64,000 bases of DNA, from positions 43,879 through 107,878 of the forward strand of contig JBGVNN010000010.1 of NCBI GenBank assembly GCA_045125595.1, written 5' to 3'. The position numbers and the translations under genes were made by a program. Each line of letters begins with the position of its first letter. Positions within the stretch are counted from its first letter, which is position 1. Origin of the DNA: Candidatus Egerieisoma sp. GTDB lineage: Bacteria > Bacillota > Clostridia > UBA1212 > UBA1255. Under the pieces are notes generated by a model, which saw only the letters and a program-made list of their open reading frames with translations, did no database searches and had not been told where the DNA came from. Of this stretch, positions 1-64,000 are shown piece after piece.

Positions 1-7
1 AACCTCC

Positions 8-376
8 TTATTTCTTCTTGCCTGCTATAGGTCTAGCGGGACCTTTTCTCGTTCTGGCATTAGTTTTTGTTCTTTGTCCTCTAACGGGAAGTCCCATCTT
101 ATGACGTCTGCCTCTATAGCAACCAATTTCCATAAGACGCTTAATGTTGAGGGAAACTTCTCTACGAACGTCACCTTCAACAACATATTCTTTATCTATG
201 ATATCTCTTAACTTACCAACCTCATCGTCAGTTAAGTCTCTAACTCTTGTGTCTGGATTGATACCGGTTTTAACAAGGATTTCACTTGCTGTTGTTCTAC
301 CTATACCGTAAATGTATGTCAATCCGATTTCAACACGTTTCTCTCTCGGCAAGTCAACACCTGCAATACGAGCCAT
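8..376 (-). CDS. rpsM: 30S ribosomal protein S13; true start at [10 protein letters not shown], the upstream ORF-track extension is not coding
   Basis: Translation [27 protein letters not shown]...[23 protein letters not shown] is canonical S13; sits downstream of infA-rpmJ. Confidence 0.9.
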
Positions 377-565
377 TCGAAAATACACCTCCGTAAAATT
401 CAAGCTTAATTAATGTTTTAAGCTTACATAACTATAATAATAAAAATCTATATACAACACTTCAAGGCTCATGTTAATCATGCAGCCGCACCTCGAAATG
501 ATTATAATCGTTGCTTCTACGCTCTATCTTTGCTGAAGATTTATACGAGAAGCCCAATAGATAAA

Positions 566-682
566 TTAACCTTGCTTTTGCTTATGTTTCGGATAAGCAT
601 CGCAAATAACCATTACTTTACCTTTTCTTTTAATAACTTTGCACTTATCGCAAATTGGTTTAACTGACGGTCTAACTTTCAT
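566..682 (-). CDS. rpmJ: 50S ribosomal protein L36 (38 aa, Zn-binding C+ form); absent from ORF track because it is under 60 aa
   Basis: Manual translation of minus strand: [38 protein letters not shown], canonical L36 with CxxC...C...H; located between infA and rpsM as expected. Confidence 0.85.
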
Positions 683-696
683 GGTACAATCCTCCT

Positions 697-912
697 TCAC
701 TTTCTCCACTTGATACGACCACGGTCTAAATCATATGGGGACAATTCCAGGGTAACACGGTCACCCTTAACAATTCTGATATAATTCGTTCTGAGCTTGC
801 CTGATATATGAGCAACTACCATATGTCCGTTTGGAAGCTCAACCTTGAAAACACAGTTGGGCAATACTTCGGCTATAACGCCTTCAACTTCAATTAAGTC
901 TTCTTTTGACAA
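697..912 (-). CDS. infA: translation initiation factor IF-1
   Basis: 71 aa, S1-like OB fold sequence ...[39 protein letters not shown]... Confidence 0.95.
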
Positions 913-925
913 AATGTCAACCTCC

Positions 926-1687
926 TTAAAGTGTTACGATTAATGGCTCGTCATCTGTCACAATTACAGTATTTTCATAATGTGCAGACAACTTACCGTC
1001 CTTCGTATAAACTGTCCATTTATTGCCTGCAAGGGATATTTCATCTGTGCCTTGATTAACCATAGGCTCAATTGCAATAGCCATACCTGCAGCAAGTCGG
1101 TGTCCTCGCCTGTTTGTCCTGTAATTCGGAACCTCAGGATTCTCGTGGAGTTCTCTTCCAATACCATGTCCTGTATATTCCTTTACAACCGAATAACCAA
1201 AAGATACAACATAATCTTCAATTGCTCCTGAAATATCAGAAACTCTATTATTCGGTTTAACAAACTTCAGCCCTTCAAAAAAGCTCTGCTTTGTAACTTC
1301 AATAAGCTTTGAAGCTTCATCGGAAACTTTACCCACAGGAAATGTCCTGGCGGCATCTCCATGAAAACCGTTATAATATGCGCCGACATCGACACTTATT
1401 ATATCGCCTTCTTTAAGAACCCTGCCGTCCGGTATACCGTGAATAACTTCTCCGTTGACTGAAGCACAAATAGCTCCGGGGAACTTAATACCGCCGTAAT
1501 AATTAGGCACACCTAAAAACGACGGAAAAGCGCCACTCCTTATTATATAGTTTGTGGCGATTCTGTCAAGCTCTTTTGTAGAAATTCCCGGAAAAATATT
1601 TTTTTCTATTTCTTCGAGAACTCCTGCTACAATCTTACCGGATGCTTTCATCTTTTCGATTTCCGATTTTGATTTAATATTTATCAT
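926..1687 (-). CDS. map: methionine aminopeptidase type I
   Basis: 253 aa, pita-bread fold motifs ([31 protein letters not shown]). Confidence 0.9.
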
Positions 1688-1691
1688 ATTT

Positions 1692-2342
1692 TTAGATTCC
1701 TTTTAAACCTAACGCATACAGTGTATTCTGTAAAGATTCGTCAATTGAATTTTCACTGAGTACATTCATAAGTTTGCCTTTTTCTCTGTAAAATTCTACA
1801 AGAGGCTCAGTTTTTTTATGATAAGCAGCAATTCTGTTTCTGATTACATCAGGCTTGTCGTCATCTCGTTGCACCAATTGTGCACCGCATTTCTTACATT
1901 TATTATCTTCTACCGGATTAAACTCCAAGTGATAAGTTTCACCGCATGCCGGACAAACAATTCTGTTTGACAAACGCTTAACAACCGCCTCGTCATCAAT
2001 TACAATATTAACAACTTTGTCAATTTTCTTATTCTCCGCTGCCAAAATCATTTCAAGCATTTCTGCCTGTACTAATGTTCTGGGAAAGCCATCAAGAATA
2101 AAACCATTTAAACAATCAGCTTGTTGAATGCGATCCTTAACGATTTGCACCGTTACTTCATCGGGAACTAATTCACCTTTTGAAATATATGAATCAGCTA
2201 ATATACCTAACTCTGTATTTCTGCGGATATTATCTCTGAAGATTTCACCGGTGGAGATATGAGGAATTTTTAATATTTCTGATAAACCGGCAGCCTGCGT
2301 ACCTTTACCGGCACCCGGCGCGCCCAATAATATTAAGTTCAT
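1692..2342 (-). CDS. adk: adenylate kinase with Cys4 zinc lid
   Basis: P-loop GAPGAGKGTQA, lid CPACGETY...CKKCG; position between secY and map is conserved. Confidence 0.95.
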   Translation of the reverse strand: MNLILLGAPGAGKGTQAAGLSEILKIPHISTGEIFRDNIRRNTELGILADSYISKGELVPDEVTVQIVKDRIQQADCLNGFILDGFPRTLVQAEMLEMILAAENKKIDKVVNIVIDDEAVVKRLSNRIVCPACGETYHLEFNPVEDNKCKKCGAQLVQRDDDKPDVIRNRIAAYHKKTEPLVEFYREKGKLMNVLSENSIDESLQNTLYALGLKGI

Positions 2343-2365
2343 CTCATTACCTCCACCAAGTGTTA

Positions 2366-3700
2366 TTAATCCAAGAAACCTTTGTAGTTTCTCATAAGGA
2401 GCTGTGACTCCAACTGACGAACAGTTTCAAGAGCAACACCTACGAGAATGAGCACTGTTGTGCCTCCAAACCAAAGATTGATACTTGCTATATCAGCACT
2501 GAAGTAAGAAATAATCTTTTGAAGGAAAGACGGGAATACTGCAAGTATTGCCAAGAAAATTGCACCGAACCAAGTAATTCTTGTAGATGCTTTCTTAATA
2601 TATTCAGCAGTAGGAGCACCCGGTCTGAGTCCGGGAACAAAGCCACCGTTTTTCTTCAAGTTGTTAGATATATCTACCGGATCAAAGTAAACAATATTAT
2701 AGAAGAATGTAAATCCTACAATAAGAAGTGCATATACTATAATATATCCCCAACCTTGTCCTTGTGAGAAGCTGTTAATAAAACCGGTGAAACCTGTTGT
2801 GCTTCCTGACTTACCAATGAATGCTACGATTGTTGCAGGGAACTGTAACATTGACATAGCAAAGATAATAGGAAGTACTCCCGAAGAGTTTACTTTAATC
2901 GGAATATGTGTACTTTGGCCACCGTAAATCTTTCTGCCAACAACTCTCTTTGCATATTGAACAGGTATACGACGCTCGCCGCCCTCAACCCAAACAACTG
3001 CAAAAATTACTGCAAGGAATACAGCAAGAATTGCTATAACATAAATTATTCTTACAGGCAATACTGCTGTCATACCGTTACCGGCAATTATTTCGTACAA
3101 CATCAAAGCTGCACTGGGAGCACCGGCTACAATACCTGCAAAGATAATCATTGATATACCGTTACCAATTCCTGTCTCAGTAATCTTTTCACCTAACCAC
3201 ATAAGTACTGATGTACCTGCTGTAAATGAAAGAACTACAATGAAGAATGTGAAAACATCAAAGCTACCTTGTGCAGCGAAAATGTTGTTAGTGCTTCCTT
3301 GAATGTTAAAATACATCATTATTGATTGGAACAATGCCAATGCAAGTGTTGTAAGCTTTGTAACTTTGCTGAGTTTTTTTCTTCCCTCAGGACCTTCTTT
3401 TTGCCATCTCTCAAATACAGGGATAGCAACAGTAAGAAGCTGAACGATAATTGAAGCGTTGATATAAGGGCTGATTGTCATTGCAAACAGAGAAACCTGT
3501 TGGAAAGCACCGCCTGAAAGCATATCATACAACTTAAACATACCGTTGTTAGCCAACTGACTGAACGCATTCTCAGAAAGTCCGGGAACAGGAATAAAAC
3601 ATCCTATTCTGAAGATGATTATAAGCAAAAGTGTCATGAACATTTTCTTTCTTAATTCTTTTACACGAAAAGCATTAAGGATAATGTCTTTAAACTTCAT
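2366..3700 (-). CDS. secY: preprotein translocase subunit SecY
   Basis: 444 aa polytopic membrane protein, SecY signature; follows rplO in spc operon. Confidence 0.95.
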   Translation of the reverse strand: MKFKDIILNAFRVKELRKKMFMTLLLIIIFRIGCFIPVPGLSENAFSQLANNGMFKLYDMLSGGAFQQVSLFAMTISPYINASIIVQLLTVAIPVFERWQKEGPEGRKKLSKVTKLTTLALALFQSIMMYFNIQGSTNNIFAAQGSFDVFTFFIVVLSFTAGTSVLMWLGEKITETGIGNGISMIIFAGIVAGAPSAALMLYEIIAGNGMTAVLPVRIIYVIAILAVFLAVIFAVVWVEGGERRIPVQYAKRVVGRKIYGGQSTHIPIKVNSSGVLPIIFAMSMLQFPATIVAFIGKSGSTTGFTGFINSFSQGQGWGYIIVYALLIVGFTFFYNIVYFDPVDISNNLKKNGGFVPGLRPGAPTAEYIKKASTRITWFGAIFLAILAVFPSFLQKIISYFSADIASINLWFGGTTVLILVGVALETVRQLESQLLMRNYKGFLD

Positions 3701-3701
3701 C

Positions 3702-4145
3702 TTAGATCACCTCAGCCTTTCCTCCTGCTTTTTCTATTTTTTCAGATGCACTCTTTGTAAAGCAAGTAGCTTTTACTGTAAGGTTCTTTGTCAATTCGCC
3801 ATTACCGAGAATTTTAACTCCGTCATAGAGCTTATTGATAAGACCTGCTTCTGCTAAAGCAGCAGCATCAACTACGGCACCATCTTCAAAAACGTCAAGA
3901 GCAGAAACATTAACTTCAGCATAAACATTTGCAAAGTTTTTGTTGTTAAAACCTCTCTTTGGCATTCTTCTGTATAAAGGTGTCTGTCCACCTTCAAAGC
4001 CCGGTCTTACTCCGCCGCCTGAACGAGCTTTCTGACCTTTGTGTCCTCTACCGGCCGTTTTACCGTTACCGGATCCGTGACCTCTGCCTTTTCTGTATGC
4101 TTCGCGACTTGAACCAGCCGCAGGACGTAATTCGAAAAGCTTCAT
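3702..4145 (-). CDS. rplO: 50S ribosomal protein L15; start at [14 protein letters not shown]-track N-terminal extension not coding
   Basis: [43 protein letters not shown]...; upstream extension would overlap rpmD. Confidence 0.9.
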
Positions 4146-4158
4146 GGTAACACCTCCG

Positions 4159-4338
4159 TTATATTTCTTCAACATTAACGAGATGAGCAACAACCTTAAT
4201 CATACCTCTGACTGCAGGTGTGTCATCACGCTCTACAGAGCTGCCGATCTTTTTAAGACCTAAAGCAGCAACTGTAGCTTTTTGATTTTTAATTACACTG
4301 TTCGTACTTTTTGTAAGAGTAATTTTCAATTTAGCCAT
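4159..4338 (-). CDS. rpmD: 50S ribosomal protein L30 (59 aa), not in ORF track
   Basis: Manual translation [59 protein letters not shown]; fills the gap between rpsE and rplO. Confidence 0.85.
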
Positions 4339-4352
4339 TGTTAATTTCCTCC

Positions 4353-4856
4353 TTATTCAAGTATCTCGTCAACAGGTTTGCCACGTAATTTAGCAACTTT
4401 CTCTGCTGTAGTAAGAGAGCTGAGTGCATCGATTGTAGCACGTACCATGTTGATAGGATTGTTTGAACGAAGTGACTTTGTTCTGATATCACGAATTCCT
4501 GAAAGCTCGATAACGGCTCTTACAGGACCACCTGCGATAACACCGGTACCTTCTGCAGCCGGCTTAAGAAGAACTTCGCCTGCACCGAATTTACCAACGA
4601 TTTCGTGGGGAATTGTTGTGCCAACCATAGGAACAGTGATGATATTTTTCTTCGCATCCTCAACGCCTTTTCTGATAGCTTCTGTTACTTCGGCAGCTTT
4701 ACCGAGTCCAACGCCAACCTGTCCGTTTTCATTACCTACAACTACCAAAGCGCTCCATCTAAAGTTACGTCCGCCTTTTACAACCTTTGTAACTTTGCCG
4801 AGGTTTACGACTTTCTCTTTAAACTCTGATGTATTGGAATTATTATGTTCCATCAT
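4353..4856 (-). CDS. rpsE: 30S ribosomal protein S5
   Basis: 167 aa, ...[33 protein letters not shown]... Confidence 0.95.
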
Positions 4857-4873
4857 TATATCCTCCTTACGCC

Positions 4874-5242
4874 TTAGAAATTGAGGCCTGCTTCACGAGC
4901 AGCTTCAGCAAGTTCTTTTACTCTACCGTGATATCCGTAACCACCGCGGTCAAATACCACTGTTGTGATTCCTGCAGCAAGAGCTTTCTCAGCTACGAGC
5001 TTACCAACCTCTTTAGCAGCCTCGATGTTTCCGCCAAATGCAATTTTCTCTTTAATTGCACTGTCGAGCGAAGACGCAGACACCAAAGTATTTCCTGTTG
5101 TATCATCTATAACTTGAGCATAGATGTTGGAAAGACTTCTGAATACATTCAATCTTGGACGTTCAGGTGTTCCGCTGATATGCTTTCTGACACGGATGTG
5201 TCTTCTCTGTCGAATTTGATTTTTACTTAATTTCTTTGCCAT
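4874..5242 (-). CDS. rplR: 50S ribosomal protein L18
   Basis: 122 aa, ...[18 protein letters not shown]...[20 protein letters not shown]. Confidence 0.95.
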
Positions 5243-5260
5243 ATTGCGTCACTCCCTTTC

Positions 5261-5806
5261 TTACTTCTTAGCACCGGTCTTGCCTTCTTTACGTCTGACA
5301 ACTTCGTCAACGTACTTAATACCTTTGCCCTTATATGGCTCCGGCGGCTTCTTGCTTCTAACTTTAGCAGCAAATTCTCCAACCATTTGCTTGTTGATAC
5401 CTTTGATGATGATTTTTGTCTGAGCAGGAACTTCAACTGTAATTCCCTCAGGAGGAACCATATCAATTTGATGTGAAAAACCAACGTTCAATACGAGAGT
5501 TTTGCCTTGAAGAGCTGCTCTGTAACCAACACCGTTGATTTCAAGCTCTTTAACGTAGCCTTTTGTTACACCGTCAACCATGTTTTGAATGAGAGATCTT
5601 GTAAGACCGTGAAGAGAACGATACTCTTTCTCATCTGACTCACGTGAAACAACTACTTGACCTGCCTCGACACTGATGCCGATTTTTGAATTAAATTTTT
5701 CAACAAGGGTACCTTTTTCACCCTTTACCTGTAATGTGTTATCATCAAGAAGTTCAACTGTAACTCCTGCAGGGATAACAACAGGTTTTTTACCAATTCT
5801 GGACAT
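5261..5806 (-). CDS. rplF: 50S ribosomal protein L6
   Basis: 181 aa, [17 protein letters not shown]... Confidence 0.95.
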
Positions 5807-5875
5807 TACTTTTTTCCTCCAATCTTAAGATTCTGTACGGCTTTTTACAAGCCGTACTTTTCAGATTTATTTTTA

Positions 5876-6274
5876 TTACCAAATGTAAGCCATTACTTCT
5901 CCGCCAACGCCGAGTTTTCTAGCCTTCTTATCAGTCATGATGCCTTTTGAAGTAGAAATAACTGCAACGCCGAGTCCGCCGAGAACCTTCGGAAGCTCAT
6001 CTTTAGATGCATAAATACGAAGACCGGGCTTAGAAATTCTCTTGATTCCTGAAATAACAGGTTTCTTATTCTCTGTATATTTCAAGAAGAGTCTGATAAC
6101 GCCCTGTTTGCCGTCATCTATTGTTTGTACTTCCTTAACATAACCTTCTTCTACAAGAATTTGAGCAATCGCATTCTTAACATTTGAAGCCGGAACATCA
6201 ACTGTTTCGTGTTTTGCTGTGCCCGCATTTCTTATACGTGTTAACATATCTGCTATAACGTCAGTAATTTGCAT
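5876..6274 (-). CDS. rpsH: 30S ribosomal protein S8
   Basis: 132 aa, [17 protein letters not shown]... Confidence 0.95.
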
Positions 6275-6300
6275 TGTGCCAACCTCCTTTAATTATTCCA

Positions 6301-6486
6301 TTACCAGCTGGCTTTCTTTACACCGGGAATTTGTCCCTTGTAAGCCAATTCTCTGAAGCAAATACGGCATATACCGTACTTTCTGATATATGCATGAGGA
6401 CGTCCACAGATTTTACATCTGTTATATGCTCTCGTAGAAAACTTAGGTGTCCTTTGTTGCTTAACCTTCATTGAAACCTTTGCCAT
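6301..6486 (-). CDS. rpsN: 30S ribosomal protein S14 type Z (61 aa, Zn-ribbon CxxC...CxxC)
   Basis: [61 protein letters not shown]. Confidence 0.9.
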
Positions 6487-6500
6487 GGTCTACCTCCTTA

Positions 6501-7040
6501 TTACGAGTTGAAGGGCATACCCATCAATTTGAGCAGCGCTTTTGCTTCTTCGTCTGTTTTTGCAGTAGTTACGAATATAACATCCATACCTCTTACCTTA
6601 TCGATTTTATCATATTCGATCTCAGGGAAAATAATCTGCTCTTTGATACCCATTGCATAGTTACCTCTGCCGTCAAAAGAGTTTCCGGGAATACCGTGGA
6701 AGTCTCTGATACGGGGCAATGTGAGGTTGATGAGTTTATCAGCAAAAGCGTACATATTTGTACCTCTGAGTGTAACTTTACATCCAATGTTCATACCTTC
6801 ACGAAGTTTAAATGCAGCAACAGATTTTTTTGCTTTTGTTACAACGGGCTTTTGACCTGTGATTAAAGTAAGATCGTTTACAGCATTTTCGATTGCTTTA
6901 GGATTCTCTTTAACTTCGCCCAATCCCATGTTGATAACAATTTTCTCAAGCTTCGGGATTTCCATAACGCTCTTGTACTTGAACTGTTCCATAAGAGCGG
7001 GTGCTATTTCCTTGTCATACTTTTCTTTTAATCTTAACAT
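6501..7040 (-). CDS. rplE: 50S ribosomal protein L5
   Basis: 179 aa, [42 protein letters not shown]... Confidence 0.95.
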
Positions 7041-7059
7041 TATTATAGCCTCCCTCTAA

Positions 7060-7434
7060 TTATTTTGTGAAATCCACTGTTGAGATAACAGCACCGCAAT
7101 TTTCACGTTTACAAACACGTACTTTAATTGATTTGCCGTTTTCTTCAATTGTCTTGTGGCCTGTTCTTGTAGGCTGTCCGCATTTGGGGCAAACTACCAT
7201 AACATTTGAAACATGGATAGGAGCTTCTGTCTTAACAATACCGCCCTGCTCTGTACGACCCTTGGGTTTCTTGTGCTTGCTGACCATGTTATAACCCTCT
7301 ACGATTACTTGCTCCTTCTCAGGAATAACCGCGAGTACTTTTCCGGTAACAGTCTTAGGTTTACCGTTTTTGTCTTTTTGGCGGCGAGTATTGAGAACAA
7401 CTACTTTGTCGCCTTTTTTAATATTCATACTCAT
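7060..7434 (-). CDS. rplX: 50S ribosomal protein L24, 124 aa, carrying a Cys4 zinc-ribbon-like motif in its C-terminal half
   Basis: KOW region KKGDKVVVLNTRR...; C-terminal CPKCGQPTR...VCKRENCG where the B. subtilis protein has no cysteines. Confidence 0.9.
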   Translation of the reverse strand: MSMNIKKGDKVVVLNTRRQKDKNGKPKTVTGKVLAVIPEKEQVIVEGYNMVSKHKKPKGRTEQGGIVKTEAPIHVSNVMVVCPKCGQPTRTGHKTIEENGKSIKVRVCKRENCGAVISTVDFTK

Positions 7435-7449
7435 AATATTATCCTCCGA

Positions 7450-7818
7450 TCAAAGTACTTCGGGAGCAAGTGATACGATCTTCATAAAGTCGTTATCTCT
7501 AAGCTCTCTTGCTACAGGTCCAAAAATACGTGTACCTCTTGGATTGAGGTCATCTTTAATAAGAACAGCTGCATTTTCGTCGAATCTGATATATGTGCCG
7601 TCTTCGCGACGTACGCCTCTTTTTGTACGTACGATAACGCATTTAACAACGTCACCTTTCTTTACTATACCGCCCGGAGCAGCAGCCTTAACGGAGCAGA
7701 TGATAATATCACCGATATTAGCATAACGACGCTTACTGCCGCCGATAACCTTAATACACATCAATTCTTTAGCACCGGTATTGTCTGCTACTTTGAGTCT
7801 AGTTTGTACTTGTACCAT
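7450..7818 (-). CDS. rplN: 50S ribosomal protein L14
   Basis: 122 aa, [24 protein letters not shown]... Confidence 0.95.
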
Positions 7819-7838
7819 AACTTTTACCTCCTATGTGC

Positions 7839-8096
7839 TTAACGAGCCTTCTCGATGATTGAAGCAAGTCTCCAGCGTTTATCTTTACTTAAAGGTCTTG
7901 TTTCCATAACCTCTACAATATCGCCTACTTTAGCTTCGTTTGCTTCGTCGTGAGCCTTTAATTTATATGTGGTTTTAACAACTTTCTTATAAAGAGGATG
8001 CTTTACGCTGTCAACAACTGCAACAACGATTGTCTTATCCATCTTATCGCTGATAACCTTACCAACTCTGGTTTTTCTTAAGTTTCTCTCTACCAA
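7839..8096 (-). CDS. rpsQ: 30S ribosomal protein S17
   Basis: 85 aa, ...[21 protein letters not shown]... Confidence 0.9.
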
Positions 8097-8122
8097 ATTA
8101 AACTACCTCCTTCCGAAGCCTA

Positions 8123-8338
8123 TCACTGCTGGCCTTCAGCAATCTCTTTAGCTCTGATTGCTGTCTTAACTCTTGCAATATCACGCTTTAAGAATCTCAA
8201 CTTCATAGGGTTTTCGATTGGGCTTGTTGCGTTCTTAAAACGAAGTCTGAAGAGCTCCTCTTTCAAGTTAGCTTCTTCTTTTTTCAATTCTTCAAGTGAC
8301 ATTTTATTTAAGTTTTCCTTAAATTCTTTAGCCTTCAT
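8123..8338 (-). CDS. rpmC: 50S ribosomal protein L29
   Basis: 71 aa, [35 protein letters not shown]...; overlaps rplP stop. Confidence 0.9.
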
Positions 8339-8768
8339 TTACATCACCCTCCGTTTCAACTATCTCGCGTGCAATTACTTTACACTTAACGGGCAATTTA
8401 TGCATTGCGAGACGAAGCGCCTCTCTGCATGCCTCTTCACTAACACCTGCTACTTCGAAAAGTACTCTGCCGGGTTTAACAACTGCTACCCAGAACTCAG
8501 GTGAACCTTTACCGGAACCCATTCGAACCTCAGCAGGTTTCTTTGTTACCGGCTTATCAGGGAAGATTTTAATCCAAACCTTACCGCCTCTTTTAATAGA
8601 ACGTGTAAGTGCGATACGGGCAGCCTCGATTTGGTTACTTGTAATCCAGCCGCATTCTGTAGCCTGGAGACCAAACTCACCATGTGAAATAGTATTGCCT
8701 CTTGTAGCAGTACCTTTCATTCTGCCTCTTTGCACTTTTCTGTGCTTAACTCTTTTAGGCATTAACAT
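8328..8768 (-). CDS. rplP: 50S ribosomal protein L16
   Basis: 146 aa, [19 protein letters not shown]... Confidence 0.95.
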
Positions 8769-8770
8769 AA

Positions 8771-9448
8771 TTATTTCTCGCTCCCTTCTGAATTCGCCTT
8801 ATCAGCTTTGATAGCAGGAAGTACTTCTCCTTTATAAATCCAAACTTTAACACCGATTTTACCGTATGTTGTATTTGCCTCTGCAAAACCATAATCAATA
8901 TCGGCTCTGATTGTCTGGAGCGGAATTGTTCCCTCATGATAGTGCTCTGTACGTGCGATTTCTGCACCGCCGAGTCTGCCGCTACATGCAGTTTTGATAC
9001 CCAAAGCGCCTGAACGCATTGTACGCTGCATAACTTGCTTCATTGCTCTACGGAAAGTTACACGCTTTTCGAGCTGGCTTGCAATGTTCTCTGCACAAAG
9101 TTGTGCATCCATATCTTGATTTTTGATTTCGAGAACGTTGATAGAAACAATTTTGCCTGTCATCTTCTCGAGTTCAGCCTTAAGCTCATCTTTGATTACT
9201 CCGCCTTTGCCGATTACAAAACCGGGTTTAGCTGTTTCAATGTTGAGAAGAAGCTTGTTAGCTGTTCTTTCGATTTTAATTTTTGAAATTCCTGCGCTGT
9301 AAAGTTTATTCTTTACATAAGTTCTTACTTTGTTATCTTCGATAAGAAAATCAGCAAAGTTTTTCTTATTTGCGTACCACTTGGAATCCCAATCTTTAAT
9401 AACTCCGACTCTAAGTCCGTGAGGATTAACTTTTTGTCCCATGTTCAA
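8771..9448 (-). CDS. rpsC: 30S ribosomal protein S3
   Basis: 225 aa, [24 protein letters not shown]... KH domain. Confidence 0.95.
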
Positions 9449-9457
9449 CCTCCTCCA

Positions 9458-9934
9458 TTAATCTCTTTCTTTCAATACTACCGTAATGTGGCTTGTTTTC
9501 TTGTTAATGCGAGTGCCGCGGCCTCTAGCAACTGCGCGCATTCTCTTGAGGGTAGGACCCTGATTTGCATAACAATCAGCTACATAAAGCTTTTCGCTGT
9601 TAAGCTCAAAGTTGTTTACTGCATTTGCTTCTGCTGAATGGAGCAACTTATAAATAAGCTCAGAAGCAGCCTTAGGTGTAAACTTAACGATAGCATATGC
9701 TTCAGCGAGATCTTTACCTTTGATAAGATCAAGAACGATCTTAACTTTTCTGGGGGAAATTCTTGCATGATTTAATGTTGCTTTTCCCTGATCTCTTCCG
9801 ATACCCAGCACTTTACGTTCACGCTTTGAAAGAATGAACGGTTTGTTACTCTGACGTGACTGGGAGTTGTATTTTTCGATGAGCTCTTCTCTTCTTGAGA
9901 GAAGCTCTGATTCACTCATAATTTTTCTTTCCAA
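9458..9934 (-). CDS. rplV: 50S ribosomal protein L22 (with N-terminal extension)
   Basis: ...ATLNHARISPRKVKIVLDLIKGKDLAEAYAIVKFTPKAASELIYKLLHSAEANAVNN... Confidence 0.9.
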   Translation of the reverse strand: MERKIMSESELLSRREELIEKYNSQSRQSNKPFILSKRERKVLGIGRDQGKATLNHARISPRKVKIVLDLIKGKDLAEAYAIVKFTPKAASELIYKLLHSAEANAVNNFELNSEKLYVADCYANQGPTLKRMRAVARGRGTRINKKTSHITVVLKERD

Positions 9935-9953
9935 GAGAAATACCTCCTTTTCA

Positions 9954-10238
9954 TCAGCGCTTAACAGAGCTGGATTTTTCGCTCTTTACATGACCTTTGT
10001 AAGTTCTTGTAGGAGCAAATTCGCCGAGTTTGTGACCAACCATTTCCTCAGTAACATATACCGGAACATGCTTTCTACCGTCATGAACAGCGATTGTATG
10101 ACCAACCATCTGAGGGAAAATTGTTGAAGCTCTTGACCATGTTTTAATAACGACTTTCTCATTTTTAGCATTCATTGCTTCGATTCTCTTCAAAAGTCTT
10201 TCTTGGACGAAAGGTCCTTTTTTTACTGATCTACTCAT
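9954..10238 (-). CDS. rpsS: 30S ribosomal protein S19
   Basis: 94 aa, [23 protein letters not shown]... Confidence 0.95.
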
Positions 10239-10255
10239 TTTGAACCTCCTTAAGA

Positions 10256-11089
10256 TTACTTACCGTTACGTCTTCTGACAATCATCTTATCAGAAGCTTT
10301 ATTTTTCTTTCTTGTCTTGTATCCGAGAGTAGGTTTACCCCAAGGAGTCACAGGTGAAGGCATACCAACTGGAGATTTTCCTTCGCCACCGCCGTGAGGG
10401 TGATCGCATGGGTTCATTACAACACCGCGAACTGTAGGACGGATACCCATCCATCTCTTACGACCTGCTTTACCAAGTGATATATTCTCGTGATCAAGAT
10501 TTCCTACTTGACCGATTGTAGCTTTACAAGCGATCGGAACCATACGAACCTCGCCTGAGCCGAGACGAACTTGTGCGAATTCGCCTTCTTTAGCCATAAG
10601 CTGTGCAGAAGCACCTGCTGATCTTGCAAGTTGTGCGCCTTTGCCGGGTTTCATCTCAATGTTGTGAATTACTGTACCTACAGGAATGTCAGCAAGTTTG
10701 AGTGCGTTACCGGGAAGGATATCAGCCTCAGAACCGGACATGATTTTGTGTCCTACTTTGATGCCATCGGGATGAAGAATGTATCTCTTCTCACCATCTG
10801 CATAAACCAAGAGAGCGATGTTTGCTGATCTGTTAGGATCGTACTCGATTGAAACAACCTTTGCGGGGATACCGTCTTTCTCTCTCTTGAAGTCGATCAT
10901 TCTGAATTGTCTTTTAACTCCGCCTCCGCGATGACGAACAGTGATTCTACCATATGAGTTTCTTCCTGAATTTTTCTTTACAGGAGCCATCAATGATTTG
11001 ATTTCGCTCTTACCTGTAATTTCCTCGAAAGCTGACACTGTCATCGTTCTTCTTGAAGGGGTTGTCGGATTATACTTTTTTATAGCCAT
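10256..11089 (-). CDS. rplB: 50S ribosomal protein L2
   Basis: 277 aa, [18 protein letters not shown]... [10 protein letters not shown]. Confidence 0.95.
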
Positions 11090-11104
11090 TTTCCTGTCCT
11101 CCTA

Positions 11105-11458
11105 TTACTGAGCGAAGCCGAAGTCTTCGATTGAATTCTTGTACTTCTTTGTCTTCTTCTCGCCGTTTACCGTATATTCAACGGGCTTAGGATCGAGGTC
11201 AATCTTAACAATTGCCTTTTTCCATTTTGCTGTATAGCCAACTGCCATACCTGATGCCTGTCTACGGCTTCTCTTTTTGCCGTCGTAACGCATTGTGTTA
11301 ACTGACAAAACTTTAACGTCGAAAATCTTCTCAATTGCTTTTTTAACATCAACTTTAGTAGCGTTTATATCTACAACGAAAGTATATTTACCTTCTGCAA
11401 CTGCTGATGTACTTTTTTCTGTTATATGGGGACGAACTATAATATCAAATTCGTTCAT
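11105..11458 (-). CDS. rplW: 50S ribosomal protein L23 (117 aa, C-terminal extension of about 25 aa)
   Basis: MNEFDIIVRPHITEKSTS...; overlaps rplD stop. Confidence 0.9.
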   Translation of the reverse strand: MNEFDIIVRPHITEKSTSAVAEGKYTFVVDINATKVDVKKAIEKIFDVKVLSVNTMRYDGKKRSRRQASGMAVGYTAKWKKAIVKIDLDPKPVEYTVNGEKKTKKYKNSIEDFGFAQ

Positions 11459-12105
11459 TATGCGTACACCTCCGAGATTTTGCTTAAAGCGTCTTTTGTT
11501 ACGATAAATTTGTTGTGGTTCAATATATCGTATACATTGATTGTGTTAACGTAAGCTGTATCAACGCCCTTAATGTTACTTGCTGATTTAACAACGTTAA
11601 TATCCTTCTCAGGAATTACAACAAGTGCTGTGCTGTCTACACCAATGTTTTTGAGTACGTTAACCATGTTCTTTGTTTTGATCTCATCAAAGCTGAGCTT
11701 TTCAAGTACGATGATATCGTTGTCATTAGCTTTGCTTGTAAGAGATGATTTAAGAGCAAGTCTCTTTACTTTCTTAGGGATTGTGTAGCTGTAATCTCTG
11801 GGCTTAGGTCCGAACACGATACCGCCGTGAATCCACTGTGCAGATCTTGTGCTTCCCTGTCTTGCACGGCCTGTACCCTTTTGTCTGTAAGGTTTCTTAC
11901 CGCCGCCGCTTACTTCGCTTTTTACCAAAGTGGAGTGTGTTCCTTGACGTTTGTTAGCCAAGTTGTTAACAACTGCCATGTGCATGCAGTGTGTGTTAAC
12001 TTCAACTCCGAATATATTGCTGTCGAGCTCGATTTCCTCGACTACTTTACCTTGCATGTTTAATACATTAACTTTTGGCATAATTTCTTCCTCCTCCTGC
12101 GTCAA
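11458..12105 (-). CDS. rplD: 50S ribosomal protein L4
   Basis: 215 aa, position and sequence (…GTGRARQGSTRSAQWIHGGIVFGPKPRDYS…). Confidence 0.9.
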   Translation of the reverse strand: MTQEEEEIMPKVNVLNMQGKVVEEIELDSNIFGVEVNTHCMHMAVVNNLANKRQGTHSTLVKSEVSGGGKKPYRQKGTGRARQGSTRSAQWIHGGIVFGPKPRDYSYTIPKKVKRLALKSSLTSKANDNDIIVLEKLSFDEIKTKNMVNVLKNIGVDSTALVVIPEKDINVVKSASNIKGVDTAYVNTINVYDILNHNKFIVTKDALSKISEVYA

Positions 12106-12734
12106 GCTTTAACAGATTCTCTGATCTCAAGCAATCCGCCCTTAGGTCCCGGAATTGCGCCTTTGACAAGAAGAAGATTCCTCTCGCCGTCAACTTTAAC
12201 TACTGTAAGATTCTGAACAGTGACTCTTTCTGAACCCATATGACCAGGCATTTTCTTTCCCTTGAAAACCTTGCCCGGATCAGTGTTGGCACCCATAGAA
12301 CCTACGCCTCTGTGATACTTAGAACCGTGTGTCTTCGGTCCAATCTTTTGGCCGTGTCTCTTGATAGCACCCTGATAGCCTTTACCTTTAGATGTACCGC
12401 TTACATCTATGCTATCGCCATCTTTAAACATATCGGCAACATTGATTGTTTGACCGATTTCAAATGCTTCAACATCCTCAGGTTTAAATTCTTTAAGGTG
12501 TTTGAAGCCACCCATTTCCAATTTGTCGAAAACGCCTTTTTCGGGTTTGTTAAGCTTCTTCTTATCAACTTCCCCATAAGCAAGCTTAACTGCGCAGTAG
12601 CTGTCAGTTTCCTGTGTCTTCTTCTGTACAACAGTGCAGGGACCTGCAAGAACAACAGTAACCGGCGTACATTTGCCGTCTTCGTCAAAAATCTGGGTCA
12701 TACCGACTTTTGTTCCTAAAATAAAATTCTTCAT
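12102..12734 (-). CDS. rplC: 50S ribosomal protein L3
   Basis: 210 aa, MKNFILGTKVGMTQIFDEDGK... Confidence 0.95.
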   Translation of the reverse strand: MKNFILGTKVGMTQIFDEDGKCTPVTVVLAGPCTVVQKKTQETDSYCAVKLAYGEVDKKKLNKPEKGVFDKLEMGGFKHLKEFKPEDVEAFEIGQTINVADMFKDGDSIDVSGTSKGKGYQGAIKRHGQKIGPKTHGSKYHRGVGSMGANTDPGKVFKGKKMPGHMGSERVTVQNLTVVKVDGERNLLLVKGAIPGPKGGLLEIRESVKA

Positions 12735-12831
12735 TTTTAAGCTTTACCTCCTAATTGGTTATTGGTTCCCCCTTCGGGAACGTGACCGGTTTCTCATCAA
12801 TATTTAAGAAACCAGGGTAATGCGATCAGCA

Positions 12832-13149
12832 TTATTGTTTAACTTTGATTTCTATATCAACGCCTGCGGGAAGATCAAGGCGCATCAATGCATCTACTGT
12901 TTTCGGAGAAGGCATAAGGATGTCGATTAATCTCTTATGTGTTCTCATCTCGAACTGTTCTCTTGAGTCCTTATATTTATGAGGAGCTCTGAGGATAGTA
13001 ACGATTTCCTTCTCTGTGGGCAGCGGAATAGGTCCTGAAACTACTGCGTCTGTACGCTTAGCTGTGTCAACGATCTTTTGAGCTGCCTGATCCAACAATT
13101 GGAAATCATAAGCTTTCAATTTGATTCTGATCTTTTGTTTGTTTGCCAT
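12832..13149 (-). CDS. rpsJ: 30S ribosomal protein S10
   Basis: 105 aa, [45 protein letters not shown]... Confidence 0.95.
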
Positions 13150-13464
13150 ACTTTTGAAACCTCTTTCTTTTAATTAGATGTTTTTCGTTACGTATAACAG
13201 CTCGCACCCGTTTTCTTGTCACCCCGTCGTGTGTTTCATGTTCATCTCAATAAAAAAACCAAATTGAAATATCCTTCTCTTGAAGGATTTCAACCTGGGC
13301 ATAGATAAACACTTTACATACAACATGATACAATATTCAAGTGCATGACTTGTCGCCCGGTTTCACGAATCGGACATTCTCCACATGAGTTACCTGCCAT
13401 TCACGCGATCAAACGTGGGGCAGCAATCTCCTGCTTCTCAGTCTGTCAAGTCGCAACAGACAAA

Positions 13465-13492
13465 TTATACCTCTTATGTATAACATTGGCAA
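13465..13492 (-). promoter_or_regulatory. sigmaA-type promoter of the S10 operon on the minus strand: -35 TTGCCA (13487-13492), 17-nt spacer, -10 TATAAT (13465-13470); about 300-nt leader to rpsJ
   Basis: Read directly: minus strand aaaaaagcTTGCCAatgttatacataagaggTATAATttg. Confidence 0.5.
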
Positions 13493-13728
13493 GCTTTTTT
13501 TTAACTTTTACAGGGTTTTAAATATAAACTTTTTGTGAACAAAATAGTGATAAAAAATAAAAAAAAGAAGGAAGCAACGAAGCGCTCATCTGTGAATTAT
13601 TAGGGGAGAGATTCACAATCGGTTAAAGAAAAGAGAACGCCTTCAATTGCCCCCGACTCGTACATAATACAATTATTTTGTGAATAATTCTTCTCTAAAT
13701 TATTATCAAATTGTTAACAAAACTTTCA

Positions 13729-14568
13729 TCAATCCCACAGTCCTTTTGTTTCTCTGACTTCTTTTACTGTTACAAAAGCTCCAGGATCGTATTTATCTAC
13801 AATTCGTCTTACATCAGACACTTGTCTGTTATATACTACGCATATTAACATAAATCTCTTATTTCCCGTATACATGCCTTCCGCTTCTAGTTTTGTCACA
13901 CCTCTATCCAATTTATGCATTATTTCGTCTGCAATTTCCGTAGGTTTATCGGTAAATACAGATATTTCTTTAGAATAATTAATTCCTGCTTCTACAAAGT
14001 CTACTACCTTGGACGAAACGAATACTGCCACTCCTGTATACAGTGCCGACTCAAATGATTTATATACAATAGCGACTATTATTAAAAATATAATATCAAA
14101 CCACAATACTGCTTGTCCTATAGTGAGGAGACTGATTTTCCGTTGCAGCAATCGCGCTGCAATATCAGTACCGCCGGTACTCGCCCCGCCACGGAAAATC
14201 ATTCCGAAGCCGAAACCTATTGCGGCACCTCCGCAAATAGCATATAATAGCACATCTTCTCCATTCAACTTTCCTGACAAACCTGCCGTAACATCAACGG
14301 CAATCGAAAAAGCAACCGTACCTACAATGCTTTTTAAAATAAATTCCTTTCCTATATATTTATATCCGGGGATAAATAAGGGAATATTAAATATAAAAGT
14401 CAACAAACCTATCGGTAATCCCCCGCCGGCAAGATGAGAAATTATTACAGCAATACCTGACAAGCCTCCGGGCGCAATTCCTTTTGGTTCCAAGAATAAA
14501 TTTAATCCTGCTGCTGCCACAAACGAACCTGATATTAACAATATTATATTTATTATTTTCTTTTTCAC
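13729..14568 (-). CDS. YitT-like integral membrane protein (DUF161/DUF2179 architecture)
   Basis: 279 aa, N-terminal glycine-rich TM helices (GGLSGIAVI, GGASTGGTDIA) plus C-terminal soluble domain typical of YitT/YqfU proteins. Confidence 0.7.
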   Translation of the reverse strand: MKKKIINIILLISGSFVAAAGLNLFLEPKGIAPGGLSGIAVIISHLAGGGLPIGLLTFIFNIPLFIPGYKYIGKEFILKSIVGTVAFSIAVDVTAGLSGKLNGEDVLLYAICGGAAIGFGFGMIFRGGASTGGTDIAARLLQRKISLLTIGQAVLWFDIIFLIIVAIVYKSFESALYTGVAVFVSSKVVDFVEAGINYSKEISVFTDKPTEIADEIMHKLDRGVTKLEAEGMYTGNKRFMLICVVYNRQVSDVRRIVDKYDPGAFVTVKEVRETKGLWD

Positions 14569-15140
14569 AAAAATACCTGCCTTCTGTCAGAATATAATAT
14601 ATTCTATCATATTTTTCATGATTTAAAAAATAATCCTTGCAAAACTCCCTGTGAAATATAAAAAAGCGTAGAAACTCTGTGCTTTTAGTAAGTAGTTGAA
14701 ACAAGATGGTTTGTGTTGTTGGAATTTTCGTACTTTTTTACTACCAAAAGGGACGAAAATTTCAATACAAGCTCACTGCGGAGTCCACCGTACGCGATTT
14801 TCGTACTTTTTACCCCGAAAAATTGTCAACGATTTTTTGTTGACTTGTTGCGCAGAAAAATTTCTTCACAATAAATGCGTTTTTGTGGGAGAAAAGAGAA
14901 ATGTTTCTCCCCAAAACAGGCATTTTTTGTGAGAAAACACTACTTCAAGCCTCTTTAATGCAACTTCAAACGACTTCTAGAGAGTTTTTCTCTACAAATC
15001 CCGGCTTTTTGTGGGAGAAAATTCACAAAGCTGTCAACGAATATAAAATTCCCAAGTCAACCGCTATAAAATTCTCAAGAAAGTTTGACATTGAACGCAA
15101 AGAAGTGTATTCTTTATATATTCTTTTATGAGGTGGAAAT

Positions 15141-16361
15141 ATGGCAAATAATAATGAAAAAAACGAAAATGCTAAAAACAAGAAAAAGCCAAAGTACAAA
15201 TTGCAAGTAATGGATATCATTACAATTGTTTTTACCGCTATAATATTAGGTATTATGGGTTTTGTTATTTATGATCATTTTGCAGATGATACAGTTAACC
15301 CGATCGTTCCCAATCAATCACAGAGTCCAAGCTCTGCTTCTCCGACAAAGGAACCTACCCTATCAGACATAGGCAATATTTACGGAAATATCACGAACGA
15401 TGCCAATGTAGTTCTTATTGACAATCGCGAATATTTTATTTCTGCTGATAATAACGGAGATAAGCACATTTATGTTACCGAAAACAATGTGACCAAAGAT
15501 CTTATTAAAACTGACGCATCTTGTTTAAATGTAGTAACTGATTATGTTACTTATGCCGGAAAAACTTCAATTTTGCCTTATTATGTTTTCTATATAAACG
15601 GAGACGGCAAGATTTGCTATTATTATGATTATACAGGAAGCGACGGTGTCGTAGATGAGAAACTTTTTTCAGAGAATGTTTTTCTTGACGGCTCATACGT
15701 TACAATTGATGTAAGTGGCGAATATGTTTATCACTTAAATTCAGAGGGCGTTATCGCTAAAACAGATATTATAAAAAAGACTACCGAAGTTTTGAGCTCT
15801 GAAAATTCATATAAAGATTTTGTGCTTTATTACGGTACAATATTCGCGTTGAGCGATGACAATAAAATTTACTCAATGGCGTCTACAGTAGAAACGAGCG
15901 ACCAACTTTCCGACGGAAATGCGACGGCTACTCCCACTGCAACAGCAGCTACGGCTACAGCTACACCTGAGCCGGCACCCAAAGAGGTACTTACTGTCAG
16001 CGACAATGTTGTTTCGTTTGCAATAGATAAGGACTGGATATATACGGTTAGTGAGAATGGTATTTGCAGGTATATGGTCGATGGCAACAATGCGAGAGAT
16101 ACTTTGTCAGATGTTAAAGCGCAGAGCATAAATGTGTATAATGATATGATATTCTATTATGCTGATGGTCAGGTGTACACGGCAAACGCAACTGAATTAC
16201 TCTCAGGCACGACAAAAAAAGTCGGCGTTGAGATATCGTCGACTAAGGGCATTAACATCAGCAAAGATGGTATTTATGTAGTTAATGAGAATGGCAAGCT
16301 GTGCAAAACATCATATGATTCTGAAATTGAAGATTATACAGCTTTTAAAGAAATGAACTAA
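15141..16361 (+). CDS. hypothetical membrane-anchored protein with a single N-terminal TM, Tyr/Asp/Gly-rich repeats (DUF5050-like beta-propeller?) and a TATPTATAATATATPEPAP linker
   Basis: 406 aa ORF with RBS (gaggtgg) 7 nt upstream of ATG; one hydrophobic segment IITIVFTAIILGIMGFVIY; no catalytic motif recognised. Confidence 0.6.
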   Translation: MANNNEKNENAKNKKKPKYKLQVMDIITIVFTAIILGIMGFVIYDHFADDTVNPIVPNQSQSPSSASPTKEPTLSDIGNIYGNITNDANVVLIDNREYFISADNNGDKHIYVTENNVTKDLIKTDASCLNVVTDYVTYAGKTSILPYYVFYINGDGKICYYYDYTGSDGVVDEKLFSENVFLDGSYVTIDVSGEYVYHLNSEGVIAKTDIIKKTTEVLSSENSYKDFVLYYGTIFALSDDNKIYSMASTVETSDQLSDGNATATPTATAATATATPEPAPKEVLTVSDNVVSFAIDKDWIYTVSENGICRYMVDGNNARDTLSDVKAQSINVYNDMIFYYADGQVYTANATELLSGTTKKVGVEISSTKGINISKDGIYVVNENGKLCKTSYDSEIEDYTAFKEMN

Positions 16362-16371
16362 TTCGGATTTA

Positions 16372-17028
16372 TTAAAAATTGATAATTTCATTTGTGGCGG
16401 AGGCGCTGTAATCGGCGTTCTCCGCTTTTAATTTATCTTTATCGCCGTATCCATACAGAATGGCACATGTGTGCATACCGGCAGCTTTTCCTGCCTGAAT
16501 GTCTGTAAAAGAGTCACCTACCATTATGGAGTTTTCGGCAGAAGCCCCCATTGCGTCAAGACACAAAAGAAGTCCCTCCGGGTCGGGTTTCATTTTAGAA
16601 ACTGATTCGGGTCCTATGATTTTTGTGAAATATTTCGCAATGCCTAATTGCTCTACAACAAGGAGAGTAATTGCTTCGGGTTTGTTGGATACTATGCTCA
16701 TTGAGATGCCACGTTCTGCAAGTTGTGCAACAACATTTTCAAAACCGTCATAAAGACTTGTTTTATCGCAGGGGTGGTTTTTATAATAATCTTTATACCA
16801 CTTGAGAGCTTCGGCGCAATCATCTTGAGAAAGTTGCTTCATCGAACAGTCAATGAGATATTTCGCACCATGACCTACATATGACATAATGGTAGTGTAA
16901 TCAAGCTCAGGTAAGTTGTAATGTTTCTGTGTTGCTTGCACAGAGGCAACAATATCTTTTCCCGTATCGGCTATAACGCCGTCAAAGTCAAAAATAACCG
17001 ATTCAATATTATTAAATAATTTACTCAT
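16372..17028 (-). CDS. HAD-IA family hydrolase (phosphoglycolate phosphatase-like)
   Basis: 218 aa, motif I FDFDGVIADT, later SNKP and GDSFTD motifs. Confidence 0.8.
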   Translation of the reverse strand: MSKLFNNIESVIFDFDGVIADTGKDIVASVQATQKHYNLPELDYTTIMSYVGHGAKYLIDCSMKQLSQDDCAEALKWYKDYYKNHPCDKTSLYDGFENVVAQLAERGISMSIVSNKPEAITLLVVEQLGIAKYFTKIIGPESVSKMKPDPEGLLLCLDAMGASAENSIMVGDSFTDIQAGKAAGMHTCAILYGYGDKDKLKAENADYSASATNEIINF

Positions 17029-17030
17029 AA

Positions 17031-17987
17031 TTAAAACATCTTCTTTTTATATAATATTATTAATACAATTAAGCAAAGCAATGCTGTGCCACCTAAAATT
17101 AGGTAGAATGCCCACGCTAAACCGGCAAGCGGCAAAGGCACATTCATACCGAAGAAGCCGGAAACCATAGTCGGTATGGCCATTACAATCGTTATTGCCG
17201 CGAGCAATTTCATGACATTATTTTGATTGTTTGAAATAATAGACGAAAAGGCATCCATTGTGCCACTTAAAATGTTGCTGTAGATATAAGCCATTTCAAT
17301 AGCCTGTTTGTTTTCTATAATAACATCTTCAAGTAAGTCCTCGTCATCTTCGTATTTCCTGATACTGAGATTGGTATAGTTGTACTTAAGAAGTTTTTCC
17401 AGTACAATTTGGTTAGATTTCAATGATGTTGAAAAGTACACCAAAGATTTTTCTAACGACAAGAGCAAAATGAGCTCTTTATTCTTCATTGACTTGTGTA
17501 CTTCATTTTCTATATTGTGGCTGATTTTTTCAATTTGACGCAAATACTGCAAGTAGTATTTTGCATTTCTGTACATCAGTTGCAGTATAAAGCGATTTTT
17601 CTTATATGTCGCGAAAGTCTTTACTCTATTATCCAAAAAATCCTTAATCAACTGGCTCTTTTTCAAGCACACAGTGATTACGCACTCTTTGCATACAACA
17701 ATACCCATAGGCATTGTAGAAAACATAAAACTGTACGAACTGTCAGTGGTAGACTCCACTACAGGTATATCTGTAAGTACAAGAGTACAGCCGTCTTCTG
17801 ATTCAATACGCGGACGCTCTTCCTCGTCCAAAGCCGCAGTAAGTAAATCTACATCGGCTTGTGCGAGTTTACTGATTTGTTCTATTTCGTCTTTAGTCGG
17901 ATCAAGCATATTAATCCAACATCCCGGCTGCGGCTCATTAAGCATAACGAGCTTGCCTTGAGTATCTGTCATGAATATCTCAAACAT
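17031..17987 (-). CDS. corA: CorA-family magnesium/cobalt transporter
   Basis: 318 aa, two C-terminal TM helices with GMN signature (FFGMNVPLP). Confidence 0.85.
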   Translation of the reverse strand: MFEIFMTDTQGKLVMLNEPQPGCWINMLDPTKDEIEQISKLAQADVDLLTAALDEEERPRIESEDGCTLVLTDIPVVESTTDSSYSFMFSTMPMGIVVCKECVITVCLKKSQLIKDFLDNRVKTFATYKKNRFILQLMYRNAKYYLQYLRQIEKISHNIENEVHKSMKNKELILLLSLEKSLVYFSTSLKSNQIVLEKLLKYNYTNLSIRKYEDDEDLLEDVIIENKQAIEMAYIYSNILSGTMDAFSSIISNNQNNVMKLLAAITIVMAIPTMVSGFFGMNVPLPLAGLAWAFYLILGGTALLCLIVLIILYKKKMF

Positions 17988-17989
17988 AA

Positions 17990-18325
17990 TTATCTACCGT
18001 CTTTCCACAATCTTTCAATGTTATAGAATTCTCTTTCTGATTCCAAGAATATGTGAACAACCACATCAAGGTAATCCATCAAAATCCAACTTGCCGTGTC
18101 ATATCCTTCAAGATGTGCGCAATTAAGTCCTTTTTCCTCGAGTCTCTCTTCTACCAAGTCAGCAATACCACGCAAATGTGTAGATGATGTACCGCTGCAT
18201 ATTACGAAATAATCAGTAACCGCCTCAAGTCTGGGAGACTGAATGATTTCTATATTTTTAGCCTTTCTGTCTTCAAGAGCTTTAACTATATCTTCCGCAA
18301 GTTTTTTGCTTTCTTCTAATGTCAT
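17990..18325 (-). CDS. rsfS: ribosomal silencing factor RsfS (Iojap)
   Basis: 111 aa, ...AVTDYFVICSGTSSTHLRGIADLVEERL...WILMDYLDVVVHIF...; position downstream of nadD/yqeK as in the Bacillus yqe cluster. Confidence 0.85.
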   Translation of the reverse strand: MTLEESKKLAEDIVKALEDRKAKNIEIIQSPRLEAVTDYFVICSGTSSTHLRGIADLVEERLEEKGLNCAHLEGYDTASWILMDYLDVVVHIFLESEREFYNIERLWKDGR

Positions 18326-18326
18326 T

Positions 18327-19508
18327 TTACTTCTTCTCCTTAATTTTACTTACAATCCAATTTCTCGTTCTTACCGTTTGAGTACACAATTGAAGCATAT
18401 CTCTTTTAATATTATATATCAAAGTCGCATCACATTCTTCTAACATTGCCTCATAAATTTTACCTTCTGCGATTTTTTCTCTCACATCATCGTGTGTAGT
18501 GCCTTCCCTGTCAGAAGATGTATAGTCTGCTAAAAAAAGCACTTGTGATATTAAGCTCATCTGTGGCTTGCCGGTAATATGACATCTTATCGCCTCAAGA
18601 ACCTCGCTGTCACAAACACCATAGCGTTCTTTCGCAAGTATAGCACCTGCTTCGGCATGTAGCAATACCTGTTTACCATCAAAATCATCTTCACAATCAG
18701 GTTTTAATCCTATCCAAAAATATTGCTTCTGAGTCAACTCCTTTGCGCAATCATGTAAAATACCTGCCAAGCGACATTTTTCAGCATCTGCTCCGAAAAT
18801 TTCCGCCAATCTCACACACTCCGCAGCAACACACACGCAATGGTAATATCTTTTGTCACTAAGCAACTTTTTGAGATCTTTGCATATCTCCTCAAATGTC
18901 ATCTTTCCCGGATGATACAAATTATTAGCTTTTATATACTCTGCAACAGCCGTTGGTACATATTCACTTAAATCTTCATTTTTTGATATTGCTTCACGGA
19001 TTTTTGTAGAAGATATATCAAACTGCGGTATCTCTGCTGTATGAACTACAGCGCCTGCCGCACGTGCTCTTTTTAGATTATTCTCATATATCTCGTTGTC
19101 GGAACCAGGGCGCTTCATTGCTACGAAAGAGCACATTTTAAAAACATCCTCACTTCTGTACCAATTAAAAACATCTGCAAGAGTATCTGCTCCTATTATC
19201 ATAAAAAACTCTTCATCAGGCTGAGCTTTTTCATTTAATTCTTTAAGAGTATCATAAGTATAGGTATAATTATTTCTCCTGCACTCAATGTCACTTACCT
19301 CAAAATTTTCGTTGTCCTCAACAGCAAGCTTCACCATAGCCAGCCTGTCCTCCGAAGGAGTAACTCTTCTTGCCACTTTGTGCGGAGGCTCACCGGTTGG
19401 AATGAAAACTATCTTATCAAGCTTCAAAACATCTTTAATTGCTGCAGCCGATAACAAATGCCCGTTGTGTATAGGATCAAATGTACCGCCGAAAATTCCT
19501 GTGCGCAT
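18327..19508 (-). CDS. nadD: nicotinate-nucleotide adenylyltransferase fused to YqeK-type HD phosphohydrolase (start at MRTGIFGGTFDP)
   Basis: N-terminal GIFGGTFDPIHNGHL cytidylyltransferase motif; C-terminal HD domain (HCVCVAAE...ILHDCAKE...LFLADYT); single uninterrupted ORF. Confidence 0.85.
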   Translation of the reverse strand: MRTGIFGGTFDPIHNGHLLSAAAIKDVLKLDKIVFIPTGEPPHKVARRVTPSEDRLAMVKLAVEDNENFEVSDIECRRNNYTYTYDTLKELNEKAQPDEEFFMIIGADTLADVFNWYRSEDVFKMCSFVAMKRPGSDNEIYENNLKRARAAGAVVHTAEIPQFDISSTKIREAISKNEDLSEYVPTAVAEYIKANNLYHPGKMTFEEICKDLKKLLSDKRYYHCVCVAAECVRLAEIFGADAEKCRLAGILHDCAKELTQKQYFWIGLKPDCEDDFDGKQVLLHAEAGAILAKERYGVCDSEVLEAIRCHITGKPQMSLISQVLFLADYTSSDREGTTHDDVREKIAEGKIYEAMLEECDATLIYNIKRDMLQLCTQTVRTRNWIVSKIKEKK

Positions 19509-19591
19509 CTTTTTACCTCTCGCTCTTATAATATAAAAATCCCGTGCCACTTCACAGCACGGGATTTTAGGGAATGTACACTATCCGCACA

Positions 19592-19948
19592 TCAGTTGCG
19601 CGGAACTTTTTTATCCATTGCTTTACCGTAGCTGTACCAAGAATTGCGCAATTTATGTCGCAAATCCACATCAAAGACCCACTCAATAGCTTCGTATAAC
19701 TGTTTTCTCATATTCATATAAACAACTCTGTCAAAGCCCTCTTGTTCAAGAAGCTCCTCCATATCTCCAAGCCAAGTGAGTACACGGTCAATACCTGCCG
19801 CATCGGGATCAACCTTTTTCTTTAAATGCATAACAACCAACTTAACTGATTTCTTTTGTAAATCAGCATCGGTCATTTCTTTTTTCTTTTTTACAACTTT
19901 ACTTTCGGTTACTTTTTCGGTAACACCGTCCGCACCATGAGAGTTCAT
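19592..19948 (-). CDS. hypothetical protein (118 aa, Lys-rich N-terminus)
   Basis: ORF only; no recognisable motif. Confidence 0.4.
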   Translation of the reverse strand: MNSHGADGVTEKVTESKVVKKKKEMTDADLQKKSVKLVVMHLKKKVDPDAAGIDRVLTWLGDMEELLEQEGFDRVVYMNMRKQLYEAIEWVFDVDLRHKLRNSWYSYGKAMDKKVPRN

Positions 19949-20024
19949 GGCAGTACCTCCGTTTCTCTTTTATTTATTGCCTTGATTGGAGTATACCACC
20001 TATTCTCTTCAAAAGCAAACGTTT

Positions 20025-21383
20025 TTAATTTTTTAAACTGAATAACGGTGCCGGTATTCTACCGCCTCGGTTTATAAAGTTGCTACAATCATATTGCCTT
20101 ACTGCCATTACCGGACCGCTTCCCAACAAACCGCCAAACTCTACCGTATCACCTACAACTTTACCCGGTGCAGGTATAATTCTCACAGCCGTCGTCTTTG
20201 TATTAACCATGCCTATTGCCGCTTCGTCAGCTATTATTGCGGAAATTGTCGCTGCATCCGTGCTTCCCGGTACAACTATCATATCAAGTCCCACAGAGCA
20301 AACACAAGTCATAGCCTCTAACTTTTCAATGCAAAGAGCTCCGTTTCTGACAGCCTCTATCATACCCTCATCTTCACTTACAGGAATGAACGCACCGCTC
20401 AAGCCGCCCACGTGAGATGAAGCCATAACGCCACCCTTCTTCACCGCATCATTAAGAAGTGCCAACGCAGCTGTTGTACCCGGGCCTCCGCAATGTTCGA
20501 GTCCCATTCCTTCTAAAATTCTCGCTACGCTGTCGCCCACCGCAGGTGTAGGTGCTAACGAAAGGTCTACTATGCCAAACGGCACTCCCAATCTATCGCT
20601 TGCTTCTTTAGCCACAAGCTGACCCATTCTTGTTATCTTGAAGGCAGTCTTCTTTATTGTCTCTGCAAGAACCGAAAAGTCACTGTTTTTTACATTATCT
20701 ATCGCACATTTTACAACACCCGGACCGCTAACGCCTACATTAATAACACATTCAGGCTCACCAACACCATGGAACGCACCTGCCATAAACGGGTTGTCCT
20801 CCGGGGCATTTGCAAAAACAACAAGTCTTGCACAATCTGAGCCGCCTGTTTCTGCAGAAAGCTCAGCCGCTTTTTTTATAAGAATACCCATATCACGCAC
20901 AGCATCCATATTAATACCGGCCTTTGTGGTACCTACATTTACGCTTGAGCAAACTTTAGTTGTAGCGTGAAGTGCATATGGTATTGATTCAATGAGTTTT
21001 CTCTCACTTTCGGTATATCCTTTGTGTACAAGTGCCGAAAAACCACCTATAAAGTTAACTCCTACAGCATTTGCAGCTTTTTCAAGTGTTTCGGCTATTT
21101 TCACGCAGCCGTCAACATCTGTATTCGATATCAATCCTATTGGTGTGACGGAAATACGCTTGTTTACTATCGGAATACCGTATTCGTTTTCTATGTCACA
21201 CGCTGTTTTTACAAGATTACCGGCTCTTTTGGTTATCTTGTCATAAATTTTACGGCATTTAACATCTATATCGTCAGAAGCACAATCGAGTAAGCTTATA
21301 CCCATTGTGACTGTACGGATGTCCAAATGCTCTTTCTGTATCATTCTGATTGTTTGAGCAATCTCATCTGCAGATATGAACAT
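20025..21383 (-). CDS. UPF0210 family protein (DUF711, PFL-like fold)
   Basis: 452 aa; N-terminus ...[22 protein letters not shown] is characteristic of UPF0210; partnered with a UPF0237 ACT gene immediately upstream. Confidence 0.8.
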
Positions 21384-21398
21384 TATTCCACCGCCTTA

Positions 21399-21671
21399 TT
21401 AAATTTTATGCATTGAGTTAAATATGTCTACGTGCTGAAGCTGCATTTGAAGACCCATTTCCGTACCGAGTTTTTTAAAGTACGCAGCAAGCTCGCTGAA
21501 ACTCTCTGTAGCACCGCTGACATCTACAAGCATTACCATCGTGAATATTTCGTCCATTGTTGTTTGGCTTATATCCAATATATTCACATTAACTTTTGCA
21601 AAATAACCTGAAACCGCAGCAATAATACCTACGCGGTCACATCCTATAACCGATAAAACAGCTTTTACCAT
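21399..21671 (-). CDS. ACT domain protein, UPF0237 family
   Basis: 90 aa, MVKAVLSVIGCDRVGIIAAVSGYFAKVNVNILDISQTTM...; conserved pairing with UPF0210. Confidence 0.8.
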   Translation of the reverse strand: MVKAVLSVIGCDRVGIIAAVSGYFAKVNVNILDISQTTMDEIFTMVMLVDVSGATESFSELAAYFKKLGTEMGLQMQLQHVDIFNSMHKI

Positions 21672-21687
21672 ATTGAACTCTCCTTTT

Positions 21688-22581
21688 TTATTTCGTAAAT
21701 CCTTTGAATGTGTATCCTTGTGACATTGCCCACTCTACATAGCTTGTTACTTGCGTAACCAATTTATCAGATATGTCACTTGACTCATATTGTATACCGT
21801 TATAAATTTCGTCACGTGAACCGGCATCTGTAACGAAGTTACCGCGTTTAAAAGTAACTGTATATCCCATAAGTGATGCAAGTTTAGCATTTCTTTGTGA
21901 TATCTCATCGGGAGCATAGAATTTAATCTTCGCACTGTCTCCTACTATAGCTTGGAGTCTTTTCTCCATACTTTCAAGTGAATCTTTTAATGCGCTTGCT
22001 GAAACAGCAAGTTGGTCTATGGATTTATCTCCTCTTGAGCCTATTGTATGACCTTCGTTATATATTCTCTTTATAATCTCAACATTTGCGTCTTCGTTGA
22101 GATACATTGAAGAAAGATAGAAATTGAACTTAATATTTTTACTCTTTGCCAAATCGAGAAGTTTCTCTACTTTCGGGTTGACGTCAGACCAATGGAGCAT
22201 AAATGACAAATAGATGTCATTGGTTCCCTGTCCGGGATTTGAAAGCAAATATGTACATTGCTCAAGAGCAGACTTGGTTTCACTATTCATGAAGTCCTTC
22301 GTGTCATTTGAAAAAGCAATATCGAGCTTGCTTGTATTAAGTCCCTCAAGCTGTGTAAGATCTACTTCCTGTACGGGCGGATTTGTAGGCGCTGCTGTAG
22401 CACTTGGCTCCGGTGTGTTATTTCCTGTAGCAGGAGCAGTAGCCGTAGCCACCGGTTTTTTATTTATATTTTCATTACCGGTCGGAACCTCGTCGCTCTT
22501 ATCGCTTAAAGCTCCTATCCATATAAATAAACTTACTGCAACAAACAGTATAATTAATGTAATCAATTGACTTTTTTTCAT
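21688..22581 (-). CDS. hypothetical exported/membrane-anchored protein with Pro/Thr/Ala-rich linker (start likely MKKSQLITLIILF)
   Basis: N-terminal TM/signal anchor, low-complexity ATATAPATGNNTPEPSATAAPTNPP linker, about 220-aa C-terminal domain of unknown function. Confidence 0.55.
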   Translation of the reverse strand: MKKSQLITLIILFVAVSLFIWIGALSDKSDEVPTGNENINKKPVATATAPATGNNTPEPSATAAPTNPPVQEVDLTQLEGLNTSKLDIAFSNDTKDFMNSETKSALEQCTYLLSNPGQGTNDIYLSFMLHWSDVNPKVEKLLDLAKSKNIKFNFYLSSMYLNEDANVEIIKRIYNEGHTIGSRGDKSIDQLAVSASALKDSLESMEKRLQAIVGDSAKIKFYAPDEISQRNAKLASLMGYTVTFKRGNFVTDAGSRDEIYNGIQYESSDISDKLVTQVTSYVEWAMSQGYTFKGFTK

Positions 22582-22806
22582 TTGTCTTCGCACCTCACTG
22601 TGAGTGATAAAAATACTTATTAATCTTACCAAAACATCCGACGTTTTGCAAGATTGTTAAAAATACAATTATCAACTGCAAATAATTCTTAATAATTAAT
22701 TTCTACTCCCCATTCATCGTTAATTTATACTCATAAAAAAATTCGTACTTTTCAGACCCATCCCGGTACGAAAAAAAACAAAATCGAGGCATCAGCGAGG
22801 AGCTTC

Positions 22807-24090
22807 TCATTCTCCCGCAACACTTATATCACTTAATTTTATAGCATAAGGTCCTTCGTAGCTATCATCTTTATAGCGTTCTTTTGAGAACACCATATTT
22901 TTTTGTGCCTCAAAAATACTGCCGTTAACAGAACCGCCCGTAAATTTCTTAACATACGGCTTGCCGTCTTTTTCATCTACCAAATAAGCAAGACGAATTT
23001 CCCCTCCGAATTGTCCTGTAAAGGAGTCCATCTGAAAATCAGAGAAAACAGCTATATACAGAGTACCTTTTTTCATATCCTCAAAACTTTCACTGCCGCA
23101 AGTACATTCAAATGCACTGTAATCGCCCGTCGCTTCAATACCAAGATAATGCGCAAATCTGGCACCTGAGTGTATAGTTTTTAATATGCCGTCTTGCGCT
23201 AAAACTTTATCTGTCATAGCAATACCCTCTGCACTGTACGGTTGTGTAGCTTTTAATGTCAAATTCAAACGCTCGCCTTTGATTTCGTTATCATCACCTT
23301 GCAAAAAGCACCCCTCTTTATATGATGAATACCCTGCATAAATCATTGCACCCTGCGTTCTTGAAGTATAATATTCAAGCACCGTAGCAAGATTTGTTCC
23401 CGTGAGTATGATGTCATATTTGCCTGCAGGCGCAGGTCCTACAGCTTCTGCCCTGTCATATACAGTTTTAAGAGCTTCTTCCACTTTTGCCTTTAACTGC
23501 ATATACTCAGGAGCGTTGTACGAAAATTCTGTATGAATTTCCACATCTTGCCCATTTGCAATTGCTTGTGTCACAAATTCTCCGTTGAAATTATATTTAA
23601 CAAACTCCGCATCTACACCGTTTGAGTTAACAACTCTCGATATTCTCTTTTTAGCAAATATTTCAGCTGAATTAATAAAGCTCTTGCCCGCTTCACCATC
23701 TGCAGAAAACAACGCTTCGGCAAGTTTAAACGCCTCTTCTTTAATATTATAATCTATGCTTTCAACCGACTTTGCTTCACACGGCTTCGGTATATCATAA
23801 TATTTGTTTTTCACAAAAGACGCTGCGTAATACGCATTGTTAAGTGCCTTGGCAATTTCTTCATCTGTCATATCAGGGAACAAAAGAGCCGTAGCGTGGC
23901 CGCGCATTTCCGTATTATTAAACGAAAAATCTCTGTAAACCGTCACGGAATACTCCGTCACATCTGTACTGCGCACCATATCTGTTTCTTTTTTCACAAA
24001 AAACAGCTCGAAAGATTTGCTTTCGGTGCAATTGATTCTGTACGCCTTTATATTGTTTTTTTCTAATATTGTTTTAATTTTATTTATCAT
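22807..24090 (-). CDS. pmbA: TldE/PmbA-family protein (peptidase U62 non-catalytic partner)
   Basis: 427 aa, TldD/PmbA fold, lacks HExxxH; immediately downstream of tldD. Confidence 0.75.
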   Translation of the reverse strand: MINKIKTILEKNNIKAYRINCTESKSFELFFVKKETDMVRSTDVTEYSVTVYRDFSFNNTEMRGHATALLFPDMTDEEIAKALNNAYYAASFVKNKYYDIPKPCEAKSVESIDYNIKEEAFKLAEALFSADGEAGKSFINSAEIFAKKRISRVVNSNGVDAEFVKYNFNGEFVTQAIANGQDVEIHTEFSYNAPEYMQLKAKVEEALKTVYDRAEAVGPAPAGKYDIILTGTNLATVLEYYTSRTQGAMIYAGYSSYKEGCFLQGDDNEIKGERLNLTLKATQPYSAEGIAMTDKVLAQDGILKTIHSGARFAHYLGIEATGDYSAFECTCGSESFEDMKKGTLYIAVFSDFQMDSFTGQFGGEIRLAYLVDEKDGKPYVKKFTGGSVNGSIFEAQKNMVFSKERYKDDSYEGPYAIKLSDISVAGE

Positions 24091-24108
24091 AGTGTGCGGT
24101 CTCCTTAA

Positions 24109-25551
24109 TCAGCCTAATCTAATTTTCGCTTTAATATACGGGCCTCCGTCGGAAACCTTTACCCACTCTTTATATCCTTTGCCGCAATATCCGCCGCCAC
24201 CCAAAACAACTTCATCGGACACCATTGTAATAGACTTCAGCAAATCGGGCACATAACCTGTCAACACGATGGGCGAGAAAATTTTACCCGTAAGTTTACC
24301 GTCTTTTATCTCTTTAGCAATATTTACCATGCATTGTATGCCCCAGTTTTTAGGATCCTCCATACCGCTGCTGGCATTTTCAAGCAAAAATCCGTATTTA
24401 ACTGACGCAATCATATCCTCGGGTTTATCTTTTCCCGCTTCAAAGAAAGTGTTCGTCATTCGTGTATACGCTTTTCTCTTGTAGCTTTCGCGTCTGCCAT
24501 TGCCTGTCGGCTCGGTTTTAGTTTGGTATGCGCTTCTTAAATCGCTTATACCTCTTTTTAAGATACCCTTTTCTATTATGATTGTATCTTGGCCATCCGC
24601 GCCCTCATCGTCAAAATAATATGTTGCTGTTTGTTCTGCCGCCGTTGCTCCATCATGCATTGTAACTAAAGGAGACGCCACATATTTGCCTATATACTCC
24701 TCCGCAAGAGCTCTATTTTTAACAAACATATCCATCTCAACACCGTGACCAAAAGCCTCATGCACTATCATACCCGTCACATCAGGTGCGCAAATACACT
24801 CATACTCACCCGGCTCAATCTGATTACTGTCAAGCAAAGCCACCACACTCTGCGCAATACTTTCGCAATCATTCTCCATATCATCCAAAACTTCCGCACC
24901 GCCAAGATTCGAATAGCCCTTGTAATAATCCTTTATTTCATCGCCACGCGACGCCATAACACTTACGCCACCCGTCATCCAAAGCAAATTTTGCTCCTTT
25001 TGTACAAGCTTGTCAGCCGTTTTCTTCACAAAAAGCTTCGCCGAACCTGCATAGCTGCAAAACACATTACAGTCCATCACCTTGCTGTCACACGCAAGCG
25101 TCTTGCTTCTCACCTTCTCCAAGCACGCCAATATTGCCTCGTCACCCATTTCCTCAGGGTGCAGCACATACTCCGTGAAGTTTGCGGTATCCTTCTCGTC
25201 TTTCTCTACGGAAAGTCGGTCGCACGCCATAACATTTGTGCTTGATTGCATATTATCTCTAAGCTGTGCGCCGATTGCTTCACAATCGGCAGAATTTATG
25301 CTGTTGCAAGAATGCTCTGCCCATTTCTCGCCTTTGATTACTCTTATAACAAAGCCTCTTGCACAAAGCAACGAATCATCCGCAACATTCATACCGGCTT
25401 TTGAAATACTGTATCTTTTGCCCGTAGAATTTACGGCAAGCACCGAAACTTCTTCGTATCCGTCTTTAAACAAATATTCTGCAAGATTGATTATATCCTG
25501 CTTTTTGTCTGATAAATATTTATCGGGTGTTAAAGTTTTTTTATTTGCCAT
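24109..25551 (-). CDS. tldD: TldD-family metalloprotease (peptidase U62)
   Basis: 480 aa, HEAFGHGVEMD (HExxxH) motif and GGGY C-terminal region. Confidence 0.8.
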   Translation of the reverse strand: MANKKTLTPDKYLSDKKQDIINLAEYLFKDGYEEVSVLAVNSTGKRYSISKAGMNVADDSLLCARGFVIRVIKGEKWAEHSCNSINSADCEAIGAQLRDNMQSSTNVMACDRLSVEKDEKDTANFTEYVLHPEEMGDEAILACLEKVRSKTLACDSKVMDCNVFCSYAGSAKLFVKKTADKLVQKEQNLLWMTGGVSVMASRGDEIKDYYKGYSNLGGAEVLDDMENDCESIAQSVVALLDSNQIEPGEYECICAPDVTGMIVHEAFGHGVEMDMFVKNRALAEEYIGKYVASPLVTMHDGATAAEQTATYYFDDEGADGQDTIIIEKGILKRGISDLRSAYQTKTEPTGNGRRESYKRKAYTRMTNTFFEAGKDKPEDMIASVKYGFLLENASSGMEDPKNWGIQCMVNIAKEIKDGKLTGKIFSPIVLTGYVPDLLKSITMVSDEVVLGGGGYCGKGYKEWVKVSDGGPYIKAKIRLG

Positions 25552-25581
25552 TTTTTACCTCTTTTAACAAATTTCATTTAA

Positions 25582-26670
25582 TCAGCTGATTTTCAAAAAC
25601 AAGCCCGGGCTTACTTTTTTTATTATTTTAATCAGTTTAGCAATTGCTAAACAAGTAGTCGTTCTTTTATTTTTGAGACTTTTCGCCATAATACCCGAAA
25701 CGCCGCCCCAAGTCATATAGGGAGAAAGCTTTCCGTACAGGTCAGTCTTATAAATTTCTTGCAAAAAGGCTTTTCGTTGTTTGCCTTTCATATTAGCTCT
25801 TTTGTCATTATTGCGTTCCAATGCAGAAAATACATATCGCACATATCTTTGTGCAATGACTGTGAGTATGTCGTCTGTGAGCATATCCCAACTTTCGAAT
25901 TGCTCATACAGCCTTTTTATTTTTAACATTATGTCGTCATAATATGTGGGTATAAATCTGCTTGTTGTACTACTGTCAACTCTTTTCAAATAGTGATATG
26001 GGGCAAAATCTATGACTTCTAATGTTTGTGCATGGTTGAAAAAGTCGATATTGAATATTATATCTTCGTTAAACTTCATTATTATAAACTGTACATTATT
26101 TTTCTTAATTATTTCTGATTTATACAGTTTATTTGTGGAATAACCATAAAGATTTGTTTTCTCCATCTCTATGACATACGCTCTGAGTTCTTTTTCGTTT
26201 TTGAGAGATTCTCTTTTTGGACAAACGAGTACGGTATTTCTAAGGTCGCCTTTTGCATCATAATGTTCTTCTAATAAACCGAACATAACTGCATCTGCTG
26301 ATGTTTCTTTTGCAACTTTTACAGTTTTTTCAAGCATATCGCTGTCAAATTTATCATCGCCGTCCAAAAAAAGTATATATTCTCCTTGTGATATTTGTAT
26401 ACCTTGATTTCTGGCATTACTCGCGCCACCGTTTTGAGGTAAATGAATCGTTGTAATTCTCGAATCTTTCTTTGCCAGCTCGTCGCACAAAGCGCCGCTG
26501 CCGTCAGGAGAGCAATCGTCGACAAGTATGAGCTCAAAATCGGTGAATGTTTGATTAAGCACATCCTCAACTGCCGCCTCTAAGACTTTTTCTACCCTAT
26601 ATACAGGCATTACTATGCTCAAAAACGGATTTTGTTTATTTATGTTATTTTTTGGTATTTCATTTGACAT
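25582..26670 (-). CDS. family 2 glycosyltransferase
   Basis: 362 aa, LSIVMPVYRVE...DDCSPDGS...LDGDD motifs (GT-A DxD). Confidence 0.8.
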   Translation of the reverse strand: MSNEIPKNNINKQNPFLSIVMPVYRVEKVLEAAVEDVLNQTFTDFELILVDDCSPDGSGALCDELAKKDSRITTIHLPQNGGASNARNQGIQISQGEYILFLDGDDKFDSDMLEKTVKVAKETSADAVMFGLLEEHYDAKGDLRNTVLVCPKRESLKNEKELRAYVIEMEKTNLYGYSTNKLYKSEIIKKNNVQFIIMKFNEDIIFNIDFFNHAQTLEVIDFAPYHYLKRVDSSTTSRFIPTYYDDIMLKIKRLYEQFESWDMLTDDILTVIAQRYVRYVFSALERNNDKRANMKGKQRKAFLQEIYKTDLYGKLSPYMTWGGVSGIMAKSLKNKRTTTCLAIAKLIKIIKKVSPGLFLKIS

Positions 26671-26801
26671 TTCAGTTAGCCTCCGAAGCTATTATATCGC
26701 CCATATATTAACACAAAAGCGCACTGCTTTCAACAAAAGCGGAGTTACACCAGGCATTTTCGCAAGCACTTTTTCATATATTTATCATGAGGTGACAAAG
26801 T

Positions 26802-27044
26802 ATGAATTTGTTAGAACGTTTCAATTTGCGCAAAGCGCAGTACGGTGACGCAAAACGAAATCAAAAGGATTTAGACGAGCTTATGCGCGAGATTGATGAT
26901 GTAAAAAAAGAAATCGATACTGCGCGTTGTAACTTTAATAATGTTACGGATGCTGACAGTATCGATTACTATACATACATGTTAAAGGCATATCAGGTGA
27001 AACACGATATGCTCATCAAGCAGCTCAAATCAAACTTTACTTAA
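26802..27044 (+). CDS. small hypothetical protein (80 aa, coiled-coil; DUF2508/YaaL-like?)
   Basis: ORF with plausible RBS; family assignment by length and pattern only. Confidence 0.4.
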   Translation: MNLLERFNLRKAQYGDAKRNQKDLDELMREIDDVKKEIDTARCNFNNVTDADSIDYYTYMLKAYQVKHDMLIKQLKSNFT

Positions 27045-27055
27045 TTAATATTAAT

Positions 27056-28447
27056 TTATCCCACTTCGCAAATTCGAATTACTGACGATAATCCGCCGTA
27101 AGATTCTTCGCACACGACACGGCCGCCGGGTGCGTGGATGATATAATGAGTATTGTTGATATTTCCCAAATAAATCATTGCATGGCCGGAAATGTAAATC
27201 ACTACCGGTGCGTCTGCAGCAGATAATAGCGACACCTTTTCCGTAACAGAAAATCCATCTACATTAGTGGCGGTGCCGACAGTTTTATTTTGCTGACTTG
27301 TGTTGCGTGGGAATACAAAACCGAATGTTTTGAACACGCTGAGCACGTAGCTTGAGCAGTCGACGTTGTCGTGCATGCCGCCCCAGCCGTACGGTGTGCC
27401 CACATACTTGAAGGCTTGTATGTAGAAATTACGCAAATTATATTCGGCGTAGCCTACGCAGGCTGATTTCACAGGAATGTCAAACTCCAAACAAACGAGT
27501 TCTCGGGCTGTGTTTGAATTAGGCAAAACAACTCGGTATACATCGTTGCCCGGTTGATTTTGCGCACTTGCCAGCGGAAGTGCCGTGCCCATATCGAGTT
27601 TAATGCCGTTTACGGTGAGCTGCGAGTCCGTAATGACTACGAAATTCATGTTCGCTGTGACATTTTCGGACATATTCAAAAGTTTTGCATAAGTTGTCCA
27701 ATCAGCTTGTGTTGCATCGGTTGCTATCGCTAAATTTGCGGCATCAACCCAACCGGTGTAATAATAAGATTGTATGAAATAAAACTTTCCGTCAAGGCTT
27801 GTGTGCAAAATAAGCACAGCACTTGCCGCAGCGAGTTCAGACTCTTGCATTCTGTCATGGTCTTGCTTGTTAGAGTTGTTATAGAACTCAATTTCGGTAG
27901 GCAAAGCTCTTATATCAGTACGCTGCACAGTAACAGCACGCTTAAGAGTTACAGTACCCGATAAAGCACCGATGTTTCTGTTGTTTTTAATCTCACTAAA
28001 AACATCTTGCGATATAGAATTGCCATTTTCGTCATATTTTGGCAAACTCGGACCCTTAGACGCCTCTATGAGCGATTTGACTTCAGCCGCACTCATAGTC
28101 ATTTTGTGATTTTCTATATCCACCAAAGCAGAGCACTTACCACGCATTTGCTTGTTCATCGCCTGAATTTCCGCATACGACATCAAAACGCCCGACGGGT
28201 TTTGCACCTTGTCAATCCACTTTTGCGCCCCGCTCGGCACATTGTCAAACGCCTTGCTCACCGGCAGTTTTGCGTCATCCGAAGGTTTTTGCGTCGAATT
28301 CGGGTTTGGCGTTGTTTTTGTTTCTTCGGAAAGTTGGTCGGTTGGTACTGCTGTATTATTAGGCAAATTGCCGCCTGCACATGCAGCTAAAAGCAATGTG
28401 CAAACGGCAATCATAATAGACAAAATAATTTTCGTTAATCTTTTCAT
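27056..28447 (-). CDS. lipoprotein cell-wall hydrolase, NlpC/P60 (C40) family, YkfC-like
   Basis: Lipobox LLLAAC; C-terminal catalytic triad context DCSSYVLSVF...GHAMIYLG...H. Confidence 0.8.
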   Translation of the reverse strand: MKRLTKIILSIMIAVCTLLLAACAGGNLPNNTAVPTDQLSEETKTTPNPNSTQKPSDDAKLPVSKAFDNVPSGAQKWIDKVQNPSGVLMSYAEIQAMNKQMRGKCSALVDIENHKMTMSAAEVKSLIEASKGPSLPKYDENGNSISQDVFSEIKNNRNIGALSGTVTLKRAVTVQRTDIRALPTEIEFYNNSNKQDHDRMQESELAAASAVLILHTSLDGKFYFIQSYYYTGWVDAANLAIATDATQADWTTYAKLLNMSENVTANMNFVVITDSQLTVNGIKLDMGTALPLASAQNQPGNDVYRVVLPNSNTARELVCLEFDIPVKSACVGYAEYNLRNFYIQAFKYVGTPYGWGGMHDNVDCSSYVLSVFKTFGFVFPRNTSQQNKTVGTATNVDGFSVTEKVSLLSAADAPVVIYISGHAMIYLGNINNTHYIIHAPGGRVVCEESYGGLSSVIRICEVG

Positions 28448-28456
28448 ATTATTCTC

Positions 28457-30013
28457 TTATTTAATATCAATTCTCGGGAAGAGAACTTCGCCCTTTGAAA
28501 CCTCTGTGCCGTCAGGATATAATCCCCACTCACCGGCATTTTCCCATTTGAGAATATCAGCGTTGCCAGCAAGACCGAGTTGCGCTTGAATTTTCTTGGG
28601 TGTCTCAGGCATGAAAGGTTCAATAAGAATTGATGCAATTCTCAAGCCTTCGAGAAGAGTGTACATAACGCCGGCAAGACGTTTCTTATCCTCAGGATCT
28701 TCACTCTTAGCAAGTACCCAAGGAGCTGTCTCGTCAATGTATTTGTTCATACGAGAAATGCCCTTCCAAATTTCTGTCAAAGCTGTCGGGAATTGGAGAG
28801 CATCCATAAGCTCGTCAACACGCTTTGTATTACCTGCTGTCAAAGCCTTAATGTCATCAACAGGGCCAAATTCAGCTCTGTCTTCTGCCGCGGGCATTTT
28901 GCCGCCGAAGTATTTAATCTGCATTGAAACTGTTCTTGATACGAGATTACCAAGGTCGTTTGCAAGGTCTGCATTTATACGGTTAATGAGTGCCTCGTGT
29001 GTAAATTGTCCGTCAGAGCCGAAAGGTACTTCTCTCAAAAGGAAGTATCTGATGGCATCAGCGCCGTACATATCAACGAGTTTAACGGGGTCAACAACAT
29101 TTCCGACTGATTTTGACATTTTACCGCCATCAATCAAGAGCCAGCCATGGCCGTAAACTTGTTCAGGAAGCGGCAAATCAAGCGCCATAAGAATTGCCGG
29201 CCAGATAATTGTGTGGAATCTCACAATCTCTTTACCTACAAGGTGAACTTGTGCAGGCCAGTATTTCTTGTAATCAGCCTCGTCATCGCTGCCGTAACCC
29301 ATTGCTGTAATATAGTTTGAAAGCGCATCTACCCATACATAAACAACGTGCTTATCATCGAATGTTACGGGAATACCCCAGTCAAAAGTCGTTCTCGATA
29401 CACACAAATCCTCAAGTCCCGGACGAAGGAAGTTATTGAGCATCTCGTTCTTACGCGATACAGGCTGAATAAAATCAGGATGACTTTCTATATATTCTAT
29501 AAGTCTGTCTTGGTATTTTGAAAGTCTGAAGAAATAGCTTTCTTCTTTTGCATTCTCTACAGGTCTGCCGCAGTCGGGGCATTTGCCGTCTTTGAGCTGT
29601 GTTTCTGTCCAGAAAGACTCACAAGGTGTACAATACCAACCCTCATAGCTACTCTTATAAATATCGCCTTGATCATAGAGCTGCTTGAAAATCTTTTGTA
29701 CTGCCTCAACATGATAGTCGTCCGTTGTACGAATGAATCTGTCATTGGAAATGTTCATAATTTTCCATAATTCTTTGATGCCGGCTACTATCTCGTCAAC
29801 ATATTGCTGAGGCGTAACGCCTTTTGCTTCTGCTTTTCTTTGAATTTTAAGTCCATGCTCGTCTGTACCTGTTAAGAACATAACGTCATAGCCTTTAAGT
29901 CTTCTATATCTTGCCTCTGCGTCTGCTGCCACTGTTGTATATGAGTGACCTATATGCAAATTATCGCTGGGGTAATAAATCGGTGTTGTTATATAATACG
30001 TAGGTTTTGACAT
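28457..30013 (-). CDS. metG: methionine--tRNA ligase (short form)
   Basis: HIGH (NLHIGHSYT) and KMSKS (GGKMSKSVGN) motifs, Zn knuckle CTPCESF...CPDCG. Confidence 0.9.
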   Translation of the reverse strand: MSKPTYYITTPIYYPSDNLHIGHSYTTVAADAEARYRRLKGYDVMFLTGTDEHGLKIQRKAEAKGVTPQQYVDEIVAGIKELWKIMNISNDRFIRTTDDYHVEAVQKIFKQLYDQGDIYKSSYEGWYCTPCESFWTETQLKDGKCPDCGRPVENAKEESYFFRLSKYQDRLIEYIESHPDFIQPVSRKNEMLNNFLRPGLEDLCVSRTTFDWGIPVTFDDKHVVYVWVDALSNYITAMGYGSDDEADYKKYWPAQVHLVGKEIVRFHTIIWPAILMALDLPLPEQVYGHGWLLIDGGKMSKSVGNVVDPVKLVDMYGADAIRYFLLREVPFGSDGQFTHEALINRINADLANDLGNLVSRTVSMQIKYFGGKMPAAEDRAEFGPVDDIKALTAGNTKRVDELMDALQFPTALTEIWKGISRMNKYIDETAPWVLAKSEDPEDKKRLAGVMYTLLEGLRIASILIEPFMPETPKKIQAQLGLAGNADILKWENAGEWGLYPDGTEVSKGEVLFPRIDIK

Positions 30014-30072
30014 AAAATTCCTCCTTTATGTTTCTGCTTATTATAGCACGGTTTGTTTTGATTTACAAACTT

Positions 30073-30744
30073 TTACCTCTGTGGCAAATACGCCTCTAAT
30101 CTATGTATCGGTTGTCCAAGCTCCATAAATCTGTTTTCATATTCTGTTATAACATTTGCCGCTAAGATTTCCGCAGGCGTTTCGTCACTGTGAAGATTGT
30201 ACGTAACATTCTCAAGACGCCAGCCATTTTCCGTAAAACTTTCAACAGAATAATCAAACAAACCTCTGTTGTCTGTTTTTTGAACAATACATCCGTTGGG
30301 TGCGAGAATCTTCTCATATCTTTTAAGGTAATTTTCGTGAGTAAGACGATACTTCGCATGTTTATTTCTCGGCCACGGGTCGCTGAAATTCAAATAAATC
30401 TTGTCAACCTCACCCTCTTCAAAGTAGTCGCACAGAAAATCAGCGTTATTATTTATAAAAATTATATTTTTATAGCCCAACGCCTCTGTTTTCTCCATAG
30501 CCGTTACGATTACGTTTTTCACACACTCCATCGCTATGAACGATACATCAGGATTTTTCTGCGCCATTCCGGTAACGAACGCACCTTTTCCGCAGCCTAT
30601 TTCCAAGTGAAGCGGCGACACTTTCCCCTCTTCGGAAACAAACACGCTCCTCCACTTTCCTTTTAAATCTGCCGGATCAGCTATTACAATATTGCTGCAT
30701 TTTTCAAATCGTTCTTCTAAATGTTTTTTGTTTCTTGGGCGCAT
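30073..30744 (-). CDS. trmB: tRNA (guanine46-N7)-methyltransferase
   Basis: 223 aa, LEIGCGKGAF SAM motif, NFSDPWPR motif. Confidence 0.85.
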   Translation of the reverse strand: MRPRNKKHLEERFEKCSNIVIADPADLKGKWRSVFVSEEGKVSPLHLEIGCGKGAFVTGMAQKNPDVSFIAMECVKNVIVTAMEKTEALGYKNIIFINNNADFLCDYFEEGEVDKIYLNFSDPWPRNKHAKYRLTHENYLKRYEKILAPNGCIVQKTDNRGLFDYSVESFTENGWRLENVTYNLHSDETPAEILAANVITEYENRFMELGQPIHRLEAYLPQR

Positions 30745-30905
30745 TTTCGTGGCTCCTTGCTAAAAAATTTTCGTATAGTATTGTATCACGAAAAGGTAAA
30801 ATCACAAATAGAAAATTAATCGACAAAATTCCCCCTTTAAAAACCTGCCAAAAAATGTTATCATACTACTGTGTATACGATATTATGGGAGGCTTCGTTG
30901 AAACA

Positions 30906-31835
30906 ATGGCAAATGTAACAAATACCTTTTGTACAATTTATAAAGATTCAGAATTAACACATGAGGTCAATTACATTACCACTGCGGTCAAATTTCAGGA
31001 CAAGTGGCTTTTCTTGAAATCCGAATACCCCTCAGGATATATGATGATAAGCGGTATGATAAAACGCTCAGAAGCACCCGAGTTAACGGTCAGACGCGAA
31101 TTATACAATAAAGCAGGCATCGTAGCCGGCAGAGTTTACGAAGTAGCCACATATTCACTATCCACAGGCTACGGCAAAGTCGGGAAGCTTGGTCGCACCA
31201 CCTCATACGGCAAGCTGTATTACACCGAGTGCGTATGTTTAGGCAAATTACCTCAAGAAAATTCAAAAAAAATTGAACTTCTCGACGAAATTCCTGCAGA
31301 TCAACTCTTTTTAAATCCCAATGCTTGCGGTCCACTTATGAAAAAAATCAAAAATTGGTTAGCCTCGGGAGAAGACGAAAAACAGCTCCCCTACGCATTT
31401 GAGAAACTTTGCGGCGCAGTTACATATTGTAATGACGGCGGCGTGATAAAATATATATTAATCAAGAATCTTTCAGGTCATATAGGTTTTCCGAAAGGTC
31501 ACGCAGAAAATAACGAGTCAGAATTAGACACAGCCACAAGAGAAGTATTTGAAGAAACAGGACTCAAGCCACATATATATACAAAATTCCGTCACAGCTT
31601 CGGCTATGCCGCTCCCGGCGAACAGCTTTCAAACGGCAGAAAACCACTTTTGCATAAAACAGCAGTATATTTTGTCGCAGGATTTCCGCAAAGCGACATA
31701 CCAAATATAAAAATTCAAGAAGAAGAAGTGCTCAATTGGTGGCTTGTACCATATCAAGAAGCAATAAGATTACTCAACAAAAACACCGATAAGCGTATGT
31801 TAGAGCTTGCAAATCGTTGGATTGAGCAGAATTAA
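30906..31835 (+). CDS. tandem NUDIX hydrolase domain protein (start at MANVTNT after gggagg RBS; ORF-track start 30735 overlaps trmB and is unlikely)
   Basis: Clear Nudix box GHAENNESELDTATREVFEETGL in the second half; degenerate Nudix-like segment in the first half. Confidence 0.7.
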   Translation: MANVTNTFCTIYKDSELTHEVNYITTAVKFQDKWLFLKSEYPSGYMMISGMIKRSEAPELTVRRELYNKAGIVAGRVYEVATYSLSTGYGKVGKLGRTTSYGKLYYTECVCLGKLPQENSKKIELLDEIPADQLFLNPNACGPLMKKIKNWLASGEDEKQLPYAFEKLCGAVTYCNDGGVIKYILIKNLSGHIGFPKGHAENNESELDTATREVFEETGLKPHIYTKFRHSFGYAAPGEQLSNGRKPLLHKTAVYFVAGFPQSDIPNIKIQEEEVLNWWLVPYQEAIRLLNKNTDKRMLELANRWIEQN

Positions 31836-31841
31836 AAAGAA

Positions 31842-33986
31842 TCAAACACCTAATTTTCTTAAAACAATATTTTCAAGATTTTGAGCAGTTTTCATAGGAA
31901 AGCTGTTCTCTTCAAGTGTTTTTCCGTAAAAATACGCTTCAAAAACTCTGCCTGCAAGAGCAAGTGAATTTGCACCTCTTGCACCATGTTCCACTACAAC
32001 AGAAACAGCTATTTCAGGATCGTTTACAGGAGCATAACAAATAAGAACAGAGTGCGAGCTTTGTCCGAAAGCCTCAAGACCCGTCTCAGGTGTTCCAGTT
32101 TTTGCTGCCACAAAGCCGGCAGGAAACGCAGAAAAAGCACTTTTCGCCTCTTCGCTACCCTTCGCCATCTCTATCATACCTTCTTTAACACTGTCAAGAA
32201 TGTATTGAGAAACTTCAAGCTTTGTGGAATTTTCGTTTTTATTTGAATTATCAAGAACTACTTTACCGCTTGATGTTTTAACACTGCCAATAAGATACGG
32301 TGTATTCAAATAACCACCATTACCGAGTGCAGAAGTATAACGAGCAAGCTGCAAAGGCGTAAAAAGCGTATACAACTGACCGATTGCCGTCTGTGCAGTA
32401 TCAGAATCAGTCCATTTGTGATATATGTCTGTTTCTTTAATTTTCATCGTTTCTTCGTTACTTCTATAACCGGCATATTCATTAATTTCTATGCCTGTTT
32501 TCTCGCCCAAGCCGAATTGTTTTGCCCAATAATCAATCGTTTCCACACCAGTCTCAACGCCGATTTGCTGAAAATAAACATTACAAGACTTAGCAATCGC
32601 AGTTTTCAGAGCAATATTACTGTGATAACCCATGCAAGCATGAGAGTGATTGTTAATCATAAGAAAACCGTTACATTTAATCTCACGATAAACATTTGTT
32701 TTTCCCGACTCCATTGCCGCAATGGCTGTCAAAGGTTTAAAAGTAGAACCAACAGGATATAAACCTTGCGTTGCTCTGTTCAAGCTCGGCGATGTAGGGT
32801 CAGTAAACAATCCGGAAATCGCCTGCTGCGCGTCTTTATCAGACGACGGTTTCAAAAATATACTGTTGTCATAATTGGGATAATTTGCCATAGCAATAGT
32901 CTCGCCCGATTTGATATTAAGTACAACTATCGAACCCGCCTCGGCATCACCGAAATTCTTGACATCATCCTTCATAGCCTTAATTTCAGCAATACCTTCT
33001 TCAAGAATCTGCACACATTTTTGCTGAAAAGCATAATCTATCGTCAGGTATACATCATTTCCCGGTATAGGCTCCTTATACGAATACTCGCGAAGCACAC
33101 CGTTGTCATCCAGATATACCTCTCTTATACCCTCAACACCTCTTAAGTATCCCTCAGCCACTTGTTCAATACCGATTTTACCTATAATAGAAGTGTTCGA
33201 ATAACCTTGATCCTTCATAAGAGCGTATTCTTCTTCACTGATAGCCCTTACATAGCCAAGTATGTGGCTTACTTCTTCGGCATCAATGTACTCACGAAAA
33301 TACGTTTCCTCCGTCGAAATGCCGGGGAATGCCAAATATCGAGCCTCTATTTCCTGCATCGTTTCGTCGCAACAATCAGAAGCAAGAACAGACGGCTTTA
33401 TATAACTGAGACCGTACATAAAAGTCTCATATCTTATAATCATTATCCTGTACGCTTCTTCGTCAGTATACTTCTCGTCAATTTTAAATCTTTCATTTCT
33501 GAGATAATCAAATATCTCCCTCGGCGTATTAAGCCTGTCTCTGTCAGATTTTCTTATAGCAATTTTATTAACCCAATTTTTGCGTTCCGCGCCTTTATCC
33601 TCTCCCGAAAGAGATGTGCCCCAATCAATAGGATACGCAAGATACTTAGAAAGCGTATTTGTATAAACATCACCGTTTTTAATAAACAAATTTATAAGCT
33701 CAAGATACATTTGATTGCGCTCTTCTTGAGGATTGTCAATATTAACCATTTGCACCTTGTACGACTGTCTCGTTGTTGCCAAAAGCAGTCCGTTACGGTC
33801 ATAAATGTTGCCTCTCGGTGCGTCTACGGAAACTTTGGTCGTACTTTCAATCACATGATGCGCTTGTTCTCTGTGTGTATCGCCCTCTACTATTTGAAGT
33901 TCGTAAAGTCTGCCTATTATTACAAACATAACAATAAACAAACCGACACCTACATAAAAACATCTGTTTTTCAAAAGCTTTTTCAC
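31842..33986 (-). CDS. mrdA: penicillin-binding protein 2 (elongasome transpeptidase)
   Basis: 714 aa, N-terminal TM, SxxK (GSTFKP), KTG (AAKTGTPE); directly downstream of mreBCD. Confidence 0.85.
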   Translation of the reverse strand: MKKLLKNRCFYVGVGLFIVMFVIIGRLYELQIVEGDTHREQAHHVIESTTKVSVDAPRGNIYDRNGLLLATTRQSYKVQMVNIDNPQEERNQMYLELINLFIKNGDVYTNTLSKYLAYPIDWGTSLSGEDKGAERKNWVNKIAIRKSDRDRLNTPREIFDYLRNERFKIDEKYTDEEAYRIMIIRYETFMYGLSYIKPSVLASDCCDETMQEIEARYLAFPGISTEETYFREYIDAEEVSHILGYVRAISEEEYALMKDQGYSNTSIIGKIGIEQVAEGYLRGVEGIREVYLDDNGVLREYSYKEPIPGNDVYLTIDYAFQQKCVQILEEGIAEIKAMKDDVKNFGDAEAGSIVVLNIKSGETIAMANYPNYDNSIFLKPSSDKDAQQAISGLFTDPTSPSLNRATQGLYPVGSTFKPLTAIAAMESGKTNVYREIKCNGFLMINNHSHACMGYHSNIALKTAIAKSCNVYFQQIGVETGVETIDYWAKQFGLGEKTGIEINEYAGYRSNEETMKIKETDIYHKWTDSDTAQTAIGQLYTLFTPLQLARYTSALGNGGYLNTPYLIGSVKTSSGKVVLDNSNKNENSTKLEVSQYILDSVKEGMIEMAKGSEEAKSAFSAFPAGFVAAKTGTPETGLEAFGQSSHSVLICYAPVNDPEIAVSVVVEHGARGANSLALAGRVFEAYFYGKTLEENSFPMKTAQNLENIVLRKLGV

Positions 33987-34520
33987 TTAAAAACCGCCCT
34001 TTTTCCAATCCAAAAACTTAATCACCGGCAAACACAGCACTGCTATACAAATAGAATTATACAGTAAAACAGGTAAAATACGTTGTACTACATGATACCA
34101 AAAACCGCTTGTGTATAAAACTTGCGCCCCTCCTGCATATACAGACATCAGACGCACTATAAAGCTCTCCACTATACCATATAACAAAAGAGGCAACGGA
34201 GAAACAGCAATCGGCCACCATATTTTTTCAGAATAACTGATTTGCTGTGTAGCAAAACATATAGCCAATGCTATATACATGTACAAAAGTCCGTATAAAC
34301 CTATATATCTACCGTAAACTATGTCAACAAACAATCCTGTTGACACGCCGTAAATCACAGCCTCCATATAACTCATTCTTGTTGCCGTGATACAAATAAA
34401 AACCAAAGTCAGATTAGGCTTGACACCCAATATACGAAGATCATTAAAAAACGCTTCTTGTACAAGTGCAAGTAATATAGCCGATAATACATAAAATATT
34501 ATATGCTTTTTGCTTTTCAC
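33987..34520 (-). CDS. mreD: rod shape-determining protein MreD
   Basis: 177 aa polytopic membrane protein following mreC. Confidence 0.7.
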   Translation of the reverse strand: MKSKKHIIFYVLSAILLALVQEAFFNDLRILGVKPNLTLVFICITATRMSYMEAVIYGVSTGLFVDIVYGRYIGLYGLLYMYIALAICFATQQISYSEKIWWPIAVSPLPLLLYGIVESFIVRLMSVYAGGAQVLYTSGFWYHVVQRILPVLLYNSICIAVLCLPVIKFLDWKKGGF

Positions 34521-34546
34521 GCCGTTCTCCTCTTTGATTTTTTATA

Positions 34547-35371
34547 TTATTGAGGCATCAAGATGTACACATGGCTCACTGCAGTAAAATCAACTGCGGG
34601 TTCAACATATGCTGTTCTTGTGCCCGTTTCTTTATTCTCTTGAATATCAATTACCGTACCTATAACAAGACCCTTTGGGTATACTCCGCCGCTTTCTGCC
34701 GTAATTAAGGTATCACCCTCATACAGAGTCGTTTGATCGGCAATTCTGTCAAGTTTCAACATATGCGTATAATTTTCGTTAGACATACCTTTAAGTCTAA
34801 CAAGAGCATTGTTTCTTGAAATCCTCGCCATAAGTACATTTTGGTCATCCACAACGCAGCGCACTTTCGATGATACAGGGCCTGCATTGTAAACGACACC
34901 GACAAGGCCTTTTGATGTTATAACAATGCAACCGTTAGTAATACCATCTGCAGTACCGCAGTCAACGGTAAATTCATTAAACCAATCGGTAACATCCTCC
35001 GCAATTACATTTGCCGCTACCATGTCATAATTTTCAAAATAGCCCTTGAGCTCCAAAAGTTCTCGAAGCTCTACATTCTCCTCTTTCAGCTTGTCATTCT
35101 CATTTTCAAGATTCTTTAATGTATCATTTTCTTCTTTAAGCTTCTCTATCTCATCTTTAATTTCAGAATAGTCACCTACAACCGAAAATGCACTTTTAAT
35201 ATTTTGTCCGAGAGAAGTAAGGCCTTTTTGCGCATACCTAAACGGAGTGCCTATTACTTTATACACAGAATGAAATCCACTGCTAGGATTACTCGAAACT
35301 GCAATAAACACCACCAATAAAACAGTTATTGTCGCCAATATAAAAATAACGCGTTTAGTTTTCTTTTGCAC
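34547..35371 (-). CDS. mreC: rod shape-determining protein MreC
   Basis: 274 aa, N-terminal TM, coiled-coil (LKNLENENDKLKEENVELRELL), beta-rich C-terminus. Confidence 0.8.
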   Translation of the reverse strand: MQKKTKRVIFILATITVLLVVFIAVSSNPSSGFHSVYKVIGTPFRYAQKGLTSLGQNIKSAFSVVGDYSEIKDEIEKLKEENDTLKNLENENDKLKEENVELRELLELKGYFENYDMVAANVIAEDVTDWFNEFTVDCGTADGITNGCIVITSKGLVGVVYNAGPVSSKVRCVVDDQNVLMARISRNNALVRLKGMSNENYTHMLKLDRIADQTTLYEGDTLITAESGGVYPKGLVIGTVIDIQENKETGTRTAYVEPAVDFTAVSHVYILMPQ

Positions 35372-35398
35372 GGTAAATCAATTCCTTAAAAATGTTTG

Positions 35399-36415
35399 TT
35401 AAAATCCCGTCGTTCTGTTTTGATACAACGTTCTGCGTAAATTGCCTTCTTCAAGGCATTTGCCTGTGCCCAAAGCAACACAATCAAGAGGATTCTCCGC
35501 AATACATACAGGCATCCCTGTCTCAATTTTTATTATCTTATCCAAACCACTGAGAAGAGCACCGCCACCTGTCAACATTATGCCTTTTTCCATTATATCT
35601 GCGGCAAGCTCCGGCGGAGTTTCTTCAAGTGCCTCTTTAATGGCATCAACAATTGCTGTTACAGGTTCACGAATAGCCTCAACTACTTCAGATGAAGAAA
35701 TTCTGACATTTTTAGGCAATCCTGTCAAAAGGTCACGACCTTTTATCTCCATATATTCTTCTTGCGGTTTCGGATGTGCGGCACCGATAGTAAGTTTAAT
35801 ATCTTCTGCCGTTCTTTCTCCGATAACCATATTGTGTTCTCTCTTGGTATATGTTGCTATATACTCATCAATCTTGTCGCCGGCTACTCTCAAAGACTTT
35901 GAGTTAACAATGCCGCCCATAGAAATAACGGCTACCTCGCTCGTTCCGCCGCCGATATCAACAACCATGCAACCGGTAGCATCCTCAATCGGAAGTCCCG
36001 CGCCAATCGCCGCAAGCAACGGTTCTTCAAAAAGAAGCGGTTTCTTCTTGGCACCCGCACGCTCCGCAGCTTCTTCAACAGCCATATATTCTACCTCCGT
36101 AACGCCGGAAGGTATACAAATAATTAAATTCGGTTTACCGAATCCTGCAGAAGCTGATGCTTTTTTTATGAAATATCTGAGCATTTGCTCTGTCATATCA
36201 AAATCTGCAATCACACCGTCTCTAAGCGGTCTTATTGCCACAACGCTGCCCGGTGTCCTGCCTATCATACGCTTTGCCGCGTCACCCACGGCAAGTACTT
36301 CGTTTGTATTTTTATTAATAGCCACAACAGAGGGCTCTCTTATGATAATGCCTTTGCCCTGTACGTGAACCAAAGTGTTGGCTGTACCTAAATCTATTCC
36401 TATCGCTCGTGCCAT
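35399..36415 (-). CDS. mreB: rod shape-determining protein MreB (start probably MARAIGIDLGT)
   Basis: Actin-like ATPase motifs GIDLGTANT, DIGGGTSE, AIGAGL. Confidence 0.9.
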   Translation of the reverse strand: MARAIGIDLGTANTLVHVQGKGIIIREPSVVAINKNTNEVLAVGDAAKRMIGRTPGSVVAIRPLRDGVIADFDMTEQMLRYFIKKASASAGFGKPNLIICIPSGVTEVEYMAVEEAAERAGAKKKPLLFEEPLLAAIGAGLPIEDATGCMVVDIGGGTSEVAVISMGGIVNSKSLRVAGDKIDEYIATYTKREHNMVIGERTAEDIKLTIGAAHPKPQEEYMEIKGRDLLTGLPKNVRISSSEVVEAIREPVTAIVDAIKEALEETPPELAADIMEKGIMLTGGGALLSGLDKIIKIETGMPVCIAENPLDCVALGTGKCLEEGNLRRTLYQNRTTGF

Positions 36416-36419
36416 AATA

Positions 36420-37124
36420 TCAATCCTCACTCAACGAACTTTTAATTATATTCATATCGCCTTTGCAATACATACTGTAACATTCCCCATTACCTACTAT
36501 AATATGGTCTGTAACATCAATTCCCATAACTCTGCCTGCGGCAACAATGCGCTTCGTTGTTTCCGTATCGGCGCGACTCGGCTTACAATCCCCTGACGGA
36601 TGATTATGTGCCAAAACAACAGCTGAAGCCATATTTTTGACTGCATGATAAAACACCTCTCTGGGATGCACCAGTGCTTGCTCCACCGTGCCTTCTGAAA
36701 TCCGCACAGTTTTTATATAATGCCACTTCTTATCAAAAAGCATAATAACAAAAATTTCTTGTCTTAATGCTTTCATATCAACCAGCAACATCATTTTAAG
36801 CTGCTCTAAATCTGTAATTTTCAGCGGAGTCTTTCTCTTACCAAAGGCAATTCTTTTCCCCAATTCGGCAGCGGCGAAAATCTCTATTGCTTTCACTCTG
36901 CCTATCCCTTTTTGCTCTTTTAAATCGTTCATCTCAGCCCGTCCCAAATCGACGAGGCTGCCGTACTTTAAAAGAAGTTCCTGTGCAATTACCAATGCAC
37001 TTTTTTCTTTAGTTCCCGACTTAATCAGTACGGAAAGAAGCTCTGCGTCGCTCAATGCCTGTGCGCCGTATTGCTCCAACCTTTCATAAGGTCTTATCCC
37101 TTCGGGAATTGTTTTCATTGTCAT
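36420..37124 (-). CDS. radC: RadC-like JAB-domain protein (UPF0758); start likely MTMKTIPEGIRPYERL, ORF-track N-terminal extension doubtful
   Basis: HhH N-terminal region and JAMM motif AHNHPSGD; classical radC-mreBCD arrangement. Confidence 0.8.
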   Translation of the reverse strand: MTMKTIPEGIRPYERLEQYGAQALSDAELLSVLIKSGTKEKSALVIAQELLLKYGSLVDLGRAEMNDLKEQKGIGRVKAIEIFAAAELGKRIAFGKRKTPLKITDLEQLKMMLLVDMKALRQEIFVIMLFDKKWHYIKTVRISEGTVEQALVHPREVFYHAVKNMASAVVLAHNHPSGDCKPSRADTETTKRIVAAGRVMGIDVTDHIIVGNGECYSMYCKGDMNIIKSSLSED

Positions 37125-37219
37125 ACACTTTCCTCCATAACCAAACGAAAATGCTGACAAAGCCACAGATACCGCAACCTTTAGTATACCTATATTTATT
37201 CCAAAAAACAAGAATTAAT

Positions 37220-38524
37220 TCAGCGAATTCCGCGAAGCAAAAATGCTTCGATTATATATTTTGTATTCATTCTTGTTTCTTTATAAAAAAGCGGTGTTAT
37301 AAGTGAAGTGAATATTTGTGTTATAAGTGTAGCAAGTGCTGCACCATTTATTCCCATAACAGGTATCAATAAATAATTCAATGCAAAATTAAGAATAACA
37401 CCCCATAAAACGAGTCTGCCGGTATACTTGTTTTTATTTTCACACACTATCCACACACCTCTGGCAGTGCCGAGTGTGGAGAAAGTAGTGTACCATATGA
37501 CTACAGCAAGTGCCACCGACGCGCTTAAATATACGGTATCGTAAAGAATATCCAAAATAAGCTTTGATGATACGGAAATCACTGTTGACACCGCGATGCC
37601 TACCCAAATAAGAATGGCATAAAGCTGTTTTAATCTTTTAATATATAATTCTTCATTACCTTCTTTTTTTATCTCCATAATTGTCGGTCTTACGGCATTA
37701 ATAATTGCAACAGGTATCAACAGCCAATAATTGCTTATTACCGTCGCCGCAGAATATAAACCGACATCAGCCTCCGTCATCATTTGACCCAACATTATCT
37801 TGTCCATCTGTACATATATGGTTATTATAAGTCCCGATATCATAAAATGATATCCTTGTGATACAAGTCTCTTTGCCATATTCCACGAAAAGCGCAATCG
37901 CCTGCCGCCTTTTGCGAAGTACGCTATCACTATCATTACAGCAATGAGTAAAAAGTCCAACGAGGTAGAAAACGCAAACCAAGCGACCGACTTTCCGGCA
38001 AATAAAATGTAAAACTTATACGCAGCAACAAATACATATGACACAGATTTTAATATAGCGACATATTTTGATTGCAGTTTGGATTGAAACCAATAATCTA
38101 TAAGTTCAAAGGCTTTAAAAATCATCACAAGAGATTGCAAAAAGCCGACCTTGAGTACAAGAGGATTTCCGTCTTTAAGTACAAATAAAAGTACGAATAT
38201 AATGCCTGTCGACAGCGTACCCGCCATCAATCTGAGACCTATTCCCGTACCTACAACAGTGCTGTCATCGTCACGGTTGTTTACCATTTCTTTTATAGAA
38301 ACTGCCTCAAGACCAAGAGTAACAACATTAGAAAAAAATATAACAAACGCCGCGGTATAATTAATAACGCCGTAATTTGACGGGCCGAGATAGCGCGCGG
38401 TAAGCACTCCGAGAATTACATTAATTCCCATCTGAACAAGTTGCTCTGCTACCATCCATTTGGCATTTTTTATCGTTTTATTTCTTAAAAGTTCTTTTAT
38501 CTTACTCATTATTTTCGTCTTCAA
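37220..38524 (-). CDS. polysaccharide biosynthesis protein, Wzx-type flippase (MOP/PST family)
   Basis: 434 aa, about 12 predicted TM segments, typical N-terminus ...NAKWMVAEQLVQMGINVILGVLTARYLGPSNYG. Confidence 0.75.
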   Translation of the reverse strand: MKTKIMSKIKELLRNKTIKNAKWMVAEQLVQMGINVILGVLTARYLGPSNYGVINYTAAFVIFFSNVVTLGLEAVSIKEMVNNRDDDSTVVGTGIGLRLMAGTLSTGIIFVLLFVLKDGNPLVLKVGFLQSLVMIFKAFELIDYWFQSKLQSKYVAILKSVSYVFVAAYKFYILFAGKSVAWFAFSTSLDFLLIAVMIVIAYFAKGGRRLRFSWNMAKRLVSQGYHFMISGLIITIYVQMDKIMLGQMMTEADVGLYSAATVISNYWLLIPVAIINAVRPTIMEIKKEGNEELYIKRLKQLYAILIWVGIAVSTVISVSSKLILDILYDTVYLSASVALAVVIWYTTFSTLGTARGVWIVCENKNKYTGRLVLWGVILNFALNYLLIPVMGINGAALATLITQIFTSLITPLFYKETRMNTKYIIEAFLLRGIR

Positions 38525-39929
38525 ACTTCGCTAATTTATACATATAGCCACAATATATCCAGAATATTACACTAAAAGTGCTTACTTGGAAAAGAATCCT
38601 TGCTTCTACAAACTCTGTGACAAAAAACATTATACACAGTAAAGTTGCTCCCAAAAACCAATAATTTATTTTATTATACTTTTTAACGATAACCTTAAAT
38701 GATTTCAGCAATATGATAACAGCAAAAGCACCTATTATCAAAAAGCCCACAACTCCCGATGACACCAAGAGACATACATAAATATTATGCGTGCCACCTT
38801 GTCTGAAGTGGTTTTTCCACTTATCGTCATCTAAATTATCAATAGATCTTTCAATTACATTTTCTTTGCCTATACCAAAAACAGGAGATTTTGCAAACTC
38901 CTTTAAACAGGCACCCCAAATTTCCGTACGACCGTTAAAAAAGCCAACATCCAAGTTTTCAACTTCTTCTATTCTGTCAAGCTCGGTTTTTTCAAACACA
39001 GGAGGTTCTTGATTCTCAGAAGAACCTGTAATAGTCGAGATATTATATAAAACATTACTTGTAATGCCGGGTAAATACGAAAGCCCTGCTTTTAAAATAT
39101 TACCGCCGAATACGAAAATACACACTACAGCCACTACACTCACAAGTGATTTACTGATTGACAAAAAACTTACTGTTTTCATTTTTTGCAGAGCTGCAAA
39201 GACCACTAAAAGCGCAAGTATTATTAAAACTGCATAATAAGCCGCTCTTGAACCTGTAAGTAAAAGCACCATGTATTGCAATACCACATTGATAATGTTT
39301 AGCACTCTTGTTTTTCTGCTGTTCGTATCGACAATGAAAATACTTGATATAATAATAGATATACAATTTAAAGTAGAGCCGGTATTAGGGTTATAGAGCC
39401 CCCAAAGACGGTTTTCGAACATTCCGAAAAATACGGCAACTCCCTCGTTATTTAAATAACTGCCCGAAAAAGAGAACATGTACATTATAAAAGAAGCAAA
39501 GCTCATTAAGAATGTACATACAATAACAACCGTAGAAATAAGCTTAATTTCTTTCAATATGTCTTCTTTGGTATTATCCTCAGTAAACATAAAAAACAGT
39601 GCGAAGAAAACTGCGGAATACGCCAAATTTTTAATATCTCCCGTAAAATTACCGCTCAAGTTTATTAAAACAGTCACCGCGTATGATACGCAAAAGCCTA
39701 TGAGTAGCCATCCGGTTTTATCGCGAAGTGCTGTTTTAAATTTGCCTGTCACCAATTCATAGCCTACTATTAAGAAACCATACAGCAAAATTATCTTGAT
39801 ATAGCCGCCTATTAATGTATGAAGATACGGGACTGCTGTAAGCATGACCGCAATTATCATAAGAATCTTAAACAAACGCCTGTCAAAAATGAATTTGTCT
39901 GCTATATTTTTAATGTCATTTTTCTTCAT
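38502..39929 (-). CDS. O-antigen ligase/polymerase-like (Wzy_C domain) membrane protein
   Basis: 475 aa polytopic; LTGSRAAYYAV motif typical of O-antigen ligase family. Confidence 0.7.
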   Translation of the reverse strand: MKKNDIKNIADKFIFDRRLFKILMIIAVMLTAVPYLHTLIGGYIKIILLYGFLIVGYELVTGKFKTALRDKTGWLLIGFCVSYAVTVLINLSGNFTGDIKNLAYSAVFFALFFMFTEDNTKEDILKEIKLISTVVIVCTFLMSFASFIMYMFSFSGSYLNNEGVAVFFGMFENRLWGLYNPNTGSTLNCISIIISSIFIVDTNSRKTRVLNIINVVLQYMVLLLTGSRAAYYAVLIILALLVVFAALQKMKTVSFLSISKSLVSVVAVVCIFVFGGNILKAGLSYLPGITSNVLYNISTITGSSENQEPPVFEKTELDRIEEVENLDVGFFNGRTEIWGACLKEFAKSPVFGIGKENVIERSIDNLDDDKWKNHFRQGGTHNIYVCLLVSSGVVGFLIIGAFAVIILLKSFKVIVKKYNKINYWFLGATLLCIMFFVTEFVEARILFQVSTFSVIFWIYCGYMYKLAKFEDENNE

Positions 39930-40993
39930 TTGTTATTACCTCTTTTGAAAAAATAAAATAATTTTTTCATTCTCAACTTCACAAAAAGCTTCGTTTTTAC
40001 TGTAAAGTCCAAAATTCTGTACTGTTTTTTGTTCAAACGCTTTACAATAAAATCTCTGTACCTGCCCAAGTTGACATTTGCATCTTTGAGTATTTCCTTA
40101 AAAAACGCATCTTCGGAAACACTTTCATAGTACCCTCTTCTGGCTGTTTTGTCCATATTCCACAATGGAGAAAATGTATTTTCTATACATGAACCCAACT
40201 CATTGAGAAAGAACACTGTAATTTTATCATTTACATTGTTTCTTTGTATAGACCACTCTTTTCTTTTTTCAATAAAGCTTTGTGAAAATTGTTTTATCAA
40301 ATCATAATAATTATTTGGCAACTTTCTGAACATATCCGTCTGTGCATTCAGCCTATAGTGATATAAGACATTATCGATAGTACAGCAAGATGCGGCGTAA
40401 CCGAAAAACTCAACATTAAACACGCCGTCCTGCAATCTCCTCATATCAGGAAAACGAATATTATTCTTATGAATTATATCAGCTTTATATAATTTATTCC
40501 ACAAATATCCCACTATACCTTCAGGGAAATATTCCGCAAAAAGCGCTTTTACTTCATTATCGAGATATAGCTTTTTCTCAGGAGAAAAAACATTATTTTC
40601 TCCGTTTTCAACATCTTCAACGTACGTTTCATATCCGCAAATTGCAACATCGCAATTATTATCAAGAGCAGCGGTTAAGAGTTTATCCACCATATTAGGC
40701 TCAATTCTGTCATCACAGTCAAGAAACATTATATACTCACCGCACGATGCATCAATACCATCATTACGAGCCGGACCGGCTCCTTCGCTTTTTGGTTTAT
40801 TGATAATTTTCACTCTGCTGTCTTGGCTTGCAATTTCTTTGCAAATCTCATATGAGCAGTCTGTAGAGCCGTCATTTACAAGTATCAGCTCTATATTTTT
40901 GTATGTTTGAGTCAAAATATCTCCCATTGATGTTTTGAGATATTTCTCGCAATTATAAACCGGTACTATAACTGATACTTTTATGTCATTCAT
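39926..40993 (-). CDS. family 2 glycosyltransferase
   Basis: VSVIVPVYNCEKYL...NDGSTDCS...LDCDD. Confidence 0.8.
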   Translation of the reverse strand: MNDIKVSVIVPVYNCEKYLKTSMGDILTQTYKNIELILVNDGSTDCSYEICKEIASQDSRVKIINKPKSEGAGPARNDGIDASCGEYIMFLDCDDRIEPNMVDKLLTAALDNNCDVAICGYETYVEDVENGENNVFSPEKKLYLDNEVKALFAEYFPEGIVGYLWNKLYKADIIHKNNIRFPDMRRLQDGVFNVEFFGYAASCCTIDNVLYHYRLNAQTDMFRKLPNNYYDLIKQFSQSFIEKRKEWSIQRNNVNDKITVFFLNELGSCIENTFSPLWNMDKTARRGYYESVSEDAFFKEILKDANVNLGRYRDFIVKRLNKKQYRILDFTVKTKLFVKLRMKKLFYFFKRGNNK

Positions 40994-42009
40994 TTTCCTT
41001 TACCTTTTAACTTTTGAAGTTTATCGTAATCCACACCGAAGAAGTGCAAAATTCTAGTCAAAATATATCTTTTTTTAGTTTTTGATGCGTACGACGGCAT
41101 AGTCTCTTTTAAGAACTTTCTGAAATCTTTCGCTTGTACAAGTCCTTCTTTGCGATTTTTATTATATATAAGCGAAATTGTCATATGAGTATTAATTAGA
41201 AGGCATACTCTCACATCAAGATATTCTTTCATTATGCCTGTTGCCTGACTTAAAGAAGCATATCTAACAAGTTCTCTCGTCACCTTTGAATGATGAGAAA
41301 ACCGTTTAACATAGTTTTGATTGTTTACACTTTGATTGACATTACCGACAAGATATTGATATATTTCCAAGTCTGCAAACTGAACCGTTTTAGCCTCCAT
41401 CGTAGCTTTTATGATGTACTCTATATCAACATAAAAAATATGTTCTTGCAATCTTATATTGTGCTTTTTTAAAAGTTCTGTCTTATATGACAATGTATGA
41501 AGCGTTATATATGTTGACATTTCATATTTTGCACAAATATCCTCAAACGGCATCACACAATCAAAGCGTATCTGCGTCGGCAACGGAAAATATTCCGTAT
41601 CTCCGGTAACCATGTGCACTTCGCGTTTTTGGTCAACAAACATATCTGCGTCAGTTTCGGCGAGTTTCTCCAAGAGCAACACCATATTCTCTGTGTGCAC
41701 CCAGTCGTCGCCGTCTACTATACGGAAATATTTGCCTGTCGCATTTTTTATGCCTGCATTTACAGCGGAGCCATGTCCTCCGTTTTCTTTATTAATCAAC
41801 TTAAATATCGAAGGAAATTGTTTAACATATCCTTCGGCAATTTCTTGTGTACGGTCTTTAGAACCATCGTTTACAACGATAACTTCTAACTTATTGTTGA
41901 AGCGTTCATCAGAAAACGATGTCAGACATTTATCTAAATATTGCTCTACATTATAACAAGGAACTGCTATTGATAATAACGCACCCAAAAATAACACCTC
42001 TAATCGCAA
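40990..42009 (-). CDS. family 2 glycosyltransferase
   Basis: LSIAVPCYNVEQYL...NDGSKDRT...VDGDD. Confidence 0.8.
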   Translation of the reverse strand: MRLEVLFLGALLSIAVPCYNVEQYLDKCLTSFSDERFNNKLEVIVVNDGSKDRTQEIAEGYVKQFPSIFKLINKENGGHGSAVNAGIKNATGKYFRIVDGDDWVHTENMVLLLEKLAETDADMFVDQKREVHMVTGDTEYFPLPTQIRFDCVMPFEDICAKYEMSTYITLHTLSYKTELLKKHNIRLQEHIFYVDIEYIIKATMEAKTVQFADLEIYQYLVGNVNQSVNNQNYVKRFSHHSKVTRELVRYASLSQATGIMKEYLDVRVCLLINTHMTISLIYNKNRKEGLVQAKDFRKFLKETMPSYASKTKKRYILTRILHFFGVDYDKLQKLKGKGK

Positions 42010-42020
42010 AAATACTGTGC

Positions 42021-42359
42021 TTAAATTTCAAACTCTGCTTCGTCCTGGCCATGAATAAAGTCTTTATAAATCTCGCCTACTTTTCTGTTCATGGCAGCTA
42101 TATTTTCATGTGCGCAAAATTCTTTATATTTACATTTATCGCAACTTTTATAATCACACTTTAACAGGAACTCATCAAAAGGAGTTTTACCGTTATCTAA
42201 GCAATTATATAATTTTTCAGACGCGCTTTGCTTGTTGAATTTGTAAATTATTGATTTGATTTTTGCATCTTCTAGGCCGATATTTTTTAAAATACTGCGT
42301 ATTATCTCAACCGTCTTTATCGGATCATTATCTTTGAACTTTTCATCAATGTATTGCAT
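42021..42359 (-). CDS. hypothetical protein with C-terminal Cys cluster (CDYKSCDKCKYKEFC); start at MQYIDEKF with AGGAGA RBS
   Basis: RBS aggaga 8 nt upstream of the internal ATG; first gene of the glycosyltransferase operon. Confidence 0.5.
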   Translation of the reverse strand: MQYIDEKFKDNDPIKTVEIIRSILKNIGLEDAKIKSIIYKFNKQSASEKLYNCLDNGKTPFDEFLLKCDYKSCDKCKYKEFCAHENIAAMNRKVGEIYKDFIHGQDEAEFEI

Positions 42360-42542
42360 CCCTAAATCTCCTATAAAAAGCAAACTCCATAATTTATGTA
42401 CCACTATGGAGTCTAACATAAACACTATGTTTTTTCAACTCATTTCAACTTTTCAAATATTTTATTATTCTGTTGTAATGTTTTTGCCTTTTGCAAGGTT
42501 ATATAAGTATAAAGACAACAAAATCCAAAGGAGTCATGCTTT

Positions 42543-43433
42543 ATGAAAAACAATTTATTTAAAAAATTAGCTATTACAATTTGTACTATCGGAATGGTTG
42601 CACTATTATTCGGTTGCAGTGCAAACGAAAGTTTGTCAATCGACAACTTCACCGGAGAAGATTACAGTCAAAATTCTTCTGCAGAAATCGGAAGCACTTC
42701 CAATATCATAGAAGAGATAAGCAACGAGCGAAAAATCATCGAAACAGTCGAGCTTGGTGTGCAGACAACAAAATTCGAAGAATTACTTGAAAATACCAAA
42801 AATAAAATCAAAGAGCTTAACGGATATGTTGAGAGCAGCAATATTTCCGGCAGAGAAATAGGCACTTACAACAACAGATGGGCAGAAATGAAAGTAAAAA
42901 TACCGGCAAAAAACAGCGAGTATTTTAAAGGATTTATTTCCGAAAGCAGTGTTATAATCAGAGAATCCGTTACAACAGAGGACATCACATTAAAATATGT
43001 AGACATAGAAAGTCGTATACTTGCACTGCGTTCCGAACAAGCTTCACTTGAAAAGTTGCTCGAAAACGCCAAAAGTACCTCTGACATAGTAACCATACGC
43101 CAGCAACTGACAGATGTTATATACAAAATTGAATCTTATGAATCACAGCTCAGAACTTTTGATAATCTGGTAGATTATTGCACAATTACTCTGTATATAG
43201 ATGAAGTTGAGCGTACTACCATTGTTGAAGATCAAAGCACATGGGAAGAAATAGGCACAAATTTATCAAGGAATTTTGAAAAAGTATGGGACGGCATAGT
43301 TGCTTTGTTTATCTTCTTTGTAAGTATCATACCTTATATGATTCCTTTTGCAATTATAGGAATTATAGTTCTTGTGATTATTAGACTTTGTACTAAATCG
43401 CGTAACAAAAAATCCAACAAACATAACCCATAA
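42543..43433 (+). CDS. DUF4349-like lipoprotein with C-terminal TM anchor
   Basis: Lipobox LLFGCS, coiled-coil middle, C-terminal hydrophobic helix. Confidence 0.6.
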   Translation: MKNNLFKKLAITICTIGMVALLFGCSANESLSIDNFTGEDYSQNSSAEIGSTSNIIEEISNERKIIETVELGVQTTKFEELLENTKNKIKELNGYVESSNISGREIGTYNNRWAEMKVKIPAKNSEYFKGFISESSVIIRESVTTEDITLKYVDIESRILALRSEQASLEKLLENAKSTSDIVTIRQQLTDVIYKIESYESQLRTFDNLVDYCTITLYIDEVERTTIVEDQSTWEEIGTNLSRNFEKVWDGIVALFIFFVSIIPYMIPFAIIGIIVLVIIRLCTKSRNKKSNKHNP

Positions 43434-43441
43434 CAAAAAGA

Positions 43442-43480
43442 AACAAGGATGTTTCAAAGTGCATCCTTGTTTCTCTTTCT
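43442..43480. terminator. bidirectional rho-independent terminator between convergent genes
   Basis: Perfect 10-bp inverted repeat aacaaggatg / catccttgtt with 10-nt loop; T-rich on plus side, A-rich on minus side. Confidence 0.75.
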
Positions 43481-43491
43481 TTTATTATATT

Positions 43492-45513
43492 TTATTTCAA
43501 TTCAGCTTTGCCTGTATACAGACTGTAATATCTACCCTTTTGCTCAAGCAAATCATCATGGTCTCCGCGTTCGATTATTACTCCGTTTTCAAGCACCATT
43601 ATTGCATTTGAGTTACGAACAGTAGACAAACGATGTGCAATTACAAAAGTGGTTCTGCCCTGCATAAGCTTATCCATACCGTCCTCAATTAAGTGCTCTG
43701 TTCTCGTATCGACAGACGATGTGGCTTCATCAAGAATAATAACCGGCGGATCTGCAACGGCAGCACGCGCAATAGACAAGAGCTGTCTCTGACCCTGCGA
43801 CAAATTCATACCATCAGCAGTAAGCATCGTATCATATCCGTCAGGCAGTTTCTTAATAAAAGAATGTGCATTTGCAATTTTTGCCGCACGCACTATTTCA
43901 TCATCAGTAGCATTTAACTTGCCGTAACGAATATTATCACGAATCGTGCCTTTAAAAAGATGAACATCTTGCAAAACAATGCCGAGCGTACGCCTCAAAT
44001 CATCTTTGCTTATTTCTTTTATGTCAATACCGTCATATGTTATTTTACCTTCTTGTATTTCATAAAATCTATTTATCAAGTTTGTTATCGTTGTTTTACC
44101 TGCACCCGTCGAGCCTACAAAAGCAATCTTTTGTCCCGGTTTTGCATACAATGAAACATCTTTAAGGATAACATGCTCAGGCACATACGAAAATACAACA
44201 TTTTCAAATCTTATATCACCTTTAAGCTCAACGAGTTCCTCTCCCGATTTTCCCTTTGCCGGCTTTTTCCACGCCAAGCACAATGCATTGTCTTCATTAA
44301 ATGTCTTCGCAAAATTCTCAAACGGATCTCCTTCAACTTCACGAAGTTTTCCATCTGACTTTTCTGCAAGCACAAGCCTTACATCTCCGCAATTTTCCTC
44401 AGTTTTCTCTTCGATAATATCAAAAATACGCTCAGCGCCTGCAAGTGCCGACAACAGCATATTTGTCTGATTCGAAATCTGCGTAATAGGTTGCGAAAAT
44501 TGTCTCGTATATTGCAAAAATGAGCCCAAATCACCAAGAGATATAACGAACATTCCGCTCCAACCAAAAGGATTTGCAATCATTATCGCGCCCAAAGTCG
44601 CCGTTACAGCATAGTGAAAATACGACAAATTTCCCATTATAGGCATCAAAATATTTGCAAAAGTCTGGGCTCTCGTTGCCGCTCCCTTTAGATTGTTATT
44701 TTTCTCTGCAAACTCTTTTATCGCCGCATTCTCGTGGTTAAACACTTTAACAACTTTTTGACCTTGCAGCATTTCTTCTATATAACCGTCAAGGTCTCCC
44801 AATGCCGCTTGCTGGCTACGGAAATTTTTCGCACTCTTACCGCCTACTGTTTTTACTATAAACATCATAAGGATTACCATTATTACTGCAACAAAAGCAA
44901 GTACGGGACTGAGTACGACCATCATTATAAATGTACCGACAACCGAAATAAGCGATGTAATTGTCTGCGACAAGCTTTGCTCCAATGCCATTGCAACGCT
45001 ATCCATATCATTCGTAAAGCGACTCATTACCTCTCCGTGAGGATGTTTATCAAAATAGCTTACCGGCAAATCCTGTAAATGTTCAAAGAGCTCTTTACGC
45101 ATTTTATTAGCTGTCTTTTGTGCAACGGAAACCATAAGTCTGCTCGAAAGGTATGTTCCGAAGGCACCGCATACATATACTACAGCCATTTTAAATATAT
45201 CAACCATCAAATCCGCGAAAACCTTATTGCGTGCAGCTTCGCTTGTGAGACCGCTGTCGATATATTCTTTAAGATTTGTCGTTAAGTTGTTAATAATAGG
45301 TTTCAACAAGTATGTTGCCAGTACTCCGGCAAGTGCGCTCATTATTACCATAACGAGTGCCAATATCAAAACAGGTGTATTTCCCGATAAATACGAGAAC
45401 ATTCTTGCTAAAGTTTTAACCGGGTTTTTAGGTTTACGGAAACCGTGTCTGCCCGGACCGCCTCCCGGTCCGTGACCGGGGCCTTGGTTTATTTTTTTAG
45501 GCTCATTACTCAT
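43492..45513 (-). CDS. ABC transporter permease/ATP-binding protein (type I exporter half-transporter)
   Basis: 673 aa, 6 TM segments plus Walker A GSTGAGKTT, signature LSQGQRQLLSIARA, Walker B ILDEATS. Confidence 0.85.
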   Translation of the reverse strand: MSNEPKKINQGPGHGPGGGPGRHGFRKPKNPVKTLARMFSYLSGNTPVLILALVMVIMSALAGVLATYLLKPIINNLTTNLKEYIDSGLTSEAARNKVFADLMVDIFKMAVVYVCGAFGTYLSSRLMVSVAQKTANKMRKELFEHLQDLPVSYFDKHPHGEVMSRFTNDMDSVAMALEQSLSQTITSLISVVGTFIMMVVLSPVLAFVAVIMVILMMFIVKTVGGKSAKNFRSQQAALGDLDGYIEEMLQGQKVVKVFNHENAAIKEFAEKNNNLKGAATRAQTFANILMPIMGNLSYFHYAVTATLGAIMIANPFGWSGMFVISLGDLGSFLQYTRQFSQPITQISNQTNMLLSALAGAERIFDIIEEKTEENCGDVRLVLAEKSDGKLREVEGDPFENFAKTFNEDNALCLAWKKPAKGKSGEELVELKGDIRFENVVFSYVPEHVILKDVSLYAKPGQKIAFVGSTGAGKTTITNLINRFYEIQEGKITYDGIDIKEISKDDLRRTLGIVLQDVHLFKGTIRDNIRYGKLNATDDEIVRAAKIANAHSFIKKLPDGYDTMLTADGMNLSQGQRQLLSIARAAVADPPVIILDEATSSVDTRTEHLIEDGMDKLMQGRTTFVIAHRLSTVRNSNAIMVLENGVIIERGDHDDLLEQKGRYYSLYTGKAELK

Positions 45514-47282
45514 TCGGAAATCACTCCTTCCTGTTGTGATGTGTATACTTCTTTATAAATCTCGCAAGTTTGCAAAAGTTCTTCGTGTGTGCCGACTGCG
45601 TTTATCTTGCCGTCATCCAACACTACAATCCTGTCAGCGTGTGAAATTGAATTAATACGCTGTGCTATTATAATTGTTGTAATGCCTTTGAGTTCTTTGG
45701 CAAAAGCCTCTCGTATCTTGGCATCCGTTGCGGTATCGACTGCGCTCGTGGAGTCATCAAGTATAATAATTTTCGGTTTTTTAAGAAGTGCCCTTGCGAT
45801 ACAAAGTCTCTGTTTTTGTCCTCCCGAGAAGTTTGCTCCGCCTTGGCTTACTTCGCTGTCAAGTGCCCCGGGCTTTTTACTTATAAAGTCCCATGCCTGT
45901 GCCTGCTTGCAAGCTTCAATTATTTCTTCATCTGTGGCGTCGGGATTACCCCATTTCATGTTATCTCTGACTGTACCTGAGAAAAGTGTATTTTTTTGAA
46001 GCACCATGGCGACCGCATCATGCAGCGGCTCCAGACCGTATTTCCGTACATTATGACCGCCGACTTTTACTTCACCGCCTGTAGTGTCATAAAGTCTGGG
46101 TATAAGCTGTACCAATGTTGTTTTCGCCGAGCCCGTCGACCCTATAATACCTATTGTCTCGCCTGCATTTATGTGCAAGTTTATATTGCTGAGCACATCT
46201 TCTATATTTCCGCTTTTATAACGGAAAGACGCATTCACAAAGTCTACTGAGCCGTCCGTAACTTCTGTAATCGGCTGCTCGGGATCTTTAATATCCACTT
46301 CGGTATCGAGCACTTCCAATACGCGCTGGCCTGAGGCTCTTGCTCTTGTAAATTGCAAAAAGAGCATAGAAAGCATCATGAGCGACATCAAAATTTGACT
46401 TACATATGTAATAAAACTGAGCAAGTCACCGGGTTCGAGTCCTACATCTTTCGCAATATTTCCAAGAGTGGTATCAACGACAATTCTTCCTCCGAAGAAC
46501 ACAATAGCGAGTATGCAAGTATACATTATGAGTTGCATTATAGGCATATTCATAATTACAATTTTTATTGCATTTATACCTGTATCAGTTAATTTATCGT
46601 TTGCTTTTTTGAATTTTTCTTTTTCTTGTTTTTCGCGTACAAATGATTTAACTACTCTGATATTCGTTAAGTTTTCTTGTACCGATGTATTGAGGTCATC
46701 TATTCTTTCATGAAATGCCATGAATCTGGGATGAACTGTTTTCATTATTAATATAATTGCTGTTGCCAAAATCGGTATTGCTACAATAAAAACCAGCGCT
46801 AATTGTTTATGTATAGAAAGTGCCATAATAAGTGCAAAAATCAACATAAAAGGAGAACGCACAAGCATTCTTAAGCACATCATTCCTGTTTGTTGCAAAT
46901 TATTAACGTCTGTTGTCATTCTTGTTATCAATGACGGCACGCTGAAATAATCTATATTTGAAAACGAAAATGTTTGTATTTTAGTAAACAAGTCATCTCT
47001 TAACTCTGCACCTGCGCCCATTGATGCTTTTGATGCCAGATAACTGCTGAAAGCTCCGCAAAACATCGCTGCGAGGGCAACAAGTACCATAAGACCTCCT
47101 GTCTTCAAAATATAATAAATATCTGTGTTTGTGAATACCCTATCTACTGATACTTTGTTTACTATCTTTGCCATAAACATCGGCATCGCTACATCGCCCA
47201 ATACTTCCAAAAGCATTAAAATCGGACAAAGTATCGCATAAATCTTATAATTTTTAAAATAAGACAACAATCTTTTTATCAT
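45510..47282 (-). CDS. ABC transporter permease/ATP-binding protein (partner half-transporter)
   Basis: 590 aa, Walker A GSTGSAKTT, signature FSGGQKQRLCIARA; 4-nt overlap with downstream partner. Confidence 0.85.
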   Translation of the reverse strand: MIKRLLSYFKNYKIYAILCPILMLLEVLGDVAMPMFMAKIVNKVSVDRVFTNTDIYYILKTGGLMVLVALAAMFCGAFSSYLASKASMGAGAELRDDLFTKIQTFSFSNIDYFSVPSLITRMTTDVNNLQQTGMMCLRMLVRSPFMLIFALIMALSIHKQLALVFIVAIPILATAIILIMKTVHPRFMAFHERIDDLNTSVQENLTNIRVVKSFVREKQEKEKFKKANDKLTDTGINAIKIVIMNMPIMQLIMYTCILAIVFFGGRIVVDTTLGNIAKDVGLEPGDLLSFITYVSQILMSLMMLSMLFLQFTRARASGQRVLEVLDTEVDIKDPEQPITEVTDGSVDFVNASFRYKSGNIEDVLSNINLHINAGETIGIIGSTGSAKTTLVQLIPRLYDTTGGEVKVGGHNVRKYGLEPLHDAVAMVLQKNTLFSGTVRDNMKWGNPDATDEEIIEACKQAQAWDFISKKPGALDSEVSQGGANFSGGQKQRLCIARALLKKPKIIILDDSTSAVDTATDAKIREAFAKELKGITTIIIAQRINSISHADRIVVLDDGKINAVGTHEELLQTCEIYKEVYTSQQEGVISE

Positions 47283-47771
47283 AATTCTATTCCTTTCTTT
47301 ATTTCGTCAACATTTGCTTGTATTCTATCCAAATAGGCAAACAGTTGCTTTGTTTCTTTATCTGAAAATCCTTTTAGCATCGCTTTGTCTATCTCCATTG
47401 TCTTGCCAAATGTATCTTCATGTATATTTCTGCCTTTTTCTGTAAGCTTGATTTTGTTTTTGCGCGTATCTTCTTCTAAAGAAATTCTTTGTATAAGTCC
47501 GGCCTTTTCTAACCTTTTAAGCGTAGCCGACATCGCTGCTGCCGATGTGTTCATAGCTTCTGCCAATTCTTTTTGCGTTGGTTCGTCCATTCTGTCAATC
47601 ATACCCAACACAGGAGGCTGTGTATAATGCAATTTATAATCCTCCAGCATTTCTGTTATCGCAATCATTCTGCTATGTTTTATATTACGGATTTTCCAAA
47701 AAAATGCCGCCCCACTGTTATCCTTCGCAAATGCAGGCATCTTTGATTCATCAAATTTTATATTTTTTGCC
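47279..47771 (-). CDS. MarR-family transcriptional regulator (start at MAKNIKFDE; the longer ORF-track N-terminus runs into the tandem repeat and promoter)
   Basis: wHTH region ...TQKELAEAMNTSAAAMSATLKRLEKAGLIQRISLEEDTRKNKIKLTEKG...; overlaps the ABC gene start. Confidence 0.8.
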
Positions 47772-47807
47772 ATACGATGTGCACCTTTCTTGTTTAATGC
47801 CTTGTGA

Positions 47808-47839
47808 AGTATAATGCTAAACCGATTAATTGTCAATCG
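47808..47839 (-). promoter_or_regulatory. sigmaA promoter for the marR-ABC operon (-35 TTGACA 47831-47836, -10 TATACT 47808-47813, 17-nt spacer) overlapped by the pseudo-palindrome CGATTAATTGTCAATCG (47823-47839), a candidate MarR operator
   Basis: Read directly on the minus strand: cgaTTGACAattaatcggtttagcatTATACTtc. Confidence 0.5.
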
Positions 47840-47848
47840 ATTAACTAT

Positions 47849-48120
47849 TTTTTCGTACTTTTTTATAGCCTTTTGGGACGAAATTCTCACCCCGACACCT
47901 CGCTATCACGTTCAAATCATATTTTTCGTACTTTTTCATAGGCTTTTGGGACGAAATTCTCACCCCGGCACCTCGCTATCACGTTCAAATCATAATTTTC
48001 GTACTTTTTCATGGCCTTTTGGGACGAAATTCTCACCCCGATACCTCGCTATCACGTTCAAATCATATTTTTCGTGCATTTTCATGGCCTTTTGGGACGA
48101 AATTCTCACCCCAATACCTC
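47849..48120. repeat. tandem direct repeat, 73-bp unit, about 3.7 copies, about 93 percent identity
   Basis: Unit ttttcgtactttttcatggccttttgggacgaaattctcaccccgatacctcgctatcacgttcaaatcata begins at 47849, 47922, 47995 and 48068 (truncated). Confidence 0.9.
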
Positions 48121-48130
48121 TCGCACCTGT

Positions 48131-48159
48131 AACAGCAAGGCGACCTTCTTCATAATATA
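48131..48159 (+). promoter_or_regulatory. candidate sigmaK-type promoter for spoVFA: -35 AC (48132-48133), -10 CATAATATA (48151-48159)
   Basis: gtAACAgcaaggcgaccttcttCATAataTA matches AC-N16/17-CATANNNTA. Confidence 0.35.
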
Positions 48160-48201
48160 TAAATGTATTGTTAATACATGGTATTAAGGAAGGCAAAACA
48201 T

Positions 48202-49074
48202 ATGAAGCAATACAGAATTACTGTTTTAGGCGGAGATATGAGAAATGTTAAGCTCAGCGAGCTTTTAGCTAAAGACGGGCACAACGTACACACGTTTGCA
48301 TTGGATAATACGGGTAATATTGCGCAAAGATGCTCTGAACTCAGCGAAGCATTTGCAATTTCTGATATAATCGTAGGCCCCATACCTTTTTCAGTCGGCA
48401 ACGGAATATATTTAAATGCTCCCTTTCACCCTGAAAAGATAGAGATTTCAAAAATTGCCGAGGCAGCCTACGAGACACAAAAGTATAGCACAAAATTGTT
48501 GATAGGCGGAAATATTCCGGCACAACTTAAAAGCGAAGTAACAAATTGTGAGGATTTGCTAAAAAGAGACGATTTGGCAATATTAAATTCTGTACCAACA
48601 GCCGAAGGTGCCCTGCAAATCGCAATGGAAGAGCTTCCCTACACGATTCGCGGCACAAAAGTGTTGGTTTGCGGAAACGGGCGCGTCGGCTCCACTTTGG
48701 CACATTTATTGAGAAATGTAGGTGCGGAAGTTACTGTAGCCGCCAGAAAAAGCCGCGATTTTGCACTTTGTGAAGCAGAAGGGCTTAATTATTGTTCATA
48801 TGATGACATTTATGATGTACTGTCTGATACGACGCTTATTTACAACACGGTACCGGCTAAAATATTTGACATAAAATTGCTTGATGCGGTAAGACGTGAT
48901 GCCTTGATTATCGACCTTGCTTCAATGCCGGGCGGAATAGATTTTGACTATGCCAATGCTAATCATATAAGAACAATACATGCGCTCTCTTTGCCGGGAA
49001 AAGTTGCCCCGGTAGGTGCCGCACTCATTATACAAAAGGTTGTTTACAATATACTGAGCGAAAAGAATATCTGA
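48202..49074 (+). CDS. spoVFA: dipicolinate synthase subunit A (start at MKQYRITVLGGD)
   Basis: Rossmann fold GNGRVGSTLAHLLRNVGAEVTV, DpaA-like overall sequence, followed by dpaB. Confidence 0.85.
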   Translation: MKQYRITVLGGDMRNVKLSELLAKDGHNVHTFALDNTGNIAQRCSELSEAFAISDIIVGPIPFSVGNGIYLNAPFHPEKIEISKIAEAAYETQKYSTKLLIGGNIPAQLKSEVTNCEDLLKRDDLAILNSVPTAEGALQIAMEELPYTIRGTKVLVCGNGRVGSTLAHLLRNVGAEVTVAARKSRDFALCEAEGLNYCSYDDIYDVLSDTTLIYNTVPAKIFDIKLLDAVRRDALIIDLASMPGGIDFDYANANHIRTIHALSLPGKVAPVGAALIIQKVVYNILSEKNI

Positions 49075-49098
49075 ATTTTATTTAAAGGAGTTGGTAAA

Positions 49099-49683
49099 AT
49101 GTTTGAATGCTTCGATGGACTGCGCGTCGGTCTGGCTGTGACCGGCTCTTTCTGCACCCATAGGAACATTGCTGCCGTTGCTGACAATCTTGTGAAGCGC
49201 GGCGCTATTGTTTATCCCATATTATCATATGCCGTCTCGGAAACTTCAACGAGATTTATGGCGAGAGAAGAGCTTTATGAGACTTTGCAGAGAATCACCG
49301 GTCACGAACCGATTTGTACTATAAAAGAGGCTGAACCTATAGGTCCAAAAAAGCTGCTTGATGTTGTAGTCGTCGTTCCTTGTACAGGAAACACCATATC
49401 AAAGCTTGCTAATGCTATCACAGACACGCCTGTGCTTATGGCGTGCAAATCACATTTAAGAAATAACCGTCCTGTTGTCATTGCCGTTTCGACGAACGAT
49501 GGCCTTGCCGGAAATGCTAAAAACATCGGTACCTTGTTAGGTATGAAAAATTATTATTTTGTGCCTTTCAGACAAGACGACAGCGCCAAAAAGCCTTTTT
49601 CATTGGTTGCCGACTTTTCTTTGGTGAATGAAACTGTCGCTTGCGCTCTTGACGGTATACAAATACAGCCCATACTGTTGTAA
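49099..49683 (+). CDS. spoVFB: dipicolinate synthase subunit B (flavoprotein family)
   Basis: 194 aa, GLAVTGSFCTHRNIAAVADNL...VVVVPCTGNTISKLANAITDTPV typical DpaB/HFCD-like flavoprotein. Confidence 0.85.
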   Translation: MFECFDGLRVGLAVTGSFCTHRNIAAVADNLVKRGAIVYPILSYAVSETSTRFMAREELYETLQRITGHEPICTIKEAEPIGPKKLLDVVVVVPCTGNTISKLANAITDTPVLMACKSHLRNNRPVVIAVSTNDGLAGNAKNIGTLLGMKNYYFVPFRQDDSAKKPFSLVADFSLVNETVACALDGIQIQPILL

Positions 49684-49735
49684 GTACGGGCTGCGTCTAA
49701 ATCAAACCATGTTTTTTTGACAATCGGGGTCGGTA

Positions 49736-50476
49736 TTAACGGCCCTGAATTTGTTCATATGCACATTTCATGAAGTATTCAAAAAGTTTGTCGCTGCAAT
49801 CGTGCTGTTCTCTTATAAGCTCGGGATGCCATTGCACCGCAAATACATGCGGACGATCTTTCATATAAATTGCCTCTACTATGCCATCCTCGCCGTATGC
49901 ACCGATTGTAAAACCGGGTGCAATATCTTTTAATGATTGATGATGATATGTATTTACGTAAGTCTTATCAACACCAAAAAGTTCATGGAACAATGTACCT
50001 TTTACTATATCAACATTATGACCACCCTCGGGATAGCCAACCTTTTGACTGTGAACGTGAGCATTTGGCGCAGTGTTTTGTACCGGCAAATCCTGATAAA
50101 GTGTGCCACCGAGAGTAGCATTGATAATTTGTATTCCTCTGCAAACGCCCATTATAGGCTTATTTTGAGCCATTGCCATCCTGACAACAGGTGCTTCGAG
50201 GTGGTCTCTTTCAACAGACCAGTCTACTGTATCGTTGAATTTTTCCTCTCCGTAAAGTGCGGGGTTTACGTCTACACCGCCTACGAAAAGAAATGCGTCG
50301 CACATATCAACCATTTGCTGTATATCTGCTTCATCTTCTACAAAAGTAAAAATCATTGGTATGCCGCCATGCTTAATAATACCGTTTGTATATCCATAGT
50401 TAACTTTTGTCATTTTATTTGTAGGCTCTACCGATGGTAAAATGCCTATGATAGGTTTTCTTTTTGTTTCATTACT
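49736..50476 (-). CDS. class I glutamine amidotransferase-like / peptidase C26 (gamma-glutamyl hydrolase family); start at MSNETKRKP
   Basis: Catalytic MGVCRGIQ Cys, HH motif (NTYHHQS), PuuD-like. Confidence 0.75.
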   Translation of the reverse strand, partial: SNETKRKPIIGILPSVEPTNKMTKVNYGYTNGIIKHGGIPMIFTFVEDEADIQQMVDMCDAFLFVGGVDVNPALYGEEKFNDTVDWSVERDHLEAPVVRMAMAQNKPIMGVCRGIQIINATLGGTLYQDLPVQNTAPNAHVHSQKVGYPEGGHNVDIVKGTLFHELFGVDKTYVNTYHHQSLKDIAPGFTIGAYGEDGIVEAIYMKDRPHVFAVQWHPELIREQHDCSDKLFEYFMKCAYEQIQGR

Positions 50477-50638
50477 CATATAAATCAAGTGCCTTTCTGT
50501 AATTTCTATATATTATTAATATTCATGATTCCTTTTTGAATGATAGCACACGTACATTGAAAAATCAACGAGTTGCAAGTTTAATTTTATTGCCGATAAA
50601 AAATTTTGTGATAAAATACGTATTCGGAGTGATTAATA

Positions 50639-51412
50639 ATGTTTAAAATTATAATTTATATAATAGCCGGCTTGGGCGCCGGTGTAGGTACAGGCCTTGC
50701 AGGATTATCTGCGGCTGCTGTCATATCGCCTATGCTTATAACATTTTGTGGATTTGAAGCTTATGAAGCCGTAGGCATTGCACTTGCCTCAGATGTGTTG
50801 GCTTCGGCCATTTCCGCATACACATACGGTAAGAACAAGAAGCTTGATATCAAAAATGGATTAGTAATGTTAGCGGCAGTATTATTTTTTACCGTAATCG
50901 GAAGCTTCCTGGCATCTTTAATTCCCAACACCGCAATGGGCAATTTCTCTGTGTTTACAACATTTTTTCTTGGAATCAAATTTATTATAAAGCCCGTAAT
51001 GACAGAAAAAAACAAAATCGATACAAAAACAACGCGTGAGAAAGTCACTCAGTCTATACTTTGCGGCGCTGTGATTGGTATGATTTGCGGCTTTATCGGT
51101 GCAGGCGGCGGCATGATGATGCTTTTGATTTTGACTTCTGTGCTTGGATATGAGCTCAAAACAGCTGTGGGCACCAGCGTTTTTATTATGACTTTTACTG
51201 CTCTTACCGGTGCAGTTTCACACTTTGTCATTGACGGAAAGCCTGACTTCGGCGCTCTGCTTGTGTGTGTTATCGCTACTTTTCTCGGTGCAAGAATTGC
51301 CGCTTTGTTTGCAAATAAAGCAACAGCGAAAACTCTTAACCGTGCAACGGGTGTAGTTCTCGCTGTATTAGGTGCTGCAATGATCATTGTAACCATCGTG
51401 CAGAAGTTTTAA
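50639..51412 (+). CDS. TauE/SafE (DUF81) family anion exporter
   Basis: 257 aa, two internal repeats with Gly-rich TM (GLGAGVGTGLAGLSAAAV..., GFIGAGGGMMML). Confidence 0.75.
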   Translation: MFKIIIYIIAGLGAGVGTGLAGLSAAAVISPMLITFCGFEAYEAVGIALASDVLASAISAYTYGKNKKLDIKNGLVMLAAVLFFTVIGSFLASLIPNTAMGNFSVFTTFFLGIKFIIKPVMTEKNKIDTKTTREKVTQSILCGAVIGMICGFIGAGGGMMMLLILTSVLGYELKTAVGTSVFIMTFTALTGAVSHFVIDGKPDFGALLVCVIATFLGARIAALFANKATAKTLNRATGVVLAVLGAAMIIVTIVQKF

Positions 51413-51427
51413 TTTATTTTATCTTAA

Positions 51428-52234
51428 TTAATCAGAATATCCGGGCACGATATATCCTACGCCTTTAAGTATATGTTTAGGGCAATAAGGATAGTCATTA
51501 ATATTTTCACAGTTTGTTACGCCGGAAAGTACGAGCACTGTATCAAGGCCCGTTTCTATACCTGCGATGATATCTGTGTCCATACGATCACCTATCATGA
51601 CTGCATCTTGTGAGTGGACACCCAGTATTTGAAGACCTGTTCTCATCATAAGCGGATTAGGCTTGCCTACATAATACGCAAGCTTTCCTGTAGTCATTTC
51701 TATGGGTGCCACAAGTGCACGGCAAGCGGGCACCATTCCGTGTTCTAACGGAGCATACAAATCTGTATTTGTACCAATGAGTTTAGCGCCGTTGTTAACG
51801 AGTGTAACAGCTTTACAAATGCTGTCATAATTGTAATTACTTGTTTCTCCGATAATAACGTAGTCGGGATCTATATTATTGAGCGCCACGCCCACATCGT
51901 GAAGTGCATTGTACAAACCGGGTTCACCTATAACATAGGCACTGCAACCGGGTTTTTGTGTACTTACAAACTTAGCTGTAGCGAGCGCACTTGTATAAAA
52001 GTGACTCTCGTCTACGTCAAGACCCATGCGTTTCAATCTTAACTGGAGCTCTTTAGGCGTATATCCGCTACCGTTTGTCAAAAAAAGGAATTTTTTATTT
52101 TCTTTATACAGCCAATCGACAAATTCTTTAACACCGGGGAGCAATCTGTTACCATGATAAAGCACACCGTCCATGTCGCATATAAAGCCTTGTTTATTTC
52201 TTATTTTATCCATATTGTATTCTCCTTGTTTCAA
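51428..52234 (-). CDS. HAD-IIA family hydrolase (NagD/YutF-like sugar phosphatase)
   Basis: FICDMDGVLYHG motif I, LTNGS motif II, GDRMDTDI motif IV. Confidence 0.8.
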   Translation of the reverse strand: MKQGEYNMDKIRNKQGFICDMDGVLYHGNRLLPGVKEFVDWLYKENKKFLFLTNGSGYTPKELQLRLKRMGLDVDESHFYTSALATAKFVSTQKPGCSAYVIGEPGLYNALHDVGVALNNIDPDYVIIGETSNYNYDSICKAVTLVNNGAKLIGTNTDLYAPLEHGMVPACRALVAPIEMTTGKLAYYVGKPNPLMMRTGLQILGVHSQDAVMIGDRMDTDIIAGIETGLDTVLVLSGVTNCENINDYPYCPKHILKGVGYIVPGYSD

Positions 52235-52305
52235 AAGAAATTCAACGTGATTAATATAGCATAATAATTGAATTTAAACAAGAATTGACATTTCGGAAAT
52301 TGTAT

Positions 52306-52944
52306 TTATTTATCCTCATCTGTTTTAATAATGTTTCTCAACGTAATTGATACGCATTCTTTATTATCAAAAGAATTAAAAAGAAAATAAGCACCGTTAT
52401 ACTTGTCATTTATTTCATGTTTATAATTTATTGATTCAGTAAAACTACAAGAATATTTCTCTCGACCATCGGGAGCACCAAAAGCTTTTTCAACAGTATT
52501 TTCGCCCGATTTGAGTTTTATTCCTTTTGCTATGACAAAATCATTTTGCCAATTATCGTTCACCTTAATTTCACCAATCTTGCAATCTTTGAGCATCTTA
52601 GCATTTTCGCTCATATTGTACGCCTCTACAAAAATCTTGTTGTTACCTTTAGAAAAGTGAAAATATACGTTTTTATCGTAGTGAACCATTGTATCTTCTG
52701 CAACTTCATCTAAAGAAGAAATCGACCAACCATTTTCCGTAAAATCTTTAAAATCGCACGGAAGTTGATAAACTACACCGTCAAGTTTAAAAGTGAAATC
52801 AAATAAATCATCTGACATAACAGGAGTAAATATAAAATATCTTGCAAGCAAAAACACAAGCACAGCCACAACAGCAGTAACCGCAACAGAAACAATTGCA
52901 ATTGTCACTGTTTTAAATTTTCTTTGATTAGCACATTCATCCAT
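52306..52944 (-). CDS. hypothetical membrane-anchored protein (212 aa)
   Basis: N-terminal TM VTIAIVSVAVTAVVAVLVFLL; last gene of the ECF sigma cluster. Confidence 0.5.
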   Translation of the reverse strand: MDECANQRKFKTVTIAIVSVAVTAVVAVLVFLLARYFIFTPVMSDDLFDFTFKLDGVVYQLPCDFKDFTENGWSISSLDEVAEDTMVHYDKNVYFHFSKGNNKIFVEAYNMSENAKMLKDCKIGEIKVNDNWQNDFVIAKGIKLKSGENTVEKAFGAPDGREKYSCSFTESINYKHEINDKYNGAYFLFNSFDNKECVSITLRNIIKTDEDK

Positions 52945-53158
52945 GATTACACCCTCCTTATCAAAAAGAAAAACATACCAAAAAGTAAAATTCTTAAATT
53001 GTCGTTATCTTGGTTTTATATTATCATTTCAATTGTGAAGACTCAAGGCATAACATGCAAACATTTCATGAACAATAATCTGCATTTTTCCGGCTTATTG
53101 CTGTTATCTGTGAAGGATAGGAATCAATAAATTTTTCTTATGTTAGAGCATTCTTCAT

Positions 53159-53683
53159 TTAATCATAGAAAAATTCATATTCAGGAAGTTTCTTCCATTC
53201 ATTTGTTCCTGTTAATATTTCTTCTATGCCCCTGCATACATCAAGAAATTTACGTGCTTTTTCATCGCTACTAAAGTACAGGGTATTTTCGTATACTGCT
53301 ACTTTCTTATCTATCCCTTCTGCCTTTACTGACAAAATCAAAGTTTCATACGGTGTCACCCAAATATTACGGTTTGGATCATAGACATCGGGATAGGACT
53401 CAATATCCAAATCTTCAATTAATTCCCATATTGCAGCGTACTGTTCTTCAGAAAGTTGAAGAAATGTAATATATCTATTAGGTTCGGTAGCATCTTTTGT
53501 TTTTATCAATTTTCCTGTTTTACTGTCGTACGAACTAATGCCGTAAGTATTCCATACTAAAGAGAAAGAGTAATTCGGTTCATTTTTACTTTGATTGATG
53601 ACAAATGAAACAATACTGAAAACAGCAACAAAAATGAGCGCTACCGTACAAATTATATACAAAAATCGAACATTATTTTTCAT
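53159..53683 (-). CDS. hypothetical membrane-anchored protein (start MKNNVRFLY)
   Basis: N-terminal TM, overlaps the upstream gene stop. Confidence 0.5.
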   Translation of the reverse strand: MKNNVRFLYIICTVALIFVAVFSIVSFVINQSKNEPNYSFSLVWNTYGISSYDSKTGKLIKTKDATEPNRYITFLQLSEEQYAAIWELIEDLDIESYPDVYDPNRNIWVTPYETLILSVKAEGIDKKVAVYENTLYFSSDEKARKFLDVCRGIEEILTGTNEWKKLPEYEFFYD

Positions 53684-54155
53684 TGAATATGAGCTCCTTA
53701 AGCAGGTCAATTTGTGCCTGCGTCAGTTCTGCTTGACCTTTGTCACAACGAGCATATCCCGCTGAAAAATTTATACCATAAACAATACCTAACTCGGTTT
53801 TAACATCGTATTCAGCCATACACTTGCACATTTTGTTTTTATCATATTGCAAATTTTCAAGAATATCTATCATGGTCGCAGCCGAGCTTTCTGATATAAC
53901 CATGTAAGTATTTTCATTTTTGAAATAAATGGTTGTCTGTACGTCGCTATCCGGCACTTTCTCTGTCGGTTGTTGAATAGTTGTCTGCACATCGCTATCT
54001 AACAATTCCCCGGTCGGTTGCTGACATACATCAGCAACGATCGAGGCACTATTTTCTTTATCACTCGGCATTTCCCCAAAAACCAAAACAGAGGCAGCAA
54101 CGAAAACAGCAGCAATACCTATAACGCATACCAATAAAATCCATGTTTTTTTCAT
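53673..54155 (-). CDS. hypothetical secreted/membrane-anchored protein with internal DSDVQTTI duplication
   Basis: Signal-anchor MKKTWILLVCVIGIAAVFVAA; internal repeat is also visible at DNA level. Confidence 0.5.
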   Translation of the reverse strand: MKKTWILLVCVIGIAAVFVAASVLVFGEMPSDKENSASIVADVCQQPTGELLDSDVQTTIQQPTEKVPDSDVQTTIYFKNENTYMVISESSAATMIDILENLQYDKNKMCKCMAEYDVKTELGIVYGINFSAGYARCDKGQAELTQAQIDLLKELIFNEK

Positions 54156-54177
54156 AAAACCACACCCTTTCAGTATA

Positions 54178-54747
54178 TCAGTTCAAAATCACCAAAAGCT
54201 CCTCTATTTGTTTTTTAGAAAGACGTATCCGAGTATCATTCTCCGTATTGCATAATATATTTTTTCTTAATACAAATTGAATTTCAGAACCATCTGCAGT
54301 ATTAAAACAAATTCTGTACTCTTTTTTTATGTCTATATCTAAAATTACCAAGCTGTTGCCATCATTCTTTGTCCCTGATGACTCTGAGCCATAGCTATCG
54401 CCTTTTATTGCTCCACCCTCTTGCGTATTGTTGCCCCCAAGAGAAGTTCCTGCATCTGAAGTTTTATACAAATTTAAAATCGCAGAATAGATTTCATTCA
54501 CTTTGGCGGAATCGGTAACAGTTTCGGTCCGAGCACCATTGTCATCAACACCTGTTATATCAACAGATACAAAACTATCCGTTTCCGTAGGGAACACTGC
54601 CGGCAGAATCGTCACCGACAATATGGTTAGAATAAAACAAAAAGTAATACAAACAACCAAGATGTGATTGCGCTTTGCTTTACGTTCTTTTATTCTTTCC
54701 TCACTGCGACGAAAAATTTCCGCTTTTCTTTCTTCAAAATTTTTCAT
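54178..54747 (-). CDS. putative membrane anti-sigma factor (non-ZAS): short cytoplasmic N-terminus, one TM, extracytoplasmic domain
   Basis: ATGA overlap with the upstream ECF sigma gene; topology of about 30 aa charged N-terminus plus TM; no HxxxCxxC motif. Confidence 0.5.
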   Translation of the reverse strand: MKNFEERKAEIFRRSEERIKERKAKRNHILVVCITFCFILTILSVTILPAVFPTETDSFVSVDITGVDDNGARTETVTDSAKVNEIYSAILNLYKTSDAGTSLGGNNTQEGGAIKGDSYGSESSGTKNDGNSLVILDIDIKKEYRICFNTADGSEIQFVLRKNILCNTENDTRIRLSKKQIEELLVILN

Positions 54748-55337
54748 AATAACAGCTCACCATCCTCTCCAAGAATGATGCGAAGTTCCTTTTTAGCACG
54801 ATATAAAAGATTGTCTATCTGTTTGTGATTTTTCTTCATAACCCTCGCTGCCTCTTTATAAGACAAATTTTCAAAATAAACTAAGTGTATGACAATACGC
54901 ATATCATCCGAAAGTAAGCAAAGGGCATTGTTTATTACTCGTTTCCGCTCGTCTGTAAGAACAGTTTCTTCAAGTGTTTCCTCCTCCGGAAACGCATTGT
55001 CGGCTTCTTCGAGTTCTACTAAATCAATAACCTTACGGTGTTTTATGTAGTTTAAAGCGCGACTCCGTCCGAGCATAAACAGATAAGTTTTCAATGTAAC
55101 CTTGAAATTATACCGATGCTTATTAACTATCAAATCTGAAAAAGCATCAATAGCAATATCTTCGGCTGCGTGTATATCATGCACATAACGATTAATAAAG
55201 AACACAAGATTATCAAACAATTCTTTCATTATATCGTCAAAGGCACTCTCGTCACCATCAAGGAAACGGCGGTAGCTACTTGCACCGTTGTCCATATGGT
55301 TTCCTCCTAATTTCCGGAGCATACTCGTCTCCTTCAC
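54744..55337 (-). CDS. ECF-subfamily RNA polymerase sigma-70 factor
   Basis: Region 2 (...FDNLVFFINRYVHDIHAAEDIAIDAFSDLI...) and region 4 (LSYKEAARVMKKNHKQIDNLLYRAKKELR). Confidence 0.8.
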   Translation of the reverse strand: MKETSMLRKLGGNHMDNGASSYRRFLDGDESAFDDIMKELFDNLVFFINRYVHDIHAAEDIAIDAFSDLIVNKHRYNFKVTLKTYLFMLGRSRALNYIKHRKVIDLVELEEADNAFPEEETLEETVLTDERKRVINNALCLLSDDMRIVIHLVYFENLSYKEAARVMKKNHKQIDNLLYRAKKELRIILGEDGELLL

Positions 55338-55382
55338 CTATTATACAACTAAGCAGACCTGATATCCTTATATTAAAATAAA

Positions 55383-56252
55383 CTATTTCTGTCTTGCCAA
55401 AGCAAAAACGGCGCCGAGAATCAAAACCATACCTATTACAAGTGGAGCAGTCAAGTTTTCTCCCAAAAACGCAACACTAAAAACAGTAGCAGAAAGCGGC
55501 TCTATAATTCCGAGCGCAGTTGCCGTTCCTGCAGGGACATCTTTAAGTCCCATTGTATAGAAAACATATGGTAAAACGCAAGTAAACACACCTATGCCAA
55601 CAATAAGCGGAATAATTGAAAGCGGCTGTTTGCTTGTTATTGTTACGATTTCAATAGGATTTGATACTGCAAGACCTATAATACTCATAATAATAAAATT
55701 ATAGCTGGTTACAGTAAGAGTATCCACCTTGTGCATTGTGAGAATTTTCGTAAATATGTTATAAGCACTGTAAGAAATGCCCGCCGCAATTCCGAAAAGG
55801 ATTCCTGCAAGGCTGAACTTCATTCCACCAACTATGCCGGAAACGAGAGCGCAACCAAGTATCATTAAAAACACAGAAATACTTTTTACTGTATTCAACT
55901 TTTCGCCAAGAAACATTACTGAATATATGAGGACAAAAACGGGTGCGGTATACATCAATATAACTGCAGTTGAAACAGAAGACGCAGCCATCGAGGCATA
56001 GTATGTATATGCTGTTAAGAACAGACCAACACCGCTACCGATAATAAAGAAAATTTCCTTTTTAGGCACTTTTAACAACTTGGGATTTTTAAAAAGTATA
56101 AATGGCACAATCAAAACCATTGATACAAACCCACGCATTGTTGTCATTTGAACAGGCTTAAATCCAAAGGGGGTAAGCCAATAAGAGAAAAGACCACTTG
56201 TTCCCCAAAGAACACCAGCGAGAGCAATATAAAAAAAAGCACTTTTTTTCAA
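55383..56252 (-). CDS. EamA/DMT-family transporter (TTG start)
   Basis: 289 aa, 10 TM, two EamA repeats; RBS AGAGGTG then TTG. Confidence 0.7.
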   Translation of the reverse strand: MKKSAFFYIALAGVLWGTSGLFSYWLTPFGFKPVQMTTMRGFVSMVLIVPFILFKNPKLLKVPKKEIFFIIGSGVGLFLTAYTYYASMAASSVSTAVILMYTAPVFVLIYSVMFLGEKLNTVKSISVFLMILGCALVSGIVGGMKFSLAGILFGIAAGISYSAYNIFTKILTMHKVDTLTVTSYNFIIMSIIGLAVSNPIEIVTITSKQPLSIIPLIVGIGVFTCVLPYVFYTMGLKDVPAGTATALGIIEPLSATVFSVAFLGENLTAPLVIGMVLILGAVFALARQK

Positions 56253-56278
56253 CTCGTTTCACCTCTAACGGCGGCAAT

Positions 56279-56307
56279 TATAGCATACCGACAACTCATT
56301 TGCAAAC
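56279..56307 (-). promoter_or_regulatory. sigmaA promoter for the EamA gene: -35 TTGCAA (56302-56307), 17 nt, -10 TATAAT (56279-56284)
   Basis: Minus strand tTTGCAAatgagttgtcggtatgcTATAATtgcc. Confidence 0.5.
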
Positions 56308-56397
56308 CTGCTTATTCACTTCTCTGCAATTTCAAAAAGTATCGTATTGCCTTTACTTATATTTACATATCCCGTTTCCAAAAAAGAAATAAAAATT

Positions 56398-57846
56398 TTA
56401 AGTATTTACTGAATACTCTTTTTTAAACCCATGTGCACCGAATATTTGCCACTGGCCAACACCAAGACGACTAATAATAGCTTTACGCTCAATCGCACAG
56501 AGCTTATGATCGGTGTCAACAGAGGTCATTAAAATCGGTGCATATTGATTATATTCTGCTTGTGCAGGTGTAAGTCCATGTATATTGATATACACATCTC
56601 CTGTCAGAGCAATATGGTGTGTGTAGTCAATCAATATGATTTCCCCCGGCAAGTGTCCGCCTTTGCCTTCATACACCTCAAAATGCAACTCTCCGAAATC
56701 AAAAAAACCGATTTGTGTAAGTGGCTCTGTTAATTCTTCAATACTATTTCCTACAACTTTAATCTTATCAGGATTTACAGGTTTATATGAGGTAAGAATT
56801 TTACAGATATTAATATACGGCTTGTGCAAAGGATTTTTTTCTCTGTATCCATCATTTCCGAGAAATTCATCCTTTAAACAAAGAGCAGTTCTGGGACTGG
56901 CTATAATCTCATCGAATATTGGAAGCAAACCGCAATGGTCAACATCTGCGTGTGTCACAAGGATGGTTTTCTTTATCTCATCAAAATTCGGGAGAATTCT
57001 CCGAATAACATCAAGCATTTCACTGTTAAAACAAGCATATCCGCTATCCACAAACATTATTTGCTCATCGCTTTTAATGATAATGGTATTACTGCCGCAA
57101 GGTGGTTCTATAAGAATAATTTCTGTACAGTCTGTTATTTTGTGGTTACTTACCCTTGGCATGAAGGCTTTACCTTTAGATGCACCCAGTAATTCCGCAA
57201 ACTTACTTATACTGTCAAAAGTTCTGTATGGAGATAACCCTTGTTCATCAAGTGTTTGCATAGCAAGATTAACATGAACCAAAAGTTCACGACTAACCTC
57301 GTCAGAAAGCCCCATTGTTTGAGACAATCCCATAACATATGTGTTATAGAAAATACTATTGTCGTAAACCTTTTCTGAACTGTTGTAATTTATTACGCGA
57401 ACCTTACAAAACGTTTCTGCTTCTGCAAGGAATTCTGAAATTTTACCTGCATCTTCTACATACAACCCCATTTTAAAGTATTGATAATTCGTACCGTTTT
57501 CTTGAGAGCTGATATATGAAATATTAAAATTAAAATCGCTGATTAAAGACAATATATTAGTAACACTTCCCGGAACATCTTCAAGGCAAAACTCAATCAA
57601 CACCACGCTCGTTTTGCTTGTATTATTTTGCAGATATCCGATTTTTTCAAGCTCGCTATCAGCTTTGTCTAATTGTTCTTTTGTGCCTTCTGCATCTATA
57701 AACAGCGTATGAGAGTCAACCGCCTTATTATAACTTACACGAGTAATATTAATTCCCAAGGCAGAAAAACATCTGCTCGCTTTAAGGAATGCACCTATAT
57801 CATCAGGCATTGATGTCACATATGTTTTTTTCATCTTTACCTCCAA
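56398..57846 (-). CDS. ACT-ACT-metallo-beta-lactamase-fold fusion protein
   Basis: Two N-terminal ACT-like ligand-binding modules followed by an MBL domain with THADVDHCG (HxHxDH), downstream His/Asp ligands; co-oriented with DAHP synthase, 30-nt gap. Confidence 0.65.
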   Translation of the reverse strand: MEVKMKKTYVTSMPDDIGAFLKASRCFSALGINITRVSYNKAVDSHTLFIDAEGTKEQLDKADSELEKIGYLQNNTSKTSVVLIEFCLEDVPGSVTNILSLISDFNFNISYISSQENGTNYQYFKMGLYVEDAGKISEFLAEAETFCKVRVINYNSSEKVYDNSIFYNTYVMGLSQTMGLSDEVSRELLVHVNLAMQTLDEQGLSPYRTFDSISKFAELLGASKGKAFMPRVSNHKITDCTEIILIEPPCGSNTIIIKSDEQIMFVDSGYACFNSEMLDVIRRILPNFDEIKKTILVTHADVDHCGLLPIFDEIIASPRTALCLKDEFLGNDGYREKNPLHKPYINICKILTSYKPVNPDKIKVVGNSIEELTEPLTQIGFFDFGELHFEVYEGKGGHLPGEIILIDYTHHIALTGDVYINIHGLTPAQAEYNQYAPILMTSVDTDHKLCAIERKAIISRLGVGQWQIFGAHGFKKEYSVNT

Positions 57847-57876
57847 AGTATTAACAAAATATTATCTCACTTTCAA

Positions 57877-58905
57877 TCAAAGTTTATCAGCTATATCAAG
57901 AATAAGTCTTTCGGTCTTTTCCCAACCAAGACAAGGATCTGTTATTGATTTGCCAAAAATATGCTCGCCCATGCTTTGAGCACCATCCTCAATGTAACTT
58001 TCAATCATCAATCCCTTAACAAGACGTTTGATAACTGAATTTTCATTGCGGCTGTGAACAATATCCTTTGCAATACGAATTTGTTCAAGATACTGTTTAC
58101 CTGAATTGTTATGATTTGTATCTACTATTACAGACGGATTTACCAGATTCGATTGCTCATAAAGCTCTTCTACTCTCAAAAGATCCTCATAATGATAATT
58201 TGAAGTACTTCTTCCCGCATAATCAATATAGCCGCGAAGTATGGCATGTGTACATGGATTGCCCTCGCTCGTAACCTCCCAGCCTCTGTAAATAAAAGTG
58301 TGACTTGACTGCGCTGCAACTATAGAGTTCATCATAACGCTAAGGTCTCCACTCGTAGGATTCTTCATTCCCACAGGTACGCTGATTCCGCTTGCTGTGA
58401 GTCGGTGTTGTTGATTTTCTACGGAACGTGCGCCAATCGCAACATACGCAAGCAAGTCGGAAAGGTAGTGGTAATTTTCCGGATAGAGCATTTCGTCGGC
58501 ACACGAGAAACCGTAATCTCGCAATGCCGCCAAATGCAGCTCTCGAATCGAAACAAGACCTTTATACATGTCCGGTTTAGCCTCTGGATCAGGTTGATGC
58601 AACATACCTTTGTATCCTTGCCCGGTAGTTCTCGGTTTATTTGTGTAAACCCTCGGAATAATAACTATTTTATCTGATACTTGTTCTTCAATTCTGCGAA
58701 GCCTTGAAATATATTCAAGCACCGGTTCACTATGGTCTGCGGAGCATGGTCCGATTATAAGAATAAATTTATCTGAGTGGCCATCAAAAACAGCTTTGAT
58801 ACTCTCGTCACGCTCTGCTTTAATTTTTCTCATTTTTTCTGTCAATGGATATTCTCCCATGACTTCTTCCGGTAACGGAAGTCTCCTATGAAAATTCATT
58901 CTCAT
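57877..58905 (-). CDS. aroG: 3-deoxy-7-phosphoheptulonate (DAHP) synthase class I-alpha; start at MRMNFHRR, ORF-track extension to 59013 runs through the T-box leader
   Basis: GPCS, KPRTT, AIGARSVENQ and SITDPCLGWE motifs match AroG/AroF. Confidence 0.85.
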   Translation of the reverse strand: MRMNFHRRLPLPEEVMGEYPLTEKMRKIKAERDESIKAVFDGHSDKFILIIGPCSADHSEPVLEYISRLRRIEEQVSDKIVIIPRVYTNKPRTTGQGYKGMLHQPDPEAKPDMYKGLVSIRELHLAALRDYGFSCADEMLYPENYHYLSDLLAYVAIGARSVENQQHRLTASGISVPVGMKNPTSGDLSVMMNSIVAAQSSHTFIYRGWEVTSEGNPCTHAILRGYIDYAGRSTSNYHYEDLLRVEELYEQSNLVNPSVIVDTNHNNSGKQYLEQIRIAKDIVHSRNENSVIKRLVKGLMIESYIEDGAQSMGEHIFGKSITDPCLGWEKTERLILDIADKL

Positions 58906-58984
58906 TAAAAAACACCCTTTCTTTTTGTCAGATACAATACTTTCGAATTGTGGAAGGGTAAACAAAAACGCCCTCCGCATTCCG

Positions 58985-59265
58985 ATAAAGAATACAGAGG
59001 ACGAGAAAATCAATAATCCCGTGGTACCACCTCAGTTCGTCGCTACCTCACGATAGTGACCTTTTCAAGTACTAACATACCTTAGTTCTATAACGGGAAC
59101 GCCCGTTGCCTCCTACTAAAGATTTTTATCTTATTCAGTGCACTGCTAGCAGAATGAATTCAGAAGGGCGTCCGCTTTGCCTCGCACCAACCGGCAACTC
59201 TCTCAAGATTCTTCCCAACCTACTGGTTTCTGATCTTCGCATTTAGTGTTACAACATATTTAATT
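58985..59265 (-). promoter_or_regulatory. T-box riboswitch leader, probable Phe (UUC) specifier
   Basis: Minus-strand leader contains AGAGAG box (59198-59204), distal hairpin ttgcc-ggttggtgcga-ggcaa, specifier-loop candidate GAA-UUC-A (about 59155-59162) and the conserved T-box sequence aactGAGGTGGTACCACGGG (59018-59037). Confidence 0.65.
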
Positions 59266-59300
59266 GTCGTTTGTTGTTATAACATAATGGTTTCAAAAAA

Positions 59301-60206
59301 TCAAGACTTTATTTTAATCTCTGTACCTCCCCATTCGACTACGGTGAATCCTTTGCGCTCCGGTGCAGTAAACTCTTGTTGCGGTATTTCTACAAACTCA
59401 TCTGACTTTTGCCAAGCCATAAATACACGGATCAAAGTGTCGGGTGCAGGCGTGACATCGAGCTGTGCCGCATCTGTATATATTTCACCTTGAAAAGAAA
59501 TGATGTTATATGGATTTTGCTCCATGAGAGGCAACCAATAAACAATAAATTCATTGGCTTCGCGGCGCGTAAGTCCGAGTTTATCGAGCGCCGCCTCAAG
59601 AAAGGTTGCGGTGTTCTCTCCTTTTATACAAAAACCTTTGGAGAGATCATACTGTGCAAAAGTTTCTCCTTCCCAATAAAGATAATTATATGTTTTTCCT
59701 TTATTGTCAATTAAAGTGCCGTCCGGGAAAGCCGTAACTTCCCACCCTTTTCCGTATTTGGGGTATGTGCAAGTCAATCTGCCGTCGAGCATGAGACTGA
59801 CGGAAACTTGCGTTTCTTTTTCGGGGTAGAGATAAATAACAGGTTTGTAGTCTTTGAGAGAATCATCCTGTTCACAGTCGCTTGCTTTTTCCCAGCTTAT
59901 TGCTGTTATCTGTGCGGGATAGGACAACATAACATAGCCGCTGTATGTTATTTGTACCACATCACCCACTTTAGCGCCTATTTTTTCTAATTTTGTGATA
60001 TTAAAGGAAATTTTGGCATTGTTTGTTCTTTCGGGTTCACCCTCGATAGGTTCAACCAAAACAGAAGTGTCATTTATTTCTATAACTTTAGCGTAAAATG
60101 TCTGTTCATTATTATCTTTCTTAATAAAGAAAAACAACACAATCAATAATACAGCAAGCAACGCGACAACTATAGTAATAGGTATCCAAATTTTCTTTTT
60201 CAGCAT
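59301..60206 (-). CDS. hypothetical membrane-anchored protein (301 aa)
   Basis: N-terminal TM IPITIVVALLAVLLIVLFFFI, two beta-rich extracytoplasmic domains; a remnant paralog copy lies at 53060-53128. Confidence 0.55.
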   Translation of the reverse strand: MLKKKIWIPITIVVALLAVLLIVLFFFIKKDNNEQTFYAKVIEINDTSVLVEPIEGEPERTNNAKISFNITKLEKIGAKVGDVVQITYSGYVMLSYPAQITAISWEKASDCEQDDSLKDYKPVIYLYPEKETQVSVSLMLDGRLTCTYPKYGKGWEVTAFPDGTLIDNKGKTYNYLYWEGETFAQYDLSKGFCIKGENTATFLEAALDKLGLTRREANEFIVYWLPLMEQNPYNIISFQGEIYTDAAQLDVTPAPDTLIRVFMAWQKSDEFVEIPQQEFTAPERKGFTVVEWGGTEIKIKS

Positions 60207-60295
60207 AAGTAAACCTCCTATTCACCTATTATACAATCAACCGGCTGTATGTTCCTTATGGATATATTTTTCAAGGTCTAATATTGTTCTTTCAA

Positions 60296-60895
60296 TCAAT
60301 ATCCAACAAATTTCTTTAGCACTTCTTCTCTGTTATACTCATAAACCAAAAAGTGTTTTTCTTTTTTAGCCAGTTCCCTATTTTCGGTAGAATCTGCATC
60401 GAATAAAACAATGGCATTGTCACAAATTTTATATCCTGCAAGTTCATTTGCTTCGGCAATTTCCGTTTGCAAATAATCCTCAAGTGACATTATAACTCTT
60501 TTTTCCGTACCATCGTCACCTTCCTTATCACACGAATACACCCATTTTTCACTTTCGGTATCATATTCAAGAGGAAAAGCTTCCGGAATTATAAGTATAT
60601 TATCAAAAACAAACCAGCCGCATTCCAACGAATCGTTAGTAGGATTAAAAATATATTTTATCGGCAGATTGTTTTTAGCAATTTCGTTATATAAATCAAA
60701 ATATATACCGCTGCCTGCAAAAAGTTTATACTTTTTATGTTCGGTTTTATAAAAATAAGAACGCTTATATTTAATATAATCAAACGGCAACATAAAAACA
60801 AAGCATATTCCAAGAATCAGCAAAAGAAACACACATAAGAGTGTTAAGAAAAATTTCCCGATTTTGCTTAATATTTTTTTCATGTGTTTCATCAC
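60296..60895 (-). CDS. hypothetical membrane-anchored protein (199 aa)
   Basis: N-terminal TM; no motif. Confidence 0.45.
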   Translation of the reverse strand: MMKHMKKILSKIGKFFLTLLCVFLLLILGICFVFMLPFDYIKYKRSYFYKTEHKKYKLFAGSGIYFDLYNEIAKNNLPIKYIFNPTNDSLECGWFVFDNILIIPEAFPLEYDTESEKWVYSCDKEGDDGTEKRVIMSLEDYLQTEIAEANELAGYKICDNAIVLFDADSTENRELAKKEKHFLVYEYNREEVLKKFVGY

Positions 60896-61008
60896 CTTGA
60901 AATTAATTTTTTAAAAATTCAAAAACTGATTTTTTGTTAATAAAAACTATTGTCGCTAATACAACTATGGTTATCAATAATATCAAACCAAAAACATATA
61001 AATAACAT

Positions 61009-61941
61009 CTATTTAAGTACGTCATCAAATAGTTCTCGAACCCGTTCCCAATCAACACCGTTTTTCGCACGCCAAAATCTTACAGGGTATCCATAATCAT
61101 TTCTATGTTCATCAGGTTCTCTCATATCTTTAGTTCGAATAAAATATTTCGTCACTCCGCGACATTCGTCTGAATGCAAGATATCTAAATATCCTAAAAT
61201 GTCTAAATATGCCTTATACTCTCTTGATTTGAACGCAAGAAGTTTGCTTTTTTGCAAAATTTCCTTATAAGCCCCTATCTTTTTTTCACTCTGCAATTGC
61301 TCTGTAAGCATCAACGAATCTACAAAAAGCTGATAATCTTCTTTTGTTGCTATTACCTTCGGCATCTTTATAAATTCACGTAATAAAAAAGAAGAAGTTG
61401 TCAGATTTTGCCCCCAAGGATAACCGCCTTCATAGATTCGGCAATATTGCATATAGTTTATCCACATAAAACTCATTTTAGTTTCAACAGATGCAGCACA
61501 GTAATCACAAAAATCACAGTATGGCGATGTATGTAAATCATCGGGGCGTAAATAGTCTTCACTATGTTCAGGAATATTCTTTATGTGTAAAAAAGCAGGC
61601 AAAGCGGTTCTGTAAGCAGGGATTCCCCTTGAGACTCCGTAAATAAATGCGTGAACAACATCTTTGTAAGATACATTTTCAACACGTTGTCTTGCGATTT
61701 TGTTTGCCTCTGTATGTTCAAAAACTTCTTCTCCTAAAAACATGGTTCCTTCCGCAACCGCGGGCAAATATTTTCCAACCGAGTTCGGCCAAAAATTTTT
61801 TCCAAAATCATTAGAATCACATTGAAATTCCCTAAGCAATTTCAATGCAGAGCCATGATCGCAAGCAGGTATATGGTCCTTATAAAATTGTATTACTTCA
61901 TCATCAAATTGTTTGTTAATCATCTCACTGTAATCTGACAT
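61009..61941 (-). CDS. hypothetical cytoplasmic protein, Cys/His-rich (CDHG, CDFCDYC)
   Basis: 310 aa ORF, tightly spaced after upstream gene. Confidence 0.5.
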   Translation of the reverse strand: MSDYSEMINKQFDDEVIQFYKDHIPACDHGSALKLLREFQCDSNDFGKNFWPNSVGKYLPAVAEGTMFLGEEVFEHTEANKIARQRVENVSYKDVVHAFIYGVSRGIPAYRTALPAFLHIKNIPEHSEDYLRPDDLHTSPYCDFCDYCAASVETKMSFMWINYMQYCRIYEGGYPWGQNLTTSSFLLREFIKMPKVIATKEDYQLFVDSLMLTEQLQSEKKIGAYKEILQKSKLLAFKSREYKAYLDILGYLDILHSDECRGVTKYFIRTKDMREPDEHRNDYGYPVRFWRAKNGVDWERVRELFDDVLK

Positions 61942-61945
61942 AATC

Positions 61946-62305
61946 TTACCACCTTGAATTAACCTTTTCCTTCAATGTACGAATAAAATTTTCCACGTTA
62001 TCCGCACCATCACTCGTCAAAGCAGTTGAAAAATCTTTGATATCATTAACGAGTAAATGATATTTCTTGTCGGCATTTAAGCGAATATGAAAAGAGCGTT
62101 TAAACAATCCCCTTTTGATAGATAATTTTGTTATATCTTTAAGCCGAATTTCCGTAATGTAGGCACTACTCGCAGTATATAGAATGCCGTCATTTGTTAG
62201 ATAAAAATAGAGATTTTGAAAACGACTTGAAATCAAAAGTTTTTTAAAACTATCTCTCCAACCCAATGTCATCACCACTTTAATTACTCTTCTTTGCTTT
62301 ATCAA
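61946..62305 (-). CDS. hypothetical small protein (119 aa), possibly PH-like fold
   Basis: ORF overlapping the upstream membrane protein gene by 26 nt. Confidence 0.4.
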   Translation of the reverse strand: MIKQRRVIKVVMTLGWRDSFKKLLISSRFQNLYFYLTNDGILYTASSAYITEIRLKDITKLSIKRGLFKRSFHIRLNADKKYHLLVNDIKDFSTALTSDGADNVENFIRTLKEKVNSRW

Positions 62306-62684
62306 GCGTTGCTATAATCAACCCTTCACAAGCACCAAGTGTCGGAGATAATCCATTCGGAAAGTCTATTATGAACCCCACTGTCATAACAATCGTACCA
62401 ATTGTTCCTACGATTAAGAAAAAATAAAAGAAAAAGCTCATTACTTTAGAAGGAGCATTAATACTCACTATTTTATACATCAATCTAACAAATCCGTATA
62501 TGACAAAGGGTAAAATCAATGACAAAATAAGAATCTTCACCTTTTCTTCTCCGTTGCCGAAAATCAAAGTTAATGTCCAAAATACAAGCAAAATAGCAGT
62601 GCAAATAATTAAAACAATATTTTTCTTTTGAATCAATTTATTGAGCATGTACGATTCCCCCATTAAATAATCGACTTCAACCAA
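62280..62684 (-). CDS. small integral membrane protein (134 aa, 3-4 TM)
   Basis: Overlaps the NSS transporter gene end by 22 nt and the downstream gene start. Confidence 0.5.
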   Translation of the reverse strand: MVEVDYLMGESYMLNKLIQKKNIVLIICTAILLVFWTLTLIFGNGEEKVKILILSLILPFVIYGFVRLMYKIVSINAPSKVMSFFFYFFLIVGTIGTIVMTVGFIIDFPNGLSPTLGACEGLIIATLDKAKKSN

Positions 62685-64000
62685 CCCATTATTGTAAAGT
62701 TATCCGAAAATTCAAAATTAAGTATACCAATGATAAACACAAAAACAATTACCGCAGGCAAAACAAACTTCAAATAATATCGTGTCCATCTTTTTAATTT
62801 CAAGCCTTTACCGGCGTTGGCTTCGTTCAAAAAGTTATCAAAGCCCCAGCCGTATTTACTAACGCAAAACAGCACATAACACAATGCGCCAATCGGAAGC
62901 ATGATGTTGCTTACCAAGAAATCTTCCAAATCCAATATAGAGGAACCACTTGTAAAGGGAGTAATTTCCGACAAAACATTAAAACCAAGTGCACACGGCA
63001 GCGACAAAATAAAAATCGACACACCACAGATTATACAAGTCTTAGCCCTTTTCCAAGATGTAATTTCGCTGACACAGGCAAGTATGTTTTGAAAAACAGC
63101 AATAATCGTAGACATCGCCGCAAAAAACATAAACAAGAAGAAAAGGCTTCCCCACCATCTGCCACCATTCATATTGTTGAAAACACTTGCCATAGCACCA
63201 AACAGAAGTTCAGGACCTTTTGTAGGTTCTACATTGAATGTAAAACACGCCGGAAAAATTATCAAACCTGACATAATCGCCACAAAAGTATCAAGCACAA
63301 GCACATTAATTGATTCTCCCGCAAGAGAACGTTCTTTACCTATGTAGCTTCCAAATATTGCCATAGAGCCAATACCAAGGCTCAATGTAAAGAACGCCTG
63401 ATTCATTGCTGCAACAATAACACTACCATTAATTTTGCCAAAATCAGGTTTTAAGTAAAATGTTAATCCTTCTTTTGCTCCGGAAAGTGTAAAACTGTTA
63501 ACAGCCATAACTATCATAAGAAAAACCAACGCAATCATCATATATTTCGTTACTTTTTCAACACCATTTTGAAGTCCGAAAGAAAGAATCAAAAAGCCAA
63601 GCAAAACAATAATTGCAACAAAGCCCACACCAATTAAAGGACTGGAAAGCATATCTCCAAATAAGTTTTTAGATGCAGTTTCAGTTATACCGGTCATATT
63701 ACCCATCAAAAAGTTGATAAAATAATACAAAACCCAGCCTGACACAGATGTATAAAACATAACAAGCAGGACATTGGCAATCAATGCTCCATATCCGTGC
63801 AGATGCCATTTTTGACCCTTCTTTTCAAGCTTCTGATAAAGCCTAACAGGGCTTGCCTGGCTTGCTCTACCAAGAGAAAACTCCATAATCAATATTGGAA
63901 ATCCCAAAAGCAAGAGAAAAATCAAATAAATTAATACAAAAATACCTCCACCGTTTTCTCCCACCATCCACGGAAATTTCCACACATTTCCGACGCCGAT
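62663..64000 (-). CDS. sodium-dependent transporter, NSS (SNF) family, 5'-truncated by the window edge
   Basis: ...GNVWKFPWMVGENGGGIFVLIYLIFLLLLGFPILIMEFSLGRAS... matches the NSS TM1 signature; reading frame stays open to position 64000. Confidence 0.8.
   Translation of the reverse strand: MGVGNVWKFPWMVGENGGGIFVLIYLIFLLLLGFPILIMEFSLGRASQASPVRLYQKLEKKGQKWHLHGYGALIANVLLVMFYTSVSGWVLYYFINFLMGNMTGITETASKNLFGDMLSSPLIGVGFVAIIVLLGFLILSFGLQNGVEKVTKYMMIALVFLMIVMAVNSFTLSGAKEGLTFYLKPDFGKINGSVIVAAMNQAFFTLSLGIGSMAIFGSYIGKERSLAGESINVLVLDTFVAIMSGLIIFPACFTFNVEPTKGPELLFGAMASVFNNMNGGRWWGSLFFLFMFFAAMSTIIAVFQNILACVSEITSWKRAKTCIICGVSIFILSLPCALGFNVLSEITPFTSGSSILDLEDFLVSNIMLPIGALCYVLFCVSKYGWGFDNFLNEANAGKGLKLKRWTRYYLKFVLPAVIVFVFIIGILNFEFSDNFTIMGWLKSII

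Follow-up and report, generated by a model that had tools for sequence, protein, structure and literature searches.

The minus strand of the window (the whole stretch of 64 kb of DNA that was analysed) carries a leader followed by the genes of a DAHP synthase (57877..58905), a protein with two ACT domains, a linker and an MBL fold (ACT-MBL, 56398..57834), and an EamA-family transporter (55383..56252; Pfam EamA). An Rfam 15 scan of the whole window identified a single T-box, namely an RF00230 match at 59246..58994 on the minus strand (104.1 bits, E = 6.7e-22), which spans the model in full (positions 1-219 of 219) and lies above the gathering score of 93 bits; such a score and E value exclude chance. 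The covariance model thereby bears out the first-pass annotation, which had called a minus-strand T-box by reading the letters. The hallmark T-box sequence GAGGTGGTACCACGG cited there is present at 59033..59019 (minus strand), the AG box reads GAGAGAG at 59204..59198 (minus strand), and the distal loop CCGGUUGGUGCGAGG lies in Stem I, aligned to the Rfam model with high posterior. The range 58985..59265 proposed for the element stops short of the terminator's 3' arm; on the minus strand, the element in full extends from approximately 59304 (the promoter) or from 59246 (Stem I) to approximately 58959.

The gene downstream of the leader encodes a type I-alpha DAHP synthase of 342 aa, beginning with MRMNFHRR at ATG 58905 on the minus strand and identified by Pfam, NCBIfam and homologues. 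The protein matches Pfam DAHP_synth_1 (PF00793) at 2.7e-46, and scores 257.5 bits on TIGR00034 (cutoff 173) and 348.3 bits on NF009395 (cutoff 343). The open-reading-frame track had started the gene at TTG 59013, a position that falls inside the antiterminator loop. The earlier proposal to move the start to 58905 is upheld by several lines of evidence: relatives at 86-89% identity are nearly all 342 aa long, orthologues begin with the same ATGAGnATGAATTT, the DNA homology begins exactly at 58905, the orthologue starts read ATGAGCATGAATTTCCAG (MSMNFQ) with unrelated sequence upstream, and the PDB alignments with E. coli AroG and AroF begin at query residue 8. The start is therefore set at 58905, and the gene model is corrected to 342 aa instead of 378 aa. 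The name aroG, by contrast, is not established for this gene. Ser occupies position 211 of AroG in the Phe-sensitive enzyme, and Gly is found there in Tyr-sensitive enzymes (AroF), whereas the residue aligned with AroG Ser211 in the window protein is Tyr (...SHTFIY...). Together with a score of 216.9 bits on the AroG model NF006723, far below its cutoff of 568, this led to the rejection of the name aroG, since the protein is not demonstrably the Phe-sensitive isozyme.

Upstream of Stem I, a candidate sigma-70 promoter was recognized by eye at 59276..59304 (minus strand), consisting of TTGATT (59304..59299), a 17-nt spacer and an extended -10 element, TGtTATAAC (TATAAC, 59281..59276). The candidate aligns with the TTGACA/TTGACT-17-TGnTAT... 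promoters of the homologous leaders at loci L007 and L024. A consensus scan returned no promoter-like sites in 58800..59400; it missed the candidate at 59304..59276 because the final base of the -10 element is C.

Stem I spans 59144..59241 on the minus strand, as delineated by the Rfam alignment, RNAalifold and pair counts over 10 homologues. Its base is K-turn-like, pairing UGC (59241..59239) with GCA (59146..59144), with GAA-GA on the bulged strand (Rfam alignment and sequence); by eye, the bulged strand UGC-GAA-GA fits the consensus, and the opposite strand reads UA-GCA versus the consensus GA-GC. Above it, the lower stem is formed by CAGAA (59232..59228) and UUCUG (59154..59150), 100% paired in the 10 homologues with one AU->GC compensatory change, and is followed by a specifier loop whose 5' strand is ACCAGUA and whose 3' strand is GAAUUCA. 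The AG bulge, AGAGA, is located at 59203..59199 (minus strand; Rfam alignment, high posterior). In the sequence alignment, both the AG bulge and the distal loop, which would form the platform for the tRNA elbow, are unchanged across the homologues.

A full-length Rfam match places Stem II, with its S-turn, and the Stem IIA/B region, with its F-box, at 59081..59143 (minus strand). The F-box helix is formed by ACGGG (59106..59102) and CCCGU (59097..59093), followed by UUA, and constitutes a putative pseudoknot; the pairs of Stem II and Stem IIA/B are kept or covary in the homologues according to RNAalifold and pair counts. Stem III, located at 59039..59060 (minus strand; pair counts), pairs GUCACUA with UAGCGAC and has AAAAG as its 5' and GAA as its 3' purine flank. 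In the homologous leaders, five of its seven pairs are changed on both sides and 98.6% of cells are paired, and the flanks AAAAG...GAA match the RRRxG...AA motif around Stem III that is reviewed in PMC7583486.

The antiterminator follows at 58997..59033 on the minus strand, where the Rfam alignment assigns helix A1 (GAGG 59033..59030 / CCUC 59000..58997), the 7-nt bulge UGGUACC (59029..59023), which satisfies the consensus UGGNACC, and helix A2 (ACGGG 59022..59018 / CUCGU 59005..59001). In T-boxes, a conserved G-U wobble at the bulge end of helix A2 serves as a steric sensor of the aminoacyl group (PMC7583486); in the window leader, the bulge-proximal pair A59022-U59001 is Watson-Crick instead of a wobble, and the sensor uridine is kept. 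The same pair is A-U in nine of the ten leaders and G-U in L101. Both antiterminator helices are 100% paired in the 10 homologues and nearly invariant; pair counts are thus uninformative for this part, either way.

The terminator, which could not be made out confidently by eye in the first reading, was located by a hairpin search and local folding at 58959..59003 (minus strand), and consists of a 15-bp hairpin (59003..58969) and a U-run (58968..58959). The hairpin reads CGUCCUCUGUAUUCU-UUAUC-GGAAUGCGGAGGGCG, with 15 pairs, followed by UUUUUGUUUA. Its local fold reaches -29.9 kcal/mol (z -3.35), and the hairpin is conserved in the homologues with G-U/A-U exchanges and one double change. The segment CGUCCUC belongs to both the 5' arm of the terminator and the antiterminator, so that the two structures are mutually exclusive. 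The folding alternatives that had been called for were thus both found, the antiterminator alone at -6.9 to -8.0 kcal/mol and the terminator-containing fold at -27.8 kcal/mol.

The minimum-free-energy fold of the full leader was uninformative (z -0.96), and comparative structure was used in its place. Since the leaders of orthologous DAHP synthase genes are nearly all devoid of a T-box, ten homologous leaders were aligned that are 83-89% identical to the window leader and derive from L007, L024 and metagenome contigs; the contigs were found by searching for a Stem I DNA pattern that leaves out the specifier. Pair counts, made on the antiterminator-form T-box structure that we specified, found 95.2% of cells paired versus 42-58% for slid partners. 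Furthermore, 13 pairs were changed on both sides, a number reached in 0 of 500 shuffles, and RNAalifold on the ten leaders detected double changes in 17 of 77 pairs.

The specifier is UUC (Phe) at 59156..59158 on the minus strand, preceded by GAA of the S-turn (59161..59159) and followed by A59155. The candidate GAA-UUC-A put forward in the first-pass annotation is hereby sited at 59161..59155, with a Phe reading that is sustained by its canonical position, its invariance in the ten leaders, the covariation of the adjacent stem and the presence of pheA in the T-box operons of relatives. GAAUUC is invariant in 10/10 homologous leaders, and the next base is A in eight of them and C, not a purine, in the other two (L024 and L101). 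The specifier adjoins, on the 5' side, the lower stem CAGAA/UUCUG, in which the AU->GC swap occurs in L097, and the window leader displays the complete specifier-loop layout of S-turn (AGUA/GAA), codon, purine and stem. In addition, the UGGU of the bulge agrees with an A discriminator, as had been suggested, and bacterial tRNA-Phe has A73, which fits UGGU. Within the 64-kb window, no tRNA genes were found, tRNA-Phe included.

A specifier read one base further on (UCA, or UCC in two relatives; Ser) or one base earlier (AUU; Ile) would make the leader a sensor of tRNA-Ser or tRNA-Ile, and such a shift draws on the uncertainty of the Rfam alignment at this point, where the posterior is about 5, one deletion and one insertion occur, and the lower stem is drawn with only 4 bp. 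The +1 register also renders the A->C change in L024 and L101 synonymous, UCA and UCC both being Ser codons. However, the fifth pair of the lower stem (A59228-U59154) does not vary and the pair next to it covaries AU->GC, and the stem therefore begins directly after A59155. In the +1 register, moreover, a U would follow the codon in 10/10 leaders, against the purine that is preferred after the specifier codon (PMC7583486). The genes behind the T-box of relatives, which encode PheA, DAHP synthase, TyrA and a PaaK-like ligase, also speak for phenylalanine. The solved glyQ Stem I has the order GAA-codon-purine-stem, which counts against a shifted register, and UGGU wants an A discriminator, whereas bacterial tRNA-Ser carries G73. 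On stem pairing and covariation, the post-codon U, the UGGU bulge and the gene content, the Ser and Ile registers were rejected as highly improbable.

With the UUC codon retained as the specifier, the leader is very probably a canonical transcription-attenuating T-box riboswitch with a predicted specificity for tRNA-Phe, as judged from sequence and comparative structure. Transcription would start at approximately 59270, and Stem I would offer its UUC specifier to the tRNA-Phe anticodon, GAA. When this tRNA is uncharged, its free NCCA end would pair with UGGU of the 7-nt bulge and stabilise the weak antiterminator (59033..58997), which in turn would block the terminator (59003..58969) through the shared CGUCCUC and allow read-through into the genes of DAHP synthase and ACT-MBL. 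When tRNA-Phe is charged, the terminator would form and transcription would halt. As a regulatory annotation, entry into the aromatic pathway in an uncultured gut or rumen Clostridia lineage would accordingly follow the charging of tRNA-Phe.

A mosaic origin of the locus is apparent from blastn. The segment 59277..58924 is 83-89% identical to PaaK-type leaders, 58905..57879 matches the DAHP synthase genes of relatives, and for 57833..56408 the match is ACT-MBL from L007. Past the terminator, the 5'UTR (58906..58958, minus strand; side-by-side sequences and blastn) retains homology to the PaaK-type leaders down to the ribosome-binding site AAAGGGUG (58920..58913); in the side-by-side comparison this homology runs to the ribosome-binding site AAAGAAAGGGTG and then gives way to the ATG of the DAHP synthase gene, placing the putative deletion breakpoint within 58923..58906. 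The junction of T-box and DAHP synthase is repeated in three independent metagenome assemblies (L004-L006, approximately 99% identical to the window) and hence is not an assembly artefact. In all of 80 species-level genomes, the 500 nt ahead of the orthologous DAHP synthase gene lack a T-box core, and only L024 has a T-box within 3 kb of it. The direct junction is thus not conserved; it occurs in this species alone and is probably the product of a recent deletion. On the simplest reading, the deletion would have taken paaK, the ACT-pair gene and a leader-peptide attenuator, and fused the leader, ribosome-binding site included, to the start of the DAHP synthase gene. Since the fusion is recent, conservation is no proof that the switch is used at its new site.

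The same leader heads an operon of a PaaK-like ligase and an ACT-pair protein in related Oscillospiraceae/Acutalibacteraceae, and some of these operons run on into the genes of DAHP synthase, PheA and TyrA. In L092, the order is T-box, paaK-like gene, ACT pair, a 37-nt gap, DAHP synthase, pheA and tyrA; in L024, a leader-peptide region takes the place between the ACT pair and DAHP synthase in an otherwise corresponding series from T-box to tyrA. L014, a locus that begins inside paaK, continues with the ACT pair, a leader-peptide region, DAHP synthase and pheA, and L007 contains T-box, paaK-like gene, ACT pair, 4HBT, MaoC and ACT-MBL. The pheA gene (chorismate mutase/prephenate dehydratase) occurs in the T-box operons of L092 and L095. 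The ligase behind the T-box scores 531.9 bits on TIGR02155, and its position behind a Phe T-box fits an induction of phenylalanine synthesis from phenylacetate when tRNA-Phe is uncharged. A Phe (UUC) T-box of this lineage stands before a PaaK-like ligase and a 143-aa ACT-pair protein at L007:1799-3925, L092:903-3039, L093:3716-5804, L095, L097 and L098. At L094:1-935, a copy of the T-box that is truncated by the contig start precedes a 215-aa HTH (XRE-type) protein and not a PaaK-like gene, which may be another rearrangement.

The DAHP synthase genes of close relatives are preceded by a different kind of leader. In 12 of the 15 closest genome loci, a short Phe/Tyr-rich open reading frame, such as MSANKFFYYFYYYSKGCPMIEFKR, lies 176-331 nt before the DAHP synthase gene; no such leader ORF was found in the window. 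Across L011-L025 (12/15; e.g., L017:2770-3000, L024:2625-3000 and L014:1865-2083), it contains 6-8 consecutive Phe/Tyr codons followed by K-G-C-P (…FYYFYYF-KGCP…). The stretch that encodes KGCP, GGGCUGCCCG, is able to pair with CGGACAGUCC, whose 3' part doubles as the 5' arm of a terminator with a U-run, GUCCGCAU…AUGCGGAC. By its sequence, the element looks like a classical Phe/Tyr leader-peptide attenuator; this clostridial leader peptide had no Rfam match at the gathering score. Most close relatives thereby resemble the leader-peptide attenuation of E. coli pheA/pheST and of uORFC-13-1 in Acholeplasma, in which a short ORF is followed by a terminator, whereas the window would have lost that element and carries a T-box instead. 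The uORFC-13-1 motif, located before aroF in Acholeplasma, is described as leader-peptide attenuation in PMC8632094. For one and the same gene, the locus would thus offer a clean natural example of regulatory replacement, with a T-box acquired by deletion set against the Phe/Tyr leader peptide of close relatives.

The restricted distribution of the junction gives some ground for regarding the leader as an inactive relic, with the DAHP synthase and ACT-MBL genes constitutive or under another signal: the junction is limited to this species, with a T-box core within 500 nt upstream in 0/80 genomes and within 3 kb only in L024, and the assemblies L004-L006, at approximately 99% identity to the window, provide no gauge of conservation after the fusion. 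Nevertheless, all functional elements are intact, including the promoter-like site, specifier, bulge, antiterminator, strong terminator and ribosome-binding site, and an intact 15-bp terminator deprived of a working antiterminator would silence the sole DAHP synthase seen in the window. The consensus scan of 58800..59400 also included the stretch from the terminator to the start codon and found no promoter-like site there, and the same T-box stands ahead of DAHP synthase, pheA and tyrA in L092, where the arrangement is an independent one. Loss of function is accordingly considered improbable. Even less probable, and rejected here, is a translational mode in which the leader would sequester the ribosome-binding site, as in actinobacterial T-boxes. 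Although both transcriptional and translational modes exist among T-boxes (PMC7583486), a 15-bp G+C-rich hairpin followed by UUUUUGUUU comes directly after the antiterminator of the window leader, and the ribosome-binding site (58920..58913) lies approximately 40 nt past the U-run, outside both alternative hairpins.

Compared with the transcriptional class of RF00230 with long Stem I and Stem II, exemplified by Bacillus subtilis tyrS and glyQS, the window leader has the same domains, namely a K-turn-like base, specifier loop/S-turn, AG bulge, distal loop, Stem II, IIA/B with F-box, Stem III, UGGUACC bulge and terminator. It differs from this class in the first pair of helix A2 (A-U, not G-U) and in the non-bulged strand of the K-turn (UA, not GA). 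Instead of a tRNA synthetase, it has a DAHP synthase and an ACT-MBL protein as its targets. The placement of T-boxes ahead of aromatic-pathway genes is already established. A Tyr T-box precedes a shikimate-to-tyrosine operon in the Bacillus cereus group (Wels et al. 2008, PMC2494555, citing Panina et al. 2003), and T-boxes also occur before chorismate mutase and trpE in Firmicutes (Wels et al. 2008, PMC2494555). Like these, the window leader stands ahead of a gene of the shikimate/aromatic pathway, and expression of the pathway would likewise be tied to tRNA charging; the leader differs from them in its Phe specifier, its uncultured Oscillospiraceae/Acutalibacteraceae host and its type I-alpha DAHP synthase target. 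A literature search returned no report of a T-box with DAHP synthase or phenylacetate-CoA ligase; the main comparative survey lay outside this search, and novelty is not claimed.

The ACT-MBL gene begins 42 nt downstream of the DAHP synthase gene, and no terminator was found between the two. It encodes an ACT-ACT-linker-MBL-fold protein of 478 aa (56398..57834, minus strand; Pfam ACT and Lactamase_B), and its start is set at MKKTYV, 57834, and not at TTG 57846, because homologues are 478 aa long. The AlphaFold2 model (mean pLDDT 87.3) displays two ACT domains, a helical linker and the MBL fold. Conserved residues are H295, D297, D299, H300, H394, D413 and H468; the metal motif is HxDxDH versus HxHxDH of the superfamily, with the downstream His, Asp and His kept. 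Asp replaces the second His of the metal motif throughout the family (T-H-A-D-V-D-H). HxExDH is typical of diiron flavoproteins, and the substitution in ACT-MBL resembles this motif more than that of a zinc hydrolase. Foldseek retrieved generic MBL folds only, including BcII (E 1.5e-8), a flavodiiron protein and the diiron sensor ODP, and a PDB sequence search yielded marginal matches only. The family comprises >3900 homologues in 587 clusters at 50% identity, which are named only "MBL fold metallo-hydrolase", with no functional name among them.

Close orthologues of ACT-MBL usually sit after a MaoC-like gene. Distant homologues are found amid unrelated genes, such as those of uronate catabolism or PAS/STAS proteins, and the family as a whole therefore has no tie to aromatic metabolism. 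At L001:4350-4544 and L002:2160-2354, which belong to a related Ruminococcus-like genome, a Gut-1 RNA (RF01706, 59.5 bits) lies within 50 nt downstream of a tRNA gene, and the two sit between rplQ and a MaoC/ACT-MBL pair. Where relatives normally have pheA, the window has the ACT-MBL gene, and homologues of paaK, ACT-pair, pheA, tyrA, MaoC and 4HBT genes were not found elsewhere in the window. The link between ACT-MBL and phenylalanine is drawn from its two arrangements behind a T-box (the window and L007) and from its standing in the place of pheA. For the ACT-ACT-MBL family, with its >3900 homologues, and for the PaaK-like ligase, this tie to phenylalanine limitation constitutes a testable functional lead. 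A broader and rather doubtful proposal is that the Phe T-box of this clade marks an uncharacterised set of enzymes induced by phenylalanine starvation, comprising the PaaK-like aryl-acetate-CoA ligase, the ACT-pair protein, hot-dog proteins of the PaaI-like and PaaZ-C-like kinds, and ACT-ACT-MBL with its unusual HxDxDH metal site. If true, ACT-MBL, given its place after the DAHP synthase gene, could be a novel enzyme that is gated by amino acids and serves the supply of phenylalanine, for example in a phenylacetate-to-phenylalanine route of gut and rumen anaerobes.

The EamA-family transporter gene (55383..56252, minus strand) is separated from the ACT-MBL gene by a 145-nt gap, in which no terminator-like site was found, and it is possibly part of the same transcript as the T-box genes. 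Within this gap, a strong promoter-like site, TTGCAA-17-TGcTATAAT with an extended -10, lies at 56305..56277 (minus strand), and the transporter may consequently be transcribed independently of the T-box. Elsewhere in the window, an S10-Clostridia ribosomal-protein leader (RF03136) is located at 13350..13448 on the minus strand (37.2 bits versus a threshold of 35.1), which supports the Clostridia origin of the DNA.

Follow-up and report, generated by a model that had tools for sequence, protein, structure and literature searches.

Gene Content and Layout

The window analysed here is a stretch of 64,000 nucleotides from a Candidatus Egerieisoma sp. genome. Six co-oriented minus-strand genes lie in 59301..64000 (Table 1), and the same six were called independently on the identical metagenome contig L001. 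The first-pass annotation had described them as a compact operon with overlaps of 22 and 26 nt between the first three genes. Those overlaps appear with the longest open reading frames, which use TTG starts at 62684 and 62305, and vanish with the likelier ATG starts. When ATG starts with a ribosome-binding site are used instead, spacers of 14, 7, 4, 125, and 89 nt separate the genes; the 7-nt spacer 5' of the PH-like gene shrinks to 1 nt if GTG 62278 is taken as the start. Spacers of 14, 7, and 4 nt would also suit a real operon, a counterpoint to reading the region as a mosaic. The likeliest start of the small membrane gene is ATG 62648. This codon is preceded by GGGGGAA, the TTG at 62684 corresponds to CTG in L143, an 86%-identical relative, and the gene is 122 aa long in every gene call. 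For the PH-like gene, ATG 62272 is the most likely start on sequence grounds, since its homologues open with MSWKDDFKK and the window copy opens with MTLGWRDSFKK. The 195-aa gene has an alternative start at ATG 60892, which gives the 198 aa called in strain L142.

Table 1. Features of the cluster and related elements, in window coordinates.
Feature	Position	Strand	Basis
NSS (SLC6/SNF) sodium:amino-acid symporter, MhsT-like, partial	62663..64000	-	Pfam SNF, NCBIfam Na_transp, 4us3
122-aa membrane protein, three hydrophobic segments	62280..62648	-	gene calls, hydropathy profile
Left copy of 8-bp repeat GGTGATGA, holds the PH-like start codon	62269..62276	-	sequence
PH-like protein, 108 aa	61946..62272	-	weak match to Pfam bPH_3
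310-aa Cys/His-rich cytoplasmic protein, putative zinc site	61009..61941	-	family alignment
1,372-bp insertion/deletion difference, PH-like and Cys-rich genes	60897..62268		blastn vs. L142, junction sequences, L142 gene calls
40-codon hydrophobic ORF overlapping the Cys-rich 3' end, probably not a gene	60903..61025	-	conservation
Right copy of 8-bp repeat GGTGATGA, holds an in-frame ATG of the 195/198-aa gene	60889..60896	-	sequence
195-aa protein, N-terminal membrane anchor	60296..60883	-	gene call; 49–52% identical homologues
301-aa membrane-anchored protein, shortened family member	59301..60206	-	DUF3221, family HMM
T-box leader, read as Phe-specific, opening the DAHP synthase unit	58994..59246	-	Rfam RF00230
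Degenerate remnant of a 301-aa paralogue, intergenic, following sigma-operon gene 53159..53710	53069..53122	-	blastn, tblastn, L051 synteny

No intergenic terminator was found on the minus strand within the six-gene cluster. Its downstream limit is the T-box (104.1 bits; gathering score, 93), which has a terminator-like hairpin with a T-run at 59003..58969. Because the genes are close and co-oriented and lack an intergenic terminator, it is plausible that they are co-transcribed. Scans of all six proteins against Pfam, NCBIfam, PADLOC, and PHROGs returned the NSS match and weak matches to bPH_3 and DUF3221 only. Phage collections gave no match, and plasmid collections gave two records only. 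The 40-codon ORF was rejected as a gene because it was not conserved outside identical contigs; it was found in L001–L004 only and was absent at the 70%-identical L005.

The Transporter and the Small Membrane Protein

The end of the window cuts the transporter gene, so that residues 24–468 of 468 lie inside and the N-terminus lies beyond; the gene is full length in L001. The protein belongs to the NSS family by its matches to Pfam SNF (PF00209; E 6.9e-44, 150.9 bits, threshold 27) and NCBIfam Na_transp (NF037979; 107 bits, threshold 50). Its best solved relative was 4us3 (E 3.9e-85), which we take to be the MhsT entry of Bacillus halodurans; the match extends over the full length and is far better than that to LeuT (~1e-31). 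The protein is thus a putative MhsT-like symporter of Na+ and hydrophobic amino acids, the substrate being a prediction. In contrast to MhsT, for which we know of no counterpart of the 122-aa membrane protein, the NSS gene of the window lineage is followed by the gene for that protein. The dN/dS of the transporter against L143 was 0.05. A YcxB-like gene (PF14317; 24.1 bits, threshold 23.3) lies upstream of it, outside the window, and no riboswitch or T-box was found upstream of the NSS gene in L143.

Wherever sequence at this position was available among close relatives (L001 and L142–L146, six in all), the 122-aa gene stands directly 3' of the NSS gene, and no other downstream gene accompanies the NSS gene throughout. 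Its product is fast-evolving, with 79% amino-acid identity to the L143 protein and a dN/dS of 0.40, which indicates some purifying selection. It had no Pfam match, and NCBIfam (E ≤ 0.1) gave two chance-level matches only. None was MetS-like, and NCBIfam presumably includes a MetS-like model.

Tight packing, shared orientation, and absent intergenic terminators would all fit a single functional operon whose NSS transporter pairs with the small membrane protein in a two-subunit importer like MetP/MetS and whose other four proteins are accessory or regulatory. MetPS of Corynebacterium glutamicum is described in PMC3219685, citing Troetschel et al. 2008, as a two-subunit NSS importer of methionine and alanine. 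The window resembles that system in that a small membrane-protein gene adjoins the NSS gene, and the adjacency in close relatives and the purifying selection on the small protein also favor a shared role. However, at 122 aa and with three hydrophobic segments, this protein is larger than MetS-type peptides, which are short and fall below that length. A small hydrophobic ORF was likewise absent downstream of 75 NSS orthologues that are 56–62% identical, and 4us3 was solved as a single protein chain. As for the MetP/MetS analogy drawn in the first-pass annotation, the pairing is kept among close relatives, the MetS-like match is missing, and the 75 more distant orthologues lack a comparable downstream gene.

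Strain Variation and Neighborhood Conservation

Strain L142, which is 98% identical, lacks exactly 1,372 bp of the window (60897..62268). In a blastn comparison of the window with L142, 63409..62269 was joined directly to 60896..57869. The breakpoints lie inside the 8-bp direct repeat, at two start sites. In L143–L146, which are 86% identical, only the YcxB-like, NSS, and 122-aa genes are kept; the four downstream genes are absent, and the small membrane gene is followed directly by the EamA gene (55383..56252 in the window).

The sample comprised 80 NSS orthologues (56–73% identical) and the close relatives at 86% identity and above. Partner genes were found near none of the 80 orthologues. 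The NSS, small membrane, PH-like, and 301-aa genes were likewise absent within 10 kb of a Cys-rich homologue (0/42 genomic loci), and a single locus of the 42 had any other cluster gene within that distance, the 195-aa gene. Close Cys-rich homologues (69–75% identical) stood among unrelated genes. The 195-aa protein had no Pfam or NCBIfam family match, and its 90% cluster has 25 members. Homologues of it (49–52% identical) adjoin Cys-rich homologues downstream in L005 and upstream in L047, so that with the window the two genes sit side by side in three contexts, which hints at some linkage of both.

Neighborhood conservation had been named beforehand as a refuting test of the operon, and the six genes were not conserved together in L142, in L143–L146, at the 80 NSS loci, or at the 42 Cys-rich loci. 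What survives of the compact operon is its tight, co-oriented packing without an intergenic terminator; the gene set itself is not kept together in relatives. With the four downstream genes missing from close relatives and from all 80 orthologue loci, we regard a single functional operon around a two-subunit importer as highly improbable.

The PH-Like Protein and the Cys-Rich Family

The PH-like protein resembles bacterial PH domains through a weak match to bPH_3 (PF14470; E 3e-4). Its score of 21.6 bits is below the threshold of 23, and it lacks 27 conserved residues; the alignment shows this as a 27-aa internal deletion against every homologue. The 22 homologues are mostly 134 aa long and solitary, in unrelated contexts.

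The Cys-rich protein is soluble and all-alpha and carries the motifs listed in the first-pass annotation, CDHG (C27) and CDFCDYC (C142, C145, C148). It belongs to an unannotated family of ~330 clusters at 50% identity. Residues H76, H126, C142, C145, R111, and W290 are invariant across the whole family at ~20% identity. AlphaFold gave a pLDDT of 61 with close homologues only and of 96.8 with 91 diverse sequences. The model had no fold match in the PDB, and profile searches against PDB sequences returned nothing for the family. The H, H, and C-x2-C residues probably coordinate a zinc ion with a structural role. Ligand sets of the 2His-2Cys kind typically belong to structural, not catalytic, zinc sites.

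This ligand set bears on another possible role, in which the Cys-rich protein would be an enzyme that depends on zinc or would serve in zinc homeostasis, with no connection to immunity or the transporter. The six invariant residues, retained even in fused members, would suit such a role, as would the position of a Paenibacillus homologue directly 5' of genes for a GTP-binding protein, rpsN, and rpmG. We take the GTP-binding protein to be a GTPase of the COG0523 type and the other two to be ribosomal-protein paralogues independent of zinc, which together resemble a Zur regulon. This was, however, the sole such context found, the ligands are of a kind typical of structural zinc, and the model bears no likeness to a known enzyme fold. 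We consider a zinc enzyme or homeostasis protein quite unlikely.

A further alternative is that the downstream genes form a small, heterogeneous, polyimmunity-like array of orphan immunity or binding proteins that counter the toxins of competing bacteria, with the Cys-rich protein as a new zinc-stabilized immunity family. According to Zhang et al. 2012 (PMC3482391), polyimmunity loci can be recognized by genes arrayed in one direction, by variation among strains of a species, and by the fusion of unrelated immunity domains; Imm26 is listed among their members. The window array likewise consists of tandem genes in one direction and varies between strains. The Cys-rich domain is fused to Imm26 (PF15428) in ~10 representative clusters, which suggests a binding or immunity-type role rather than one in transport. 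One fused member adjoins two DUF1963 genes, and on a Niallia plasmid a homologue is flanked by DUF2716 and SMI1/KNR4 genes within a series of small genes of one orientation.

The window proteins themselves differ from such loci. None matched an Imm, SUKH, or toxin family, and no toxin gene was seen beside any Cys-rich family member examined. The 90 neighbors of Cys-rich homologues in Clostridia were miscellaneous housekeeping genes with no recurring functional or immunity family, and 21 of the 42 loci showed stable synteny with one gene, which from its sequence we take to encode a RumA-type rRNA methyltransferase. Fast-evolving immunity proteins would also be unusual in keeping six residues (H, H, C, C, R, and W) strictly invariant in so divergent a family, and the family of the 301-aa protein is one of sigma-operon envelope proteins. 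We judge a polyimmunity-like array an unlikely account of the locus.

The 301-aa Protein and a Sigma-Operon Remnant

The earlier view that the Cys-rich, 195-aa, and 301-aa proteins have no recognizable domains still applies to the first two, and not to the 301-aa protein, which has a DUF3221-like N-terminal domain and a C-terminal domain common to >8,000 clusters. Members of its family are usually 437 aa long and combine a DUF3221 domain with a highly conserved C-terminal domain of ~190 aa. The C-terminal part occurs in at least 8,000 protein clusters at 60–85% identity. Against DUF3221 (PF11518) the window protein scored 21 bits (threshold 26.4), and its 72%-identical homologue P0185 scored 27.3 bits, above the threshold. 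The family HMM covers only profile positions 74–159 and 247–436 in the window protein, and profile searches against PDB sequences returned nothing for this family. The DUF3221 segment and the conserved C-terminal domain are thus common to the window protein and the 437-aa members, envelope proteins of ECF-sigma operons in gut Clostridia. The window protein, however, lacks two internal or N-terminal segments, and its gene is unlinked from the sigma operon, 4–6 kb away.

In L051, the 437-aa form is part of an ECF-sigma operon. The sigma operon of the window lacks this gene and has kept a remnant in the syntenic slot. By blastn, 53093..53122 matched 59895..59924 of the 301-aa gene at 28/30 nt, with the translation SYPSQITAIS against SYPAQITAIS; tblastn aligned the remnant with the 301-aa protein at 11/18 aa. 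A six-frame search of the window with the family HMM left it undetected, and the DNA-level blastn found it. The degenerate paralogue fragment proposed for the last protein of the cluster is real, though tiny.

Interpretation

In the reading that we consider likely, functionally unrelated genes are stacked in one orientation at a site that varies between strains and are probably co-transcribed, and there is no dedicated six-gene system. Its conserved core would be the MhsT-like symporter, the 122-aa membrane protein 14 nt later, and the YcxB-like gene upstream. Illegitimate recombination would have added or removed small accessory genes behind the core pair. One segment of two genes and 1,372 bp carries the PH-like and Cys-rich genes and is bounded by the 8-bp repeat; because the repeat coincides with a ribosome-binding-site/start-codon region, the following gene would inherit a working start. 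A second variable block comprises the 195-aa gene, the 301-aa gene, and the Phe T-box–DAHP synthase unit. The 301-aa gene is a copy, in shortened form, of a gene for a DUF3221-family envelope protein, normally an ECF-sigma operon member; the former sigma-operon copy in this genome has decayed to the 30-nt remnant.

A bolder reading, to which we assign a low probability, is that the Cys-rich proteins are an undescribed family of ~330 clusters, with a fold not in the PDB and an invariant predicted His2-Cys2 zinc site, that serves as a new immunity or toxin-binding module in bacterial conflict, and that the PH-like/Cys-rich segment is a promoterless cassette moving between genomes by recombination at start-codon microhomology. 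An immunity or toxin-binding module would fit because the Imm26 fusion recurs and presence is strain-specific.

The operon itself is ordinary, and the Cys-rich family is moderately interesting. Tight, co-oriented packing can mimic a functional unit, and here what follows the conserved transporter gene is probably a strain-variable stack. In its C-terminal half, the 301-aa protein has a very widespread, highly conserved, and unannotated extracytoplasmic domain tied to an ECF-sigma operon in gut Clostridia. A two-gene insertion or deletion at an 8-bp repeat over a ribosome-binding site and start codon would offer promoterless genes a simple route into an existing transcript. With its confident model, absence of a known fold, invariant His2-Cys2 residues, and Imm26-fused subfamily, the Cys-rich family is a target for structural and conflict-system studies.

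Gene Layout and Transcription

In mosaic fashion, the six minus-strand genes combine a conserved transporter and its small membrane partner with a two-gene segment and a second variable block. All six ORFs reported in the first-pass annotation were recovered, both in the ORF listing and in independent gene calls on L001, an identical 5.9-kb metagenome contig. There they encode an NSS transporter of 468 aa (residues 24–468 inside the window), a membrane protein of 122 aa, a PH-like protein of 110 aa, a Cys-rich protein of 310 aa, and proteins of 195 and 301 aa, with a 167-aa YcxB-like gene upstream (YcxB, 24.1 bits vs. a threshold of 23.3). The 22- and 26-nt overlaps described earlier exist only with the longest ORFs, for which the start codons are TTG at 62684 and 62305. 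In the small membrane gene, GGGGGAA precedes an ATG at 62648, and the upstream TTG is CTG in L143, an 86%-identical relative. The PH-like start was placed at ATG 62272 because homologue N-termini align there (MTLGWRDSFKK in the window copy vs. MSWKDDFKK in homologues). With these revised starts, the spacers are 14, 7, 4, 125, and 89 nt.

No terminator-like sites were found on the minus strand in the intergenic gaps of the stack, and a T-box leader, starting 54 nt past the 301-aa gene, opens a separate DAHP synthase unit, which makes co-transcription of the six genes plausible. This compact stack is probably transcribed as a single unit. The T-box specifier, read off the alignment, was GAA-UUC-A, corresponding to Phe.

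Coordinates of features at the locus and at compared loci
Feature	Coordinates	Strand	Remark
Six-gene stack	59301..64000	-	
Repeat GGTGATGA	62276..62269; 60896..60889		two copies
Extra segment	60897..62268		1,372 bp
PH-like gene	61946..62272	-	
301-aa protein, C-terminal domain	59301..59885	-	residues ~108–301
T-box leader	58994..59246	-	RF00230, 104 bits; upstream of DAHP synthase gene
T-box terminator hairpin	59003..58969		
DAHP synthase gene	57877..about 58965		
482-aa protein	56398..57846	-	ACT + metallo-beta-lactamase domains
EamA gene	55383..56252		
ECF-type sigma operon	53159..55337	-	same operon as L051; sigma factor 86% identical
547-aa gene, two ORFs	53673..54155; 53159..53710		overlapping
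Sigma-operon stretch	54148..53682		missing from L142
Remnant of a paralogue of the 301-aa gene	53093..53122		
L001, YcxB-like gene	236..739		outside window
L143, YcxB-like gene	8154..8684		outside window
L047, region with Cys-rich homologue and start of >3,100-aa gene	12947..16930		
L140, PH-like paralogues	407..1284		134 aa, in tandem
L150, Cys-rich homologue region	372..7443		

Strain Variation and the Two-Gene Segment

In strain L142 (98% DNA identity to the window), the gene order was NSS, 122 aa, 198 aa, 301 aa, and DAHP synthase. Alignment by blastn showed window position 62269 fused directly to 60896 in this strain, so 1,372 bp are extra in the window, and both the PH-like and Cys-rich genes lie within them. 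Both junctions fall in the 8-bp repeat GGTGATGA, which contains an ATG start at each of the two sites. The PH-like and Cys-rich genes make up a segment that differs between strains in being there or not, with microhomology at the start codons marking its edges. In the four 86%-identical relatives (L143–L146), the 122-aa gene is followed directly by the EamA gene; all genes between the two are missing, as is the sigma operon. The 482-aa gene is missing from L142, which has DUF3267 and HTH_3 genes between its EamA gene and sigma factor, a further strain variation at the locus.

The PH-like protein matched bPH_3 below threshold in Pfam. A block of 27 aa retained by all 12 aligned homologues (consensus SFDxxYExVxxKYxDIRFPCYGGRFYWF) is missing from the window copy, which may be decaying or altered. 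PH-like homologues are solitary genes, several beside serine recombinases; at L133 and L134, the gene comes after large serine recombinases, and one contig (L140) carries two PH-like paralogues.

The 301-Aa Protein and the Sigma Operon

The 301-aa protein gave a weak DUF3221 match in Pfam. Its family comprises at least 8,000 clusters, mostly of 437 aa and 60–85% identical over ~190 C-terminal aa; the window copy lacks family-HMM profile positions 1–73 and 160–246. This ~190-aa C-terminal domain carries the motifs KPVIYLYPE...YLYWEG...VEWGGTEI; Pfam has no model for it, and sequence comparison links it to no PDB entry. At L051, a locus with a 437-aa relative, the operon order is ECF-type sigma factor, 193 aa, 547 aa, 437 aa, 132 aa, and 114 aa. 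In the window's counterpart, the putative anti-sigma protein is 48% identical to that of L051, the 547-aa gene is split with ~250 N-terminal aa missing, and the 437-aa gene is absent. A degenerate paralogue fragment of the 301-aa gene had been proposed elsewhere in the window, correctly, as the 215-bp gap 3' of the sigma operon holds a 28/30-nt match to the 301-aa gene (blastn) encoding SYPSQITAIS. The position of this remnant shows that the normal home of the 301-aa family is the sigma operon. This shortened sigma-operon gene, displaced from its usual setting, is part of the second variable block. The 195-aa protein is membrane-anchored and matched no family.

The Transporter and Its Neighbors

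Pfam profiles identified the transporter as a clear NSS/SNF member. Its closest solved relative was 4us3 (E 3.9e-85), the B. halodurans transporter MhsT, which carries hydrophobic amino acids, with LeuT far behind (~1e-31). The 122-aa protein has three hydrophobic segments in its hydropathy profile and no family match in Pfam or NCBIfam scans. The proposed analogy to MetPS, an importer made of an NSS protein and a small subunit, has no homology support; the window pair resembles it in gene arrangement. Compared with its L143 counterpart, the window transporter shows 93% identity (dN/dS 0.05) and the 122-aa protein 79% (dN/dS 0.40).

Among 80 loci with NSS orthologues (56–73% identity), the other five genes were absent from all, the genes 3' of the transporter varied by locus, and none of the 75 orthologues scanned for a small hydrophobic ORF after the transporter had one. 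The NSS and 122-aa genes, plus the upstream YcxB-family gene, are kept together among close relatives only. The YcxB-like gene precedes the transporter in both lineages, and its products in L001 (167 aa) and L143 (176 aa) are barely alignable, though the adjacent transporter is 93% identical.

The Cys-Rich Family

The Cys-rich gene has 34 close homologues, and a genome scan gave 42 loci in Clostridia MAGs from gut and rumen. When these were searched by tblastn with the six proteins, no NSS, small membrane, PH-like, or 301-aa gene turned up within 10 kb, and L005 alone among them carried a 195-aa homologue. Homologues 69–75% identical have unrelated neighbors (HD/DHH phosphohydrolases, PadR, a GntR-ABC transporter). 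Among distant clostridial homologues (~33% identical), the commonest neighbor, at 21 loci, was a ~460-aa gene that we read from sequence as a presumed RumA-type rRNA methyltransferase; no recurring functional family was seen among 90 further neighbors. The idea of one conserved operon therefore fails, with partners absent at the 80 NSS loci and Cys-rich and PH-like contexts unrelated. At L047, a 195-aa homologue lies immediately upstream of a 75%-identical Cys-rich homologue, and a gene for a >3,100-aa protein with no Pfam hit on record starts ~4 kb downstream.

A search without a word index placed 330 representative clusters in the family, typically 270–280 aa, with no matches to Pfam or NCBIfam models. 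In a 91-sequence alignment, H76, F99, H126, C142, and C145 are invariant and R111, W290, and G295 are at least 90% conserved; all are retained in every full-length fused member checked and in two Bacillales homologues. We infer zinc binding from this residue pattern. AlphaFold2 with the same alignment gave an all-alpha model (pLDDT 96.8, pTM 0.93). On a Paenibacillus cellulositrophicus megaplasmid (L150), a homologue immediately precedes the genes for a GTP-binding protein, rpsN, and rpmG, presumably a set typical of zinc-starvation regulons.

In about 10 representatives of 550–750 aa, an Imm26 domain forms the C-terminal part, a fusion to DUF4259 occurs in one, and two DUF1963 genes adjoin one fused gene. 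On a Niallia plasmid, a homologue sits within a run of small co-oriented genes, flanked by DUF2716 and SMI1/KNR4. Polyimmunity loci are co-directional and strain-variable, and their proteins fuse unrelated immunity domains, with Imm26 a listed member (Zhang et al. 2012, PMC3482391). An immunity or binding role is thus the most attractive lead for the family, given the Imm26 fusions and the place of Imm26 in that list, although the clostridial homologues lie amid housekeeping genes and no toxin gene was seen beside the members examined. The gene cluster itself is ordinary, and the Cys-rich family is its sole component deserving follow-up.
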